DNA from: an uncultured Rhodospirillaceae bacterium
GTDB taxonomy: Bacteria > Pseudomonadota > Alphaproteobacteria > Rhodospirillales > UBA2165
DNA: 64,000 nucleotides
Assembly (NCBI GenBank): GCA_964643045.1
Contig: CAZXSC010000002.1
Coordinates: 25,806-89,805 of the forward strand
Reading direction: 5' to 3'
The notes under the pieces were generated by a model that worked only from the letters and a program-made list of their open reading frames with translations, did no database searches and was not told the origin of the DNA. This document shows, piece after piece, positions 1 to 64,000 of this stretch; position 1 is the stretch's first letter; every line of letters starts with the position of its first letter. The position numbers and the translations under genes were made by a program.

Positions 1-830
1 CCCATATATCCCTCCAAGCTACAATGACCTTGTGGATGAGCAACGGTTCCAAATTTTCCCCAGCCATCGATACCAATACGCGCAAAATCTGACAAGAACC
101 CGTATGCAATTGGTGGATCTTCGCCCGCATTTCTCAAATCTTTCTCAACAGCCATAGCGGCGATACCTGTCGATTCGTGAGTAGCGCCTGGGTGAGAAGC
201 ATCTAATTGATTCTCGAGAAAAATTTTCCAATTCGACTTTTGTATCATGTGGAAACAGTCGCCAACCACTTCCGTCTCTCCACCCGGTGCTAAATCAATC
301 AATTGATCAAAAGCAACGGTAGCATTACCCAGATGTTTTTTTAGGCTTGGACCATTTTCTGCCAAAGAGGCGAACCAAAAACCGCGATAATTATCGCTAC
401 GGGCTGCCTTTTGCACCTGAAATTCAGGGGCGTCCATTTTGAGGCCAGTCCCATCATAACCCTCCGAAGCTGGAATTTGGTCGAGCCTGCCGTCCAAATC
501 AAAAAACCAGGCATGGTAAGAACACCGAATTCGTCGTCCAGCGTTTCCTTTTCGCGCCGTACAGAGTTGAGCCCCACGATGTGGACATCTATTATAAAGG
601 ATATGAATTTTACCGTTATGATCACGTGTCATCATCATAGGTTGTCGACCAACACGTGCTAAATAATAGTCCCCAGGGTTCTTCACCTGGCTCTCATGCC
701 CGATGTAGACCCACAGAGTCTCAAAAATCCGTTCCATCTCGAGTTCAAATAAATCCGAATCTACATACGCTTTGCGATGAGCACGATCACTTTCAACCAG
801 TGCGGATATATTTTTGTTTGTCCAATCCAT
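1..830 (-). CDS. Rieske [2Fe-2S] ring-hydroxylating/demethylating oxygenase, alpha subunit (5' part only; C-terminus lies beyond window start)
   Basis: Not in the ORF track because it runs off the edge. Hand translation from ATG (complement of 828-830) gives MDWTNKNISALVESD...NRCPHRGAQLC...IRCSYHAWFF. This is a CxH...CxxH Rieske motif, followed by ENQLDASHPGATH (E-x3-D-x2-H-x4-H mononuclear iron motif). The frame stays open to position 1. Confidence 0.85.
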   Translation of the reverse strand, partial: MDWTNKNISALVESDRAHRKAYVDSDLFELEMERIFETLWVYIGHESQVKNPGDYYLARVGRQPMMMTRDHNGKIHILYNRCPHRGAQLCTARKGNAGRRIRCSYHAWFFDLDGRLDQIPASEGYDGTGLKMDAPEFQVQKAARSDNYRGFWFASLAENGPSLKKHLGNATVAFDQLIDLAPGGETEVVGDCFHMIQKSNWKIFLENQLDASHPGATHESTGIAAMAVEKDLRNAGEDPPIAYGFLSDFARIGIDGWGKFGTVAHPQGHCSLEGYM

Positions 831-862
831 TGTTTATTTACTATCAAAATATAAGTAATCTA

Positions 863-2590
863 TCAATCTCTGCCCCCAGCACTTGTAATGACATTTAACA
901 AAACGGGCGTACCACTTCTCACCTTTTCCAACCCTCTCCGCATAGCATCTTCTAGCGCTGATGGGTCATCAACCATTTCGCCATATCCACCACAAGCGTC
1001 CATGATTTTTTCATAACTTGGACTTGGAGCTAAACTGGTAAGCGGCATTTCATTCGATTTCACAGCCTTACCTTTCGGATACATTCTGCGTGTTGCACGG
1101 TTCACCGCAAACCATTGCGCATTGTTCATAATAACGGTTAGGGTTGCCAAATTTTGCGACTTTGCTACAAAGTGGGCGGGTGTAGGGCCGCCAAACATGT
1201 ACGAACCATCTCCGACAAATAAAATGACATCACGATTGGGTTCAGCCAATTTTGCCCCTAAAGAGGCACCTAAACCGAAGCCCAAACCGCCTGCCTGAGC
1301 GCCACTCACAACGCTTGACGGGACTTTATATTCTATGTGATCCATGTTTAGACCAAGTTCACTTACGATAATACTGTCATCCGCTTTGACTCTATTTATG
1401 CAGCGGGCGACCCAAGGCGTTAATATTGGCGTATGATTTGCGGCATCTTCCATTATTTTCTTTTTCTGTGACACATGTTCATTATGTATTTTTGTTATCT
1501 TAGCGGCACGTGCTTCAAGATCAGAAATTTTGAGGCCTTTATGATCTTCCAAAGCCCTTTCAAGTAATAGAAGGCTCTGCAAAGGTTCACCCGAAATTGC
1601 TACATCCATCTCAAAGCCACGATAAGGCAACCTAGAATATTGAGGATCAGGGGAAAGATGAATAATTCTTGCTTTGTCATTTGGGGATACATCTCTCGGA
1701 ACCCAAGGAACTGCACTTTCAATCACGAGCACCAAATCTGCATCAGGAAGATATTGACCAACAGAAAACCCAAGGTTCATAGGATGATCTGAGAGCAAGC
1801 TTGGTCCACCCACCTGAACTACAGGTAAGGCAAATTTTTCAGCCAAACCACCTAAGATGTCAGTTACGCCGTGCCGATATCCAACTGAACCGGCTATAAT
1901 CAAAGGATTTTTTGATCCGACTATCATGTCAACTGCTTGTTCCAAAACAGCGGAAGAAGGCACCGAAGGCATATTACCTAGGGGACGTTTTCTCGGGAGT
2001 GCCCGATCTTTTTTTACCATATGACCCAAAACTTCACGGGGTAAGGTTAAATAAACAGGCCCACGAGGTTCCGACATAGCAATATCCAAGGCGCGATTAA
2101 CAACTTTCTCAACTGGTTGATTGTCACGTAACTCGTAATCCCACTTAACATATTCCCTAAGCATCCCAGCCTGATCAAAATTTTCTTGTGTCCAGTGAAT
2201 ACCAATATTTCTAGAACCTATATCGCCGGATTCTGTAAGAGGCGTGCGCCCCGCTATAACTAAAATTGGCACACCGTCACGAGACGCATTCATCACTCCA
2301 CAAATGGTATTCGCTGTTCCAACAGTCACGTGCACCATTACAGCCGCGGGCTTCCCAGATACACGATAATATCCTTCAGCCATGGCCATAGCCACGTTTT
2401 CGTGGGGAACGGTTATGAATTGTGGGACCTTATCTCCCACCTTCGAAGAACTCACTAATGCCTCGATAACTGGAGCAAAATCTGTACCAGCATTGGCAAA
2501 AATATATTCAATACCGTTATCCACCAGAGCCGCCAGAAACGTCTCTGCGACAGAGACTTGTTTGCTAGTCGCTTTCACACGTTTATCCAT
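863..2590 (-). CDS. Thiamine-pyrophosphate-dependent enzyme, acetolactate-synthase-like large-subunit family (substrate unknown)
   Basis: 575-aa ORF. N-terminal TPP-pyrimidine domain (GIEYIFANAGTDFAPVIEAL, VPHENVAMAMAEGY) and C-terminal GDGSYMFG...NN TPP-binding motif. Confidence 0.85.
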   Translation of the reverse strand: MDKRVKATSKQVSVAETFLAALVDNGIEYIFANAGTDFAPVIEALVSSSKVGDKVPQFITVPHENVAMAMAEGYYRVSGKPAAVMVHVTVGTANTICGVMNASRDGVPILVIAGRTPLTESGDIGSRNIGIHWTQENFDQAGMLREYVKWDYELRDNQPVEKVVNRALDIAMSEPRGPVYLTLPREVLGHMVKKDRALPRKRPLGNMPSVPSSAVLEQAVDMIVGSKNPLIIAGSVGYRHGVTDILGGLAEKFALPVVQVGGPSLLSDHPMNLGFSVGQYLPDADLVLVIESAVPWVPRDVSPNDKARIIHLSPDPQYSRLPYRGFEMDVAISGEPLQSLLLLERALEDHKGLKISDLEARAAKITKIHNEHVSQKKKIMEDAANHTPILTPWVARCINRVKADDSIIVSELGLNMDHIEYKVPSSVVSGAQAGGLGFGLGASLGAKLAEPNRDVILFVGDGSYMFGGPTPAHFVAKSQNLATLTVIMNNAQWFAVNRATRRMYPKGKAVKSNEMPLTSLAPSPSYEKIMDACGGYGEMVDDPSALEDAMRRGLEKVRSGTPVLLNVITSAGGRD

Positions 2591-2941
2591 TGAAATAATT
2601 CCCTGTAATCTATTTCGCCATAGATACTATCCTGCATTCTAATTATTAGTCAGAAAAACAGGTATAACAACAGAAATAGAGTTTTTTTATTTGCCAAAAA
2701 ACTTGGTTCCCCCAGTAATACCTGAAGCCGGTCTGCGACTTAACCAAATTGCGAACCTAAAATATGACGAAATTAAACCGAAGGGGATAGAATGCAAATA
2801 CTATGAAGTTTCTTGACCCTATTCCTGAGAAATTAAATAGCTTTGATTTTGTCGCCTCAAATTGCACTCGCATATAATTCAGTGTTAACTTAGAAGTACT
2901 ATCGACCTTCCCTCAACAATTAGCTAAAATCTGTATTAACC

Positions 2942-3793
2942 ATGCGGAGAATATTTAATACAAACAAGTTAGAACAGTATTTGGAAGAAGGCTCTCCGCG
3001 CGTTAATGGTTATCTGCAATCGGGTTCCTCATCTGTAATTTGCTCAATCTTTGATGTTCAAGATGAATTAAAAATTCTCGGAAATATTGCGGAAATTGGC
3101 GTTTTTCACGGTAAATTGTTTATATTACTATGCCATTCTATACGTGAAGGAGAACGAGCTTTCGCTATCGACGTGTTTAACTCAGAGCCGTATATTCAGG
3201 GAATTAAAACACCCCAAGATCGTAGAGCATTCAGTCAGAAAAATTTATTAAGAAATCTCAAAATTAATGAGATTGGAGCTGATCTTACTCATTTAATTAC
3301 CACCAACAGTCAAAAACTAACACCGTTCAATTTCAAGCAAATAATAGATAACAAAGAAATCCGCCTATTCAGTATTGATGGTGACCACTCTCGCGAAGGT
3401 GTGCGCCATGATTTAAATTTAGCCGTATCAAGCCTATCAAAAGGCGGTATTATTTTAGTAGATGATCTTTTTAATGTACTGTGCCCTTCACTGACCGAAG
3501 GTATTATAGATTTCTTCAACAATGACAACACAAAGCGCGTGGCACCAATTGCAATTATAGCAGCCAATGGGCCTGTTCAAACCGGGGCAACAAAACTCGT
3601 CTTGGCGGATTCAGCATACACGAATCATTATAAAGCATATTTACAGTTGCTTAATCAGACTAACTACAGTCACGCGGAAAATTTCTTAGGTTATCCAAAT
3701 GTTCTAATTTTTGAATTCAAAGATGAACCAAAACGGTATTCTCTAAATGATGATGTGCGCCTTGCAGTTACTGAATTTCTAAAAAATTTATGA
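2942..3793 (+). CDS. Class I SAM-dependent methyltransferase-like protein (sugar/polysaccharide-modifying type)
   Basis: 283-aa ORF. EIGVFHGKLF glycine-rich motif, IDGDHS and GGIILVDD resemble TylF/Methyltransf_24-type O-methyltransferases. Lies 8 nt upstream of a GT2 gene. Confidence 0.55.
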   Translation: MRRIFNTNKLEQYLEEGSPRVNGYLQSGSSSVICSIFDVQDELKILGNIAEIGVFHGKLFILLCHSIREGERAFAIDVFNSEPYIQGIKTPQDRRAFSQKNLLRNLKINEIGADLTHLITTNSQKLTPFNFKQIIDNKEIRLFSIDGDHSREGVRHDLNLAVSSLSKGGIILVDDLFNVLCPSLTEGIIDFFNNDNTKRVAPIAIIAANGPVQTGATKLVLADSAYTNHYKAYLQLLNQTNYSHAENFLGYPNVLIFEFKDEPKRYSLNDDVRLAVTEFLKNL

Positions 3794-3800
3794 TAAAATT

Positions 3801-4859
3801 ATGGATCTTAGTATTATCATCGCGACGCGTAATAACGCAAAATCACTTTCAAAATCTCTTCATTATATTTCAAAATTAGAGATTGATTTTGAGTGTATAG
3901 AAATTTTTGTTGCTGATAATGGTTCGACTGATTCGACAAAAATAGTTTGCGACATATACAGGAAATTGTTTCCAAATTTTATACATATATTTGATCCCCG
4001 CCCGGGGCAAATAGTAGGATGGCACAGTGCGCTTTTAGAATCGAATTCAGGGATCCTAGCATTTATTGACGATGATGTACTACCTACTCCCGGCTGGGCA
4101 GCTGCCGTAATTGAATGTTTTGAAGATCCGGAGATCGGAATTGCGACCGGAAGAATTCTTCCTGAATTTGAAGAAAGACCACCCAATTGGCAGAACAATA
4201 TGATATTAAAAAACAAATTTGGTAGCTGGTCAGCCCTCTGGGGCATGCTTGACTTTGGATCAGAAATAAAAATTATTCCTGCAGATTTTGTTTGGGGAAG
4301 TAATTTTCTTGTCCGTCGCAAATTATTGATTGATGCCGGCGGCTTCCACCCGGGTGGCATGCCTGAAGACTTATTCCACTTTACAGGCGATGGAGACGTA
4401 AGTGTAGGCCGAGCCATCTCAGATATTGGATTCAAAGCACTTTACCATCCAAAAGCCGCAGTGACACATTTTCTCCCCAAGGCCCGTAACTCTAATCCAG
4501 AAGAAATACGCCGATGGATTTTTGGAGAAGGGTTAGTAACTTCTTATATCTTGATGCGACAACTTGCAAAAAAACATCCTAACTACTCTCCTGATGACCT
4601 AATCAATCATGTGTCTGACGTAATTAAACCGATGGAGATAGCCAATATTGGAAAACTCTATCTAACAGATAAAGCAAACTTACCTGACGAAATACAATAC
4701 CTATTTAACACTAGCGGCAAGGTCGGTTTCTTACACCATCAAAACTACTTTATATCAGATTCATTGTTTCGTGATTGGGTTCTGCAACCAAATTATTTAG
4801 ATATAAATGCATGTTATAAACACCCTGATTTATTAAAAGATATTGAAGGAAAATTTTGA
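3801..4859 (+). CDS. Family 2 glycosyltransferase with a C-terminal extension
   Basis: 352-aa ORF. LSIIIATRNN...ADNGSTD...FIDDDV is a GT-A/GT2 signature. Clear paralog of the ORF at 46043-47083. Confidence 0.85.
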   Translation: MDLSIIIATRNNAKSLSKSLHYISKLEIDFECIEIFVADNGSTDSTKIVCDIYRKLFPNFIHIFDPRPGQIVGWHSALLESNSGILAFIDDDVLPTPGWAAAVIECFEDPEIGIATGRILPEFEERPPNWQNNMILKNKFGSWSALWGMLDFGSEIKIIPADFVWGSNFLVRRKLLIDAGGFHPGGMPEDLFHFTGDGDVSVGRAISDIGFKALYHPKAAVTHFLPKARNSNPEEIRRWIFGEGLVTSYILMRQLAKKHPNYSPDDLINHVSDVIKPMEIANIGKLYLTDKANLPDEIQYLFNTSGKVGFLHHQNYFISDSLFRDWVLQPNYLDINACYKHPDLLKDIEGKF

Positions 4860-5018
4860 AATACCTAACTGAACCAAACACATTCGTAATAATGCTCATT
4901 GTTAATCACGGTTTGACCAATCTCTACCTACGTAATTAAATAAACTTTTGAGCTATGAAAATAATTCGAATTTTTATTTTTATCCGAACTTAGTCCAAAG
5001 AATGAAAGTGTACAAAGT

Positions 5019-6668
5019 ATGAATGGTGCAGAGTTAGTTGCAGAAATTTTAAAATTAGAAGGGACAGAGCTTATTTCCTGCTATCCCCGCAACCCTGTAA
5101 TCGAGGCTGGGGCCAAGATTGGTATTAAACCCATCGTCTGTCGACAAGAAAGGGTCGGCGTCGGGATTGCTGATGGATATACGCGAAGAAAAAAAGGCCG
5201 GATGAACGGAGTTTTTGCCGCTCAGGGAGGTCCTGGAATTGAAAATGCTTTCCCCGGCATTGCACAAGCATATGCCGAGAATGTGCCACTATTGGTGCTT
5301 TCCGGTGGCTATAACTTAAATAGACAGTATCGCCATCCGACGTTTAGTGCCGCCGATGTCTTCAGGCCAATAACCAAGTGGTCGGCCCGAGCACATTCGG
5401 TTCTTGAATTGCCTGAATTACTAAGGCGAGCCTATCAAGCCATGCGAACTGGAAAAGGGGGCCCTGTTCTACTTGAAATTCCCATGGAGGTTTGGACAGC
5501 AAAGTTTAATGATCCCCTTAATTATCAGCCCGTATCGTCTATACGCGTGTTGCCAGATAACCAGGCTATTTCGAAAGCTGCCGACCTTCTATTAAAGGCA
5601 AAAAATCCACTATTATGGGCCGGGCAAGGTATTTTTTATGCTGATGCCTCAGAGCAACTTAGAAAATTAGCAGAATTATTACCGGCGCCAGTTATGACAA
5701 CAAATCCAGGAAAAAGTGCAATCGCCGAAAATCATCCTCTTTCACTTGGAGCAAGCACACGTTCAAGACCTCGGATGTTGAGCGAATTCCTCAAAAAAGC
5801 TGACCTAGTATGCGCTATTGGTTCGAGCTTAACACGAACACCTTTTGGGCCTGGAATCCCAGCAGGGAAGAAAATCATTCATTCAACCAATGACCCCGAT
5901 GATATAAACAAGGACTATAGAATAGACCAAGCTCTAATCGGCGATGCTCAATTGGTTATAAATGCTTTAATTTGTGAAATAAAAACAAAAAAAACAAAAT
6001 CTAGTCCCACAAGACTTTCACAGTTGGCCCAAAAAATTCTTACCACAAAAAAGGCGTGGCTAGATGAATGGAATATACAGGCCATATCCGATGAAATTCC
6101 AATCAACCAATATCGCATTATCCATGACCTGATGAACAATATTGATCGTGACAAGACTGTCATAACCCATGATTCTGGCAGCCCCCGGGAACAATTACTT
6201 CCCTTCTGGGAAACAACCAATCCCGGATCTTACATAGGATGGGGGAAGTCAACACAGCTAGGGTATGGACTTGGTTTGACGATAGGAGCAAAACTCGCCG
6301 AACCTGAAAAAATTTGTATCAATATCATGGGAGACGCCGCAATCGGTATGACTGGTATGGATTTGGAAACAGCCGCTCGCTATGGCATTGGCACCCTCAC
6401 AATCGTATTTAACAATGGTGTAATGGCTGCGGAGCGCGACGTATTGATTGAAGCTGAGTCAAAATATGGAGCACTTACCGTAGGTGGAAATTATCGACTT
6501 TTTGCTCAAAGTCTCGGGGTCAATGCAGCAAGAGTTGAAAAGCCTTCAGATTTTATTAATGTATTGAAAAACGCTGTAAAAACCACCGAAGAGGGCAAAC
6601 CCTATCTCATCGAGTGTTTAGTAAAAGAGGGGCACGAGTTTTCTCGTGACAATCTGAAAGATTTATAG
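5019..6668 (+). CDS. Thiamine-pyrophosphate-dependent enzyme, acetolactate-synthase-like family (second copy)
   Basis: 549-aa ORF. MNGAELVAEILKLEG N-terminus, GGPGIENAFPGIAQAY, and C-terminal MGDAAIGMTG...VFNNG TPP-binding motif. Confidence 0.85.
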   Translation: MNGAELVAEILKLEGTELISCYPRNPVIEAGAKIGIKPIVCRQERVGVGIADGYTRRKKGRMNGVFAAQGGPGIENAFPGIAQAYAENVPLLVLSGGYNLNRQYRHPTFSAADVFRPITKWSARAHSVLELPELLRRAYQAMRTGKGGPVLLEIPMEVWTAKFNDPLNYQPVSSIRVLPDNQAISKAADLLLKAKNPLLWAGQGIFYADASEQLRKLAELLPAPVMTTNPGKSAIAENHPLSLGASTRSRPRMLSEFLKKADLVCAIGSSLTRTPFGPGIPAGKKIIHSTNDPDDINKDYRIDQALIGDAQLVINALICEIKTKKTKSSPTRLSQLAQKILTTKKAWLDEWNIQAISDEIPINQYRIIHDLMNNIDRDKTVITHDSGSPREQLLPFWETTNPGSYIGWGKSTQLGYGLGLTIGAKLAEPEKICINIMGDAAIGMTGMDLETAARYGIGTLTIVFNNGVMAAERDVLIEAESKYGALTVGGNYRLFAQSLGVNAARVEKPSDFINVLKNAVKTTEEGKPYLIECLVKEGHEFSRDNLKDL

Positions 6669-6790
6669 GCAATTCGTTGGAGAACCTTAAGTTTATGAAC
6701 ATGAATAGTTTAAATCTGCCTAGGATGATTAAGAATTTATAAGGCAGATCAATATTCAAAAATGCAATGTGTTTTACGAGGAGCCCTTTT

Positions 6791-7690
6791 ATGAGCATGT
6801 CACCGAGTGAACGTATCACCTTTACTCCCGTTATAGGGCGACCCAAACTTAATCTTCCGGATAATGCACGTATGGTCATATGGCCTTTGTTGGCCATGGA
6901 GGTTTGGGATGTTTCTCGTCCCATGCCTCGAGTTGTTTTGTCTCCCCCACAAGGAAATTTACTTACACCAGATATACCAAATTGGAGTTGGCATGAATAC
7001 GGAATGCGGTCAGGTATCTGGCGGCTTTTCCAAATGTTTGATGACCTGCAAATACGTCCTTGTGTCACCTTAAACGCCCGTACATGTATAGATTATCCGA
7101 TAGTAGCGGAAGCTATTCTAGAGCGTGGATGGGAATTCAATGCACATTCGTACGACCAAATTGCAATGCATAAAGTCGAGAACCAGGCAGAAATGATCGA
7201 GAAAACTATAGACATCATTACAGACTTCTCTGGGCGTAAACCGCGTGGCTGGTTCGGACCTGGACTTACGCAAACATACGATACATTAGACCACCTAGCG
7301 AACGCTGGAATTCAATATTTTGGTGACTGGGTTCTTGATGATCACCCCATTCCCGTTAAAACGCTCCACGGAGATATGGTAGCCTTGCCTTATAATTATG
7401 AAATACATGATATCGCACATCAAATGATTCAATATCAAGAATCTGAAATCTTTTTGAAACGCGCAAAAGATCACTTTGATTACCTTTATGATGAGAGCAA
7501 TGAGAATGCCCGTTTCATGTGTGTTGCAACTCACCCATACATTTCTGGTGTTCCACACCGCATGAAATACGTTCGGGAAGCATATGAATATTTTCTAACA
7601 AAACCGGGTGTAATAACGATGGATGGTGAACAAATCCTCGATTGGTACCTTACACAAAATAAAGATATTGACCTAGTAAGCGCGTCATAA
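6791..7690 (+). CDS. Polysaccharide deacetylase / PuuE-allantoinase-like family hydrolase
   Basis: ORF 6767-7690. I prefer the ATG at 6791, preceded by GAGGAG 7 nt upstream. Pattern WSWHEYGMRSGIWRL...LNARTCIDYP...GWEFNAHSY...HPYISG is typical of the NodB-fold deacetylase family. Confidence 0.65.
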   Translation: MSMSPSERITFTPVIGRPKLNLPDNARMVIWPLLAMEVWDVSRPMPRVVLSPPQGNLLTPDIPNWSWHEYGMRSGIWRLFQMFDDLQIRPCVTLNARTCIDYPIVAEAILERGWEFNAHSYDQIAMHKVENQAEMIEKTIDIITDFSGRKPRGWFGPGLTQTYDTLDHLANAGIQYFGDWVLDDHPIPVKTLHGDMVALPYNYEIHDIAHQMIQYQESEIFLKRAKDHFDYLYDESNENARFMCVATHPYISGVPHRMKYVREAYEYFLTKPGVITMDGEQILDWYLTQNKDIDLVSAS

Positions 7691-7692
7691 AG

Positions 7693-8892
7693 ATGGATAG
7701 GCTCAACAAAAATATTGAAGATCCTGTAAACTGTTTCGTTCCACACAGCCCACCCGTTATTAAAGGCTCAAAATCAGGCCAACTTCAAGGGCTATCGTTT
7801 ACTGTAAAAGACCTTTATGACATCGGCGGTTATAAAACTGGAAATGGCAGTCCAGCATGGCTGTTAGATCATGAAGTAGCAACCGATACAGCAACCGTTG
7901 TTCAGCTGTGTTTAAACGCAGGAGCAACAATGCTTGGTAAAGTAATTTGTGACGAATTTTTTTATAGTTTCATTGGTGAAAATGCTCATTACGGCACCCC
8001 GGTAAATAGCGCCGCTCCGGGCTGCATTCCCGGCGGTTCCTCGTCTGGTTCCGCAGCATCTGTTGCTGCAGGAATATGCGACTTTTCGTTGGGAAGTGAC
8101 ACGGGTGGCTCGGTCCGAATTCCGGCAGCATTTTGCGGTCTATTTGGATTACGGCCAACATTCGGGCGCCTCAATCTCAAAGGAGCGACGGCAATGGCTC
8201 CAAGCTTTGATACGGCTGGTTGGATTGCAAAGGATCCAGATGTTTTTTTAAAATTGGGACCCATACTTTTAAACCACGATTCAGTTAAAGCAAAAGTTGA
8301 ACATGTGCGACTGGCTAATTTTGCATTCGATCTTTCGGATGATGAAGTCTCTGTGCCATTAAAAACCTGGTTGGATACAAACAATAACGACTTATCCTTA
8401 ACTAGTCCTATTGAAGAATTACCCTGCGGTATCACACTCCACGGTGCGAGAGAAACATTTCGTGTCATCCAAGCATGGGAAGTTTGGCAGACATTCGGAC
8501 CCTGGATTACAAAAGCAGAGCCAAACTTCGGTCCCGGTGTCAAAGAACGCATGGATATCGCTAGAACGGTAACCAAAGTGGACCTAAGAGACAAAATATC
8601 AAATAGAAAACGAATCAATGCCGCTTTAAATGAACTAATACCCCGAGGTACAGTCTTAGCTCTACCCGTCACCGCCTCACTGCCTGTGAAAGTCAATACA
8701 AAGCCGGAAATTTTAGATGCCTATCGAGCTAAAACACTTAGTTTAGTTTGTTTAGCCAGCCTTGCGGGTCTGCCGCAAATTTCGGTACCAGTAACAAATT
8801 CAAATGGAATTCCGGTTAGTTTAGGATTAATTGGCTGGAAAGGCGGTGACGAAGCCCTGCTGTCAATAGCGTCAAACCTGATTAAGAACTGA
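7693..8892 (+). CDS. Amidase (amidase-signature family)
   Basis: 399-aa ORF with GGSSSGSAASVAAG...GSDTGGSVRIPA amidase signature. Starts 2 nt after the preceding stop. Confidence 0.88.
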   Translation: MDRLNKNIEDPVNCFVPHSPPVIKGSKSGQLQGLSFTVKDLYDIGGYKTGNGSPAWLLDHEVATDTATVVQLCLNAGATMLGKVICDEFFYSFIGENAHYGTPVNSAAPGCIPGGSSSGSAASVAAGICDFSLGSDTGGSVRIPAAFCGLFGLRPTFGRLNLKGATAMAPSFDTAGWIAKDPDVFLKLGPILLNHDSVKAKVEHVRLANFAFDLSDDEVSVPLKTWLDTNNNDLSLTSPIEELPCGITLHGARETFRVIQAWEVWQTFGPWITKAEPNFGPGVKERMDIARTVTKVDLRDKISNRKRINAALNELIPRGTVLALPVTASLPVKVNTKPEILDAYRAKTLSLVCLASLAGLPQISVPVTNSNGIPVSLGLIGWKGGDEALLSIASNLIKN

Positions 8893-8934
8893 TAATAGAG
8901 GTCATTTAGATCCGGTAATAAAAGTCAAATTTTC

Positions 8935-10128
8935 TCACAAGAGATTCTCAGACCAAGCGTCAAAACCATATACCCAGTCAGGATTACCTGGTTTACGTAG
9001 CCATTCGTTTTCGTGGGACCCCCTTTGTATTCTACTTGCTCTTGGGATACGGGTCTTCTCATAATGCCTAAGAGCTTCACTCCATTTAGGATAAGTCTCG
9101 ACGCACCGGGACAAAATTGCAGCATCCTCCAGTCCCATTGCTGCGCCTTGAGCCATGAATGGCACCATCGCGTGGCATGCATCCCCTAATAACGTTATTC
9201 GTCCACGTGACCACTGATTCAATGGTTCTCGTTCATATAGTGCTGTTCGGTCAATTTCCGTAATTGAATTTAATACGGATCTTATATCTTTATGAAAACC
9301 TGAGAAATACTCACGTATTTTTTTACCGTCTCCCTTCATCGACCAGGACTCGCGAGTTTCTTCTTGTTCTGGCATGGAAGCAAATAAAAACAATTCCTTT
9401 CCCTTACTTATAGCATTTGTCACAACTTGACTTTCCGGCACCGGCCCCCACCATTTAACAAAATTTAAAACATCATATCCGCGCACTTGCTTGGCAGGTA
9501 TAATCGTTCTGTAGGCCGACATTCCTGTGAAGATAGCTTTGTCAATCCCGAATAGGGACTCACGCACAACTGAGTGCACACCATCCGCGCCAACAACGCC
9601 CCTCGCTTCAGCAATCGTTTTATCTTCAAATAATAATTGGACTTTATCTCCTACCTCACGAACAGAATTGAGTCTTTTGTTAAACTTGATGGTCTCGATT
9701 GGTATCGACGCTTTTAGGATAGCCATCAAATCAGCCCGATGAAGCATTAGCGGTGCCACTCCATATTGCTTGACTGCAGATTGCCCAAGCTCAATTCGAG
9801 AAGTCTCATCACCTGTGTCCCAGGTCCGGCTGATTCTGTAATTGGGGGTGTGGGATCTTTCCCTTATGGCATCGCCAACGCCAAGGCCGTCGAGTACTTT
9901 GACTGCATTGGGTGTCATGTTTATCGCAGCACCAACACGCCCAAAGGCTGGAGCCTGCTCATAGATCGTTGATCGAAGGCCAATCCGCCGAAACGCTATA
10001 GCTGTAGCAAGTCCTCCTATGCCCGCTCCTATAATTGCGACCACACCCTCTAGATCGGATTCTTCTTGTTTGACTACCACGATCGTTCCTAAATTTTTTG
10101 TTATTTCCCCAGCCGATATCAAGCACAA
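8935..10128 (-). CDS. FAD-dependent aromatic monooxygenase (salicylate/hydroxy-(hetero)arene hydroxylase type)
   Basis: 397-aa ORF. VAIIGAGIGGLATA dinucleotide fold, GADGVHS, and GDACHAMVPFMAQGAAMGLEDA. The start is uncertain: TTG at 10128, or GTG at 10080 with GGAA upstream. Confidence 0.85.
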   Translation of the reverse strand: MCLISAGEITKNLGTIVVVKQEESDLEGVVAIIGAGIGGLATAIAFRRIGLRSTIYEQAPAFGRVGAAINMTPNAVKVLDGLGVGDAIRERSHTPNYRISRTWDTGDETSRIELGQSAVKQYGVAPLMLHRADLMAILKASIPIETIKFNKRLNSVREVGDKVQLLFEDKTIAEARGVVGADGVHSVVRESLFGIDKAIFTGMSAYRTIIPAKQVRGYDVLNFVKWWGPVPESQVVTNAISKGKELFLFASMPEQEETRESWSMKGDGKKIREYFSGFHKDIRSVLNSITEIDRTALYEREPLNQWSRGRITLLGDACHAMVPFMAQGAAMGLEDAAILSRCVETYPKWSEALRHYEKTRIPRASRIQRGSHENEWLRKPGNPDWVYGFDAWSENLL

Positions 10129-10147
10129 TTCGGCATTCTAATTAACT

Positions 10148-11083
10148 TTATTCGGAAAACTTTAAACTCGCCTCTATCCGCTCTTTGATATGCTCTCCAG
10201 CCGTTGTATCCGTAAATTTTGGTGGATTAGATTTGCTCTGACAACTAGGCAATACACTAACAGGTGTAGCGTTATCTGGATCAACAAAAAAAGCAATTGA
10301 GTAACGATCGGTGGTCTTAACCTCTTGCTTTGTACGCGGTCTAACTCGATGCAATGTCGAACAATATTTTTCATTCGTCCAACGAGAAAGCAAATCACCC
10401 GTATTGATTATTACCGTATCAGGGACGTAAATCGCCTGATGCCACGTTCCATCTTTGCTTTTAACTTCCAACCCACCAACATCATCTTGATAAAGCAACG
10501 TAACCGTGCCGTAATCGGTATGCGCTCCCGCGCCTAATTGACCTTCTTCAGGGTTTTGATCGACAACTGGATAATGCAAATACCTAAGCGTTATCACCTC
10601 CCCCGAGTGACAATTCCGGAAAAAATTCAACGGGAGATCAAGCGCTTCGGCAAAAGCTTCCATAACTGTGTTCGCGTCATCTAAACTTTTGTTAAACAAC
10701 TCAATAGCGACATTTCGATACTCATTTGAAGGCCAATTACGCCCTTCCCTCACGGATCTTGGAATATCACGCATGGTAAATGCCTCTTTGAGGTCCGCTG
10801 GCTTACTTTGATCAAGCTTCTCAGATGCAAATCCTTGAAAGCCATGATTATTATCAGCCCCTTGATAGGCAAAGTGGTTTTTTTCATCTAAAGGCTGATT
10901 AAAAAACTCGGCTGCACATTGAAAAGCTCTTAATTTTAGCCCATTACCGACGCTAAGGTTTTTAGCATACATAAAACCAATTTGGGACGCACAGCGATCC
11001 ACTTCAGCTATAATTTCCTGCCGACGAATTCTACTATCAGCATAGAAACCCTCAAAATCAATAATCGGAATTGGGGACATCAA
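10148..11083 (-). CDS. 2-oxoglutarate/Fe(II)-dependent oxygenase (isopenicillin-N-synthase-like)
   Basis: 311-aa ORF. GAHTDYGTVTLLYQD (HxD), STLHRV (distal His) and RYSIAFF (2OG-binding RxS). Confidence 0.85.
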   Translation of the reverse strand: MMSPIPIIDFEGFYADSRIRRQEIIAEVDRCASQIGFMYAKNLSVGNGLKLRAFQCAAEFFNQPLDEKNHFAYQGADNNHGFQGFASEKLDQSKPADLKEAFTMRDIPRSVREGRNWPSNEYRNVAIELFNKSLDDANTVMEAFAEALDLPLNFFRNCHSGEVITLRYLHYPVVDQNPEEGQLGAGAHTDYGTVTLLYQDDVGGLEVKSKDGTWHQAIYVPDTVIINTGDLLSRWTNEKYCSTLHRVRPRTKQEVKTTDRYSIAFFVDPDNATPVSVLPSCQSKSNPPKFTDTTAGEHIKERIEASLKFSE

Positions 11084-11097
11084 ACCCTCTAAAAACG

Positions 11098-12708
11098 TTA
11101 ATCATTAGTGTGTAGCTTGCTTCGCTGGATCAAAAATACCGAACCAAGTGGCACAGCCAGTGTTATCACGGCAACCGTTATCAAAAGTATCCCAAGTTCA
11201 GTATAATTTGCTGTAGATACAATCTCATTCGTAACCTTATCTTTTACTACTCTGGTGATGACAAAGATCTCGTTGAGGTATTTTGTAAAAAGCGCGCTTG
11301 CCGAGAGCGCTAAATTTGTAAAGGATGCAAAAACAGCAAAAAATGTTGCCTTCATATTTGAAGGAGCATTTTTTGCTATCCAGGCCAAAAGAGGTATCAT
11401 TGCAACTTGGCCCAAAGGCGATTCGAGCGCAGTATTAATTATTGCAATAAACTTCGCATCCACTATCCCGGCTGAAATTGATGCTGTCCAAATATGAAAA
11501 CCATAATACATTCCAATACTCGGCAAGAATAAAACGGCTCCCGCTACTGATAAGACAACGATTACCCGTGCGATGGAGTTGCGAGCAATAAAGGGTCGGA
11601 GAAGAATGATACCTGCCAAAGTTAATATGGACGATAAGAGTGATAAGACCGAAAAAAATTGTTCATTGAATCCAAGTTCGTCAATTTCAAACCAGCTTAA
11701 ACCTGGTCCTGGACTAGGCATTGCCCTAAAAACAAAAATAATAACAGCGGTTCCAACGATCATCAGCCTCTGGGTTTCCGGGAGCTCTTTAATTAAACGG
11801 CTCATTAGGAAAAGGATAATCACGACCGAGCCTAAGAAAACTATCTCTTGTGCGAACGGCACGTTGAATGAACCTACACTCACTGAAAAAATAACAAAAA
11901 TTAGGCTCCCAATTAAGATAGTCCAGTTTACTGCAGGACGTTCACTTCCGACATTAAATTCCGTCGAGGAAGCGCCCCGCTCGCGAAGGATACGCTGCCT
12001 GCGTTTTTTTAAATAATTCGCTAGGAATACTCCCAGGACAGATACAAGGGGAATCACCAGGGCATACAAATAAATATTAGCGTAGAGTTGGATTCTTTCC
12101 CGTTCGGCCAGGTTTTCAACGCCTTGAAATAAAATTACATTGGCAAGTGCGACAAGAACCGTGCCGCCAATGATTGCAAATCGTCCAAGGGTTTGCATGG
12201 TTGTGTGCATTTCTTTAATTGCTTCTTGACCAAACTTATGTCCTTTCTCGTCTTCTAGGGGTACTGCCTCGACTGTCATGGCATCTGCTACAACATCTTG
12301 AATGACATAACCAACTGGAGACAGGATAACGCTCAGAATAAACCAAATTTCAGCCGGCAACACCTTCGCCATAGATCCAGTATGTGCAATCAGACCGTAC
12401 ATAATAAGAAGGCTTACCGCGATTATTGACGCTCCAAAATAAACCAAATAGTTTTTATGTTTCCAGATGAGGTCCACAATATGACCAAGAGGCATCTTCA
12501 GCGCCCATGGAAGGCCGGCCCAAAAACCAAGACCTACTAGAAAGGCTGCGCTCAGATTCAAATACTCTTTTATAAAAAAAGTACCCACTATGCCAGTAAG
12601 CCCGGCTATACCCGCCGCAACATAGACCATAAGTGGCGGAAGGTAGCTCCACTTGAATTCTTTTATCAAACCCAGTACCGTCTCTTTTAAATAGCCTGAC
12701 GTAGTCAT
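11098..12708 (-). CDS. Multi-pass membrane transporter, BT1 (folate-biopterin transporter)/MFS-like
   Basis: About 12 hydrophobic segments. The N-terminus LIKEFKWSYLPPLMVYVAAGIAGLTG resembles BT1-family proteins. The ATG at 12708 (GGTGG upstream) is preferred over the TTG at 12726. Confidence 0.6.
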   Translation of the reverse strand: MTTSGYLKETVLGLIKEFKWSYLPPLMVYVAAGIAGLTGIVGTFFIKEYLNLSAAFLVGLGFWAGLPWALKMPLGHIVDLIWKHKNYLVYFGASIIAVSLLIMYGLIAHTGSMAKVLPAEIWFILSVILSPVGYVIQDVVADAMTVEAVPLEDEKGHKFGQEAIKEMHTTMQTLGRFAIIGGTVLVALANVILFQGVENLAERERIQLYANIYLYALVIPLVSVLGVFLANYLKKRRQRILRERGASSTEFNVGSERPAVNWTILIGSLIFVIFSVSVGSFNVPFAQEIVFLGSVVIILFLMSRLIKELPETQRLMIVGTAVIIFVFRAMPSPGPGLSWFEIDELGFNEQFFSVLSLLSSILTLAGIILLRPFIARNSIARVIVVLSVAGAVLFLPSIGMYYGFHIWTASISAGIVDAKFIAIINTALESPLGQVAMIPLLAWIAKNAPSNMKATFFAVFASFTNLALSASALFTKYLNEIFVITRVVKDKVTNEIVSTANYTELGILLITVAVITLAVPLGSVFLIQRSKLHTND

Positions 12709-12925
12709 GTGCCCACCATGAGCCAATTTCTAAAAATTGGGTGATTATAAAGACCTAATCCAAGTTTATCTATTCTATCCAAAATAGCAAAGCTGTTGAT
12801 GTACAAGTGAACGGATAAGACAACAAACGCGGGTTTATAAGTAAAGGTAATTTTTTAAATCGGCGATTGTCTCGCCGGCACCTTTTGCTTAATTTAGTTC
12901 AAAAGTATTAGCGAGGAGGGCTCGA

Positions 12926-13390
12926 TTGAAAAATCTAAATTCAGATATGAAACAAATAATAAAGGGTACTATCCTTTGTTTTGCAGCCACCGTTAATCAA
13001 GATGGCAGCCCTAACCTCTCACCCAAAAGTACCCTGAAAGTTTTCGATGATCAGCACCTAATGTTCGCCAATATTGCATCACCCAGGACCGTTTCTAATC
13101 TAAAAAGAGACTCCCGAATCGAAATCAATTGTGTCGATATTTTTTCCCGGCGAGGATACCGGTTTAAAGGTAAAGGTATTGTCCATTCACCGGGCACTCA
13201 AATTCATGATGATCTACTTCATGAGATTAAAAAAGAACATGGCGAATGCATTCCTGTTCTCGATGCGGTCCTTATCGAGGTTCTTGAAGCCAAACCGGTC
13301 CTCTCGCCAGCGTACAGTTTTATCGAAGACGTGACTGAAGAGCGTATGCGCGATACGTACATGCGCAAGTATAATGTTAAGCGCCAATGA
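12926..13390 (+). CDS. Pyridoxamine-5'-phosphate-oxidase-like FMN-binding split-barrel protein
   Basis: 154-aa ORF with a TTG start preceded by GAGGAGGG. ATVNQDGSPNLSPK...FANIASPRTVSNL pattern of the PNPOx-like family. Confidence 0.55.
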   Translation: MKNLNSDMKQIIKGTILCFAATVNQDGSPNLSPKSTLKVFDDQHLMFANIASPRTVSNLKRDSRIEINCVDIFSRRGYRFKGKGIVHSPGTQIHDDLLHEIKKEHGECIPVLDAVLIEVLEAKPVLSPAYSFIEDVTEERMRDTYMRKYNVKRQ

Positions 13391-13431
13391 GCGAATTTTG
13401 AACCTGATCAGGAAAAAAGCGATTTTGTGTT

Positions 13432-14106
13432 ATGGCTGAGGTAAAAATAGAAGAAAGTTGGAAAAACCGACTTGAGGAGCAATTTAGAGCACCCCATATG
13501 GCCGCGCTCAGCAAGTTTTTGCGAAAAGAAAAAGCAGCCGGTAGAGCAATTTATCCCCCAGGTGGTAAAATATTTAACGCTTTCAACCTCACCAATTTTA
13601 GCTCAGTAAAAATTATTATATTGGGACAGGATCCCTACCACGGGCCAAATCAAGCGAATGGATTAAGCTTCTCGGTTGAGTTGGGTGTCACTCCGCCCCC
13701 ATCGCTGCAAAATATTTTTAAAGAATTGCGGTCTGACCTTGGAATTGAACATCCGGGTCACGGCGATCTAACAGGGTGGGCACGGCAAGGTGTATTATTA
13801 TTAAACGCCTGTCTAACCGTCGAGAATGGCCTACCAAATTCTCACCAAGGTAAAGGTTGGGAAGAATTTACGAATGCTGTGCTCTCTAGGGTGAATGATG
13901 AAAAACAAAATGTCGTATTTATACTCTGGGGCCGTAAGGCACAAGAAAAGGCGAGATTTGTCAATTCGGAGAGACATCTAGTGATCAGGAGCGCGCATCC
14001 GTCACCATTATCAGCCCATAACGGTTTCTTTGGCTCTAAACCGTTTTCTAAAGCTAATTCATATTTAGAAAAAAATGGACTATCGAAAATAAACTGGAAA
14101 TTATAG
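13432..14106 (+). CDS. ung: Uracil-DNA glycosylase, family 1
   Basis: GQDPYHGPNQANGLSFSV water-activating loop, LLLNACLTV, and HPSPLSA leucine-loop motif. 224 aa. Confidence 0.93.
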   Translation: MAEVKIEESWKNRLEEQFRAPHMAALSKFLRKEKAAGRAIYPPGGKIFNAFNLTNFSSVKIIILGQDPYHGPNQANGLSFSVELGVTPPPSLQNIFKELRSDLGIEHPGHGDLTGWARQGVLLLNACLTVENGLPNSHQGKGWEEFTNAVLSRVNDEKQNVVFILWGRKAQEKARFVNSERHLVIRSAHPSPLSAHNGFFGSKPFSKANSYLEKNGLSKINWKL

Positions 14107-14237
14107 GGGGAAATAATTATAGCGAAAGCTAATTTAAGTCATGGTAGTATATTTGTGGCTAAGTGATAATTTGCAATGACGTTCTTCGCGATTTTAAACT
14201 ATTTTAAGGATAGTATAAAAAATAAGAAAGTAAGGTG

Positions 14238-15350
14238 ATGAAAGTTGGGATTCCAAAAGAAACAAAAATAAAAGAATACAGAGTTGGGCTAACTCCAGAC
14301 AGTGTTCTCCAATTTTCCAAACATGGACACCAAATACTCGTAGAAACTGGAGCGGGAATGGGCCTTAACCTCTCCAACGAAGACTACTTAGCGGCGGGCG
14401 CCAAAATAGTTAATAGTGCGGAAGAAATCTTTGCCAAATCCGAGTTGATCATCAAAGTGAAAGAGCCGCAAAAATATGAGAGAAAAATGTTGCGGGAGAA
14501 CCAAATCTTATTCACTTTTCTCCACCTTGCTCCTGATCCCGGCCAAACCAAAGATCTTCTCGATAGCGGTGCCATTTGTATAGCTTATGAAACAGTCACC
14601 AATTCCAATCAGCAGTTGCCATTGCTAACACCGATGTCTCAAGTGGCTGGCCGATTATCAGTCCAAGCGGGGGCAAGCTGTCTGGAAAAAGAGGCTGGTG
14701 GCAAAGGTAAATTGTTAGGTGGCGTCCCAGGCGTTCCGCCTGCAAAGGTAACCATTCTTGGTGGAGGCACGGTCGGGGAACATGCTATTGTAATGGCGCT
14801 GGGATTAGGTGCCGACGTTACAGTCCTAGACAACAATGCAGACGTCTTGGCACGACTTGAACAAAGATATAGCCCCGCACTAAAAACTGTCTATTCAAAC
14901 AATACCTCAATTGAAAATCACGTCATGAACTCCGATCTGGTGATTGGAGCCGTTTTAATCGCTGGGGCTCAGGCGCCCAAGCTAATATCCAGGGATATGA
15001 TTAAGACAATGGACAAAGGCTCAGTATTAGTTGACGTAGCGATTGACCAAGGTGGATGTTTTGAGACTTCAAAACCTACTACCCATGATGATCCCACATA
15101 CCTAATAGACGATATAGTCCATTATTGTGTTACCAATATGCCCGGTGCTGTCCCCCTCACTTCAACCTACGCTTTGAACAATGTAACGACACCCTTTGGT
15201 ATCGCACTTGCAAATAAAGGGTACAGACAAGCGTTAATAGATGATCCGCATCTTAGGAACGGGCTCAATATCTGCAACGGACATGTCACCAATGAGGCTG
15301 TCGCAAATTCATTAGGGTTCAATTACTTTGACCCAAAGAACATTTTCTAA
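14238..15350 (+). CDS. ald: Alanine dehydrogenase
   Basis: [21 protein letters not shown]-terminus, [14 protein letters not shown] fold, [15 protein letters not shown] track starts at GTG 14235; the adjacent ATG at 14238 matches homolog N-termini. Confidence 0.92.
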
Positions 15351-15352
15351 TG

Positions 15353-16291
15353 TCAATTCATATATTTAGCTAAAAAGTTGTTCACTTCCAATACGGATCG
15401 TTCGAAAGCTTTTTTTTGGAAAGCTTTTGGAAACTTCCCGATAGCAGGGTGAAATTTCTCCCGATAGCGGCCTAATTCATCAAACTTTCTATAAGCGCCT
15501 TCAAACCCCAGAATTTTGATGGGCGCAGGAAAACCAGCGGATTTTAGCACTTTATATGCTTCATCAGATTCTAAAACGTCATCCTTGCCATACAAAATCA
15601 GTATTGGTTGTTCTATTGGCCCAGTATGCTCCCACTGAGGTTTATCAATAACATATTTCAAATTTGGATAGAATGCGATCGTTGCTTTAAACCCGCCATT
15701 TGGTAAAGAAAGTCTTCGTGATACCTTGTGAACGAAAAGAGCCGCTGATCCACCCCAAGACCAGCCAATCATACCTATTTTGTCTTTCTTGATATTATTT
15801 TGCTTTGATAGCCAGATGTATCCTGCGGCTGCATCCATAGCTCTTTGTTTAGGGCTCACCTGTTGCCAATCTCTCATTATTTCGCCACGGCTACTATCGC
15901 TATCGTCAGTGGCATGTTCACACAAATGACCTCTTGTGCAATAATGATCGATAAAAAGAACTATAAATCCCTCCTTTGAAATTTCTCTGGCCCACCAAAG
16001 CTGATATGGAAAAATTCCCCCAGCACCGTGAAGCGCGACAATCGCCGGGTGAGGCCCGGCATCTGAGGGTGTGAACAATAAAGCATCTAAATTTTTTCCG
16101 TCACCCAAAGACGCTCCATCTATTTTTATTTTTTTTCCAGCTGATACTGCTTCATCGTAAGCTTTAAACGAAACGGCTAAAGCAACATTAACAAAGGATG
16201 TCATCATCGCGCCAAAAATAAAAATAGCTATTAACAGTTGCGGTTTGATATGCATATTCCCCCCAATATTCGTGCCCATCTTGATTTTCAA
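15353..16291 (-). CDS. Dienelactone-hydrolase-family alpha/beta hydrolase, secreted
   Basis: N-terminal hydrophobic signal (LLIAIFIFGAMMTSFVNVALA), IGWSWGGS nucleophile elbow, HGAGG. The start is ambiguous (TTG 16291, ATG 16279 or ATG 16255). Confidence 0.72.
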   Translation of the reverse strand: MKIKMGTNIGGNMHIKPQLLIAIFIFGAMMTSFVNVALAVSFKAYDEAVSAGKKIKIDGASLGDGKNLDALLFTPSDAGPHPAIVALHGAGGIFPYQLWWAREISKEGFIVLFIDHYCTRGHLCEHATDDSDSSRGEIMRDWQQVSPKQRAMDAAAGYIWLSKQNNIKKDKIGMIGWSWGGSAALFVHKVSRRLSLPNGGFKATIAFYPNLKYVIDKPQWEHTGPIEQPILILYGKDDVLESDEAYKVLKSAGFPAPIKILGFEGAYRKFDELGRYREKFHPAIGKFPKAFQKKAFERSVLEVNNFLAKYMN

Positions 16292-16457
16292 GTGTTTAAT
16301 TTATTAAATAAGCGTTTTCTCGTGGTAGTTTAATTCTCCACAACTAATTTACCATACCTAATATCCATTTGTATTTAAATTTATGATCCGTTAGGAAGAT
16401 GATACAAACATGATGCAACTATTGAATTAACCAGGAAAAAATTAATGATCCCGTTAA

Positions 16458-17216
16458 ATGAAGATACTCTTTAAAATGACTCATCAAAGAAAGAATATCC
16501 TGCTTATAACAGGCCTTATTGCTCTTATTTGTAGTTTGTTTTTGTGGCCCCCTTCCACGGGTCTCAGTAGTGATAAAGCTCGCGGAGACAGGGGCAAACA
16601 AGGGCGACCACCAGATAGATATGCTTGTGATTCTGACACCAACGGTCATTGCATCTTTAAAGGGAAGCCTCACTCTAATGGCCTTAAGCCTGGCACAAAC
16701 CAGGTTGTTGACAGAAATAATCGCTTTCTTTTTCTTATCGATGAGGTGGTTGCTGCCAATTCATCGGGCAGAACTCTACGAGCAAGTGGTCGACCTGCAT
16801 TTGACGGTGATCATATGGTTAAGGCTTCCGTAGAAAATTTGAGTGCTGATGAAAAGGCTTTTCATAAAACAATGGCAATCATGTTTCCTATCCGTAATGC
16901 ATTGATGTACGACATAGCTGATTTAAGCCAAAGAAAGTGGGAGCTATTAGTAAAAGAGCTAGCAATTCGTAAAATAAAAGATACTACCTTTACTGGCGGT
17001 CCAACGCCACGGGACAACTACTATGGGAGGCAGGGGATATTTAACCTAGCAAAAAATGCACGTGGACGAGACATTCACCACGAAATTATGAAGTTTCTTG
17101 AAGAATCGGGTATATTTCTTCTGTGTCACCTCACGAGCATCGAATTTAATCAGAAACTTAAGGAGAGGCATCCCGAGGGGCACGATCCGTGCGGAAAAAC
17201 AAAAAATTCAAATTAA
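16458..17216 (+). CDS. Hypothetical exported protein
   Basis: 252-aa ORF with an N-terminal hydrophobic segment (ILLITGLIALICSLFLW). No motif recognised. Confidence 0.45.
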   Translation: MKILFKMTHQRKNILLITGLIALICSLFLWPPSTGLSSDKARGDRGKQGRPPDRYACDSDTNGHCIFKGKPHSNGLKPGTNQVVDRNNRFLFLIDEVVAANSSGRTLRASGRPAFDGDHMVKASVENLSADEKAFHKTMAIMFPIRNALMYDIADLSQRKWELLVKELAIRKIKDTTFTGGPTPRDNYYGRQGIFNLAKNARGRDIHHEIMKFLEESGIFLLCHLTSIEFNQKLKERHPEGHDPCGKTKNSN

Positions 17217-17504
17217 TAACAAACTCACCAAGATTTTAACCCTTTAAAGTAACGGCAATTCAGTTCCACGCATATCCAGCAAAAACAAAAATAACAACAA
17301 GCCCTGTAACTTAACAATAATATTTATTTAATTTTCTGGTAATATAATACCAAAAGAAATTTTGCCCAAAAACAAGTTTACGGATGTCCTTCAATTCATA
17401 AAATATTCAAAACATTTTGGATCAATATTAATATTTTTGTCGCGTTAATAATTATTGCTGAGATTATTTTCGGAAATTGGCTGTTTGGGCCACAGTTTAA
17501 TTTT

Positions 17505-18455
17505 TTGAATATCCCTCGCAATGTTAACTACCATTTTAAAGTAGATGATTTGTACAAAAACAATGACGTGCCGATTAATTACACACGCGACGAACTTGGT
17601 TTTCGAGGGAATTATGACAGCCTTTCAAAAATTGATATTGTGACAATTGGCGGGAGCACAACTAATCAACTTTACATCGATGACTCTGAAACTTGGCAGA
17701 GTCATATAAAGAGAATTTTTGCTCAATCAGGAAAAATTATAACAATCATAAATGCTGGAGTTGAAGGGCAATCAACGCGGGGTCATATAGCAACTTTCGA
17801 TCGATGGTTGACAAAAATTGATGACATGAAAGTCCGCTACATTTTAGCCTATGTGGGAATAAATGACATGCTGATTGAACATGCTGAGCGCGGGGACTCT
17901 ATGGAATCCGATGACCCATTGAGAAGAATACGCCATTTGATTATCAACAATAGTGCGGTTTATAATCTTTTTAGAACCATTCGTGGTTATTTTCGAGCTC
18001 ATTCAGCAAAACTAATTCACCAAGTAAAGCGACCTAAATTCGAAAAATGGATAGAAATTCAACCGTTTAGTGAAAAAGTCACCCCGCCTAAAAAATATGT
18101 TCAAAGATTGATAGCCTACAAGGCGCGGCTCAAACGACTGATAAACAAAATTGAAGAATTTGGTGCAATTCCCATTATTGTTACTCAGCACGCTGGCAGT
18201 TACCGGGTTAAAAATAACGTGGTATATTTTCCAAAACATGCCCCTAAAGGCTTAGCACAGTGGAGTTATCCTATAGTACGCTCTTTCAATAATATGAGTA
18301 TGAGGGTTTGCAAATCTATGAAAGCAATATGTCTAGATTTAGCCAAAAATCTTATTTTCCAAGAAGACGATTACTACGACTACATTCATAACACCCCGAA
18401 GGGCACCCGTAAAATTGGACAATATCTGTATACCAGACTTGTACCTTTTTTTTAG
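17505..18455 (+). CDS. SGNH/GDSL-type hydrolase (probable acyl-esterase or O-acetyltransferase-associated)
   Basis: VTIGGSTTNQ (block I), NAGVEGQST (block II), YVGINDM (block III). The frame is open upstream to 17343 and encodes a transmembrane-like segment with no canonical start (see findings). Confidence 0.6.
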   Translation: MNIPRNVNYHFKVDDLYKNNDVPINYTRDELGFRGNYDSLSKIDIVTIGGSTTNQLYIDDSETWQSHIKRIFAQSGKIITIINAGVEGQSTRGHIATFDRWLTKIDDMKVRYILAYVGINDMLIEHAERGDSMESDDPLRRIRHLIINNSAVYNLFRTIRGYFRAHSAKLIHQVKRPKFEKWIEIQPFSEKVTPPKKYVQRLIAYKARLKRLINKIEEFGAIPIIVTQHAGSYRVKNNVVYFPKHAPKGLAQWSYPIVRSFNNMSMRVCKSMKAICLDLAKNLIFQEDDYYDYIHNTPKGTRKIGQYLYTRLVPFF

Positions 18456-18699
18456 CCTAGGGACATCGGCTGTTCAGCTAGAAAGGCCCAAAAGTACGGC
18501 CAATCGACGAAATGTTTCCGTTAAAGTCATGGTTTGCGGTATGGAGCATGTTTGATGTGCCTTGGCTGAAAAAATTAAGACGCCGGGGCAGCCTTCGAGC
18601 ATAAATGGAAATCCTCTTCGTCCGTCATGGGTTCAGTGTTGCGTTTGATCCCCCAACCGCAATACCCTATATGTTAGATTAATTCGAAAAGGAAAAAAA

Positions 18700-19707
18700 A
18701 TGGGTTCTGAATTAACATCCACCGAAGTCATTCTAATAGGCAAGGAGTGTGGTGCCGATCTAGTCGGAATTGCTGACGCATCTACTTTGAACCAATTTCC
18801 GCCGGACCCAAGATGGCCACAAACCCCTGAGCGTATGACACCAGACGCTAAAAGCGTGATCGTCTTAGCGCTTCGCGTCCCGGCCGCAACTTTTAGAACA
18901 CGCGAGCCTGAGCCCTATCAGATGATGAATATGATGATTAACCGCCGGCTTGACAAAATTGCTCGGCGCGTCTCAGAGAAACTCGAAAAACAAAACTATT
19001 TTGGACTTGTTATGAACAATAATTCAACTGATTGGGAATTAAAGTCCGGCACCTATGGCCATCTCAGTTTGCGTCACCTAGCAGTTGAAGCGGGGATGGG
19101 GACACTGGGACTGGGCGTCAATTTTATGTGCGTCGAATATGGCCCCAGGGTTAATTTAGCCGTGGTGGTTACCGACGCAGAATTAGAACCCGGAAAACCA
19201 ATGGCCGAGCAACTCTGTATCGGCGAGGGTTGCTCCCGTTGTCTCTATGCCTGTCCCACCGATGCCGTATTGCATTTTCACATCGATAAACGTCAATGTT
19301 CGATCGAAGCGCAAACCACAGGTTTTTACGGAGCCGCAGATCTTTTTCATAAATTTGTCACGTCTAATGAAAAGACCCGAAAAAATATACTGAACTCAAA
19401 AGACCTACTGCATTACTGGCAAGGTCTGACACGGGTCTGGGGTTGCTTCGGCACCTGCCCACGTTGCACGGCAGTTTGCCCGGTCGGTACCGACTATCAT
19501 GCGTTTCTAGCCGAGCCACAAAAGGCCATTCCCGAAACCACACCGGAGCGGATCGAGAAAGGCAATTCCTATAAGAAAGCCCGCAAACGTGGCAACGATA
19601 TTCCCGGGTTGAACGACTGGAACGTTCGTTGGGTAGGTCCGGATGGATATACCGGTAAAGCCGCCAAGGTACAGCGGCAGAAATTTAAAGCGAACAAGAT
19701 GCAATGA
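18700..19707 (+). CDS. Double-[4Fe-4S] protein of the reductive-dehalogenase/epoxyqueuosine-reductase (RdhA/QueG)-like superfamily, paralog A
   Basis: 335 aa. GADLVGIA N-terminal motif, HLAVEAGMGTLGLG...EYGPRVNL, CIGEGCSRCLYACP (C-x4-C-x2-C-x3-CP) and CFGTCPRCTAVCP. Confidence 0.65.
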   Translation: MGSELTSTEVILIGKECGADLVGIADASTLNQFPPDPRWPQTPERMTPDAKSVIVLALRVPAATFRTREPEPYQMMNMMINRRLDKIARRVSEKLEKQNYFGLVMNNNSTDWELKSGTYGHLSLRHLAVEAGMGTLGLGVNFMCVEYGPRVNLAVVVTDAELEPGKPMAEQLCIGEGCSRCLYACPTDAVLHFHIDKRQCSIEAQTTGFYGAADLFHKFVTSNEKTRKNILNSKDLLHYWQGLTRVWGCFGTCPRCTAVCPVGTDYHAFLAEPQKAIPETTPERIEKGNSYKKARKRGNDIPGLNDWNVRWVGPDGYTGKAAKVQRQKFKANKMQ

Positions 19708-20699
19708 CCTCAGTTAACGCCCTCATCCCAACGACGCTCACCGCCGACACAGTCAAGGAAAAGGCCAGAGAGCTTGGTGCCGATCTGGTTGGTATAGCCA
19801 ACGGCGCATTGATGGATCAGAATCCACCCGATCCCGATAATCCCCGGACACCCTCCGACATCACCGTAATCGACGGTGCGCGTGTTATCGTACTAGCCAA
19901 GCGAATCAGCTTTGCCACGTCGCGTCTTCCTGACTGGAATGACCAACATAAATTTTATGGTGACGAGCTGCTAATTTCGGCGCTTGAAGAACTTGCCCTC
20001 GACCTGGTTTTTTGGATGGAAGATAATGGTGCTCCTGCATTGATGGTTCCTTATCACCACGTCGATCCCCTAAAATTTAAAAAGGGCAAAGATACCCAGG
20101 CAACTCATCCTCTTTCAGCGGAACATGCGGCTGTCGAAGCTGGCCTCGGGACGCTCGGCCTCAACCACCAGCTTATTACGCCAGAATTTGGACCGCGTGT
20201 CATTTTGGCCCTGGTGATGACGTCGGCCAATATAGATCCAGATACAAAAATGAATACAGCTTTGTGCCTTGGTCCCGAATGCGGAAGATGCCTCTCTGCA
20301 TGCCCTGCTGACGCTGTCTTGCATTGGGATAGAGACTGGGCAGCGTGCGACAAATATCGCTCTCCTTTCGGCTTTGAATTTTTGTCGAACTATCTCACCG
20401 ATGTCCTAAATGAAACAGATCAAGACAAAAAAATTGCTATGTTGCGTGGCATGGAATCGTCCGAACTCTTTCAAGCAATGCTTCGCGGTAGCGGGATTAT
20501 TACCGGGTGTCGCCGCTGCGCCGATGTCTGTCCCATCGGCGAAGATTACGAAAATCTATTAAAAAAGTGGGTTGATGAAATTCCAGAAAATACAGCGGAG
20601 AAGCAAAAGCGTCTCGACACGATGAAAAAGGAAATAGCATTACCCAAGGCCTTTGAACGCCAAGCGCGCTGGATCGGTGATTTTAAACTTAACGGCTAA
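19704..20699 (+). CDS. Double-[4Fe-4S] protein of the RdhA/QueG-like superfamily, paralog B
   Basis: 331 aa. ATGA start/stop overlap with paralog A. GADLVGIA, HAAVEAGLGTLGLN...PEFGPRVIL, CLGPECGRCLSACP, GCRRCADVCP. Confidence 0.65.
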   Translation: MTSVNALIPTTLTADTVKEKARELGADLVGIANGALMDQNPPDPDNPRTPSDITVIDGARVIVLAKRISFATSRLPDWNDQHKFYGDELLISALEELALDLVFWMEDNGAPALMVPYHHVDPLKFKKGKDTQATHPLSAEHAAVEAGLGTLGLNHQLITPEFGPRVILALVMTSANIDPDTKMNTALCLGPECGRCLSACPADAVLHWDRDWAACDKYRSPFGFEFLSNYLTDVLNETDQDKKIAMLRGMESSELFQAMLRGSGIITGCRRCADVCPIGEDYENLLKKWVDEIPENTAEKQKRLDTMKKEIALPKAFERQARWIGDFKLNG

Positions 20700-20711
20700 A
20701 GGAGGGATACA

Positions 20712-22271
20712 ATGGTAAATTCTATTTCGGAACGGACAACTGTACCGAAACGCCCTGAGTTCGAATCCATGGTTCACATTCTTGCCCATGTGGCTAAAGA
20801 ACACCCGGGTCATACAGCTATAATAAGCGGCCAAAATGAAATCAACTTTGCCGATTATTATAGCTGCGTGGCAGGGCTAGCTCATAACTTAATCGAAATG
20901 GGTGCCAAGGATGAACGGGTAATAGTCCTAAGGCCCAATTCAATTGAGACCGCCGTTGCTGTAAATGCCGTCTGGGCTGCCGGAGCCCAAGCCATTATGT
21001 TCAACCCACTTTACACAGAGAACGAACTACGACCTTTGGTCGAAGATGCTTCCCCTGCCATTATTGTATGCGACACCAAACATGCCGAAATACTAGAGCC
21101 CCTGGCAGAGACTAACGGTGTAGAACATTTCTATACGTTCGACGATCCACAAATTATGATTGACCAATGGCGTGGCAGAAAAGACTTGAGACTGCCAGAA
21201 CCAATGCCAAAATCTTCCGATTTTGCCTTATTAGCTTATACTGGTGGCACAACGGGGTTACCCAAAGGAGCTATTCATAGCCATGCCATGATGCTGGCCA
21301 TGGCAAAGTCGATGGATGGATTGTACCGCACGTCAATTGCCAGTGATATTTGGTTTAATGTCGCACCGTTATCGCATATTTGGGGATGGTGCGTTTCTTT
21401 GGTCGCACCGATCTTCTGCTACAACACCGTTGTAATTGTGCCAAAATTCATACCGGATGTAGTGGTCACCGAGTTGGAAAGGACAAAAGCGACCATTTTT
21501 GCCGGCGGGCCTTCGGTTATCTACAACGCCCTATTAGCTGCGCCAACACTTAAGGAAGCGAACCTTAGTCATTTACGCCTTTGTCTTGGAGGAGGGTCAC
21601 CCTTTGCCGATGCAACGATCGCTGCGTGGAAGGACATCACCGGAAATACGGTTCATGAATTGTGGGGCATGTCAGAAGCGGCACCCCTGAGTGGCAATCC
21701 AGATGACCGTCCAAACAAAGTTGGAACAGTTGGCCTGCCCTGCCAAATGACCGAAATCGAATCCGTTGATACCAAAAATGGGTATGAGATCATGCCCATC
21801 GGCGAAGCAGGAGAGCTTCGAATTCGCGGGCCACAGATGATTTCCTCTTATTGGAACCGACCCGATGAAACAGCTCATGCTATCCGCGATGGATGGCTCT
21901 ATACCGGTGATATTGGATTTATCGATGCGACGGGCCGGATAACCATTGTCGACCGTAAAAAAGACATGGCAATCGTCGGTGGCTATAATGTATTTCCACG
22001 TGAAATTGATGAAGTTCTTTTTACCCATCCAAAAATTCAGGAAGCCGCTGCTATTGGTGTGCCAGATTCTCACCGCGGTGAAGCCATCCAGGCTTTCGTT
22101 GTGACAACCGAAGGAGCAACAATCACACCGGAGGAGATCATCGATTATTGTAAGGAAAGGCTTGCCAAATTCAAGGTCCCGTCAAAGATATATATCGTCG
22201 AATCACTTCCCAAAACACCCGCGGCGAAAATAGACAAAAAGGCACTGCAAGAATCTCTCGAGGAAAGTTAA
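20712..22271 (+). CDS. AMP-forming acyl-CoA/aryl-CoA synthetase (ANL superfamily)
   Basis: 519 aa. YTGGTTGLPKGA AMP-binding motif, GELRIRGP, YTGDIG, and C-terminal PKTPAAKIDKK. AAGGAGGG RBS 12 nt after the preceding stop. Confidence 0.88.
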   Translation: MVNSISERTTVPKRPEFESMVHILAHVAKEHPGHTAIISGQNEINFADYYSCVAGLAHNLIEMGAKDERVIVLRPNSIETAVAVNAVWAAGAQAIMFNPLYTENELRPLVEDASPAIIVCDTKHAEILEPLAETNGVEHFYTFDDPQIMIDQWRGRKDLRLPEPMPKSSDFALLAYTGGTTGLPKGAIHSHAMMLAMAKSMDGLYRTSIASDIWFNVAPLSHIWGWCVSLVAPIFCYNTVVIVPKFIPDVVVTELERTKATIFAGGPSVIYNALLAAPTLKEANLSHLRLCLGGGSPFADATIAAWKDITGNTVHELWGMSEAAPLSGNPDDRPNKVGTVGLPCQMTEIESVDTKNGYEIMPIGEAGELRIRGPQMISSYWNRPDETAHAIRDGWLYTGDIGFIDATGRITIVDRKKDMAIVGGYNVFPREIDEVLFTHPKIQEAAAIGVPDSHRGEAIQAFVVTTEGATITPEEIIDYCKERLAKFKVPSKIYIVESLPKTPAAKIDKKALQESLEES

Positions 22272-22394
22272 GTAGTTGAGACCTTCTAATGTCTCCTCTT
22301 GAATATTAGCAATATCAAGTGGAGCTAAATTGGCCTCTGCAGTACTCGAAAAGACAGACACTCAGATCAACTTTGATAGTATCGTTAGTAATTT

Positions 22395-22940
22395 TTATTT
22401 CCGTCCAATCATACGATTGAGGGTATCGTCCTTATCCCAAAAATGATGCTTAAGCGCTGCCAAAACATGAATGCCAACCAAAGGTATAATTAGGTTTGCC
22501 AAAAACTCATGTATACCCTCAAATTGTTCGTGGAGTGTATAGTCAAATCCCAATAAATCCGGGAATGTAATTAGGCCAAAGAAAGAAATATCGCGAAATC
22601 CGGTATCTGAAGCAATGAAGCCTGAAACCGGAATGGCAATAATGATTAAAAGCAATGACCAATGCCAAACCCGCGAAATTATATTTAAAAACGAAGCGCC
22701 TGGATCTACCGGTTGCGGAAAACCTTGCCTGATGCGCCAGATAAGTCGCACCAAAACGACCAACAAAAACACCATACCAAGCGATTGATGTAGCTCCTTT
22801 AATTCAGCTTTCTCGATTCCGCGCGGCAACTCTATCATCACTTTACCCATAAAAAACAAAGTGCCAACCAACAAAGCACTAAGCCAATGAAAGATAATCG
22901 AGAAAATACCAAATCGGTCTGCAGTGTCATGTAATTGCAT
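22395..22940 (-). CDS. Cytochrome b561 family membrane protein
   Basis: 181 aa, four hydrophobic helices. FSIIFHWLSALLV and HxxxxxxxxxxxxH-type histidines (VGIHVLAALKHHF) as in CybB-like proteins. Confidence 0.78.
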   Translation of the reverse strand: MQLHDTADRFGIFSIIFHWLSALLVGTLFFMGKVMIELPRGIEKAELKELHQSLGMVFLLVVLVRLIWRIRQGFPQPVDPGASFLNIISRVWHWSLLLIIIAIPVSGFIASDTGFRDISFFGLITFPDLLGFDYTLHEQFEGIHEFLANLIIPLVGIHVLAALKHHFWDKDDTLNRMIGRK

Positions 22941-23039
22941 TTAAGAAATCATCCTCTAGATCCATTAAATGGTCATGGAATTAGGCCAAAAAAGAACAAA
23001 AAGTGCCTAGCTCTTTTTTTAACCATTTTCAGCCCTCTT

Positions 23040-23059
23040 AAAACCTCAGAATTCTGGGG
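23040..23059 (-). terminator. Putative intrinsic terminator downstream of tRNA-Lys
   Basis: Minus strand reads CCCCAGAATTCTGAGG (6-bp stem including one G-U pair, AATT loop) followed by TTTT, 4 nt after the tRNA 3' end. Confidence 0.4.
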
Positions 23060-23063
23060 AAAA

Positions 23064-23139
23064 TGGTAGGCACGACAGGATTCGAACCTGTGACCGTCCG
23101 CTTAAAAGGCGGATGCTCTACCTACTGAGCTACGTGCCC
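23064..23139 (-). tRNA. tRNA-Lys (anticodon UUU), CCA encoded
   Basis: Hand-folded 76-nt cloverleaf: acceptor GGGCACG/CGTGCCU (G1-U72 wobble), D stem GCUC/GAGC, anticodon stem UCCGC/GCGGA with loop CUUUUAA, T arm ACAGG-UUCGAAU-CCUGU, discriminator A, then CCA. Confidence 0.93.
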
Positions 23140-23198
23140 TTAAAAGATCTTTGTCAAACAACTAGATCAACAAATACAAACAATTTGCAAGTCGGCGC

Positions 23199-23227
23199 AA
23201 CATAAGCACGCCTCTGCATTTGGTCAA
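23199..23227 (-). promoter_or_regulatory. Putative sigma70-type promoter for tRNA-Lys
   Basis: Minus strand reads TTGACC, then 17 nt, then TATGTT, about 55-60 nt upstream of the mature tRNA 5' end. Confidence 0.3.
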
Positions 23228-23260
23228 CACTAGATTGCTGTTATATTTAATTAGCATCAC

Positions 23261-23758
23261 CTATTCTTCAGAAAACTTTCCAAGCAGTTTTTTGCGAACG
23301 TTAGGGGCAACAAAATGTGTCACATCTCCCCCCATACTAACAATCTCTTTGACCAAACGCGACGAAATGAATTGATGTTTCTCAGAAGCTGTTAAGAAAA
23401 CTGTTTCAATTTCTGAATTCAGTTTTCGATTCATTCCTGTCATTTGGAATTCGTATTCGAAATCAGAGACTGCTCTCAACCCGCGAACAATTAGCGATGC
23501 ATTACACGATACTGCCAAGTCAGTTAACAAACCTTCAAATGGTTGAACGTGAATGTGATCAGAAGCCCCATGCAACAATGAAATTTCATGATTTACCATT
23601 TCGACTCTTTCTTCCAGAGTAAATAGAGGTCCTTTCCCAGCATTGATTGCCACGCCAATAATCAATTGATCAACAACCCGGGTAGCGCGTGATATAATAT
23701 CGATATGACCATTAGTAACAGGGTCAAAAGTCCCAGGATAAATACCTATACGTGCCAT
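23261..23758 (-). CDS. coaD: Phosphopantetheine adenylyltransferase
   Basis: MARIGIYPGTFDPVTNGHIDII (T/HxGH motif) and ISSRLVKEI. The ATG at 23758 is preceded by GAGGAAGG; the longer ORF-track start at 23791 adds 11 non-homologous residues. Confidence 0.93.
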   Translation of the reverse strand: MARIGIYPGTFDPVTNGHIDIISRATRVVDQLIIGVAINAGKGPLFTLEERVEMVNHEISLLHGASDHIHVQPFEGLLTDLAVSCNASLIVRGLRAVSDFEYEFQMTGMNRKLNSEIETVFLTASEKHQFISSRLVKEIVSMGGDVTHFVAPNVRKKLLGKFSEE

Positions 23759-23836
23759 TTTATACCTTCCTCGTTTATTACCTTTCTTCAATCTCCAACG
23801 ACCTCAGGCAAACCAATTACTGACTAGCATTGTCAG

Positions 23837-26560
23837 CTAAGGCGCCGTTTCCTGCCCCGTTTCCTGCTCCAAGTTCTCATCCACATCCCTAAAGCGGGTG
23901 ACCGAAACGACTCGCTCTTTTTCAGCTACCTTAAATAAAGTAACCCCTCGTGATGAACGACCGGTAAAGCTAATCCCATCAACAGGCATGCGAATAAGTT
24001 GTCCCCCATCTGAAACCATAACTAATTGATCTGTATCTACTACCGGAATTGTTGAAATAACCTCTGTAAGTTTCTTACCTCTCTTGATATCCATACTATC
24101 AATGCCCTTTCCACCACGCTTAGATATTCGATAGCCATAAGCAGAAGACCGCTTGCCGAAACCATCAATCGTAACTGTAAGAATAAACTCTTCTTCTTTC
24201 CGCATTTCCTGAAATAAGGGCTCTTCAAGTCGAGCGGCGGTGGCCTTATCACGCGCTTTATCCTCGTCGCGATCAGTATAGTCACCACCAACTAATCTTC
24301 GAGCGGCATTAATTGAGCGAAGATAATCATCGCGCGCAGCAACCTCGACTTTAATATGATTAAGACCAGACATAGCTATTACTTCGTCACCAGAAACCAA
24401 GCGAATCCCCCGAACCCCAGTGGAATTTCGGCTTGAAAAAACACGTACATCGGTAACCGGAAAACGAATACATTTGCCCTTTCTAGTTGCTAGGAAAACA
24501 TTGTGGGTTTCCTCAAACACTCGCACCCGAACAAGATGATCCCCTTCTCCTAATTTCATTGCGATCTTTCCATTAGCGTTCACTTTTGTGAAATCAGATA
24601 GTTTATTCCTTCTAACGCTACCGGAAGCTGTTGCAAAAATAACAAATAGGTCATCCCAAGTCTCCTCGTCTTCAGGAAGTGGCATTACTGTCGTAATTGT
24701 CTCACCCTCATCAAGCGGCAAAACATTTATAAGCGCCTTGCCACGTGCCTGCGGAGTGCCTTGGGGGAGTTTATAAACCTTCAATTTATAAACTATGCCG
24801 GTTGATGAGAAAAAAAGCATAGGTTGGTGGGTACTAGCAACAAATACTTGGGAAACAAAATCCTCATCCTTCGTACTCATGCCAGAACGGCCTTTACCGC
24901 CGCGGTTTTGAGCCCTATAGGTTGATAGTGGCACACGCTTAATATAGCCGCTGTCACTAACCGTGACGACCATGTCTTCTCTTTGAATTAAATCTTCAAT
25001 ATCACCTTCAAATTCTGTGTCTTCAATACTGGAACGTCGCTCACTTCCAAATAACTCTTTCATTTTTAACAATTCTTCGACCAAGATTTTGAACAAAAGC
25101 TCTTTCGAACCGAGTATTTTGAGAAATTCTTCAATCTTTGAGCAAAGTTCTTTCAAGTCGCTAGCAATTTTGTCACGCTCCAACCCTGTCAAGCGCTGAA
25201 GGCGCATTTCAAGGATTGCCTTGGCTTGTTCTTCTGAAAATTTGTACTTACCCTTAATAACCGGGTATTCAATATCATCTATGAGTGTAATCAATGGTTC
25301 AACATCTCCAGCCGCCCACGCCTTTGCCATCAGCTTATTTTTTGCCTCCGCGGCGTCTTTAGCCGCACGAATCAATTTAATTACTGGGTCAAGATTCTCA
25401 ACAGCAACGGCCAAACCAGCCATTATATGGGCCCGATCACGAGCTTTGTTAAGTTCAAATGTGGTACGGCGGGTGATTACTTCTTCTCGAAAATCTATAA
25501 ATGCTGACAAAATCTGTTTTAGATTCATTTGTTCTGGCTTGCCCGCATTTAATGCGAGCATGTTTGCACCAAAACTCGTTTGCAAGGGAGTAAACTTAAA
25601 TAACTGATTTAGCACCACCTCGGCCATCGCATCACGCTTAATTTCAATAACCACACGGACGCCATGGCGATCAGATTCGTCTCTGAGATCGGAAATTCCT
25701 TCAATCTTTTTTTCCCGTACACATTCAGCCATGATTTCAATCATGCGAGATTTATTTACCTGATAGGGTATTTCAGTAACAATAATGGCTTCTCTATCTT
25801 TTCCAAAGGGCTCAATATGCGTTCGCCCGCGAATCCGAATGGAACCACGTCCTTTGTGAAACGCCTGAGTTGAACCCATCCGACCTAGAATAATTCCGCC
25901 CGTCGGGAAATCAGGTGCTGGAATATAATCTTCAATTAATTCACTAATATCGATGTCAGGGTTTTTGATTATAGCACAGCATGCATCGATTACTTCATTT
26001 AGATTATGGGGAGGAATATTAGTTGCCATACCAACGGCAATTCCTCCAGCGCCATTAACCAACAAGTTTGGAAATTCAGCTGGCAGCACGTTTGGCTCCC
26101 GGACGCTATCATCATAATTTGGTTGAAAATCAACTGTGTCTTTATCAATATCCTCAACTAATGAGTGAGCCGACCGTGCCAAACGAGCTTCAGTATACCG
26201 CATCGCCGCAGCTCTGTCCCCATCCATTGAGCCAAAATTACCTTGACCTTGGATGAGCGGAAGGCGAAGCGAAAAATCCTGAGCCATGCGTACTAGTGAA
26301 TCATAAATTGCCGTGTCACCATGTGGGTGATATTTACCCATAACATCACCAACGATACGCGCTGATTTACGAAAAGGCCGATTATAATCATATCCCCCCT
26401 CTTTCATCGCATAAATAATTCGCCGATGCACTGGCTTAAGCCCATCTCGAACGTCAGGTAGAGCCCGGCTTACGATCACGCTCATCGCATAATCAAGATA
26501 AGAAGACCTCATCTCATCTTCAATACTTACCGGAATTATATCAAAATCCGAAGGTCTCAT
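23837..26560 (-). CDS. gyrA: DNA gyrase subunit A
   Basis: [38 protein letters not shown] (active-site Tyr), and C-terminal beta-pinwheel repeats. The ATG at 26560 gives [17 protein letters not shown], collinear with the E. coli GyrA N-terminus, and has GGAGGTGA upstream. Confidence 0.97.
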
Positions 26561-26953
26561 ACCCTCACCTCCGCCATCATTAGGATCATTGTCGGGAGGA
26601 AGGTCATCAGGCGGGTTCAAGTGTATAATCCATTCGAGTTCTTGAATTGCGTGGCCTACGTTCAGCCACATTACTACTTTCAATATAGGTAGATAATATA
26701 GCAAATTGCCATGTTACTCACAACAAAATCTACCATAAAACTTAACTGATATAATCATGGCAAAACCTAATATAACTAATTGATATATTTATATATTTTT
26801 GCTTATGATTTGATGTAAAAAATTATTGGAGAGAAATTTTCCTTGGGTTTTTTAGAGACCACAAAAATCCCCCGAATCAGAATTTTCTACCCCTAAATTG
26901 ATTAAATCCACGGACGCTTGCAAGTGCGAGTTCATTGAAGTAGACCTGACACT

Positions 26954-28198
26954 ATGAACAGAGATCAAACTTCTCTGCAAGAATCTAAGCGGAATTTAAA
27001 CAACGTAATAATACTGTCCATCTGTCAGGCATTATTTAACAGCGGACGCACACTCGCCTTCATTTCGGCTTCGTTAGTATCTATTTCAATGCTTGGAGAC
27101 AATCTTACCTTTGTGACCGCCCCCGTAACAATGATGTTGGTCGGAACTGCAGCAGGAACATTGCCATCGGCCTATTTAATGCAAAATGTTGGCAGAAAAT
27201 GTGGATTTTTCATCGGCTCGTTGGTAGGGGCCTTCGGAAGTGGGTTGGCAGCAAGTGCAATCTCATATGATAGTTTTCTGTTATTTAACTTTGGGATATT
27301 TTTGTTTGGGATGTACGGCGGAGCAGCACAACAATATAGGTTCGCAGCCGCCGATGTAGCGCCAGAAAATATCAAAGCAAAATCAGTCGCAATCGTAATT
27401 GCAATGGGCGTAGTCGGCGCCATAGTTGGACCTGAAACAGTTCTACTAACAAAAGATAAAATTGGCGCGTTGCCATTTGAAGGAACGTTCTGGGCACTTG
27501 GTTTCTTTTGTTTACTAGCTGCAATTATAATCCTAGGTGTAAAAATACCAAAACTAACTAAAGAGGAATTTTCAGAATCAGGGCGACCACTTTCAGAAAT
27601 AATGCGCAATCATACGTTTTTGATTGCTTTAATCGCTGCGCTTTTTGGATATGCAGTAATGAACCTTCTTATGACAGCAACTCCTGTCGTTATGCGAACA
27701 GACGCTTTTTCCGATGGAAATATTACGCGAGTAATACAATGGCATGTTGTTGGCATGTTCGCGCCTGGATTTTTTACGGGTAACCTTATCAAACGGTTTG
27801 GCGTCGTACGTATTATTGTTGTTGGTAGTATCCTTTTGCTAGTCTCCGTTTTAATTTCTTTATCTGGTGAAACGTTCATTCATTTTTTTGTTACCTTATT
27901 CTTTGTTGGTGTAGGATGGAACTTCACTTTCACTGGTGGAACACTTCTAGTTACAGAAGTACACTCACCTTCAGAACGCGCTAAAGTTCAAGGGATTAAT
28001 GACTTCATTCTCTTTACAGGACTAGCCTTGTCGTCGTTGTTTGCTGGCGTAATTTACCACTTTATGGGATGGTTGTGGGTTAATCTGGCAACGATACCCA
28101 TGATACTCGCTGTCCTCGTCTCAGCCATCTGGCTGCGTTCTATTAGGAAAACAAAAAACCTACAACAGGAAATACCGGAGATTGATTTACGCATCTAA
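26954..28198 (+). CDS. MFS transporter
   Basis: 414 aa with about 12 hydrophobic segments, two six-helix halves, and a loop motif GRKCGFFIG. Confidence 0.78.
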   Translation: MNRDQTSLQESKRNLNNVIILSICQALFNSGRTLAFISASLVSISMLGDNLTFVTAPVTMMLVGTAAGTLPSAYLMQNVGRKCGFFIGSLVGAFGSGLAASAISYDSFLLFNFGIFLFGMYGGAAQQYRFAAADVAPENIKAKSVAIVIAMGVVGAIVGPETVLLTKDKIGALPFEGTFWALGFFCLLAAIIILGVKIPKLTKEEFSESGRPLSEIMRNHTFLIALIAALFGYAVMNLLMTATPVVMRTDAFSDGNITRVIQWHVVGMFAPGFFTGNLIKRFGVVRIIVVGSILLLVSVLISLSGETFIHFFVTLFFVGVGWNFTFTGGTLLVTEVHSPSERAKVQGINDFILFTGLALSSLFAGVIYHFMGWLWVNLATIPMILAVLVSAIWLRSIRKTKNLQQEIPEIDLRI

Positions 28199-28957
28199 GA
28201 ACTTTTCAACATAATCAAGAAAACCCTCGGGATTATCTGCATGCAGCCAATGACCCGCATTGTCTACAAGGACAACTCTGGCATTGGGAAACAGACGATA
28301 AATTTCATTATGATAACACTGTCCAATAAAATCTGACTGGGCGCCAGCTATAAACAGAGCTCGATGTTCACAGCTAGTCTTTTCAGGGAAAGCCGGAAAC
28401 CCCTCGATATTTGGCATGCCCGCCCTTAGAGTTGGAATATTTATCCGCCATCGATAACCGTCATCGAAACGAACTAGATTTTGCAACAAGAAACCACGCA
28501 TTGTTTCGTCAGGGATACTCGCCTTCAGCTGAATATCTGCATCGTTCCGGTTCTTAACCAATTTAAGGTCTACGGCCTCAAGCGCCGAGATTATAGACAA
28601 ATTATTGTGGTTGTATTTGACTGGTGCAATGTCAACGACAATCAATTGTGTAATCAACTCAGGTTTGGTTAATGCAACAGTCATTGCAATCTTTCCGCCC
28701 ATAGAGTGGCCCAATAGCGTAGCTTTTTTTAATTTTTGCTGATTTAAAAAATCCTTAATTTCCTGGGCTAATAACTCGTAAGATAATTGATCCGTCCATT
28801 GCGATTCCCCGTGATTTGGTAAGTCCAATAACAAGATGCGATGACTGACAGCTAGCCTGCGTGCGATTGATATCCAATTCCGACCAGCACCAAATAGGCC
28901 ATGTAGAATGACGATAGCCTGATCACCACTACCTAGCTCTCTATATGCTAGTTTCAT
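28187..28957 (-). CDS. Alpha/beta-fold hydrolase (YbfF-like esterase)
   Basis: 256 aa. ILHGLFG, GHSMGG nucleophile elbow, and C-terminal AGHWLHADNPEGF. Confidence 0.8.
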   Translation of the reverse strand: MKLAYRELGSGDQAIVILHGLFGAGRNWISIARRLAVSHRILLLDLPNHGESQWTDQLSYELLAQEIKDFLNQQKLKKATLLGHSMGGKIAMTVALTKPELITQLIVVDIAPVKYNHNNLSIISALEAVDLKLVKNRNDADIQLKASIPDETMRGFLLQNLVRFDDGYRWRINIPTLRAGMPNIEGFPAFPEKTSCEHRALFIAGAQSDFIGQCYHNEIYRLFPNARVVLVDNAGHWLHADNPEGFLDYVEKFLDA

Positions 28958-28964
28958 GATTTAC

Positions 28965-29435
28965 CTAGAAAGGAATTTCGTCGTCCAACTCGTCATTAGG
29001 CGTGACACTAGCAACGTGATCAACAGGCCCCGGATCAGAATCCGGCAATTGAGGACTATTTGCACTAGCAAATTCTCCTCCATCACCACGGCCGTCAAGC
29101 ATCGTCAACTCACCTTTAAACCCTAGCACAACTTCTGTCGTATACTTTTCTATGCCAGCGTTGTCGGTCCATTTTCGTGTTTGAAGAGCTCCTTCCAGAT
29201 ATACTTTTGATCCCTTTTTCAAGTACTTTTCGGCTATATCAGCCAAGAATTTGTTAAAAATGACCACACGATGCCATTCTGTCTTCTCCTTACGTTCACC
29301 AGAGGCTTTATCGTTCCAGATTTCTGACGTTGCTATGGAAAGATTTGCTATTTTATCTCCACTTTGGGAAAAACGGATTTCTGGATCCCGACCGAGATTA
29401 CCTACCAATGTAACTTTATTTATGCTACCAGCCAT
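28965..29435 (-). CDS. ssb: Single-stranded DNA-binding protein
   Basis: [31 protein letters not shown], and an acidic tail DDEIPF. The ATG at 29435 has GAGGTGA upstream. Divergent from uvrA, as in many bacteria. Confidence 0.95.
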
Positions 29436-29609
29436 GAGGCTCACCTCACAATTTGTTGTTTTAGTAACATTATACATAGCCTTTTTTCTATAGCATTTCA
29501 CGTTCAAAAAACTGAAAGGTCAAATAATGTTTGCTTTACGTGCTAAAAAGGAGATTATTTTTTTTACTATGAAAAAAAAATCCCGAATTAACCTAAGAAA
29601 TAGCCGAAT

Positions 29610-30581
29610 CTAAATATCAAGAACGAGTTTTTCGCCTGGCATTGCACGAGATACACAAACCTGTAGAAAATTCTTACGATCGTCTTCATCGAGAAACTCA
29701 TCTCTATGATCAACTTTTCCTGATATTAGCCCAACCTTGCAATTTCCACACCACCCATCTTCACAGGCATACATGACATCAACGTTATTTTCCCATAGAA
29801 GCTCAAGAATTGATTTGTCAGCTGGAACGGTAAACAAAATACCGCTTTTCGTTAATTCTACTTCAAAGGGCTGATTCCCATCTGCAGAATCAGAAGTATC
29901 TTCTTCTGGTTTAACACTCGCAAAAAGTTCATAGTGAACGGTTCCATTTTGCCAATGCGATGCCGCTTCACGAGCGGCATTTATTAATCCACCTGGGCCA
30001 CAGATATAAAGGTGTTGACCCTTCTCTTGAGCTCCAAGAACAGCATTCAGCTTGATCCCATTAGCCGGATTTCCGCCATCATGGTGAAAGGTCACCCCGT
30101 CTTTGCCAAAAATGTCGGATAATTCATCATAAAATGCTGTTTCAGCCTTGGATTTAGTGCAGTAATGCAGATGAAAGTCTGCCCCTAATTCTCTTAAGCG
30201 ATAACCCATCGATCGAAGAGGTGTGATGCCAATCCCTCCCCCAATAAGAAGATGCTTATTTGCTCCCTCATCTAAGGGGAAGTGGTTGATTGGTTTTTCC
30301 GCAATAAAAAGTTCATCACCAATAGAAACTTCGTCGTGCATATATTTCGATCCACCTTCTCCCTCTGCTTCACGCAAAATAGCTGTTTCATACTTGTCAG
30401 TATCACCTGGATTATTTGTTAACGAATAAGAGCGACGCATATGCTCACCGATCTCAAAATCAATGTGAGATCCAGCCTCCCAAGAGGGAAGAGATCCTCC
30501 ATCGGCTGCCTGTAATTCGAATATTTTGATATTTTCCGTAAGCTGCTGGATATCCGTTACTTTGAGCTTTATTTGGGACAT
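29610..30581 (-). CDS. PDR/VanB-type oxidoreductase (FMN, NAD(P)H and plant-type [2Fe-2S] domains)
   Basis: 323 aa. RSYSL flavin motif, GGGIGITP, and C-terminal CEDGWCGNCKV...C cluster. Confidence 0.85.
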   Translation of the reverse strand: MSQIKLKVTDIQQLTENIKIFELQAADGGSLPSWEAGSHIDFEIGEHMRRSYSLTNNPGDTDKYETAILREAEGEGGSKYMHDEVSIGDELFIAEKPINHFPLDEGANKHLLIGGGIGITPLRSMGYRLRELGADFHLHYCTKSKAETAFYDELSDIFGKDGVTFHHDGGNPANGIKLNAVLGAQEKGQHLYICGPGGLINAAREAASHWQNGTVHYELFASVKPEEDTSDSADGNQPFEVELTKSGILFTVPADKSILELLWENNVDVMYACEDGWCGNCKVGLISGKVDHRDEFLDEDDRKNFLQVCVSRAMPGEKLVLDI

Positions 30582-30740
30582 CGCAAAATCCTCTTTAAAT
30601 CATTTTTTGTTTGCCGGACAGTTTATATATGAAAATAGTTGTCCTTGTCTAACAGGATATATTGTTTTACGTAACGATGTTCATTTTTAATAAAACCTTT
30701 AATTGCCTCCTACTCAAAAGCAAGATTTCTCTATTGCACC

Positions 30741-31919
30741 ATGAATAATTTTCATTTTGATAAAAATAGTTTCATGGTTATCGCCCTAACATTTACATCT
30801 TTGTTAGGGTTTCCGGTTATTACCCCTGCTCTGCCAGCGGTCCGAGATGCTTTAAATATATCAACTGAAAATATTGGTTGGATTATGGCTGCTTATTCAG
30901 CTCCAGGCATCATATTCATCCCACTTGCAGGTCTGATTGCCGATAGGTTTGGAAAGAAGAAAGTATTATTTCCTTCATTATTCTTATTTGCCCTAAGTGG
31001 TGGCGCTTGCATGTTTGCCGATAACGAGGCGACATTGTTCTTTCTGCGCTTTCTCCAAGGTATAGGGGCATCTGCACTTGGAACACTTAATGTTTCCATG
31101 GCGGCTGATTGTTTTAGGGCCCAAAAACGCAAAAAAATAATGGGATCTATCGGAGCTATGCAAAATATTGGAGCCGGTCTATTGCCAGTAATCGGCGGCT
31201 CATTAGCGGCGATCATGTGGTTTTATCCTTTTGCAACAGCTTTACTAGCAATCCCGCTCGGAATTTTTATGATCTTCAAAATGGATGAATTCCAGCCGAA
31301 GCAGAGTGAGGCAAATTCTAATACTCGAATGTTTGTCGTCAACGCGTGGGCAAAATTAAATGACAGGGTTGTAATTGAACTCGTTTTTATTACTGGAGGG
31401 TTTATTTTTATTGGTTTTGGCGCATTTATCACATATTTGCCCTTGTTTCTCAGCGACACCTTCAATTCTCCAGCCTTGACAATTGGCATCATAATTGGGT
31501 CGCGGGCTATAATGGGAACGGTAATGGCCTCTCAACTAACCCGTCTGTCAAGTTACCTTTCATACCGAACGCTAATTTTTTTATCATTTTTAGCCTTAAC
31601 CTTAGCCCTATTGATTATCCCATTCGTCGAGAACCAGTGGATGATCATAGTCAGTGCAACCTTTTACGGCATATCTTTTGGTATTTTAAGACCATTAACC
31701 CAATATTTAATGGTCGATTATGCACCGGAAGATCTGCGTTCAACATTCGCATCGGCTATAAATTTTGGCTTACGCGTATCACAAACGATCTCTCCTGTAT
31801 TTGCTGGATTACTATTGGTTTTCAGCTCCTATAACGAATTGTATCTAACAGCTGCTATATTAGCCTTCCTTATGGCATGCTATGCGCTAACCACAGTTTC
31901 GTTACGCACAAATGATTAA
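30741..31919 (+). CDS. MFS transporter
   Basis: 392 aa, about 12 TM segments, [12 protein letters not shown] loop motif. Confidence 0.78.
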
Positions 31920-32009
31920 ATAAGCCTGAAAACAAAACATGGATCTATAATGGAATAGACTGAAAATCGATGCTCGCTTTTTATGATTTGACAGTCCATA
32001 AAAGAAATT

Positions 32010-34856
32010 ATGCCAGATATAATTATTCGCGGTGCCCGCGAACACAATCTAAAGAATATCGACGTTAAAATACCAAGAAAATCACTGACAGTCATTACTG
32101 GCCTGTCTGGTTCAGGAAAATCGTCATTAGCCTTTGATACTATATACGCCGAAGGGCAAAGACGGTATGTGGAAAGCCTTTCCGCTTATGCGCGGCAATT
32201 TTTAGAATTGATGCAGAAACCGGATGTAGATTCTATAGAGGGCCTTTCACCCGCGATTTCCATAGAACAGAAAACCACCAGTCGCAATCCCCGCTCCACT
32301 GTTGGCACAGTTACCGAGATATATGACTACATGCGCTTAATGTACTCACGCATTGGTGTTCCTTTCTCACCGGCTACAGGTTTGCCCATTGAAGCCCAAA
32401 CCATTTCACAAATGGTTGACCGTGTTATGGAACTAAAGGAAGGAACAAAAATATTCTTGCTCGCTCCAATTGTACGCGGTCGAAAAGGCGAATATCGGAA
32501 AGAATTAAAAGATCTTTCTAGCAAAGGCTTTCAGCGAGTTAAAATTGATGGCAACCATTACGAGATCGAAAATGTTCCCGCGCTAAAGAAAAATTTTAAA
32601 CATAATATTGAGGTCGTCGTGGATCGATTAGTTGTGCGTGACGGCATTTACCAACGCCTCGCGGACAGTTTTGAAGCAGCATTAGAACTCGCCGACGGCA
32701 TAGCATTGACCGAAGATGCAGAAAATGGAGACCGTGTAACATTTTCTGCTAAATTCGCGTGTCCCGTATCTGGTTTTACTATTGATGAAATAGAACCAAG
32801 GCTATTTTCATTTAATAATCCCTATGGAGCTTGTCCAACGTGCGATGGCTTAGGTACACAGATGTATTTTGATCCCGAATTAATTATCCCTGATGATCGC
32901 TTATCATTAATGGAAAATGCTATAGTACCCTGGGCCGGCTCAAGCTCGCAATATTACCATCAAACGCTAGAGAGTATAGCGAAATTTTGCAACTTTGATT
33001 TAAACATACCTTGGGCAAAGCTTAAGAAAAAAGAACGAGATTTTATCCTCTACGGATCAGGCCAGAAACAAATTCCGCTAAATTATGATGACGGCAAACA
33101 AACTTATCAACTGGTGAAACCATTTGAAGGTGTTATCCCAAATATGGAACGAAAGTGGCGGGAAACAGATTCCTCTTGGATTCGCGACGATTTAGCCAAG
33201 TTCCAAACTACTGCAACATGTAACATTTGTGAGGGTTATAGACTCAAACCTGAAGCTCTTGCAGTTAAAGTAAATGGTAAACATATAAGTGAAATTACGC
33301 GTCTCTCGATTCATGAAGCTGAAATTTGGTTTTCAAGACTACAAAAAGCACTAACAAAAAAACAAAACGAGATTGCGCGCCGTATTCTGCGTGAAATTAA
33401 TGAACGTTTGGGGTTTTTGAACAATGTAGGGCTTGAATATTTAACGCTTGCCCGATCATCTCGAACATTGTCCGGTGGAGAAAGTCAACGTATTCGACTA
33501 GCCTCACAAATTGGGTCAGGTCTAACCGGTGTACTGTATGTGTTAGATGAACCGTCGATCGGGTTACATCAACGTGATAACAATCGTCTACTTAAAACCC
33601 TCAAACATTTACGCAATCTTGGTAACACAGTAATCGTTGTTGAGCATGACGAAGAATCTATATTGGCAGCCGATTATGTAATCGATATTGGCGCTGGCGC
33701 TGGAATTCATGGAGGTAATGTTATCGCCGCGGGCACACCAAATTCTGTAATGAAAACAAAAAATAGTTTGACCGGCCAGTATCTTGCCGGCACGCGTCAC
33801 ATTGAGATTCCCAAGAAACGCCGAACCGGCCATAATGGCCAATCCGTTACTATTCATGATGCAGAAGAAAATAATCTTCAAAATATCACTGTGGAATTTC
33901 CATTGGGCACATTCACATGTATAACCGGGGTTTCTGGCGGTGGCAAATCATCCTTAGTAATAGAAACTTTATACAAAGCTCTAGCACGCCGTTTAAATGG
34001 AACCAGAGTTCATCCCGGCAAACATCGCGAATTATCTGGCTCCGAGTTTTTGGACAAGGTTGTAGACATAAATCAATCTCCAATTGGCCGTACACCACGT
34101 TCAAATCCTGCAACCTATACAGGCGCATTTACACATATCAGAGATTGGTTTGCTGGTCTGCCAGAGGCAAAAGCACGGGGTTACAAGCCCGGAAGATTTT
34201 CATTCAACGTCAAAGGTGGCAGATGCGAAGCCTGCCAGGGTGATGGTGTAATAAAAATTGAAATGCATTTTTTACCAGATGTCTACGTGCGGTGTGATGT
34301 ATGCCAAGGTAAACGGTATAACCGAGAAACTATGGAGATCTGTTTTCGAGGAAAATCAATCGCGGATATATTAGATATGACTGTAGAAGAAGGATTGGAC
34401 TTTTTCAAAGCTGTACCACCTATACGGGACAAAATGCAGACTTTGTCGCAAGTCGGCCTTGGATACATTCACATAGGCCAACAAGCGACCACCTTATCGG
34501 GCGGAGAGGCACAGCGTGTCAAATTGGCCAAAGAACTGTCCCGGCGCGCCACTGGAAGAACTTTGTATATTTTGGATGAACCAACTACAGGACTACACTT
34601 CGAGGACGTTAAAAAGCTTATAGAAGTCCTGCAAACTCTGGTAAATACAGGAAACACAATCATCGTTATTGAACACAATCTTGAAGTCATCAAAACGGCC
34701 GATTGGCTGATAGACTTGGGACCCGAGGGCGGCGATAAGGGTGGAAAAATAGTTGCAACAGGAACACCAGAAACAGTCTCCCGGATAAAAAAAAGTTATA
34801 CAGGCAATTACCTGGTTTCGCATTTAAATTTGCCAAATAAAAAGACCCGGGGTTGA
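32010..34856 (+). CDS. uvrA: Excinuclease ABC subunit A
   Basis: 948 aa. Two Walker A sites ([18 protein letters not shown]), zinc modules ([16 protein letters not shown]) and LSGGE signatures. Confidence 0.98.
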
Positions 34857-34932
34857 TGAACCTTTCCTACCCAAAAACCCCCACTTAAAACAAGCTAGGA
34901 AACTCATATTTATTGACCTTTAGGGCGCCTTA

Positions 34933-36318
34933 ATGGATATAATAGAACAAAGTACAAAAAGACCCATCCATGTAATAGGCGGAGGACTTGCTGGTTGTGA
35001 AGCAGCCTGGCAAATCGCGCGCTATGGTATCTCAGTAAATTTGTATGAAATGCGTCCATTTCGAACTACAAATGCTCACATAACAGATGGATTGGCCGAA
35101 TTAGTTTGTTCAAACTCTTTTCGTTCTGACGATGCAAATTACAACGCTGTTGGATTACTTCACGAAGAGATGCGGCTTTTGGATTCCTTAATCATGAAAA
35201 GCGCCGACAAAAATAGCTTACCTGCAGGAGGGGCTCTTGCAGTGGACCGCAACGCATTTAGTCTAACAGTGCAACAAGCTATCGAATCTGAGCCTCTCAT
35301 TACTTTAGTGCGTAAGGAGATTATAGTGATTGATTTTGAAGAAAATGATAGTGTGATCATAGCAACTGGGCCGCTCACTTCTCCTTCTCTTAGTCAACAA
35401 ATCATCAATATAACTGGGAGCAACAATTTGGCCTTTTTTGATGCCATAGCACCTATTGTATATAAAGACAGTATTGATTTTAAGAAAGCATGGTTTCAAT
35501 CACGTTACGATAAAGGCCAAAATGCAGATTACATAAACTGCCCGATGAGCCAGAAACAGTACCAAGCATTTGTTAGCGATTTGATCAAGAGCGACAAAAG
35601 AGATTTCCATGAATGGGAAAAAAATACCCCTTATTTCGAAGGTTGTCTTCCAATAGAAGTCATGGCCGAAAGAGGTCAGAAAACCCTGGCATTTGGTCCG
35701 TTAAAACCCGTTGGCTTAACCAACCCCCATAATCCCCCCGATAAACCAGCAGCAGTTGTTCAATTGCGCCAAGATAATAAAATTGGCTCGATTTACAATA
35801 TGGTTGGTTTTCAAACGAAACTAACTCATGGCGAGCAAAAGCGAGTATTCAGAAAAATTCCTGGGTTACAAAATGCAGAATTTGCGAGGTTTGGGGGACT
35901 GCACCGTAACACTTTCATCAACGGACCAAAACTGCTGGACAAAACCCTCGCGCTAAAATCTAGGCCAATGTTGCGTTTCGCCGGACAAATCACAGGATGC
36001 GAAGGTTACGTCGAAAGTGCAAGCATGGGATTACTCGCCGGGCGATTCGCAGCTTTTAAATGCTTTGGGCGGGACATATCGTTCCCACCAGCGGAGACAG
36101 CCATCGGATCTTTACTAAGACATGTGACCGAAGGAGACAACGCTTCAACATACCAACCGATGAATATAAACTACGGATTGTTTCCAAATATAGAAGAATC
36201 CAAAATTAACAAAAAAGGAAAACAAATCAATAGATTAAAGGGAAAAGAACGTAAATATGCACTCTCGCAGCGAAGTAGAAAACAAATGGCAACATGGCTC
36301 TCAGCTATGAACCGATAA
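34933..36318 (+). CDS. trmFO: Methylenetetrahydrofolate--tRNA-(uracil54-C5)-methyltransferase
   Basis: [42 protein letters not shown]. 461 aa. Confidence 0.94.
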
Positions 36319-36469
36319 AGGTTTATCCTTAATCGTATTGCAATTTTTTGAGGGTTTTGTTCCAACAAAAATAGACACTTGCGCAGAATGACGGCAATAT
36401 ATCGGTTATAGAGTTAACTCAACAAACTGGCAGGCTCAAATCAAGTAATTTCTTGGCAGGAGTGAGTTT

Positions 36470-38758
36470 GTGTTTCTGTTTAAATTTAATTTAGCATTAG
36501 GCATTTGTAAATTGCTCAACCCAATTACTCTGCTAAGGCTACAGTATGTTTCATTTATCGCCCTGATTACTTGCCTAACCTATTTTGAATCAAACATCTG
36601 GTCCACACGTTTACTATCAGCTCAAGAAATTAACGTCCGCAGTTCACTAACTCATTTGTTATTTAGAGCGATCAAATCCAATGACATAAATGGAGTGCGT
36701 ACAGCCATTGAAGCGGGAGCTGATCTTTCAAGAATTAATTTAGATGGTCACACCGCTATCGATGTTGCTATCCAGTACAATTATTTCGAGATAGCTGAAT
36801 ATCTAGTCTTCGCGCGTCGTGTTGAACAAAAATCAACGCTCAAACTAATTCTTCCCATCAGCTCTATACGACAGGATTCCGCCGAAGCTGCACCAACCGT
36901 AAATTTTTCTCATTCCAAAAAATTAGCCCGGGTAAAGCAAAAAAATATTCAAACACTGCCTGCTAAAACCATACGAAAAGAATTCGAAGCACCGCAACAA
37001 ACAACTTTAAAGCAAACAAATAAAGCTCAAAACAACTTTTCGATTACCAAGGAAACATTTGTTGAAAAAGCCAAGGGGGCAGTAATCCCACCACAGCCAA
37101 TCTTCATAATTGGGCGGGACGGCAAATTTTCTCCCGCCTCAGCCGAAGATATAGAACGTATTAAAAAAACTGCTAATCTGCATGCCAGTCGATCGTTGTC
37201 AGATATTGAACCCCGCAAACCGTTCTTTATCCCAAAACCACGAAATAAGCCAAGTTTACGTTTATCCGCAACAAATGAAATCCAACTCACCACCCCTCAC
37301 TCAAAGGGCAAACAAGCTAGTGAATCAACCCCCCCAACTTCAGACGCCCCAAAATTAGAGAAATTTGAAACCAAATCACCCAATACAGAAAATAAACCCA
37401 GTTTACAAAAAAAGGTGATAAATGCTCCCCAAAATGACTTTGCTCGGCCAACCCGGCGAATTTCCCCTCAGCTTTTAAAAAAATTGCGCGAAAGCCTCGA
37501 GAAATCAAAAAACCAGAAACAAATTAACAAAAAAATGCGTGAGAAAGATAAAATGATTAATTTGAAAAATTCCGACCTTTCAGCGCCTACGTTGTTACGA
37601 AAACGCCAGTCGACAGCATCGACTGGCCTGACAATTGATCAAAGTAAATTCATTAAAGTAGTTCCTAGAATAGTCAATCAGACAAAGCCAGAACTAAATA
37701 AAGTTAAAGAAAAAAGCACCTTCAGTAAGATGATGGGCCGAATTACAAGTTTATTTGGTATTACAAAAATGACAAAAACAAAAAAAAAGGAAAATGAAAT
37801 AGCAGAATCTAAAGTAGAAATTGTAACTAAAACTAAAAACACACAGCTACCACGAATTGAGCAAAAATACAAAAAATACCACAGACAGATCTCAACCAAT
37901 CCGTCAACAATCATTGCTAAAGATCGCCCTAGTATTACTACCAAAAAAAATACTGAACCTGATATTAAGCAATTTAATAGGCAGATGACGAAAATTCGAG
38001 ATTCGTCACTTAGGCATCCTCAACAAAATAAATCCGATTACCAAAATATAAAAAAGGAAAGAAGTAACATGCCTAAGCTCGATGCAAACAATTTTCTTCC
38101 TCAAAAAAAAGCTCTAACAATACCCCTTACCCGACTTCGGCAACCATTGAAAAACAAACTACTAGCCCTAGGAAATACAATTACAACAGGCCAAGCCAAA
38201 TTACCTCGAGGTATCGCGGAACCCGATCCCTGTATACGGAAACGGCGGGGAAAAATTTCATTCTGTATTGTCCCTGTTGATTGGCCACATACGTTCGAAA
38301 GCATTTTTGCTGTAAATACGTCTCTTTATCAAGGGACACGCGCAATTGCCCGTTATGACGGAGATAAAGCTAGCCACTTTCATGCCCTTTATAGATCAAA
38401 AAACCATGCAAAAATTATAGAGTTCTTTAAAAAACGCTATGGAAATCCCACCGATGTCTGGAAGCGGATAATAGCGCCTTTTGGCAAGCCCCGCAGGGCT
38501 AATCCCACCTTCGTTTGGCGCAGCCATGACCCTAAATTAAACAAGGTAACAATATTAGAAGTGCGTAAATTTGATGATACAAGAACGGTTTTCCCGGATA
38601 CAGAGCACGGCGCCATCCGCCTATACACTGCCGGAGGACCACCGGTCTTTCCCATCATTACGGCGCATGATATTATGTCTATTGATTGGGTCGCTCGGTC
38701 CGACCATCTGGATAGTGCTTCACCAACTCTAGCTAGAACAATCCGCGTTCTGCAATAA
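36470..38758 (+). CDS. Membrane-anchored protein with ankyrin repeats, a long Lys/Gln/Thr/Pro-rich low-complexity region, and an uncharacterised C-terminal domain
   Basis: GTG start with AGGAGTGA upstream. N-terminal hydrophobic segment (YVSFIALITCLTYF). Ankyrin-like LLFRAIKSNDINGVRTAIEAGADLSRINLDGHTAIDVAIQYNYFEIAEYLV. About 400 residues of basic low complexity, then a roughly 170-aa ordered-looking C-terminus. Confidence 0.6.
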   Translation: MFLFKFNLALGICKLLNPITLLRLQYVSFIALITCLTYFESNIWSTRLLSAQEINVRSSLTHLLFRAIKSNDINGVRTAIEAGADLSRINLDGHTAIDVAIQYNYFEIAEYLVFARRVEQKSTLKLILPISSIRQDSAEAAPTVNFSHSKKLARVKQKNIQTLPAKTIRKEFEAPQQTTLKQTNKAQNNFSITKETFVEKAKGAVIPPQPIFIIGRDGKFSPASAEDIERIKKTANLHASRSLSDIEPRKPFFIPKPRNKPSLRLSATNEIQLTTPHSKGKQASESTPPTSDAPKLEKFETKSPNTENKPSLQKKVINAPQNDFARPTRRISPQLLKKLRESLEKSKNQKQINKKMREKDKMINLKNSDLSAPTLLRKRQSTASTGLTIDQSKFIKVVPRIVNQTKPELNKVKEKSTFSKMMGRITSLFGITKMTKTKKKENEIAESKVEIVTKTKNTQLPRIEQKYKKYHRQISTNPSTIIAKDRPSITTKKNTEPDIKQFNRQMTKIRDSSLRHPQQNKSDYQNIKKERSNMPKLDANNFLPQKKALTIPLTRLRQPLKNKLLALGNTITTGQAKLPRGIAEPDPCIRKRRGKISFCIVPVDWPHTFESIFAVNTSLYQGTRAIARYDGDKASHFHALYRSKNHAKIIEFFKKRYGNPTDVWKRIIAPFGKPRRANPTFVWRSHDPKLNKVTILEVRKFDDTRTVFPDTEHGAIRLYTAGGPPVFPIITAHDIMSIDWVARSDHLDSASPTLARTIRVLQ

Positions 38759-38920
38759 AAGATATGCTTAACGGTTGGCAAACAGATCGAGTTTCAATTT
38801 CAAGCGAGGATGGGCTAGAGCCAAGTCGATCTAATCCGTCTCAAATATATGAAGTGGATCAATTATAGGTTTATAACATATAGTATTCCTCAACTGGCAC
38901 CAAGGGCGCAATAAACAGTT

Positions 38921-40189
38921 TTGCAAAGCAATTCAAATAATAATAGTAAAGTTTTCGTAGTCGGTGCCGGCCTAGCGGGCCTATCTACTGCCGTTAACTG
39001 CATACAAAACGGCCATGAAGTTCGAGTTTTCGAAGCGACGAATCACGCTGGTGGTCGATGCAGATCTTTTAAAGACACAGTGCTTAACCGAACCATTAAC
39101 AATGGCAATCACCTAATACTCAACGGTAATATCGGTGTTAAAAAGTATCTTACGGATATCAATGCACTAGATAACTTTACTACTTCGCAAGTAGCTTCCT
39201 TCGAGTTTCTAGACATAAAAACTAATGAAAGGTGGTCATTACAGCCTAGTTCAGGTGCCATACCATGGTGGATGATACAACCCAATAAGCGAATACCCAA
39301 CACCCGGCTCCGGGACTATTTTTCTTTATTAAAATTAATATTCGCCAGGCATGAAGCCTTAGCAGATCTAGTCGATCCTTCTCGCCCTATTTTTGACCGG
39401 TTATGGCAGCCCCTCAGCCAAGCAGTTTTAAATACAAATGCGCACGAGGGGTCTGCTGCATTAATCTGGAAAATGCTTTCCAATACCCTACTAAAAGGAT
39501 CCAATAGTAGCCTTCCCTTACTAACAAAAACTCATCTATCATCCGCATTGATTGAGCCTGCAATAACTTACTTAAAGGCAAATGGCTCCATTCCCGAATA
39601 TGGTATGAGATTACGGTCGTTGAAAATAAATGGTTCAAAAATTAGTGCTATTCAGTTCAATAATCACAATATAACTCTGAATAATGAAGACGCTATAATT
39701 CTAGCCCTGCCGCCAAACGAAATATCAGCTCTGCTGCCAAATATTACCGTACCGACCAAAACAAATGCCATTCTAAATGTACACTATAGGCTCGATGATA
39801 AGCCCCGGCTGCCAAATAACGCGCCGTTCATTGGAATTGTTGGCGGGACTGCACAATGGCTTTTCAAACAGGACGATATTTATTCAGTAACAATCAGCGA
39901 TGCTGGTATCTTAGCAAAAAAATCCAATCAAGAAATCGCGGGAATTGTTTGGCAAGACATTTCCCAAATTCTGGAGGTAGACAAAAGAAATCAACCCATA
40001 TCCCGCGTCATTCGTGAAATGAGAGCGACATTTGCTCAAACGCCCGAGGAAAATAAGAGAAGACCTGATGCGCATACAGTGTGGAAGAACCTATTCCTTG
40101 CTGGCGACTGGACCAATACAGGATTACCGGCAACAATTGAGAGCGCCGTTATTTCTGGTCAAAAAGCTGCAAAAATGCTTAGTAAATAA
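38921..40189 (+). CDS. FAD-dependent amine-oxidase/desaturase-fold oxidoreductase, HpnE (hydroxysqualene dehydroxylase)-like
   Basis: VFVVGAGLAGLSTA...FEATNHAGGRCRSF, and C-terminal LFLAGDWTNTGLPATIESAVISG. TTG start is the only candidate before the dinucleotide fold. Confidence 0.6.
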   Translation: MQSNSNNNSKVFVVGAGLAGLSTAVNCIQNGHEVRVFEATNHAGGRCRSFKDTVLNRTINNGNHLILNGNIGVKKYLTDINALDNFTTSQVASFEFLDIKTNERWSLQPSSGAIPWWMIQPNKRIPNTRLRDYFSLLKLIFARHEALADLVDPSRPIFDRLWQPLSQAVLNTNAHEGSAALIWKMLSNTLLKGSNSSLPLLTKTHLSSALIEPAITYLKANGSIPEYGMRLRSLKINGSKISAIQFNNHNITLNNEDAIILALPPNEISALLPNITVPTKTNAILNVHYRLDDKPRLPNNAPFIGIVGGTAQWLFKQDDIYSVTISDAGILAKKSNQEIAGIVWQDISQILEVDKRNQPISRVIREMRATFAQTPEENKRRPDAHTVWKNLFLAGDWTNTGLPATIESAVISGQKAAKMLSK

Positions 40190-40427
40190 TGCCTCAAAGA
40201 CGCATTAATAATTTATAAAATTATTATGTTACAATGTTAATTTAACTTTCGAGTTTTTGTTATATTGTGATACTGTAATATTAGCTTACTCGGAGATACG
40301 CAGAAAGCGTAGCATTTTAATACTAGAAATAATTGGACGGTATAAAAGTCCACGGGGATCCATTTCCCTATGCAATACGAAAAGCGTGGTACTGTACTAC
40401 AATAATCGAAGGAGATAGATAGAAGTT

Positions 40428-40523
40428 ATGAAAAATCCGCTTGATTCATTAACCGGCACAGTGATCTGTGGTCTTATTTTAACCATCGTTATGGTCGTTC
40501 TAACGAACGCTATAGCAGCCTAA
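40428..40523 (+). CDS. Possible 31-aa hydrophobic mini-protein
   Basis: ATG preceded by GAAGGAGA 11 nt upstream. Hand translation: MKNPLDSLTGTVICGLILTIVMVVLTNAIAA. Below the ORF-track size cut-off, and coding status is unproven. Confidence 0.25.
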   Translation: MKNPLDSLTGTVICGLILTIVMVVLTNAIAA

Positions 40524-40546
40524 GCTAGCGGGAAGGACCCTTTATT

Positions 40547-41050
40547 ATGGAACTTGGAATGGAATATTGGACTTTTTTCGTCCGTTGGTTGCACGTCCTT
40601 TGTGGCGTTATGTGGATCGGTTTGCTTTGGTACTTTAATTTTGTACAAACACCAACCGTGCCAACAATTCCGGATGAACTAAAACCCACAATACCAAAAC
40701 ATATTATGCCCGTCGCGCTGTTCTACTTTCGCTGGGCGGCACTTGGAACTTTGATATTCGGATTACTACTGGCCTGGATGCAGGGTTATTTTAGCGATGC
40801 TCTGGCAATAGGTTTAACAAGTGGAGTCGCTCGCGATGCATCTATTGGCTTCGGTATGTGGATGGGTATTATCATGGCATTCAACGTCTGGTTTATCATT
40901 TGGCCAAATCAGCAAAAAGTAATAGGGCTTGTTGAATGTTCTGATGAAGAAAAACCAAAATGCGCGCGTGCTGCTGCATTAGCGTCACGAACAAATACAA
41001 TGCTATCAATACCAATGTTATATGCGATGGTTTCTGCTCAAAACATGTAG
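40547..41050 (+). CDS. Conserved integral membrane protein (4 TM; resembles the membrane domain at the N-terminus of PuuD-type urate hydroxylases)
   Basis: 167 aa. WTFFVRWLHVLCGVMWIGLLWYFNFVQTP motif plus three further hydrophobic helices. Confidence 0.5.
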   Translation: MELGMEYWTFFVRWLHVLCGVMWIGLLWYFNFVQTPTVPTIPDELKPTIPKHIMPVALFYFRWAALGTLIFGLLLAWMQGYFSDALAIGLTSGVARDASIGFGMWMGIIMAFNVWFIIWPNQQKVIGLVECSDEEKPKCARAAALASRTNTMLSIPMLYAMVSAQNM

Positions 41051-41079
41051 TATGGTATATTTGTACTTTTCTTATAACA

Positions 41080-41109
41080 AAATTAGGGTCACCTTGGTGA
41101 CCCTAATTT
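41080..41109 (+). terminator. Perfect inverted repeat, probable (bidirectional) intrinsic terminator
   Basis: AAATTAGGGTCACC-TT-GGTGACCCTAATTT has 14-nt arms with a GC-rich core and A/T-rich flanks, 30 nt after the stop at 41050. Confidence 0.5.
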
Positions 41110-41260
41110 ACCAAATCCTGACAATTTAAAGATTTTATTATTACTGCTTCCAGATTACATTGTTTTCCTTGTCTCTGATCGAAACACTAATACTCAATCG
41201 GTTGAATCCGACTTGTTGTAATTTTGTCAAAAGAAATGACAAGCCGGAGGTAATGGAAGC

Positions 41261-41563
41261 ATGCTAGAAAAGCTTGTTAAAATTTTTCGCGCTAAATCAG
41301 CCTGGCATTTAGTAAGAATATTTATAGTTTTTAGCATAACTGGAAGCTTTTCAGTATATGTTTCAGGCCCAATTCTTGATTTATTACAGCTTGATGCGCT
41401 TATTACTTTCATCCCACTATATTGGGTCGCCAGACTTATAGTCATTACAATCGCATACCAATTGTCTCTGATAATCGTCGCTGCTGTATTTGGGGAGCTT
41501 ACTTACTTTCTAGTAATTCAGAAAAGACTTCTAAATCGATTTAAATTAAGAAAAAATAAATAG
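41261..41563 (+). CDS. Small membrane protein of unknown function
   Basis: 100 aa with two or three hydrophobic helices and a basic C-terminus (LLNRFKLRKNK). Confidence 0.45.
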   Translation: MLEKLVKIFRAKSAWHLVRIFIVFSITGSFSVYVSGPILDLLQLDALITFIPLYWVARLIVITIAYQLSLIIVAAVFGELTYFLVIQKRLLNRFKLRKNK

Positions 41564-41625
41564 GTGAGTTCTCTTGCATTTACAGTTTAAATTATTGATC
41601 ATCTGTTTAATTACGGGAGATTCAA

Positions 41626-42810
41626 ATGCGAGAAATTTTTATTCAATCTGACGATCAACGCGCAATATTAGAAACTGTAAAACGATTTGTTCGTGACGAA
41701 GTAACGCCGCGAGCCGCCGAACTCGATTCTCACTCTAATCCAGCCGATAGCTTTTCCTGGGAAATTGTAGAAAAGGCGCATGACGTAGGCATTCGCCAAA
41801 TGACGCTTAGTGAGGAATTTGGAGGTCTTGGGACCGATTCGCTCACCACTTCGATGGTCATTGAGGAACTTGGCAAAGGTGACCTAGGCGTCTCTGTAAT
41901 TTTCGCTCAAACACTAAAAATAGCGCAGATAATGCAATCGGCCTTAGACAATGAACAACGTGATAGGGTTCTACCAATCTTTGCGGGAGATCCTCGCGGT
42001 ATGCTGGCTATTGGTATCACCGAACCAGACAATGCATCAAATTATTTTCTACCCCACCCAACCCCCTTTCAGACTTCAGCAGAGAAGACGGATGGCGGTT
42101 GGATCGTTAACGGGATGAAACACTTTATTTCTAACGGTAACAGAGCAAGTTTTTATTTGCTATTTGTTCAAACTGAAAAAAAAATTGGGCTAGCGGAAGG
42201 TAGCACTTGTTTTGTGTTAGAAAAAGATCGGGATGGATTCACAATTGGTCGCATCCACGACAAGATGGGTGAAAGATTGGCAAATAATGCTGAATTGGTT
42301 TTCCAAGACTGTTTTATACCCGATGAGAATGTAGTAGGCGAAGTCGGCAAAGGCTTTAAAGTATTGGCTAACTTTTTTCCACAAAGTAATGCCTACGCAG
42401 GCGCAAGTGTATTAGGTGTCGCCGAAGCATGTTATGAAAAAGCTGTTGAGTGGGCAAAAATTCGCATTCAAGGCGGCAAGCCAATTATCGAACATGATGG
42501 TATTCGAGCCCAACTTGCCGAAATGCGCATGTTAATCGATGCCTCTCGCTCATATATTCATCGGGCATGCTATCTCGCGGACAACCAGGATGAAGGGTGG
42601 GATAAAACACTGGGAGCTTTGCCAAAAGCGATGGCCTCACAAGCCGCTTGGAAAATTGCGACTTGGTGCTTAGAAATCCACGGTGGACACGGTTACATGA
42701 AAGAATTTGGTGTTGAAAAGTTGATTAGAGACGCGGCTTGTTTCCTACATTCAGATGGAGTTAACAGAACTCTGTTTCTGAAGGCCGCTAATTTTATGTT
42801 TGAGGATTAA
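41626..42810 (+). CDS. Acyl-CoA dehydrogenase
   Basis: 394 aa. GGGAGA RBS, FISNG, and a C-terminal ...IHGGHGYMKEFGVEKLIRDA pattern. Confidence 0.9.
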   Translation: MREIFIQSDDQRAILETVKRFVRDEVTPRAAELDSHSNPADSFSWEIVEKAHDVGIRQMTLSEEFGGLGTDSLTTSMVIEELGKGDLGVSVIFAQTLKIAQIMQSALDNEQRDRVLPIFAGDPRGMLAIGITEPDNASNYFLPHPTPFQTSAEKTDGGWIVNGMKHFISNGNRASFYLLFVQTEKKIGLAEGSTCFVLEKDRDGFTIGRIHDKMGERLANNAELVFQDCFIPDENVVGEVGKGFKVLANFFPQSNAYAGASVLGVAEACYEKAVEWAKIRIQGGKPIIEHDGIRAQLAEMRMLIDASRSYIHRACYLADNQDEGWDKTLGALPKAMASQAAWKIATWCLEIHGGHGYMKEFGVEKLIRDAACFLHSDGVNRTLFLKAANFMFED

Positions 42811-42813
42811 GTT

Positions 42814-43854
42814 ATGAAAGCATTGGTACTTGAAGCGCCAAACACACCTTTTCAATTAAAAGAAATTCCTGATCCGATAGCTGGACCTGGGGAAGCGGTT
42901 GCAAAAGTATATGCCTGTGGCTCAGGCCTCACTATTCAGCATTTTAAAGCTGGCAGAACACCTGCAGTTTTTCCCCGAATCATCGGTCATGAGATTTGTG
43001 CTGAAATTACTGAGATTGGCTCAGGCGTTACCTCTCTTCAAATAGGCGATATCGTAACAACTTATTTCTATATGAACTGCGGCACTTGTAAATATTGCCT
43101 CTCAAATCTTGAGCCGCTTTGCCAAAACCTTGGTGGCTATGTAGGGAGAGAATGTGATGGTGGCTATGCAGAATTCATCAAGTTACCTTCACGCTGGTTT
43201 ATCAAACTGCCAGAACATCTCGATTGGAAGAATCACCCAGCGCACATTGGGGTCGCAATGGATGCATTAGCTACTCCTTATAAGGTATTGCGTCGCGCTC
43301 AAATAAAACCCGGGGAAACGGTCGCCGTATTTGGAGCGGGAGGAGGACTTGGTATCCATCAGATTATGTTGGCAAAGTGGGCCAAAGCAAGAGTTGTGGG
43401 TATCGATACCAAGAATTATAAATCTGATAGTATCAGAGATGCTGGTGCAGATGAATTTATTGATGCTTCCGAAGCGAATGTGGTTGAGGCTTTAATGGAT
43501 TTAACAAACGGCGAGGGAGTAGATGTCATTGTCGACTATATATCCGCAAAAACAACTCTTGAAATGGCAGCAACGGTACTTGGGAAACGTGGCCGTATGG
43601 TTACCCTGGGTGGTGCCGGGGAAAAATTTAATATTGATGCGAAGCATTTACTTGCCAACGAAATTGAAATACTCGGTAGTCGTTATGTCACACCACTCGA
43701 AATATTGGAGACCTATAATTTAATGGCGCGAGGAGAAATATGGCCCATTGTTACTGAGATCCGCCCACTCGAAGAAGCCGAGTGGGTACATGAGATGGTT
43801 GAAAATGGTGAGGTTATAGGCCGAGCGGCTCTCTTAGTTAATGACCCCAATTAA
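42814..43854 (+). CDS. Zinc-dependent alcohol dehydrogenase (MDR family)
   Basis: CGSGL...GHE catalytic zinc ligands, CGTCKYCLSNLEPLC structural zinc, and VFGAGGGLG Rossmann motif. Starts 3 nt after the acyl-CoA dehydrogenase stop. Confidence 0.88.
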   Translation: MKALVLEAPNTPFQLKEIPDPIAGPGEAVAKVYACGSGLTIQHFKAGRTPAVFPRIIGHEICAEITEIGSGVTSLQIGDIVTTYFYMNCGTCKYCLSNLEPLCQNLGGYVGRECDGGYAEFIKLPSRWFIKLPEHLDWKNHPAHIGVAMDALATPYKVLRRAQIKPGETVAVFGAGGGLGIHQIMLAKWAKARVVGIDTKNYKSDSIRDAGADEFIDASEANVVEALMDLTNGEGVDVIVDYISAKTTLEMAATVLGKRGRMVTLGGAGEKFNIDAKHLLANEIEILGSRYVTPLEILETYNLMARGEIWPIVTEIRPLEEAEWVHEMVENGEVIGRAALLVNDPN

Positions 43855-43855
43855 T

Positions 43856-44869
43856 CTATATTTCCAAGATAACCTTTAAACGCTCGTTACTTGGCTCCAT
43901 CAAAAGCTTAATTGCTTCAGACAATTTTATCAGGGGGAAAGTGTGGGTAATGAAAGGCCCAAGGTTAACCTTTCCCTCTTCAACCAATTTAATGCTTAGA
44001 GGGAAATCTGTTGGTAATGCTGCCCGAGCATTGATGATGGCAAGTTCTTTAAAATAAAATTCATAGAAAGGAAGCTCTCCACTTTGCTCAGCATAAATGC
44101 CAAAAGGTATTATTCGTCCACCAACCCGCGCAATATCTATGGCTTCAGCCAATACAGAAATATATCCAACAGCCTCAACTACTACATCTGCTCCTCTGCC
44201 ATCGGTTAGCGTTCTCACTAGCGATTTAGCAGCCTCACCATGTTCAATCGCCGCATCAGCACCCATGATCTCAGCTAGGGCACGTTTATGCGCATTGCGA
44301 GATACACCTATGACTGTCCTAGCACCAAAAGATTTTGCGACTTGAATTTGGAGTAATCCTGTAACACCCAGACCTAATACAACTACAACTTCACCGGGTT
44401 GAATTTTTGCTCGATTTTGAGCATGGAGAACCGTCGTCATAACTTGTATCAATGGGGCTACATTCAAATTAATATTTTTTCCGAGAGAAAAAATATTATT
44501 AGCTGGTACCAGAACATATTCAGCAAAAACACCATCGATATCACGTCCCAGTAATGCACCATTCTCGCATAAGTGAGTTTCATTATTATTGCAGAAAAAA
44601 CAATCATCACAGTGAAGAACCGGATCGACTATTACATGATCACCAGGTCCACTGCCGTCGTCTGCCTTTCCTTCTATTATTCGACCGACGGCCTCGTGCC
44701 CCATGATAACAGGCAAATTAGAGGGAATACCCCCATCAAAAATTTTGGTGTCAGTACCACAAATGCCCACGTGGCTTATTCGCACCAGAACCTGGCCCTC
44801 CTTGCAAATTGGTTTCGATATTTTCGTTATTGAAACATTGTTGGGTGTGGTTAACACAGCTGCTTTCAT
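43856..44869 (-). CDS. Zinc-dependent alcohol/polyol dehydrogenase (MDR family)
   Basis: GICGTD...GHEAVG, CDDCFFCNNNETHLC, VLGLGVTG. Confidence 0.88.
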   Translation of the reverse strand: MKAAVLTTPNNVSITKISKPICKEGQVLVRISHVGICGTDTKIFDGGIPSNLPVIMGHEAVGRIIEGKADDGSGPGDHVIVDPVLHCDDCFFCNNNETHLCENGALLGRDIDGVFAEYVLVPANNIFSLGKNINLNVAPLIQVMTTVLHAQNRAKIQPGEVVVVLGLGVTGLLQIQVAKSFGARTVIGVSRNAHKRALAEIMGADAAIEHGEAAKSLVRTLTDGRGADVVVEAVGYISVLAEAIDIARVGGRIIPFGIYAEQSGELPFYEFYFKELAIINARAALPTDFPLSIKLVEEGKVNLGPFITHTFPLIKLSEAIKLLMEPSNERLKVILEI

Positions 44870-44878
44870 TCTTTAAAC

Positions 44879-46039
44879 TCATAATAGTTCGTATAATTTC
44901 TCACTTAATTCTTGCATTCTATGTACCGACGTATGTTCATTCAAGAAGCGTCGACGACCTGCAGAAGCTATTCTAGCTCTATCCTTCGGAGAATTCAGAT
45001 ATCGGTCAATCAAATCCGGTAACTCTTCTAGCGATTTAAAATAGACGACCTCTTCATCAGGTTCAAACAAATCAACGGCATCCTCACGCCAGTCCGTCAA
45101 GACAAATGCTCCGCTGGCCGCAATTTGAAACACCCGGTGATGACAAGATCGAGGCCAAGGCGTTAAATTAAGATTAATAACAGATGAACAGAATAATGGC
45201 GATAGATCATGCCATTCTCGCCCCTCGTGTATGATTACATTACTTCGATCAGTCTTAGCAGTACCAATGCCGACAATGTGAATTTCCCGGCCCCCAATCG
45301 CATGGATAATTTGTTCACGAGCCAATGCTTTTTGCTCAAAATATAACGCATGAGAAAGTTTGCCAAACTCAACGGAACTCGGATCCCATTGGTCACCGAT
45401 CCAGTCAAAAACATCAACGTAATCATTGGTTTCGCGGCATCTTCCGACTATAAAATCAGCTGCGAATTTCATCTTTCTATTCCAGCCTTTGCGCCACTTT
45501 AAACGTTCGGCCTGATACGAATTTAATGTCGCTGCAAAACTGATGTCACAACTAAAGTCTGATATCGGTGAGACAGGTTTAAAAATATCGTTATCAATGT
45601 GCCAAGGAGGTAAATAAAAAACATTAACCCATCCAAGTTCCTTTAACTGTTCAATTACTCGCGTATCAGCAACGAACATTGCCCTATGAAGGGGGGTATT
45701 AAGTTCTCTCAAAACAAACTGATGTTTTACGGTATTGTCGGTCCACATACTAACATACGGAATTCTTTCTTCTTCAAGAAAGAACGGCATGGGAAAGGAT
45801 CGAAGTAGATTTTCCAGTGACGAGCCCCACAATACGGCTACATCAAATTTTATTTTCCGAACAAGCCTACGGTAATCATCCAAACTCAACAAACGATCAA
45901 CATATATAACTTCGTGGCCTAAATCGGCTAATGCCTGAAGCGCAGGGGCCCTCTGGGAATCCCACCGACCACGCAAGATTGAAAGTATACGAAAAGGTCG
46001 GCGAAGATTATTGCCAGTTCTATTTTTAATTATTCGCAT
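44879..46039 (-). CDS. CgeB-like / group-1-type glycosyltransferase (DUF3880-like N-terminus)
   Basis: 386 aa. The C-terminal EEVVYFKSLEELPDLIDRYLNSPKDRARIASAGRRRFLNEHTSVHRMQEL is typical of CgeB-family GT-B enzymes. Confidence 0.55.
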   Translation of the reverse strand: MRIIKNRTGNNLRRPFRILSILRGRWDSQRAPALQALADLGHEVIYVDRLLSLDDYRRLVRKIKFDVAVLWGSSLENLLRSFPMPFFLEEERIPYVSMWTDNTVKHQFVLRELNTPLHRAMFVADTRVIEQLKELGWVNVFYLPPWHIDNDIFKPVSPISDFSCDISFAATLNSYQAERLKWRKGWNRKMKFAADFIVGRCRETNDYVDVFDWIGDQWDPSSVEFGKLSHALYFEQKALAREQIIHAIGGREIHIVGIGTAKTDRSNVIIHEGREWHDLSPLFCSSVINLNLTPWPRSCHHRVFQIAASGAFVLTDWREDAVDLFEPDEEVVYFKSLEELPDLIDRYLNSPKDRARIASAGRRRFLNEHTSVHRMQELSEKLYELL

Positions 46040-46042
46040 AAC

Positions 46043-47083
46043 TTATTGACCTGATCGCCAATCCGTCACATTTGTTGGATTAACTTCTGCAATTAATTCA
46101 GGATGAGTATAAACCTTACCAAGATCTAGATAATTTTCATGGAGTACCCATAAACGAAAATTTTTATCACTAATAAAATGTTGAAGATGCTGCGATATTC
46201 CTTGGGTTAAGCCATCTTGAACTATTTGAACAAATTCCTTTGGAGTCCGGGCAGGATTTGGAAAGTAGTGCAATGCCATCTCATGAAATTGAGCTTCGCT
46301 AGGTAAAATGTATGGCTGCCCCGATTTGCGGAGCAGAGCGAACGATCTTACGTAACCCGATGTAATAAATTTAGATCTAATGGAGTTTAAAGTTAGTTTA
46401 TTCTTAGAAATGTGGTGTACGACCGAAATTTCAGGATGGTAAATTACTTTTTTTCCCAGATCCACTATAGAGCGACCAACATAGACCTCTCCATCACCAT
46501 GAAATTTCAACAAGTGAGCAGGCATAGCACAGGGATGAAAGCCGCCAATCTCATCCAAACACGTTTTGCGTATTGTAAAATTAGTACCCCACACAAAATT
46601 TCCGGGAATTTGTTTTATCGTTTTACCACAATCCAATAGACCAAAAGCTGGCAAAGTTTGTGCGCCGGGCTCCCCAATTTTCATGTAATCCACCCAATCA
46701 GGCGGGGGCTCTTCATAACACAACCGGATTGGCCCTGTTGCCAAACCCACATTTTGATCTCTATAAGCATCCAAAACTCCAGAAAGCCAACCGCTATCGG
46801 GACACACATCATCGTCAATAAAGCAGCACACTTCTCCCTGTGAAATTCCGAGGGCTCTATGCCACCCCACTAATTGACCCGGACGCGCATCGAGAAGATA
46901 GGTAAAGTTTTGAAACTTGGCGGCATACTTATCACAAATTTTGCTAGTGTGATCCGTGGAACCGTTATCTGCTATAATCACTTCAAATAGATTCTTAGGT
47001 AAATCCTGCAGTGATAACGCTTGAAGAGAACGGGCTAAACTTTCAGCACGATTCACTGTCGTTATTACTACCGTCATCTCCAT
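46043..47083 (-). CDS. Family 2 glycosyltransferase with a C-terminal extension (paralog of 3801-4859)
   Basis: VVITTVNR...ADNGSTD...FIDDDV. Shares FVWG(S/T)NF, GGFHP, GDG(D/E)V.VGR and C-terminal FISD..FR.WVL..NYLD with the 3801-4859 product. Confidence 0.85.
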   Translation of the reverse strand: MEMTVVITTVNRAESLARSLQALSLQDLPKNLFEVIIADNGSTDHTSKICDKYAAKFQNFTYLLDARPGQLVGWHRALGISQGEVCCFIDDDVCPDSGWLSGVLDAYRDQNVGLATGPIRLCYEEPPPDWVDYMKIGEPGAQTLPAFGLLDCGKTIKQIPGNFVWGTNFTIRKTCLDEIGGFHPCAMPAHLLKFHGDGEVYVGRSIVDLGKKVIYHPEISVVHHISKNKLTLNSIRSKFITSGYVRSFALLRKSGQPYILPSEAQFHEMALHYFPNPARTPKEFVQIVQDGLTQGISQHLQHFISDKNFRLWVLHENYLDLGKVYTHPELIAEVNPTNVTDWRSGQ

Positions 47084-47090
47084 CGTCTAA

Positions 47091-49181
47091 TTATACCAAT
47101 CTTTTCTTAATTTTTTCATATTCTGCGGCAACCCAATCTTCTAACAGATATTGATTTTCATCCAACGACTGAAGTGACCTTTCGTCAAACGGTAAAAAAT
47201 TGCCCGATGGGGTTCGGACACGCATATAATATAAAACGTAGTTATTGGCTAGGGAGGAAGCGCCCTCTTTATTTTTGACCGTTAATTCAGCCGTAACACC
47301 AAAAGACAAAAGATCACAAAGATTTGGAGGGTACAACTCAATTGCCTTGTAAAATACGGCAAGAATTTCCTGTGCCTCTGCTTTTAAATGGGACAGTACT
47401 TTTGTTAATAATTTGTAGGCCGCGACATTTATTTCAGACAGCATGATTGCCTTCTTAAGAAAATCACTCGCAGCATCCAACTGTTCATTCTCAAAAGCGT
47501 AAAGTCCGAGATAAGTCAGAGCACAACTTTGGATCATTAGACGTGCTCGCCTCGGTTCATCTAAGACTGCTTTAAAAAAATCTCCATATGAAAACATCTC
47601 GGCAAGATGTTGCATTCGATGGCTTAATACAGAATCTTTAGGATTAAATTGGAGTGTTTCATTTGAACGAGATAGTTCGCCAAATAAATTCAAAGCTTCT
47701 CGTTTTGCTCCAAATGTCCACAAAACTCTTGCCGCATTGAACTTTAAAACCATATTTTTTGGGAATTTTTGTTGGCCGGTACGGAAAATTTCTACAGCAA
47801 AACTACCTAACCTGTCATTCCCTTCGCCGACGGTGGCGGCAAAAAATGCTGCACTTGCGGCAAAATTGTAATGGGCTACGGTCTTATTCGCAGCAGCCAA
47901 ATTTTGCTTAGCAACTGACGTGTATAATCGTACAGCTTTATTGACCGGATAACCCCTTAATTCCGCTGGTATTGGCAAATTCTTAGCCGGCCGCTGATTA
48001 GGCAAATTGGCCATGGCAGATTGAAAGAGACAGAATTTGATAAACCTTTGTTCCCTAAACGGCTTGGGCCAAAAAATTTCACGAAAGGTGTCTTTATCAG
48101 GATTGAAATTCATATTTATTTTATATTTCCTCAAGGAATCTAAAACCGTTCTTTCAAGAGGCTTGGAGCAAACACTCATAAACCCTGCTTGTTCTCCCCC
48201 AAGCAAACCACCAGTGGTAAGATTTTCAGGAGAAAAAACAAGAGCCCCCTGTCTCATTGCATCAATTGCTCGGGTCTGAATTCCTCCCGGGTAACGCCAA
48301 AAAATAGGCACGAACCGACTGTCACGCATCATTGCGACAAAATTATCTTCTGGCAAATAACCATCATATATTCTTATGTTTAACTGTGAATCATCAAGCA
48401 TAACGAAGCGATACAAAAATTGAGCTTTATCCCTCATATAAGGTACGAAAGCTCTGCCAGTATAGCCGATATCATAGTTTTTATTTGCAGAAAATTCAGG
48501 AAACTCAGAGCTCCTAACATAAAATTCGTGTCCCGGAAATGACGCAACTCGAGCAGTATAATGCTTGATTAATTCGCAATGTTCTCCTGCACTATTGGTA
48601 ATCAAGATTGTTGCGCGGGAAAGGTCAGAATAGCGGGTCGCATAGAAAAAATCATGGTCACCAACCCAAAAGGCGACTGGACACTCCAGATCAAAAATAT
48701 TGTTGGGTAGTCCAACACCGTGGACCCCAAGGCTAATAACTAAATCTCTACTATGATTTAATTCAACAATCTTGTTGTTTAAATTTTCTGGCCCGACCAA
48801 TGTATGTGACAATTTAATATTTTCAAAATTTTCAATATTAGCGATACTTATGGGAGAATAAATTAGAACCTCCGCCCCATGTTTGATGAATTTTTTTAAT
48901 TTCTCAGCCGTCTCTCCCGCAACTGCATGTAGAACTTCAAGGGCTCGGGTCGTCTCTTGTATGCACCAGTATCCATATGCCTGAATCAATCGAGAAGATT
49001 TGGCCAAATTTTTACATTCCGCTAATTCGGATAACCCGGAGTTAATTGCACCGCACATAATCTTTGCACAAGCCTTACCCTGAGATTCTGAAGCCTTATG
49101 AAACGCATAAGCATAATTTCCAGCTTCTAACAATTCATCTGCAGAATTATTTGTTTGGTCCAGATAGGGGAAGTTTAACAT
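47091..49181 (-). CDS. Large hypothetical protein: CgeB-like glycosyltransferase-type region plus helical-repeat (TPR-like) C-terminal half
   Basis: The ORF-track start (49352) overlaps the Mth938-like gene in another frame. The ATG at 49181 (MLNFPYLDQ...) lies 8 nt after that gene's stop. No sharp catalytic motif was recognised. Confidence 0.45.
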   Translation of the reverse strand: MLNFPYLDQTNNSADELLEAGNYAYAFHKASESQGKACAKIMCGAINSGLSELAECKNLAKSSRLIQAYGYWCIQETTRALEVLHAVAGETAEKLKKFIKHGAEVLIYSPISIANIENFENIKLSHTLVGPENLNNKIVELNHSRDLVISLGVHGVGLPNNIFDLECPVAFWVGDHDFFYATRYSDLSRATILITNSAGEHCELIKHYTARVASFPGHEFYVRSSEFPEFSANKNYDIGYTGRAFVPYMRDKAQFLYRFVMLDDSQLNIRIYDGYLPEDNFVAMMRDSRFVPIFWRYPGGIQTRAIDAMRQGALVFSPENLTTGGLLGGEQAGFMSVCSKPLERTVLDSLRKYKINMNFNPDKDTFREIFWPKPFREQRFIKFCLFQSAMANLPNQRPAKNLPIPAELRGYPVNKAVRLYTSVAKQNLAAANKTVAHYNFAASAAFFAATVGEGNDRLGSFAVEIFRTGQQKFPKNMVLKFNAARVLWTFGAKREALNLFGELSRSNETLQFNPKDSVLSHRMQHLAEMFSYGDFFKAVLDEPRRARLMIQSCALTYLGLYAFENEQLDAASDFLKKAIMLSEINVAAYKLLTKVLSHLKAEAQEILAVFYKAIELYPPNLCDLLSFGVTAELTVKNKEGASSLANNYVLYYMRVRTPSGNFLPFDERSLQSLDENQYLLEDWVAAEYEKIKKRLV

Positions 49182-49189
49182 CAGAAAAC

Positions 49190-49573
49190 TTACTCCACTG
49201 GAACAAGAGCAGCCGCTACTCGTCTGTCCTCGGAGGTCAACACATTGAACGTTCTGCATGCTGCTCCTGTATCCATCATCTCGACAACGATATCGGAACG
49301 TTTTAATTCGGCCCGCAAATTTTCCTGAATAAACACAGTATTTCTCCCACAACCAACTAATAGTAACTCTATGGCTGAGTCAGCTCGAATTACCGAGGCA
49401 AAAGAGTCAGCACTTATAGAATCAATATCCTTGATTGGCCAACTTAAGGTCTCGTTCTGAAAAACCAGTATAGCGCCATCATAGATTTTATCGCTTATCT
49501 TAAAACGATTATTGCCATAGCTTTGGATAATTTGACGACCGGCGGGGATATCTGGAGTAATATTAAGCGAAAT
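49190..49573 (-). CDS. Mth938-like (DUF498 / NDUFAF3-like) domain protein; non-canonical start, probably ATT
   Basis: Absent from the ORF track. Hand translation: (I)SLNITPDIPAGRQIIQSYGNNRFKISDKIYDGAILVFQNETLSWP...IELLLVGCGRNTVFIQENLRAELKRSDIVVEMMDTGAACRTFNVLTSEDRRVAAALVPVE*. It occupies the position immediately downstream of secF that this family holds in Alphaproteobacteria. Confidence 0.75.
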   Translation of the reverse strand: MSLNITPDIPAGRQIIQSYGNNRFKISDKIYDGAILVFQNETLSWPIKDIDSISADSFASVIRADSAIELLLVGCGRNTVFIQENLRAELKRSDIVVEMMDTGAACRTFNVLTSEDRRVAAALVPVE

Positions 49574-49608
49574 AACCTTATCCTCTCCTTGTCCCGTTTT
49601 ATGTCAAC

Positions 49609-50553
49609 TTAAGACGAGCCCTCTTTAATGGTAACCGTATTTTGGCTATTTCTTGAAGTTCCCCTATCAATATTAAGATACATCAATAACGGTACTGCCA
49701 AGCATATTGATGAATAAGTACCGACAAGCACACCCCATATCATTGCAAAACTGAACCCACGGATTACCTCGCCTCCCAGAATATATAACGACAATAATGC
49801 CAATAATGTCGTGGCAGAAGTCATGACAGTACGAGATAACGTCTCGTTAACTGAATTATTCAGTAATTCTAGTAGTGGAAGGGATTTGTACTTTCTCAAA
49901 TTCTCCCGCACCCGATCAAATACAACTACGGTATCGTTGATGGAATAACCCGCAATAGTGAGTATTGCCGCAACTGTCGATAAATTAAACTCTATTCCCA
50001 TGAGTGCAAATATACCAATTGTCGTTATTACATCGTGGCAAAGAGCTAAAATTGCCCCTATCCCAAACTGCCATTCAAATCGAAACCAAATATAAAGAAG
50101 AATACCAATTATGGCTAATATGACCGCTAATACACCATCCCGGAACAATTCTTCACTCACTTTTGGTCCCACAAATTCAGTGCGTCGGTATTTGGTAATT
50201 GGACTAAGTTTTCGTTTAACTTTATCGATTGCAGCTTGCTGGGCCTTTTCACCACCAGCTTGCTTTTGAATCCGAATAAGAATGTCCGTTGGAGCTCCAA
50301 ATTCTTGAAGTGACACTTCACCGAGATTTAAATTCGCAAGCTGCTGACGCATTTCACCTAATTTACCGGCCCTGTCGACCCGAACTTCAATTAAGATACC
50401 ACCTTGAAAATCAATCCCGTAATTAAGACCACGAGCAAAAAACATTGCCACTGAGATCAGAATTAACACTAAAGAAATTCCAAAAAAACTCTTACGTTGC
50501 CCAACAAAATTTAGATTTGGCTTAACAGGAATAAGATTTATTGGTTTCACCAT
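49609..50553 (-). CDS. secF: Protein translocase subunit SecF
   Basis: MVKPINLIPVKPNLNFVG..., GIDFQGG, and a C-terminal six-TM RND-like domain. The ATG at 50553 has GGGAGG upstream, 7 nt after the secD stop. Confidence 0.94.
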   Translation of the reverse strand: MVKPINLIPVKPNLNFVGQRKSFFGISLVLILISVAMFFARGLNYGIDFQGGILIEVRVDRAGKLGEMRQQLANLNLGEVSLQEFGAPTDILIRIQKQAGGEKAQQAAIDKVKRKLSPITKYRRTEFVGPKVSEELFRDGVLAVILAIIGILLYIWFRFEWQFGIGAILALCHDVITTIGIFALMGIEFNLSTVAAILTIAGYSINDTVVVFDRVRENLRKYKSLPLLELLNNSVNETLSRTVMTSATTLLALLSLYILGGEVIRGFSFAMIWGVLVGTYSSICLAVPLLMYLNIDRGTSRNSQNTVTIKEGSS

Positions 50554-50560
50554 GCCTCCC

Positions 50561-52138
50561 TTAAATTGGAACTTCCGTAATACGCCGATTTCTAATCCAA
50601 GCAACCACCATCAATCGAGTTAACATGATAGCTGTGAACATCGAAGTCACGATTCCTATCGACAAAGTTACGGCAAAACCGCGAACTGGACCCGATCCAA
50701 AATAAAATAAAATTAAAGCAGCGATAAGAGTAGTTAAATTAGCATCAACGATTGTTGTTATCGCACGACTGTATCCCGCGTCAATCGCCGAGATGGGGGT
50801 CCTGCCTGCTCTCACCTCCTCCCGGATTCTCTCAAATACTAACACATTAGCATCGACTGCCATGCCGATAGTAAGAACTATTCCGGCTATACCAGGCAGA
50901 GTCAATGTTGCCTGCAATAATGATAAACTGCCAAGTATCAATACCATATTTACCAACAGCGCAATATCAGCAAAAAACCCAAATACGCCGTAAGTCACAA
51001 TCATGAATAGGATAACCAAAATAAGGCCAACAATAGACGCAATTTTTCCGGCCGCAATACTATCGGCACCCAATCCCGGACCAACAGAACGTTCTTCCAA
51101 AATTGTAAGAGGGGCTGGCAAAGCCCCAGCCCGCAAAAGGAGCGCGAGATCCTGAGCGCTGCTTATAGTAAAATTTCCACTAATCTGCCCACTGCCACCC
51201 AAAATAGGCTCGCGGATAACTGGTGCAGAAATTACTTTACCATCTAAAACTATTGCAAATGGACGGTTGACGTTACGCTTTGTCACATCACCGAATTTCT
51301 TGCCACCTAGGGTATCAAAACGAAAGTTCACAATAGGCTCTCCGGTACGACTATCAAAAGAAGGCTGCGAATCAATAAGCCGGTCGCCTCCGACAGCAAC
51401 TCGTTTTTTTACTAAATAACGCCGTGGCTGACCTTGCGAATTTTGATCTACAGAAGTCAAAAGCATACTTCCCGGTGGGACACGCCCCTGCGTAGCTTCC
51501 ACCATAGAACCTTTGTGATCCAACAAATGAAAACTCATTTTAGCCGTTTTTCCCAGTAGCCTTTTGAGTCGCTCTGGATTATCAAGACCCGGCACCTGAA
51601 CTAAAATGCGATCTTGTCCTTGACGCTGAATAGTCGGTTCACGCGTTCCGGTTTCATCAATTCGCCGACGAACAATTTCGATTGACTGACTTACCGCAGA
51701 GCTTTTTATGGCCCGAAGCGCTTGTTCGCTAAAATTAACTGTTACCCGATTATCCTCGGCGACAATTTCTAGATTCTTATCAGCACCTACGGCAAGTTTC
51801 TGTGCTTTTTCTAATTTATCCCTATCACGCACCAAAAAAGTAGCAGCATCATTGCGGGCTCTTAGTCCCGTGTAGCGTATTTTATTTTTTCTCAAAACAA
51901 CCCTAATTGCATCAACTATACTTTCAAGGCGTTCACGAACCACGGAGGATACTTTAACTTCAAGCAACAAATGGGATCCTCCTTGAAGATCAAGTCCAAG
52001 ATTAACCTGTTGATGCGGCAGCCAATCCGGCAGGCGCTCTGTGGTCTCTTTCTTCAATGCGTTAGGAGCAGCAATTACTAACCCAATCAAGACAATACCC
52101 AATACGATTGCAGTCTTCCATTTAGAAAAATAAACCAT
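50561..52138 (-). CDS. secD: Protein translocase subunit SecD
   Basis: 525 aa. LGLDLQGGSHLLLEV, a periplasmic P1 domain, and C-terminal TM bundle LPGIAGIVLTIGMAVDANVLVFERIREE. Confidence 0.95.
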   Translation of the reverse strand: MVYFSKWKTAIVLGIVLIGLVIAAPNALKKETTERLPDWLPHQQVNLGLDLQGGSHLLLEVKVSSVVRERLESIVDAIRVVLRKNKIRYTGLRARNDAATFLVRDRDKLEKAQKLAVGADKNLEIVAEDNRVTVNFSEQALRAIKSSAVSQSIEIVRRRIDETGTREPTIQRQGQDRILVQVPGLDNPERLKRLLGKTAKMSFHLLDHKGSMVEATQGRVPPGSMLLTSVDQNSQGQPRRYLVKKRVAVGGDRLIDSQPSFDSRTGEPIVNFRFDTLGGKKFGDVTKRNVNRPFAIVLDGKVISAPVIREPILGGSGQISGNFTISSAQDLALLLRAGALPAPLTILEERSVGPGLGADSIAAGKIASIVGLILVILFMIVTYGVFGFFADIALLVNMVLILGSLSLLQATLTLPGIAGIVLTIGMAVDANVLVFERIREEVRAGRTPISAIDAGYSRAITTIVDANLTTLIAALILFYFGSGPVRGFAVTLSIGIVTSMFTAIMLTRLMVVAWIRNRRITEVPI

Positions 52139-52177
52139 ACAGTCTACAAATCACTCCAAAAAATTATTTTGGCCAAA

Positions 52178-52570
52178 TTATTTTTTACCGGTTCCTAGGA
52201 ATTTACCAAGAATCCCGCCGCCATCATTATTCGATGTATTTACCGCATCACCTGAATTCGGCTGAGATTTTGGTTGGACACTAGCAATTAGTGTGCGCTG
52301 GACTCTGATTTTAATACCTTCGGCAATTTCAACAGCAAGTTCTTCATCATTGACTACCTTAGTAACGGTACCAATAATACCACCTCCTGTTACAACTTTA
52401 TCACCCCGAACTATAGCAGCTAACATATTTCGATGATTCTTTGCGCGTTTTTGTTGTGGCCGAATTAAAAGGAAATAAAAAACAACAAAAATTAAGACTA
52501 AGGGTAATAACGTAGCAAAGCCTCCATCGGCCCCACCTGCGCCCTGTGCAAAAGCTGGCGAAATGATCAT
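52178..52570 (-). CDS. yajC: Preprotein translocase subunit YajC
   Basis: LLPLVLIFVVFYFLLIRPQQKRAKNHRNML...GDKVVTGGGIIGTV. AGGGAGA RBS before the ATG at 52570. Confidence 0.9.
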   Translation of the reverse strand: MIISPAFAQGAGGADGGFATLLPLVLIFVVFYFLLIRPQQKRAKNHRNMLAAIVRGDKVVTGGGIIGTVTKVVNDEELAVEIAEGIKIRVQRTLIASVQPKSQPNSGDAVNTSNNDGGGILGKFLGTGKK

Positions 52571-52920
52571 TTGTATCTCCCTAAACAATAATAATTCGCG
52601 GAATATACCCCGCTAATCACTCAATGCAATCTCTATCTCAATCTATGGCGTTCCAAAAATTGATAATAATTTCGGTTGATTTGCGTTTTTCCTTTTTTAT
52701 TTACATATCGAATACGTGTTTGTTTAGATGAATTCCACAAACTATACGATCTCGTTAAACCGCTATACTAATATAAGGTATTGAGTCCAATAATTTATTT
52801 CAGGAATTATTTTAAATTATGGTATATAAAATTAAACACTCTATGAATTTATTGACGAAAATAATACTTATGGTAGGTTCCCGCCGTTTATAGTTATAGA
52901 ATACGTTGGAGATAATCAAA

Positions 52921-53778
52921 ATGGCAAACCAAGAGCTTGGACCTTTATTGGAACGAATAGCGAATGCTTTAGACCGCTTAGCTCCGCCTACCAAGAAAAA
53001 GAAATCTATTGATGATGCAGATGCCTTCGTCTGGCATTCAAACCCAGAACAGTTGGAAGCAATCCATAATGTCAATCGAATTGAACTTGGTCTATTGCAC
53101 GGAATTGATCAACAAATTGGAATTCTTTTAGATAATACTGAACGTTTTGCAAATGGATTTGCGGCTAATAACGCATTGCTTTGGGGAGCCCGTGGTACCG
53201 GCAAAAGTTCACTAGTAAAAGCCCTGCATGCTGAAATAAATAAAAAACTGAAGTATAAACTGGTACTCGTCGAAATCCACAGAGAAGATATTCCAACTCT
53301 TCCGCAACTACTTCAAATACTTGCAGCGAATGAACGACGTTGCTTATTATTTTGTGATGATCTCTCTTTTGAAATGGAAGACGTAACTTTTAAGTCTCTG
53401 AAAGCAGTATTAGAAGGTGGAATAGAAGGTCGCCCAAATAACATTATTTTTTATGCAACATCAAATCGACGCCATTTAATGCCACGCGATATGATAGAGA
53501 ATGAAAGATCAACCGCTATTCATACGGCGGAAGCGGTGGAAGAGAAAGTTTCACTCTCAGATCGTTTTGGTCTATGGTTAGGCTTCCATCCTATAAAGCA
53601 AGACACATTCTTTCAAATAATTGATGGATACGTCGAACACTATGATTTAAAGATTGATAAAAAAGAAGTTCATGCCGAAGCATTAGAGTGGTCAATGACC
53701 CGAGGCGCACGATCCGGCCGGGTCGCATTTCAATATATTCAAGACCTTGCCGGCCGTCTAGGGAAGAGTATTGAATAA
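52921..53778 (+). CDS. DUF815-family AAA-type ATPase
   Basis: Walker A LWGARGTGKSSLV and Walker B LLFCDDLSFE. Divergent from yajC. The ATG at 52921 has GGAGAT 7 nt upstream. Confidence 0.8.
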   Translation: MANQELGPLLERIANALDRLAPPTKKKKSIDDADAFVWHSNPEQLEAIHNVNRIELGLLHGIDQQIGILLDNTERFANGFAANNALLWGARGTGKSSLVKALHAEINKKLKYKLVLVEIHREDIPTLPQLLQILAANERRCLLFCDDLSFEMEDVTFKSLKAVLEGGIEGRPNNIIFYATSNRRHLMPRDMIENERSTAIHTAEAVEEKVSLSDRFGLWLGFHPIKQDTFFQIIDGYVEHYDLKIDKKEVHAEALEWSMTRGARSGRVAFQYIQDLAGRLGKSIE

Positions 53779-54866
53779 CTGCTAACCATCAACAAAGATG
53801 TTGCACGTTTTTTAATTAACTTAGCCGTAAGCCGCTTAAGATGCCGAAGGGGATTGATGGCTCGTTTTCCTTTACGCACTTCAAAATGAAGCTGAGGCCG
53901 AACCACGTTTCCAGAAGCTCCAACTTTAGCTATAACCTGTCCTTTAAGTACTTTATCACCGCGCTTTACTAAAAGGGATTCGTTATGAGCATATGCTGTA
54001 ACCCACCCCCCCGAATGCTTAATCAACAATAAATTGCCAAAACCACGTAATTCATTTCCGGCATAAGCAACCACACCCCCCTCGGCGGCACGAACGGCAG
54101 ACCCCCGAGGCGCTACAATATTAATACCATCATTATGTAACCCGTTTCCCTTTGAACCGTAAATTGAGGTCAACTTACCTCGAACGGGCCAATTAAACCG
54201 GCCAGAAGTTTTTACTCTTGGAGGAATAATATTTTTTGGCGATTTTTTAACGAGCTTGGTGTTTTTTCGTTTGATTAGAGGTTGATCCCGCAGGTTCTCT
54301 TTGCCAATTACTGGATTTTCCATGCTGAGTGTCTTTTTTTGTTTTAAACTGGGTAAAACTCTTATGTTTCTTTCGACTAAAATACCTTTGGGTGAATCTA
54401 AATCGCCCGTAGATGGTAACACGAGTTTCTGACCGATATAAATTCGGTAAGGTGATAACAAGTAATTCAACTTGGCCAATTCATAAACATCTACGCCATA
54501 ACGACGTGAAATTTGGTACAGCGACTCACCACGCACCACTTCATGCTTCCGCGGCCTTGGCAAAATTAATGATTGCCCGCGTCTCAATCTATAAGGCGCT
54601 GTCAATTCATTTACTTCAATAATCTCCTGAGCCGAGACCCCATAACGACGGGATAAAAGAAACAAGGTGTCACCATTTTTGACTTGGACAACCCCACTAG
54701 CTGGAATTTGTAAATACCTTTCGTTCCGAACCGAAAGAGTGCCAACTGACGAACGACCCTTTCCGAGGTTTCTAACTTGCCCCTCTGGAGGCCATTGCAA
54801 ATTGCCACAGCCCATCAATAATAAAAGCAGGGTACTGATTATTAATTTTTTACAACGATCTTCCAT
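53739..54866 (-). CDS. LysM-domain M23 metallopeptidase lipoprotein (NlpD-like)
   Basis: Lipobox LLLLMGC. Two LysM-like repeats (VKNGDTLFLLSRRYGVSAQEIIEVNEL and VVRGESLYQISRRYGVDVYELAKLNYL). M23 core HNDGINI...HSGGWVTAYAH...QLHFEVRKG. Confidence 0.88.
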   Translation of the reverse strand: MEDRCKKLIISTLLLLLMGCGNLQWPPEGQVRNLGKGRSSVGTLSVRNERYLQIPASGVVQVKNGDTLFLLSRRYGVSAQEIIEVNELTAPYRLRRGQSLILPRPRKHEVVRGESLYQISRRYGVDVYELAKLNYLLSPYRIYIGQKLVLPSTGDLDSPKGILVERNIRVLPSLKQKKTLSMENPVIGKENLRDQPLIKRKNTKLVKKSPKNIIPPRVKTSGRFNWPVRGKLTSIYGSKGNGLHNDGINIVAPRGSAVRAAEGGVVAYAGNELRGFGNLLLIKHSGGWVTAYAHNESLLVKRGDKVLKGQVIAKVGASGNVVRPQLHFEVRKGKRAINPLRHLKRLTAKLIKKRATSLLMVSSYSILFPRRPARS

Positions 54867-54893
54867 GGGTTCGTCAATTAATTCGTAAAAATG

Positions 54894-55556
54894 TCAACTT
54901 TGAGCACCTGTTGCTTCTTCAGGTATAAGGGGTACGAAACGAACGTCCCGTAACTCTTTAGTTTCGAGGCCCCTATCTTTTTTAGTAACTCTTAAAACCG
55001 TCTGAATATCTTCGCCATGGCCTATTGGAAGAATCATTATGCCACCAATGGATAGTTGATCAGCCAGAACAGACGGTATATCCACCGCAGCTGCTGTGAC
55101 TATAATTCGCTCAAAAGGAGCCTGAACTGCCCACCCTAGAGTGCCATCACCAACCTTACTAGTGACATTACGAATACGCAGCTTATCCAGACGTATTTCA
55201 GCTTCCTCTAGCAAAGGGGCGTGACGTTCGATTGTATATACCCGGCGACACATGTTAGCTAAGATTGCTGTTTGATAACCAGACCCTGTTCCCACCTCAA
55301 GTACTTTTTTCCGATCATCAAGGGCTAACGCTTCGGTCATCAAACCAACAATAGCCGGCTGACTTAACGTTTGTTGGTAACCAATCGGCAAAGCTATATC
55401 TTGATAAGACCGATTTCTAAAAACTTCAGGCACAAACATCTCTCTAGGCACGCGCTCCATTGTGGCTACCACATTCAAATCAGTTACACCTGCCTGCCGG
55501 AGGGAGAGTATAAGCTCCATTTTTAAAGTTTCAGAGTCAGTATTGTTTAAATTCAT
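54894..55556 (-). CDS. pcm: Protein-L-isoaspartate O-methyltransferase
   Basis: TLSQPAIVGLMTEAL, VLEVGTGSGYQTAILA, and LSIGGIMILPIG. Confidence 0.93.
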   Translation of the reverse strand: MNLNNTDSETLKMELILSLRQAGVTDLNVVATMERVPREMFVPEVFRNRSYQDIALPIGYQQTLSQPAIVGLMTEALALDDRKKVLEVGTGSGYQTAILANMCRRVYTIERHAPLLEEAEIRLDKLRIRNVTSKVGDGTLGWAVQAPFERIIVTAAAVDIPSVLADQLSIGGIMILPIGHGEDIQTVLRVTKKDRGLETKELRDVRFVPLIPEEATGAQS

Positions 55557-55586
55557 ATAATACAGTCCGATTGCAGATTGTTCTCT

Positions 55587-56381
55587 CTAATTTCTAAAAG
55601 CCTTACCCAGTTTTGTAATCATCATTTTGTGGGTTAGATCCACTGAAAGCGGTGTTATTGAAATCCTACCACTTTGGATCGCCGCCAGATCTGTACCAGG
55701 AGAATAATCCCCCGAATGTCTTTGTGCTCCGATCCAATAATATGGCTCACCTTTTGGGTCATTACACTCAATAATCTCATCCCACAGCTCACGTCTACCC
55801 TCGTGGGTAATCTCAATTCCCGATACCTCTTTATTGGGTACAGGGGGAAAGTTAACATTTATTAAAACTCCAGACGGCCAAGAGATAGAAGTTACCTTTT
55901 TGATAATTTTTGCAGCGTAGACTTCTGCAGGTGACCAATCGACTTTATCGCCAACTACATGATCCTCAACTCCCTGACTGAGCGCGATTGCTGGGATCCC
56001 AAGCAAAGTACTCTCCATAGCAGCAGCTACAGTGCCTGAGTAGGTAATATCTTCACCAACATTCACTCCTCGATTGATGCCCGATAAAATTAAATCCGGG
56101 GGATGTTTTTGCATAATTTGATTAATCGCCAACTTTATGCAATCGGTCGGCGTGCCGTTCACACTGAATGAATTTCTAGATATTTTATTTATCCGTAGAG
56201 GCAAACGGATTGTCAATGAGTGAGCAGCCGCACTTTGCTCCCTGAGAGGAGCTACAACCCAGACCTCTTTGGCTAGATTATTAGCAATTCTTATCAATTT
56301 CTTGATACCTGGTGCGCCAATGCCATCATCATTGGATACCAATACACGGCAGTCTTTTAAACTAAGCGGGGCCTTAAACAT
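55587..56381 (-). CDS. surE: 5'/3'-nucleotidase SurE
   Basis: VLVSNDDGIGAPGI, GTPTDC, SGINRGVNVGEDITYSGTVAAAME. Confidence 0.93.
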   Translation of the reverse strand: MFKAPLSLKDCRVLVSNDDGIGAPGIKKLIRIANNLAKEVWVVAPLREQSAAAHSLTIRLPLRINKISRNSFSVNGTPTDCIKLAINQIMQKHPPDLILSGINRGVNVGEDITYSGTVAAAMESTLLGIPAIALSQGVEDHVVGDKVDWSPAEVYAAKIIKKVTSISWPSGVLINVNFPPVPNKEVSGIEITHEGRRELWDEIIECNDPKGEPYYWIGAQRHSGDYSPGTDLAAIQSGRISITPLSVDLTHKMMITKLGKAFRN

Positions 56382-57651
56382 CAGCCTCGATTATTTCAAG
56401 CCCGCCCATATAACTTCGCAGTACTTCAGGCACGACAATCGAACCACCTTCTTGTTGATATCTCTCCATTATCGCTATTAATGTTCGCCCAACCGCCAAG
56501 CCGGAACCATTTAGCGTATGGACATAATTCGTGTCTTTACCTCCACTAGGTCGATAACGTGATTTCATCCTGCGTGCTTGAAAGTCGCCACAATTGGAAA
56601 CGCTAGAAATTTCACGATAACGACCCTGACCGGCTAGCCAAACCTCAATATCGTAGGTTTTACGGGCAGAAAAACCCAGATCTCCGACGCAAAGGTTAAC
56701 GACACGGTAAGGCAAATCGAGCCTTTTGAGTATTTCCTCTGCACACCCTATCATCTTCTCATGTTCTGTGTCCGATTCGTGTGGCGTTGTTATAGCAACC
56801 ATTTCAACTTTAGTGAATTGATGCTGGCGAATCATTCCACGTGTATCTTTACCAGCGGAGCCTGCTTCGGACCTAAAGCAAGGTGTAATCGCCACATAGC
56901 GCTGCGGTAAATTTTCCTCACTCACTAAGGCATCGCTAACAATATTAGTCAACGGGACCTCTGCAGTGGGAATTAGATAAAACCCATCAACTGTTTTGAA
57001 AAGATCTTCTTCAAACTTGGGTAATTGTCCCGTACCAAAAAGAGCCTTATCACGCACAAGTAGAGGGGGGCTAAACTCGGTAAATCCATTCTCATTAATA
57101 TGCAAATCAAGCATGTAATTTGCCAACGCCCGTTCCATACGTGCAAGAGCCCCTGATAGAAAAACAAAACGTGCACCGGATATTCGGGCAGCAGTTTCAA
57201 AGTCTATCAGGCCCAACGATTCACCAAGTATAAAGTGCTCTTTGGGAGTAAAAGAAAATTTGATGTGTTGACCCCAATTACGAAGTTCAATATTATGTTC
57301 TTCATCTTGCCCCTCAGGTACGTCATCTGTTGGGATATTTGGCAACATAGCAAGTGTCATATCGAGTTCTTTACCAACGGCTTTTGCTTCTTTTTCGGCC
57401 GTCGCTTGCATTTTTTTTGAGACGGAAACTTCTTTTATTTCCTCCGTTGTTTCTTGGCCCTTGGATTTCATTTCACCGATCAATTTTGAAAGTTGGTTAC
57501 GACGTGTCTGCATTTCCTGAGCTTTAGTCAGGGCATTACGGCGGCGTTCATCAATCTCAATAAGCTTTTTAGCGAGAGGTTGAATGTTGCGGCGTGCCAT
57601 ACCTGCATCAAAGTGATCAGCATTTGCCCGAATTGACTTAATATCAAACAT
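56374..57651 (-). CDS. serS: Seryl-tRNA synthetase
   Basis: MFDIKSIRAN, a coiled-coil arm, class II motif 2 CFRSEAGSAGKDTRGMIRQHQF, and motif 3 NGSGLAVGRTLIAIME. Confidence 0.96.
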   Translation of the reverse strand: MFDIKSIRANADHFDAGMARRNIQPLAKKLIEIDERRRNALTKAQEMQTRRNQLSKLIGEMKSKGQETTEEIKEVSVSKKMQATAEKEAKAVGKELDMTLAMLPNIPTDDVPEGQDEEHNIELRNWGQHIKFSFTPKEHFILGESLGLIDFETAARISGARFVFLSGALARMERALANYMLDLHINENGFTEFSPPLLVRDKALFGTGQLPKFEEDLFKTVDGFYLIPTAEVPLTNIVSDALVSEENLPQRYVAITPCFRSEAGSAGKDTRGMIRQHQFTKVEMVAITTPHESDTEHEKMIGCAEEILKRLDLPYRVVNLCVGDLGFSARKTYDIEVWLAGQGRYREISSVSNCGDFQARRMKSRYRPSGGKDTNYVHTLNGSGLAVGRTLIAIMERYQQEGGSIVVPEVLRSYMGGLEIIEADV

Positions 57652-57715
57652 CTTAATTTCCATACCCTCAAGTTATATTACACAAAGGCTCAAAATCTTA
57701 TAAACTAAGCTAGCG

Positions 57716-58522
57716 TTATGAATTGTTAAAATTTGTTTCTTCAATAACCTCTTCCTCGGATTCAGCCTTTTTCTTCTCAACTATGCGTACCGCAATGATA
57801 GAAACTTCGTAGAGGATTATTATTGGAATAGCCAGTCCGATCTGGCTGATGATATCTGGCGGCGTTAGAATCGCAGCCGCTATAAATACAATCACCAAAG
57901 CATATTTACGCTTTGCCGCCAGCCCATCAGACGTCGTAATTCCGGCTCGTGCTAGCAAGGTGAGGATAACGGGAAGTTGAAAACTAATTCCAAATGCGAA
58001 GATTAAACGCATAACGAGTGAGAGATACTCATTCACTTTTGCTTCTAGCTGGATTGGCAATCCACCAGATAGTCCTGCGGACTCAAAACTTAGAAAAAAC
58101 TTCCAAGCAAGTGGGAAAATGAAATAATACACCAGTGCGCCGCCTGTAAAAAATAAGATCGGTGACAAAACAAGGTAAGGAGCTAATGCCATCTTTTCAT
58201 TTTTATATAAGCCTGGGGCAACAAATTTCCAGAACTGCAGAGCAACGAATGGGAAAGAAACAAAAATAGCGGCCCAAAAGGACACCTTTATATATGTAAA
58301 AAAAGCTTCATGAAGAGCAGTATATATTAACCGACGATTCTGGCCTTTCTCATGCATAATCTCTGCAAGCGGTTCAACCAAAAAGCTATATATATGTTCT
58401 GAACCAGCATAGGCACCGCAAAAAACGACGAAGACTGCAATTACCGAGTACATTAAACGATTACGGAGCTCAATAATATGATCCAGCAATGGCGAGGTAT
58501 TTCGTTCGATTTCCTCGCTCAA
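57716..58522 (-). CDS. tatC: Twin-arginine translocase subunit TatC
   Basis: 268 aa, six TM. LLDHIIELRNRL, FVAPGLY and LTPPD motifs. Confidence 0.93.
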   Translation of the reverse strand: MSEEIERNTSPLLDHIIELRNRLMYSVIAVFVVFCGAYAGSEHIYSFLVEPLAEIMHEKGQNRRLIYTALHEAFFTYIKVSFWAAIFVSFPFVALQFWKFVAPGLYKNEKMALAPYLVLSPILFFTGGALVYYFIFPLAWKFFLSFESAGLSGGLPIQLEAKVNEYLSLVMRLIFAFGISFQLPVILTLLARAGITTSDGLAAKRKYALVIVFIAAAILTPPDIISQIGLAIPIIILYEVSIIAVRIVEKKKAESEEEVIEETNFNNS

Positions 58523-58983
58523 GTCTTAGTTTCCTTCATGGGTTTATTTGGATTTTCCCCTGATACCTCTTCTAACGTGCCATTTGATAGTTCTTGTGAT
58601 CTTTCCTCTGAAGAACCATTTTCTTCAATTGTTCCTTCCTTTGGTTTATCATCATAGGAATGATCATCTAGATCAACAGGGCTTGAAAACTCGTCTCCAC
58701 TAAAGTCAAAAGCATCTTTAATGTCCCCATCAGCATCGATTGCATTCTCCAGCACTGTATTAGCGTTGAGCGAACCAACAGAGTCGATTTGCTGTTTTAC
58801 TTCACTGAGCTCGGTGTCTTGAATCATCTCATCAATGTGGCCGCGAAACTCGTTGGTCATTGACTTAGCTTTACCAACCCACTGTCCGACAGTCCGCAAA
58901 ACTCCTGGCAGTTCCTTTGGCCCAATTACAATAATCGCCACAATTAGGATGATGGTAATTTCGGTCCAGCCGATATCAAACAT
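58519..58983 (-). CDS. tatB: Twin-arginine translocase subunit TatB
   Basis: MFDIGWTEITIILIVAIIVIGPKELP N-terminus, an amphipathic helix and an acidic tail. 4-nt overlap with tatC. Confidence 0.85.
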   Translation of the reverse strand: MFDIGWTEITIILIVAIIVIGPKELPGVLRTVGQWVGKAKSMTNEFRGHIDEMIQDTELSEVKQQIDSVGSLNANTVLENAIDADGDIKDAFDFSGDEFSSPVDLDDHSYDDKPKEGTIEENGSSEERSQELSNGTLEEVSGENPNKPMKETKT

Positions 58984-59034
58984 TTACATTACCGATTTAC
59001 AAAATAAGGCTGCAAAAACGTTCATATCAAAAAA

Positions 59035-59265
59035 TCAACTTTTGACTGAACTCTCTTTATCCTCAGATTTCTCGGAAACCCTGGTTGCGACGTTATCAGC
59101 GGCAACTTTATCTTTTTCTTGCTGCGCAGGTTCTTCTGCCATACCCGACTTAAAATTCTTAACGCCCTTCGCAACGTCTCCCATAACTTTTGGTAATTTT
59201 CCAGCACCAAAAATAATTAAAACTATCACAAGAACCAGGACAACTTGCCAAACACCAATGCCCAT
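59035..59265 (-). CDS. tatA: Twin-arginine translocase subunit TatA
   Basis: [39 protein letters not shown]. Confidence 0.9.
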
Positions 59266-59407
59266 TTAACTAAACTCCTATCAATTATATTAACCTTCGA
59301 TTCGGATAATGGCAGAATCGAAAGAATAGAGCAATAATTGGACCAAAATCATTTAATAACAATGTGTTATAGGAGGTAACAAATATTTGGATCTTCTCAA
59401 ATTAAAG

Positions 59408-59722
59408 CTATGGGCTATTCCCACCCAGACATTTTGGAGACGGCATCGTCAAACCACCTTTTTCAAACCATTCGGCCGGGGTCAATGTCTGCAAAGCCAA
59501 CGCATGAATATCTTTTTCCAACTCGCCGGCCAAAATCTTATTTACTCGTTGATGTCTACGTACTAATTTTTCACCTTCAAATTCTTCTGAAATAACAATA
59601 ACTTTAAAATGAGATTCGGATCCTGGGGGCACATTGTGCATATGGCTCTCATTAATGACCTCAAGTCCTTCGATCCGAATTGCATCAAATAATTTTTGTT
59701 CTATCCTATCTCGCACAGTCAT
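59408..59722 (-). CDS. BolA-family protein
   Basis: 104 aa. LEVINESHMHNVPPGSESHFKVIVISEEFEG...VRRHQRVN...IHALALQTLTPAEW. Confidence 0.8.
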   Translation of the reverse strand: MTVRDRIEQKLFDAIRIEGLEVINESHMHNVPPGSESHFKVIVISEEFEGEKLVRRHQRVNKILAGELEKDIHALALQTLTPAEWFEKGGLTMPSPKCLGGNSP

Positions 59723-59791
59723 TTATCCATTCCAAAATTAGAACTGTTATTATTATAGTCCTATTACATAATTACGTAAATATTTCCATTC

Positions 59792-60958
59792 TTAACGCGG
59801 AAATAAATCTTTCATTCGGGATTGGATCTGAGGTGAAATAAAGTCTTCTATGGGCCCCAAAAAAGATTTTAAATGAACCATCGTTAGTGGATCAGTCATA
59901 GGTGCTTTCTGAACAATCGCATCCGCAGCTTCATAGGCCGCCTGTACAAAATGCACAGCATTTTGGCTTACTTCTTCCCAATTCCCTACCGTGTTAGCCA
60001 AAAAATAGACCGGCTGACTTAAGAATAAACGGTGCCGAATATTCGTATTATTTACAATAAAATGCGCCATCCTTTCTACAGATAAAGGTCCTGTCTTCGC
60101 GCTGTTAGCACGGTATCCTGTTGGAGAGACTTTACAAAGCAATATTTCATCCGAGTCACGAGATAAATGGATGGCTCGATCATCCGCAACAGCCCGAAAA
60201 ACGTAATCATAGTCCATTGTCGAAAAATACTTAATTCCACTTTCAGCCGTCAACAAATCTGGCTCAATCATCAAAGGATGTGGAAACAAACATTGCGTTA
60301 TTACTCCTGTCCTAACCTTTTCTTTTCCCGAAAAATTATGCACCCACCAATTAACTTGGGACGGATACACGGTAGAACGTTTCGTGCCCATAAAATATGC
60401 TTCAAATATGGGATGCATTTCCTCGAGACACAAACGTACTAAATTTCGAGCCTCCAAATAAAAAGACAAGTTCCTATGCAACAAAGTAGTGGCGCTTTCT
60501 GCGTTTAATCGCAATAGTGGGGCCATCACAGCACGCTTGCCCTGCCGCCGAAGTTTATGCATTTGAGCCAAGGTGCCGTCAGCGACTATAAAATCTGAGT
60601 CAAGAAGTATAGCCGCCGAATCTTCGAGGCGAGATAACATATGGCTTGATGTAATACGCTGAACATTATGCTTAACCGTAGCAAAATCAGAATTCTCAAT
60701 AGCTTCCTCTAAATTGCCATTACCGTACATTATCTGGTCAAAAAAATAAAAATGGACTTCTGCAAATTCTGACAGCTCTTCCACACCAGCGCTAAAATAC
60801 TTGTGTGACACTCTGTCTGTATAGATGTGATAATGGATTTTAGCGTCATTGGATACCGTAGGCAGATTACCCTCAGCCAACTGAGACCTTAGTGATAAGT
60901 CAATAAACTTATCAACAAAGCTCTTTCCCCAAACTGTAACAAAAACATCATAACGCAC
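59792..60958 (-). CDS. Hypothetical protein, possibly GT-A-like (DxD-containing) glycosyltransferase
   Basis: 388 aa with a GTG start. N-terminal YDVFVTVWGKSFVDKFIDLSLRSQLAEGNLP and LLDSDFIVADG (DxD-like). The assignment is weak. Confidence 0.4.
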   Translation of the reverse strand: MRYDVFVTVWGKSFVDKFIDLSLRSQLAEGNLPTVSNDAKIHYHIYTDRVSHKYFSAGVEELSEFAEVHFYFFDQIMYGNGNLEEAIENSDFATVKHNVQRITSSHMLSRLEDSAAILLDSDFIVADGTLAQMHKLRRQGKRAVMAPLLRLNAESATTLLHRNLSFYLEARNLVRLCLEEMHPIFEAYFMGTKRSTVYPSQVNWWVHNFSGKEKVRTGVITQCLFPHPLMIEPDLLTAESGIKYFSTMDYDYVFRAVADDRAIHLSRDSDEILLCKVSPTGYRANSAKTGPLSVERMAHFIVNNTNIRHRLFLSQPVYFLANTVGNWEEVSQNAVHFVQAAYEAADAIVQKAPMTDPLTMVHLKSFLGPIEDFISPQIQSRMKDLFPR

Positions 60959-61068
60959 CCGGCTACCTACTCTATTCCGGTTAAAGTGGAGCCTCCACTC
61001 TTATCAAGATCAAGCGCCATTTCATCCTCTCCATTTGAATTTAGTGCTTTATCGAGTTTATTTGGGTC

Positions 61069-61635
61069 CTATTTTTCCCTTGTAACCAGTGTCTGTACGG
61101 CGGGGCGCTTATCGATAAGACCAGCAGCTTTCAAATCATCCATACCGGGCAGATCATCTATACTTTCCATGCCAAACTGATCAAGAAAACCCTCAGTCGT
61201 ACCCCAAGTTGTTGGTCTCCCTGGTGTACGCCTGCGACCTCGCGGCCGGATCCAACCTGCCTCAAAAAGCACATCCATAGTACCTTTACTTAGGCTAACT
61301 CCGCGAATTTCCTCAATCTCTGCTCGAGTAACTGGTTGATGGTAAGCACAAATAGCCAAAGTTTCTATTGCCGCACGGGACAATTTCCGGCTGACGGTAC
61401 GATCAACCATTAAAGCCTGCGCAATATCTGGGTCAGTTCGAAATGCCCAACTTTTTCCTCTTTGAACAAGATTAACTCCACGGTTCGCGTAATAACATTT
61501 AAGCTCCCCAAGCAAACCATCAAGATCTATGTTATCAGGCATCTTCTCCTCAAGAACCCTCTTAGGTACTGGCTCCGCGGATGCGAAGATCAAGGCTTCT
61601 AATATTTTTAGATGCTGTTCATTAATATTACCCAT
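61069..61635 (-). CDS. scpB: Segregation and condensation protein B
   Basis: LEALIFASAEPV, ICAYHQPVTRAEIEEIRGV, and GRPTTWGTTEGFLDQFGM. Confidence 0.9.
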   Translation of the reverse strand: MGNINEQHLKILEALIFASAEPVPKRVLEEKMPDNIDLDGLLGELKCYYANRGVNLVQRGKSWAFRTDPDIAQALMVDRTVSRKLSRAAIETLAICAYHQPVTRAEIEEIRGVSLSKGTMDVLFEAGWIRPRGRRRTPGRPTTWGTTEGFLDQFGMESIDDLPGMDDLKAAGLIDKRPAVQTLVTREK

Positions 61636-61690
61636 GATATCTTAATCTCTTTTTAAATTAATAAACGTTTTGTTATGAATTTCTATTTTC

Positions 61691-62485
61691 CTAGTGATTA
61701 ATATCTTTAACAAAAATAGGTTCAAACGCAGAACCCTGTCTTATGAGCATTTTTCCTTCTTTAGCCATCTGTAAAGCCGCTGCAAATGTCGATGCGATTG
61801 CTGAACGGCCAATAATGTCGTTCTGAAGATTTATGGGTAGGAATTTCTCCAGACTAGTCCAGGCTGGTATCTTGCCAACCATATTAATCATACGCTGAAT
61901 AGCATCATCAACAGAAAATAAATCGGAGCCCTCAATGTATAATGTTTTAATGTTCGAACGATGGGTATGTTCTCCATATGCACTCAGAAGATCAAACAAT
62001 GTAACATCATAAATCGACGTAGAATTATATCCAAATTTCTCTGGATCGCCGCGCTTATAGAAATCTTGGCCAAGTTGATTGCGGCAAATAACTTGAGCTC
62101 CTGAGTTTTGCATACTTTCTAATCTACGGAGCTGAAACTGCAATGCTTCGGCCATTTCTCGACCAGTTGGCTCTTCTTCAAGCGACATATCCGGTATCAA
62201 CAATCTCGACTTGAGATAAGCTAACCAAGCCGCCATCACTAGGTAATCTGCCGCAAGTTCTAAATTAGAACTACTTATTTCCGCAACCCAGCTCAGATAC
62301 TGTTCAGCCAATTCTAAAATCGAAATATGTGCAAGATCAACCTTTTGGTCGCGAGCCAAAGTTAAAAGGGCATCAATTGGTCCCTCAAAACCAACAACAT
62401 CAAGAACAAACTCGGTTCCCATTGGTTGGGCGACAGTTTCCGAGTCTTCAAATTCGTTTATGGCCAAATTAATATCATCTCCCAT
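61691..62485 (-). CDS. scpA: Segregation and condensation protein A
   Basis: FEGPIDALLTLARDQKVDLAHISILELAEQY, and AAWLAYLKSRLLIP. Confidence 0.9.
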   Translation of the reverse strand: MGDDINLAINEFEDSETVAQPMGTEFVLDVVGFEGPIDALLTLARDQKVDLAHISILELAEQYLSWVAEISSSNLELAADYLVMAAWLAYLKSRLLIPDMSLEEEPTGREMAEALQFQLRRLESMQNSGAQVICRNQLGQDFYKRGDPEKFGYNSTSIYDVTLFDLLSAYGEHTHRSNIKTLYIEGSDLFSVDDAIQRMINMVGKIPAWTSLEKFLPINLQNDIIGRSAIASTFAAALQMAKEGKMLIRQGSAFEPIFVKDINH

Positions 62486-62488
62486 ATA

Positions 62489-63178
62489 TTACATCACACC
62501 TATTACATTTATTAAAAAACTTGCCAATTCAGTTGCTGGTATAACGATGACCCACATAAATATATTTAAATCAAAGCCCAACTGATCGCCAACCCACGGC
62601 AACAAAAATAATGCACATAAGATAATACTAAACCCAACTCGCTCCAACCGTTCAAATCGCTGGGCTATCACTGGAGGTAAAATTCCGATTACTGCACGCC
62701 CTCCATCAAGCGGCAAGATCGGAATCATATTGAAAATACAAAGGATTAGATTGAAAAAAATTAAAATCATAAGATTATCTATTATCCAACTTTGTAAAAA
62801 AATAGGTGCCAACTGAACAAGATTAAGTAGCAGGGCAGCAATAATCGCGAGAATCAAATTTGAGGCAGGCCCAGCAAGAGCAACCAGCACCGTATCTCTT
62901 CGGGGTTTCGAAAGTGCAAAAAAATTTACTGGCACTGGTTTCGCGTAACCAAAGCAAAGTTTGCCTCCAGAAAATAGCAATAAAAATGCCGGCAAAAAAA
63001 GAGTTCCAAAAAGATCTAAATGCTTGATAGGATTTAAGGTAATTCGACCATGGAGAAATGCTGTATCGTCTCCCAATTTCCATGCAATCCATCCATGTGC
63101 TATTTCATGCAAAGTCACCGAAATGATAATTGGAAAAACCCAGACAGATATCTTATAAAAAATAACATACACATCCAT
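62489..63178 (-). CDS. M50 / site-2-protease-family zinc metalloprotease
   Basis: 229 aa, multi-TM. HEIAHG zinc motif and a downstream PLDGGR motif. Confidence 0.8.
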   Translation of the reverse strand: MDVYVIFYKISVWVFPIIISVTLHEIAHGWIAWKLGDDTAFLHGRITLNPIKHLDLFGTLFLPAFLLLFSGGKLCFGYAKPVPVNFFALSKPRRDTVLVALAGPASNLILAIIAALLLNLVQLAPIFLQSWIIDNLMILIFFNLILCIFNMIPILPLDGGRAVIGILPPVIAQRFERLERVGFSIILCALFLLPWVGDQLGFDLNIFMWVIVIPATELASFLINVIGVM

Positions 63179-63181
63179 ATC

Positions 63182-64000
63182 TTAACCTATTCCAAGTTCG
63201 GTTAAACGCTCGAAAGCCTCTATCTTATCCAGAATGCCAGACACTTCAGTTCGCGCTAATGCACTGTGTACCCGATTACAAGATTCGTCTGGAAGTTGAT
63301 AAATTACATCCGCAATTTCCAACATTTCCGACATATCACCGTTACAGTGCAATACTATGTCGCAGCCAGCTTCAAGTGAAGCCCTCGCCCGTTCGGCTAA
63401 GCTTCCCTTTAACGCCCGCATTGACAAATCATCTGATATCAGTATGCCCCTAAAGCCAATTTCTTTACGAATGACATCTTGGATAATCTTGCGAGAGATC
63501 GTTGCGGGGTAATTTGCATCTATAGCGCTATAAATGATATGTGCCGTCATAGCGAATGGCATGTCTCTCAATAGTTTGAACGGCAAAAAGTCAGTTTGAG
63601 ATAAATCCTCCCAATCTGCCGTCACAATTGGGAGAATTTTATGACTATCAACGTTAGCCCGCCCATGACCTGGAATATGCTTAATGATCGGCAGAACCCC
63701 TTCCTGCATCAAACTATCACATACAATTCTTCCCAAGGTCGATACCTGTTGTACGTCAGTGCCAAGTGCCCGATCACCAATGATAGGATCAACCTCTCCT
63801 AAAGGAACGTCCAGTAAAGGCAAGCAGTTCACATTTATGCCGAGCTCACGCAGTTCGTGGCCAATTAAGCGGATATTCAAATTTAAGGCCTCACAAGCTA
63901 GTCCAACATCCTTATTAGCTAATTCTGCAAACACCTTTGCTGCTGGCGGATCTCTCCAATGAGGAGCACCAAGCCGCACTACGCGGCCACCTTCTTGATC
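63182..64000 (-). CDS. nagZ: Beta-N-acetylhexosaminidase NagZ (3' part only; N-terminus beyond window end)
   Basis: IIKHIPGHGRANVDSH, FRGILISDDLSM. The frame stays open through position 64000. Confidence 0.88.
   Translation of the reverse strand, partial: DQEGGRVVRLGAPHWRDPPAAKVFAELANKDVGLACEALNLNIRLIGHELRELGINVNCLPLLDVPLGEVDPIIGDRALGTDVQQVSTLGRIVCDSLMQEGVLPIIKHIPGHGRANVDSHKILPIVTADWEDLSQTDFLPFKLLRDMPFAMTAHIIYSAIDANYPATISRKIIQDVIRKEIGFRGILISDDLSMRALKGSLAERARASLEAGCDIVLHCNGDMSEMLEIADVIYQLPDESCNRVHSALARTEVSGILDKIEAFERLTELGIG

Follow-up and report, generated by a model that had tools for sequence, protein, structure and literature searches.

In Bacillus subtilis, the soluble enzyme CgeB is reported to move a sugar from a UDP-sugar to the protein CgeA, which it glycosylates at Thr112 (PMC13577073). 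In Caulobacter crescentus, the TPR domain of the soluble flagellin O-glycosyltransferase FlmG binds flagellin, so that the enzyme's own repeats select its protein acceptor (PMC7591256). Small sets of GT2 and PF13524 (plus DUF3880) genes without Wzx, Wzy or exporters make up the lipooligosaccharide (LOS) outer-core (OC) loci of Acinetobacter baumannii (PMC4172580), and the GtfA/GtfB–Gtf3 systems of Gram-positive bacteria, which are coupled to the accessory Sec system, use several soluble enzymes of GT-A and GT-B type to glycosylate serine-rich repeat adhesins, a Sec substrate, inside the cytoplasm. Here, we analysed a 64,000-nt stretch of DNA (the window) from an uncultured Rhodospirillaceae bacterium, in which three glycosyltransferase genes follow yajC-secD-secF-mth938. 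We show that this trio sits at the 3′ end of that run across a clade of uncultured marine Rhodospirillales, as a module that is specific to the clade and has been inherited vertically.

The ORF coordinates (Table 1) confirm what the first-pass annotation had described, namely three co-directional genes with gaps of 7 nt (696-aa gene to GT2) and 3 nt (GT2 to 386-aa gene). The limits it had drawn around them as an island are arbitrary, however: the tight spacing runs on to the Mth938 gene, whose stop codon lies 8 nt from the start of the 696-aa gene, and to a 337-aa dehydrogenase gene that begins 9 nt downstream of the trio. Spacing of 3–9 nt suggests co-transcription, possibly with translational coupling, of the trio with the sec run. 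The first gene of this co-directional run is yajC, which is 60–85% identical to its counterparts in relatives (tblastn). The mechanical ORF of secF reaches 50604 and would overlap secD. The Mth938 gene apparently starts at ATT; its frame holds no ATG, GTG or TTG before 49336, and relatives have ATG, TTG or GTG at exactly the same position. For the 696-aa gene, the mechanical ORF begins at a TTG at 49352 and would run through part of the Mth938 gene; the start used here is the ATG at 49181, with which 21 homologs agree in their N-termini.

Table 1 Features of the locus, with positions in the window
Feature	Position	Strand	Basis
yajC	52178..52588	(-)	ORF; orthologous position is PF02699 YajC in three relatives (L001, L003, L005)
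secD	50561..52138	(-)	ORF; SecD Pfam domains in orthologs
secF	49609..50553	(-)	ORF; orthologs; identity 50-86%
Mth938/DUF498 gene, 127 aa	49190..49573	(-)	PF04430, 109.5 bits
696-aa protein, whole gene	47091..49181	(-)	ORF
696-aa protein, residues 1-101, N-terminal helical region	48879..49181	(-)	AF2 model
696-aa protein, residues 102-372, divergent GT-B domain, PF13524 type	48066..48878	(-)	Foldseek, HMMER profile
696-aa protein, residues 373-696, TPR-like helical-repeat half	47094..48065	(-)	PDB-sequence profile, Foldseek
GT2 protein, whole gene	46043..47083	(-)	ORF
GT2 protein, residues 1-225, GT-A catalytic domain	46409..47083	(-)	PF00535, PF13641
GT2 protein, residues 226-346, family-specific C-terminal extension	46046..46408	(-)	Conservation among orthologs
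386-aa CgeB-like glycosyltransferase (PF13524)	44879..46039	(-)	ORF; PF13524
337-aa Zn-dependent medium-chain dehydrogenase, facultative fourth gene	43856..44869	(-)	ADH_N, ADH_zinc_N

How old is this arrangement? Our synteny sample comprised 23 species-level marine Rhodospirillales genomes with a 696-aa homolog, and the order yajC-secD-secF-Mth938-696aa-GT2-CgeB recurs in every one with sufficient contig reach. Mth938 lies directly upstream of the 696-aa homolog in 23/23, GT2 is next to the 696-aa gene in all 19 assessable genomes, and the full trio is present in all 16 that could be assessed for it. Across the sample, identities amount to 31–63% for the 696-aa protein, 45–66% for GT2, 56–78% for the CgeB-like protein and 54–88% for SecD (23 loci). 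The first-pass annotation had seen an insertion here and had itself named universal synteny in the lineage as counting against its reading; such synteny is what we find. Nor do the sampled genomes place secF-Mth938 directly beside dehydrogenase genes, an arrangement it had suggested looking for: the 696-aa homolog follows Mth938 in all of them, and it is the dehydrogenase genes, not the glycosyltransferases, that form the variable part of the locus. Since three outgroups (L033, L034 and L035) possess yajC-secDF-Mth938 with no glycosyltransferases after Mth938, the block must have been gained at some point, as an old, clade-specific addition; it is an insertion on a deep timescale only. We give next to no credence to a recently acquired island, horizontally gained and wedged between core genes. 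GC, GC3 and codon usage of the trio differ from those of the window's genes by at most ±1.1 sd and look native; tRNA, integrase, transposase and flanking repeats are all absent from the block edges; and order and orientation persist among genomes whose proteins have diverged as far as stated above. The 23-genome synteny and the native composition rule out recent acquisition.

For the 696-aa protein, searches against Pfam and NCBIfam returned nothing above cutoff (TPR_19 scored 18.3 vs 25), yet the AlphaFold model is confident (pLDDT 88.4, pTM 0.89): starting with helices, the chain continues through two Rossmann-like halves into helical repeats, bearing out the predicted combination of TPR and GT-B architecture. 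Its N-terminal helices (residues 14–101, pLDDT > 90) belong to a region with invariant G21, Y23, C43, G44, W72 and C73; invariants of the GT-B domain include D175, D177, R183, T241, G242, K252, R296, T303 and R304. When the excised central domain was compared with the PDB by Foldseek, the 50 best matches listed were all GT-B enzymes, among them BshA (3mbo, E 4e-7), Gtf3, GtfA/B, SenB, TarM and PimA. With TM scores of 0.45–0.56 and 8–16% identity, these matches reflect the generic GT-B fold and thus say little about the acceptor. An HMMER profile of the domain retrieved 349 representatives, and PF13524 (CgeB-like) covers the same region in 26 of 41 sampled distant relatives, whose consensus reads R..EAL..G at the motif matching window residues R304-D307 (P0028 and P0030 have Glu instead of D307). 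Direct profile–profile comparison gave no link between this domain and the 386-aa family. Hence, the CgeB-like label given earlier to this protein holds at sequence level via intermediate relatives only, not by a direct match, whereas its GT-B and TPR parts stand on fold and profile. For the C-terminal half, profile comparison with PDB sequences found consensus TPR, PEX5 and the OGT TPR (E 2e-10 to 1e-5, profile positions 575–680), and Foldseek with the whole model returned TPR proteins at probability 1.0. The protein is therefore a divergent PF13524-type GT-B enzyme, flanked by a helical region on the N-terminal side and by a TPR superhelix on the C-terminal side. A fusion protein (P0220) joins the same domain type to GT2, TPR and GT4 modules, and relatives, including a paralog in the MAG that contains L001, also occur in exporter-free contexts.

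The other two proteins fall into known families, as the first-pass annotation had anticipated; the family assignment it had called for gave PF00535 and PF13524 for these two and none directly for the 696-aa protein. The 346-aa GT2 matches PF00535 at 84.7 bits (cutoff 23.3) and PF13641 at 34.3 bits, with chondroitin synthase among its PDB GT2 matches (9e-14), and D39, N40, G41, S42, D44 and the D90-D91-D92 (DDD) motif are invariant among 17 orthologs. Its last 120 or so residues (226–346) are uncovered by Pfam and NCBIfam but conserved, with many invariant positions; after a variable, gapped linker, this tail ends in an invariant D-W-R-x-G (D341-W342-R343-G345). The protein thus combines a GT-A/GT2 catalytic domain, its DxD motif intact, with a C-terminal domain that is conserved and private to the family. 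With the 386-aa protein, we are dealing with a canonical GT-B of PF13524 (101.6 bits against a cutoff of 25, residues 242–378; DUF3880 weak at 13.4 bits). The best 82 of its 85 homologs listed (ranks 1–82) are at least 55% identical to it, the last three matching at E 2.8e-9 to 2e-7.

What might the trio make? All three products are soluble proteins, none containing a membrane or hydrophobic segment (maximum KD19 ≤1.17). Pfam annotation and synteny bear out the earlier remark that polymer and export genes are missing around them: between about 30.7 and 61 kb, genes for export, polymerization, priming or sugar-nucleotide supply are all absent, and about 13 kb on either side of the trio are free of polymerases, flippases, exporters and sugar-nucleotide genes; relatives likewise lack export, polymerase, priming and sugar-nucleotide genes within ±10 kb. 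Solubility, the TPR domain and the lack of export and polymerase genes nearby favour a reading that we adopt tentatively, at slightly less than even odds: the trio builds a short defined glycan on one specific acceptor, rather than a polymer needing its own flippase, polymerase and exporter. One after another, the three enzymes would add a few residues from the cytoplasmic side, with nucleotide sugars as donors. The TPR half would confer specificity; by analogy with FlmG, OGT and CgeB/CgeA-type O-glycosylation, it may be where the acceptor, most likely a protein, is bound. Against this reading, genes for a flagellin, a pilin, an adhesin or nonulosonic acid are absent from the neighbourhood, and TPR domains can also serve complex assembly rather than acceptor binding; here, this half may hold partner enzymes too, with the invariant DWRxG tail of GT2 as a candidate docking peptide.

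That a defined acceptor is served instead of a capsule or O-antigen, as first proposed, remains plausible given the TPR half, the solubility and the reported action of CgeB on CgeA, but the proposal had overlooked LOS core extension, the main rival to a defined protein target. Glycosyltransferases extending the LOS core likewise do without a flippase or polymerase of their own. Working at the inner face of the membrane, the trio could lengthen the lipid A-core (LOS outer core) or some other lipid-linked glycan; with export by generic MsbA/Lpt or unlinked genes, no dedicated flippase or polymerase would be expected nearby. Such a role, which we regard as unlikely though worth serious attention, would suit the core-like conservation in the clade and the typical lack of membrane segments in peripheral LPS/LOS glycosyltransferases, and PF13524 (with DUF3880) and GT2 enzymes are predicted in the A. 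baumannii loci lacking Wzx/Wzy (PMC4172580). The partial NCBIfam matches of GT2 are polysaccharide or lipid-linked enzymes (HpsE, EpsD, PglI, HpnI) but all fall far under their cutoffs, a 320-residue TPR superhelix would be unusual on a core glycosyltransferase, and lipid A, Kdo and waa genes are absent within ±10 kb, in the window and in every relative.

Against an acceptor of defined, macromolecular kind speaks the often linked Zn dehydrogenase, a hint that the substrate could be a small molecule or a polyol. Its gene lies behind the trio in the same direction, 9–22 nt away, in 11/16 assessable species genomes, and its best NCBIfam matches (Tdh, YdjJ-like and IolM-like), which are threonine, polyol and inosose dehydrogenases, all stay under their cutoffs. 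Together with the trio, it could synthesize a glycoside or oligosaccharide in the cytoplasm; such a product, for example a compatible solute, the glycoside of a cyclitol or polyol, or something resembling a thiol cofactor, would not decorate any macromolecule. The organisms are marine, and the enzymes structurally closest to the GT-B domain (BshA, tetrahydrobiopterin glucosyltransferase, SenB) use small acceptors, although resemblance at the level of the fold barely informs on the acceptor. We deem this improbable: the dehydrogenase is missing from 5/16 genomes that retain the trio, and three glycosyltransferases plus TPR would be excessive for known compatible-solute pathways.

Each of the described systems parallels the trio in part. 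The 386-aa protein is a clear member of the CgeB family (PF13524, Glyco_trans_1_2, clan GT-B), and the 696-aa catalytic domain, which PF13524 itself misses, shares that superfamily through its intermediate relatives and has the GT-B fold; CgeB (317 aa), however, lacks the N-terminal helical region and the 320-residue TPR half, and the trio has no spore context. FlmG, likened here by domain description, is also a soluble alphaproteobacterial TPR plus GT-B enzyme, but has its TPR N-terminal and its glycosyltransferase C-terminal (596 aa), the reverse of the order in the 696-aa protein, and the trio is not near flagellin or pseudaminic-acid genes. As in the GtfA/GtfB–Gtf3 systems, the genes lie beside sec genes, although the neighbours there are secA2/secY2 rather than the housekeeping yajC-secDF, and no serine-rich repeat protein was found for the trio; the 696-aa GT-B domain counts Gtf3 (3qkw) and GtfA/B (5e9t) among its top structural matches, a likeness of generic GT-B fold at 10–11% identity. 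The OC loci, finally, offer a similarly small, exporter-free gene set, but are strain-variable, sit between ilvE and aspS and lack a TPR-fused enzyme, whereas the trio is clade-invariant and follows the sec operon.

Do the three glycosyltransferase genes form an island? The first-pass annotation had read them as an insertion beside the secDF-mth938 block. We here correct this label: as things stand, the trio is a stable, clade-defining extension of the predicted sec-mth938 operon. The coordinates previously assigned to the three genes were borne out by the ORFs and by the N-termini of homologs. Called mechanically, the ORF of the 696-aa gene opens with a TTG at 49352, its 49181-49352 part overlapping the 3′ end of a gene in another frame; the ATG at 49181 yields 696 aa, and since the N-termini of 21 homologs coincide with this codon, the original coordinates are right. 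The intergenic gaps inside the trio are 7 and 3 nt, with 8 nt between the stop of the upstream Mth938/DUF498 (PF04430) gene and the 696-aa start, and 9 nt between the 386-aa gene and that of a 337-aa Zn-dependent dehydrogenase downstream. Tight spacing thus continues at both sides, and the supposed island is therefore the middle part of a longer co-directional run (Table). A scan for promoters and terminators returned counts not above those of shuffled controls.

Coordinates of the co-directional gene run and of neighbouring features
Feature	Position	Strand	Remarks
Co-directional run	52588 down to 43856		yajC, secD, secF, mth938, 696-aa gene, GT2, CgeB-like gene, dehydrogenase
mth938	49190-49573	minus	start region 49571-49590
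696-aa gene	47091-49181	minus	mechanical ORF 47091-49352
GT2 gene	46043-47083	minus	346 aa
DWRxG end of GT2	46046-46080	minus	
CgeB-like gene	44879-46039	minus	386 aa
Dehydrogenase cassette	41626-44869		acyl-CoA dehydrogenase, two Zn dehydrogenases
DUF6787 membrane protein	41261-41563	plus	100 aa
Interval between amine oxidase and ankyrin-repeat genes	38758-38921		162 nt
Ankyrin-repeat protein	36470-38758	plus	762 aa
Fer4-type stretch	18700-22271	plus	two 4Fe-4S proteins, AMP-binding ligase
ORF between BolA and ScpB	59792-60958	minus	388 aa

Evidence on the age of the arrangement comes from composition and synteny. GC content across the block is flat (0.40–0.43), and the GC, GC3 and codon-usage scores of the trio deviate by no more than 1.1 sd from those of the 52 ORFs listed for the window, a profile that carries no island signal. 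The block borders showed neither tRNA nor mobility genes and no flanking repeats of note, the Rfam scan returned one distant tRNA only, and 72,556 plasmids searched by tblastn contained no match to the 696-aa protein. Homologs of this protein are few (42 clusters, all of ~700 aa), and their existing source names point to marine Rhodospirillales/Rhodospirillaceae metagenome genomes, one being labelled Gammaproteobacteria. Scanning one genome per species resulted in 23 loci. The Mth938 gene lies directly upstream of the 696-aa gene in 23/23, the GT2 gene comes next in all 19 loci with enough contig, and the trio is complete in 16/16 assessable loci. Across these loci, identities range from 31–63% for the 696-aa protein, 45–66% for the GT2 and 56–78% for the CgeB-like protein, as compared to 54–88% for SecD. 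The comparison shows a tightly linked trio of soluble glycosyltransferases with two different folds, co-conserved under a constraint comparable to that on its housekeeping neighbours.

Three outgroups were picked via their Mth938 proteins—a 1.1-Mb contig, a Thalassospiraceae genome and a Minwuia genome—and all three carry yajC-secD-secF-mth938 without glycosyltransferases behind. On the 1.1-Mb contig, the gene after mth938 is the same Urate_ox_N gene that comes after the block in the clade. Together, clade-wide synteny and trio-free outgroups indicate that the trio was added long ago, in this clade only, behind the last gene of the predicted sec-mth938 operon. A recent genomic island is rejected, given native composition (|z| ≤ 1.1), the lack of tRNA genes or repeats at the borders, and presence in 23/23 related species genomes; what had been taken for an insertion turns out to be universally syntenic within the lineage. 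The position of the trio at the operon end is unusually stable and could be used to recognise the clade by synteny. What varies in the neighbourhood is the cassette of dehydrogenases. Its 337-aa member follows the trio in 11/16 genomes and is missing from 5/16, and the second Zn dehydrogenase and the acyl-CoA dehydrogenase are confined to closer relatives, where the cassette is complete. Some distant relatives have only the 337-aa dehydrogenase, which is absent in loci L001, L005, L015, L016, L018 and L027.

The start of mth938 merits separate mention. In-frame ATG, GTG and TTG codons are all absent from its start region, and an ATT is located exactly at the relatives' start, 7 nt past a AAGGAGAGG Shine-Dalgarno sequence. 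Non-canonical start codons also occur in the closest relatives (ATT in L007 and L008, ATC in L009, CTG in L013 and L029), with ATG, TTG or GTG in more distant ones. Possibly, a start of low efficiency has been conserved directly before the glycosyltransferase genes.

Two of the three proteins belong to known families. The 386-aa protein is a clear PF13524 (CgeB-like) member (101.6 bits vs a cutoff of 25, residues 242-378). For a DUF3880-type N-terminal domain, the PF12996 model scores 13.4 bits, below its cutoff of 25.2. The orthologs of the 386-aa protein form a tight group of at least 55% identity, the only other matches listed having E 2.8e-9 to 2e-7, and a PDB sequence search with the family found nothing. 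The 346-aa protein is an ordinary GT2/GT-A enzyme (PF00535, 84.7 bits vs 23.3; PF13641, 34.3 vs 27) of generic similarity to solved GT2 structures. Invariant in 17 orthologs are the acidic, nucleotide-sugar/metal-binding DxD-type residues (D39, D44 and D90-D91-D92), a DNGS..D motif and, behind a variable gapped linker, a C-terminal D-W-R-x-G, which resembles a C-terminal short linear motif. The unusual C-terminal extension noticed at first pass is real: residues 226-346 lie outside all family models, yet are strongly conserved.

The 696-aa protein had been described as a CgeB-like region followed by a TPR-like half. Pfam and NCBIfam report nothing above cutoff for it: Pfam has no glycosyltransferase match at E ≤ 0.1, and TPR_19 stays below threshold (18.3 vs 25). 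Nevertheless, an AlphaFold2 model built with 22 homologs as input (pLDDT 88.4, pTM 0.89) is laid out as helices (residues 14-101), two Rossmann-like halves (103-214 and 236-340) and helical repeats from residue 375 to the end. The C-terminal part of the family profile matches PDB consensus TPR, PEX5 and OGT TPR entries (E 2e-10 to 1e-5), and Foldseek with the whole model retrieved TPR proteins at probability 1.0. Because these matches swamped the whole-protein search, residues 95-400 were modelled separately (pLDDT 81), giving 94 PDB matches at E ≤ 1e-3. The best 50 of these 94 are all GT-B enzymes, including BshA, tetrahydrobiopterin glucosyltransferase, Gtf3, GtfA/B, SenB, TarM, SdgB and PimA (E 4e-7 to 1e-4, TM 0.45–0.56). 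The central domain is thereby predicted to have a GT-B fold, and both a glycosyltransferase fold and TPR repeats were recovered for this protein.

Could the trio together with the linked dehydrogenase make a soluble glycoside? GT-B neighbours such as BshA, tetrahydrobiopterin glucosyltransferase and SenB act on small molecules and the dehydrogenase is a frequent fourth gene; however, the structural matches speak for the generic GT-B fold only, and five of the 16 genomes do without the dehydrogenase.

How the 696-aa protein relates to PF13524 is a matter of intermediates, because direct comparison with the 386-aa family failed (hhalign probability 0.4%, and 5%, again without a link, after 130 distant relatives had been added to the query profile). 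A HMMER search with a profile of the central domain retrieved 349 cluster representatives among 1.84 billion. PF13524 matched the same region in 26/41 sampled distant representatives (best E 8.8e-11), many also with TPR repeats, and two distant relatives, P0220 and P0210, score above its cutoff in the aligned part. The 696-aa protein is thus placed in a branch of the PF13524 superfamily that is sizeable but uncurated. The earlier description consequently stands in its TPR half and, by way of intermediates and fold, in its CgeB-like half, though not as a direct PF13524 match. An FTG...DK motif is common to the protein and the consensus of its distant relatives, whose R..EAL..G motif falls on residues R304-D307; most clade members have Asp as the acidic residue, the homologs P0028 and P0030 Glu. 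The central domain appears competent for catalysis.

Related architectures lend loose support to the idea that such modules cooperate, usually without exporters. P0220 (2004 aa) joins a PF13524-type domain, two GT2 domains, TPR repeats and a GT4 domain, and is surrounded (L037, 1860-16015) by genes for a nucleotidyltransferase, an APS kinase, a methyltransferase, a 755-aa TPR protein and a sulfotransferase-TPR protein; this region has the look of a locus for a glycan that is both sulfated and methylated, but has no exporter. In P0398 (983 aa; L036, 10001-12952), a GT-B domain of the same type is joined to a TylF/Methyltransf_24 methyltransferase. This orphan paralog comes from the same genome and 2.5-Mb contig as L001/L019 and stands alone: its neighbours are catabolic genes, and no glycan locus surrounds it. 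Overall, the contexts of the distant homologs P0137, P0140, P0144, P0145, P0398 and P0220 are heterogeneous—HMGL-like genes, a nucleotidyltransferase-kinase, an E1 dehydrogenase with a B12 radical SAM enzyme, a sulfotransferase with an APS kinase—and contained no clue to the acceptor.

According to Pfam and synteny, the run is preceded by genes for a DUF815 ATPase, a LysM-M23 peptidase, PCMT, SurE, SerS, TatC and TatB, and followed by two Zn dehydrogenases, an acyl-CoA dehydrogenase, a DUF6787 membrane protein, a Urate_ox_N protein, an amine oxidase, an ankyrin-repeat protein, TrmFO and UvrA. Genes for priming transferases, flippases, polymerases, ABC/OPX exporters or sugar nucleotides were found neither in these flanks nor in those of relatives, as the first-pass annotation had observed for the window. 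A Wzx/Wzy- or ABC-dependent capsule or O-antigen locus is rejected, its defining genes having been searched for in the flanks and not found. The trio might instead extend the LOS core or another lipid-linked glycan, an option missing from those first considered. The predicted outer-core glycosyltransferases of Acinetobacter are GT2 and PF13524(+DUF3880) enzymes, likewise without Wzx or Wzy (PMC4172580), and a GT2 plus PF13524 set lacking a flippase is compatible with such a role. However, core and lipid A genes (waa, kdt, lpx) are not found nearby, and a TPR fusion would be unusual there.

Several neighbours deserve a comment of their own. The 762-aa ankyrin-repeat protein has a hydrophobic N-terminus, ankyrin repeats at residues 52-113, a region of ~450 residues in which K, S, T, P and Q abound, and a C-terminal domain that is conserved. 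Its gene keeps its place in relatives, but the length varies (705–812 aa), and in L005 it is split. Between this gene and that of the amine oxidase, loci L003, L007, L009, L010 and L011 carry a gene of the squalene/phytoene synthase family (SQS_PSY, ~288 aa), which tblastn did not find in the 64-kb window. Hopanoid or carotenoid glycosylation, suggested by the amine oxidase, SQS_PSY and weak HpnB/HpnI/CruG matches, was dropped, these matches being far under cutoff and SQS_PSY not being in the window. The DUF6787 gene is convergent to the glycosyltransferase run and conserved beside it in relatives, and is missing from outgroup L033; a flagellar link via a weak Flg_bbr_C label on this protein was rejected, as it is a DUF6787 membrane protein. 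The window's compositional outlier is the Fer4-type stretch (GC 0.48–0.50, GC3 0.45–0.50; 2 to 3 sd above other genes), not the glycosyltransferase block. The 388-aa ORF between BolA and ScpB had no Pfam match at E ≤ 1e-4.

What might the trio do? We infer a small, uncharacterised glycosyltransferase set for a defined acceptor. Hydrophobic segments are absent from all three proteins, and the enzymes would build a short glycan on that acceptor at the cytoplasmic side, with specificity provided by the TPR half. Alternatively or in addition, the TPR half may dock the invariant DWRxG tail of the GT2, a candidate ligand, because TPR domains often clamp C-terminal peptides. A protein acceptor is favoured by two precedents: the TPR repeats of FlmG bind flagellins (PMC7591256), and CgeB, the namesake of PF13524, has been reported to glycosylate CgeA at Thr112, albeit with weak activity (PMC13577073). 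If true, this would establish a hitherto uncharacterised family of glycosyltransferases, GT-B domain first and TPR repeats second, that counts at least 349 clusters at 50% identity and lacks a curated model. The abundant uncultured marine Rhodospirillales would then have a compact system of three enzymes for glycosylation in the cytoplasm, which would inform on their cell-surface chemistry and offer a part for glyco-engineering.

How, finally, does the trio compare with known systems? A tie to the Sec machinery, that is, cytoplasmic glycosylation of a Sec-exported or membrane-inserted protein or of a YajC-SecDF-Mth938 component, strikes us as very improbable. It would make the trio a Gram-negative counterpart of the glycosylation-coupled accessory Sec pathway, with the TPR half capturing the pre-protein ahead of export. 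Its sole basis is that the gaps stay at 3–9 nt without a break from mth938 across the glycosyltransferase genes, even where the proteins are down to ~31–36% identity; such conserved adjacency is compatible with coupling and does not demonstrate it. As for FlmG-type linkage, flagellin and nonulosonic-acid genes were absent within ±10 kb in the window and in relatives, and we do not give the trio this label, on account of a mismatch in domain order: the 696-aa protein is set apart from FlmG by the architecture described for the latter. In FlmG, an N-terminal TPR region precedes a C-terminal GT-B domain (PMC7591256), whereas in the 696-aa protein the GT-B domain comes first and the TPR repeats follow, an order that is reversed relative to OGT as well.
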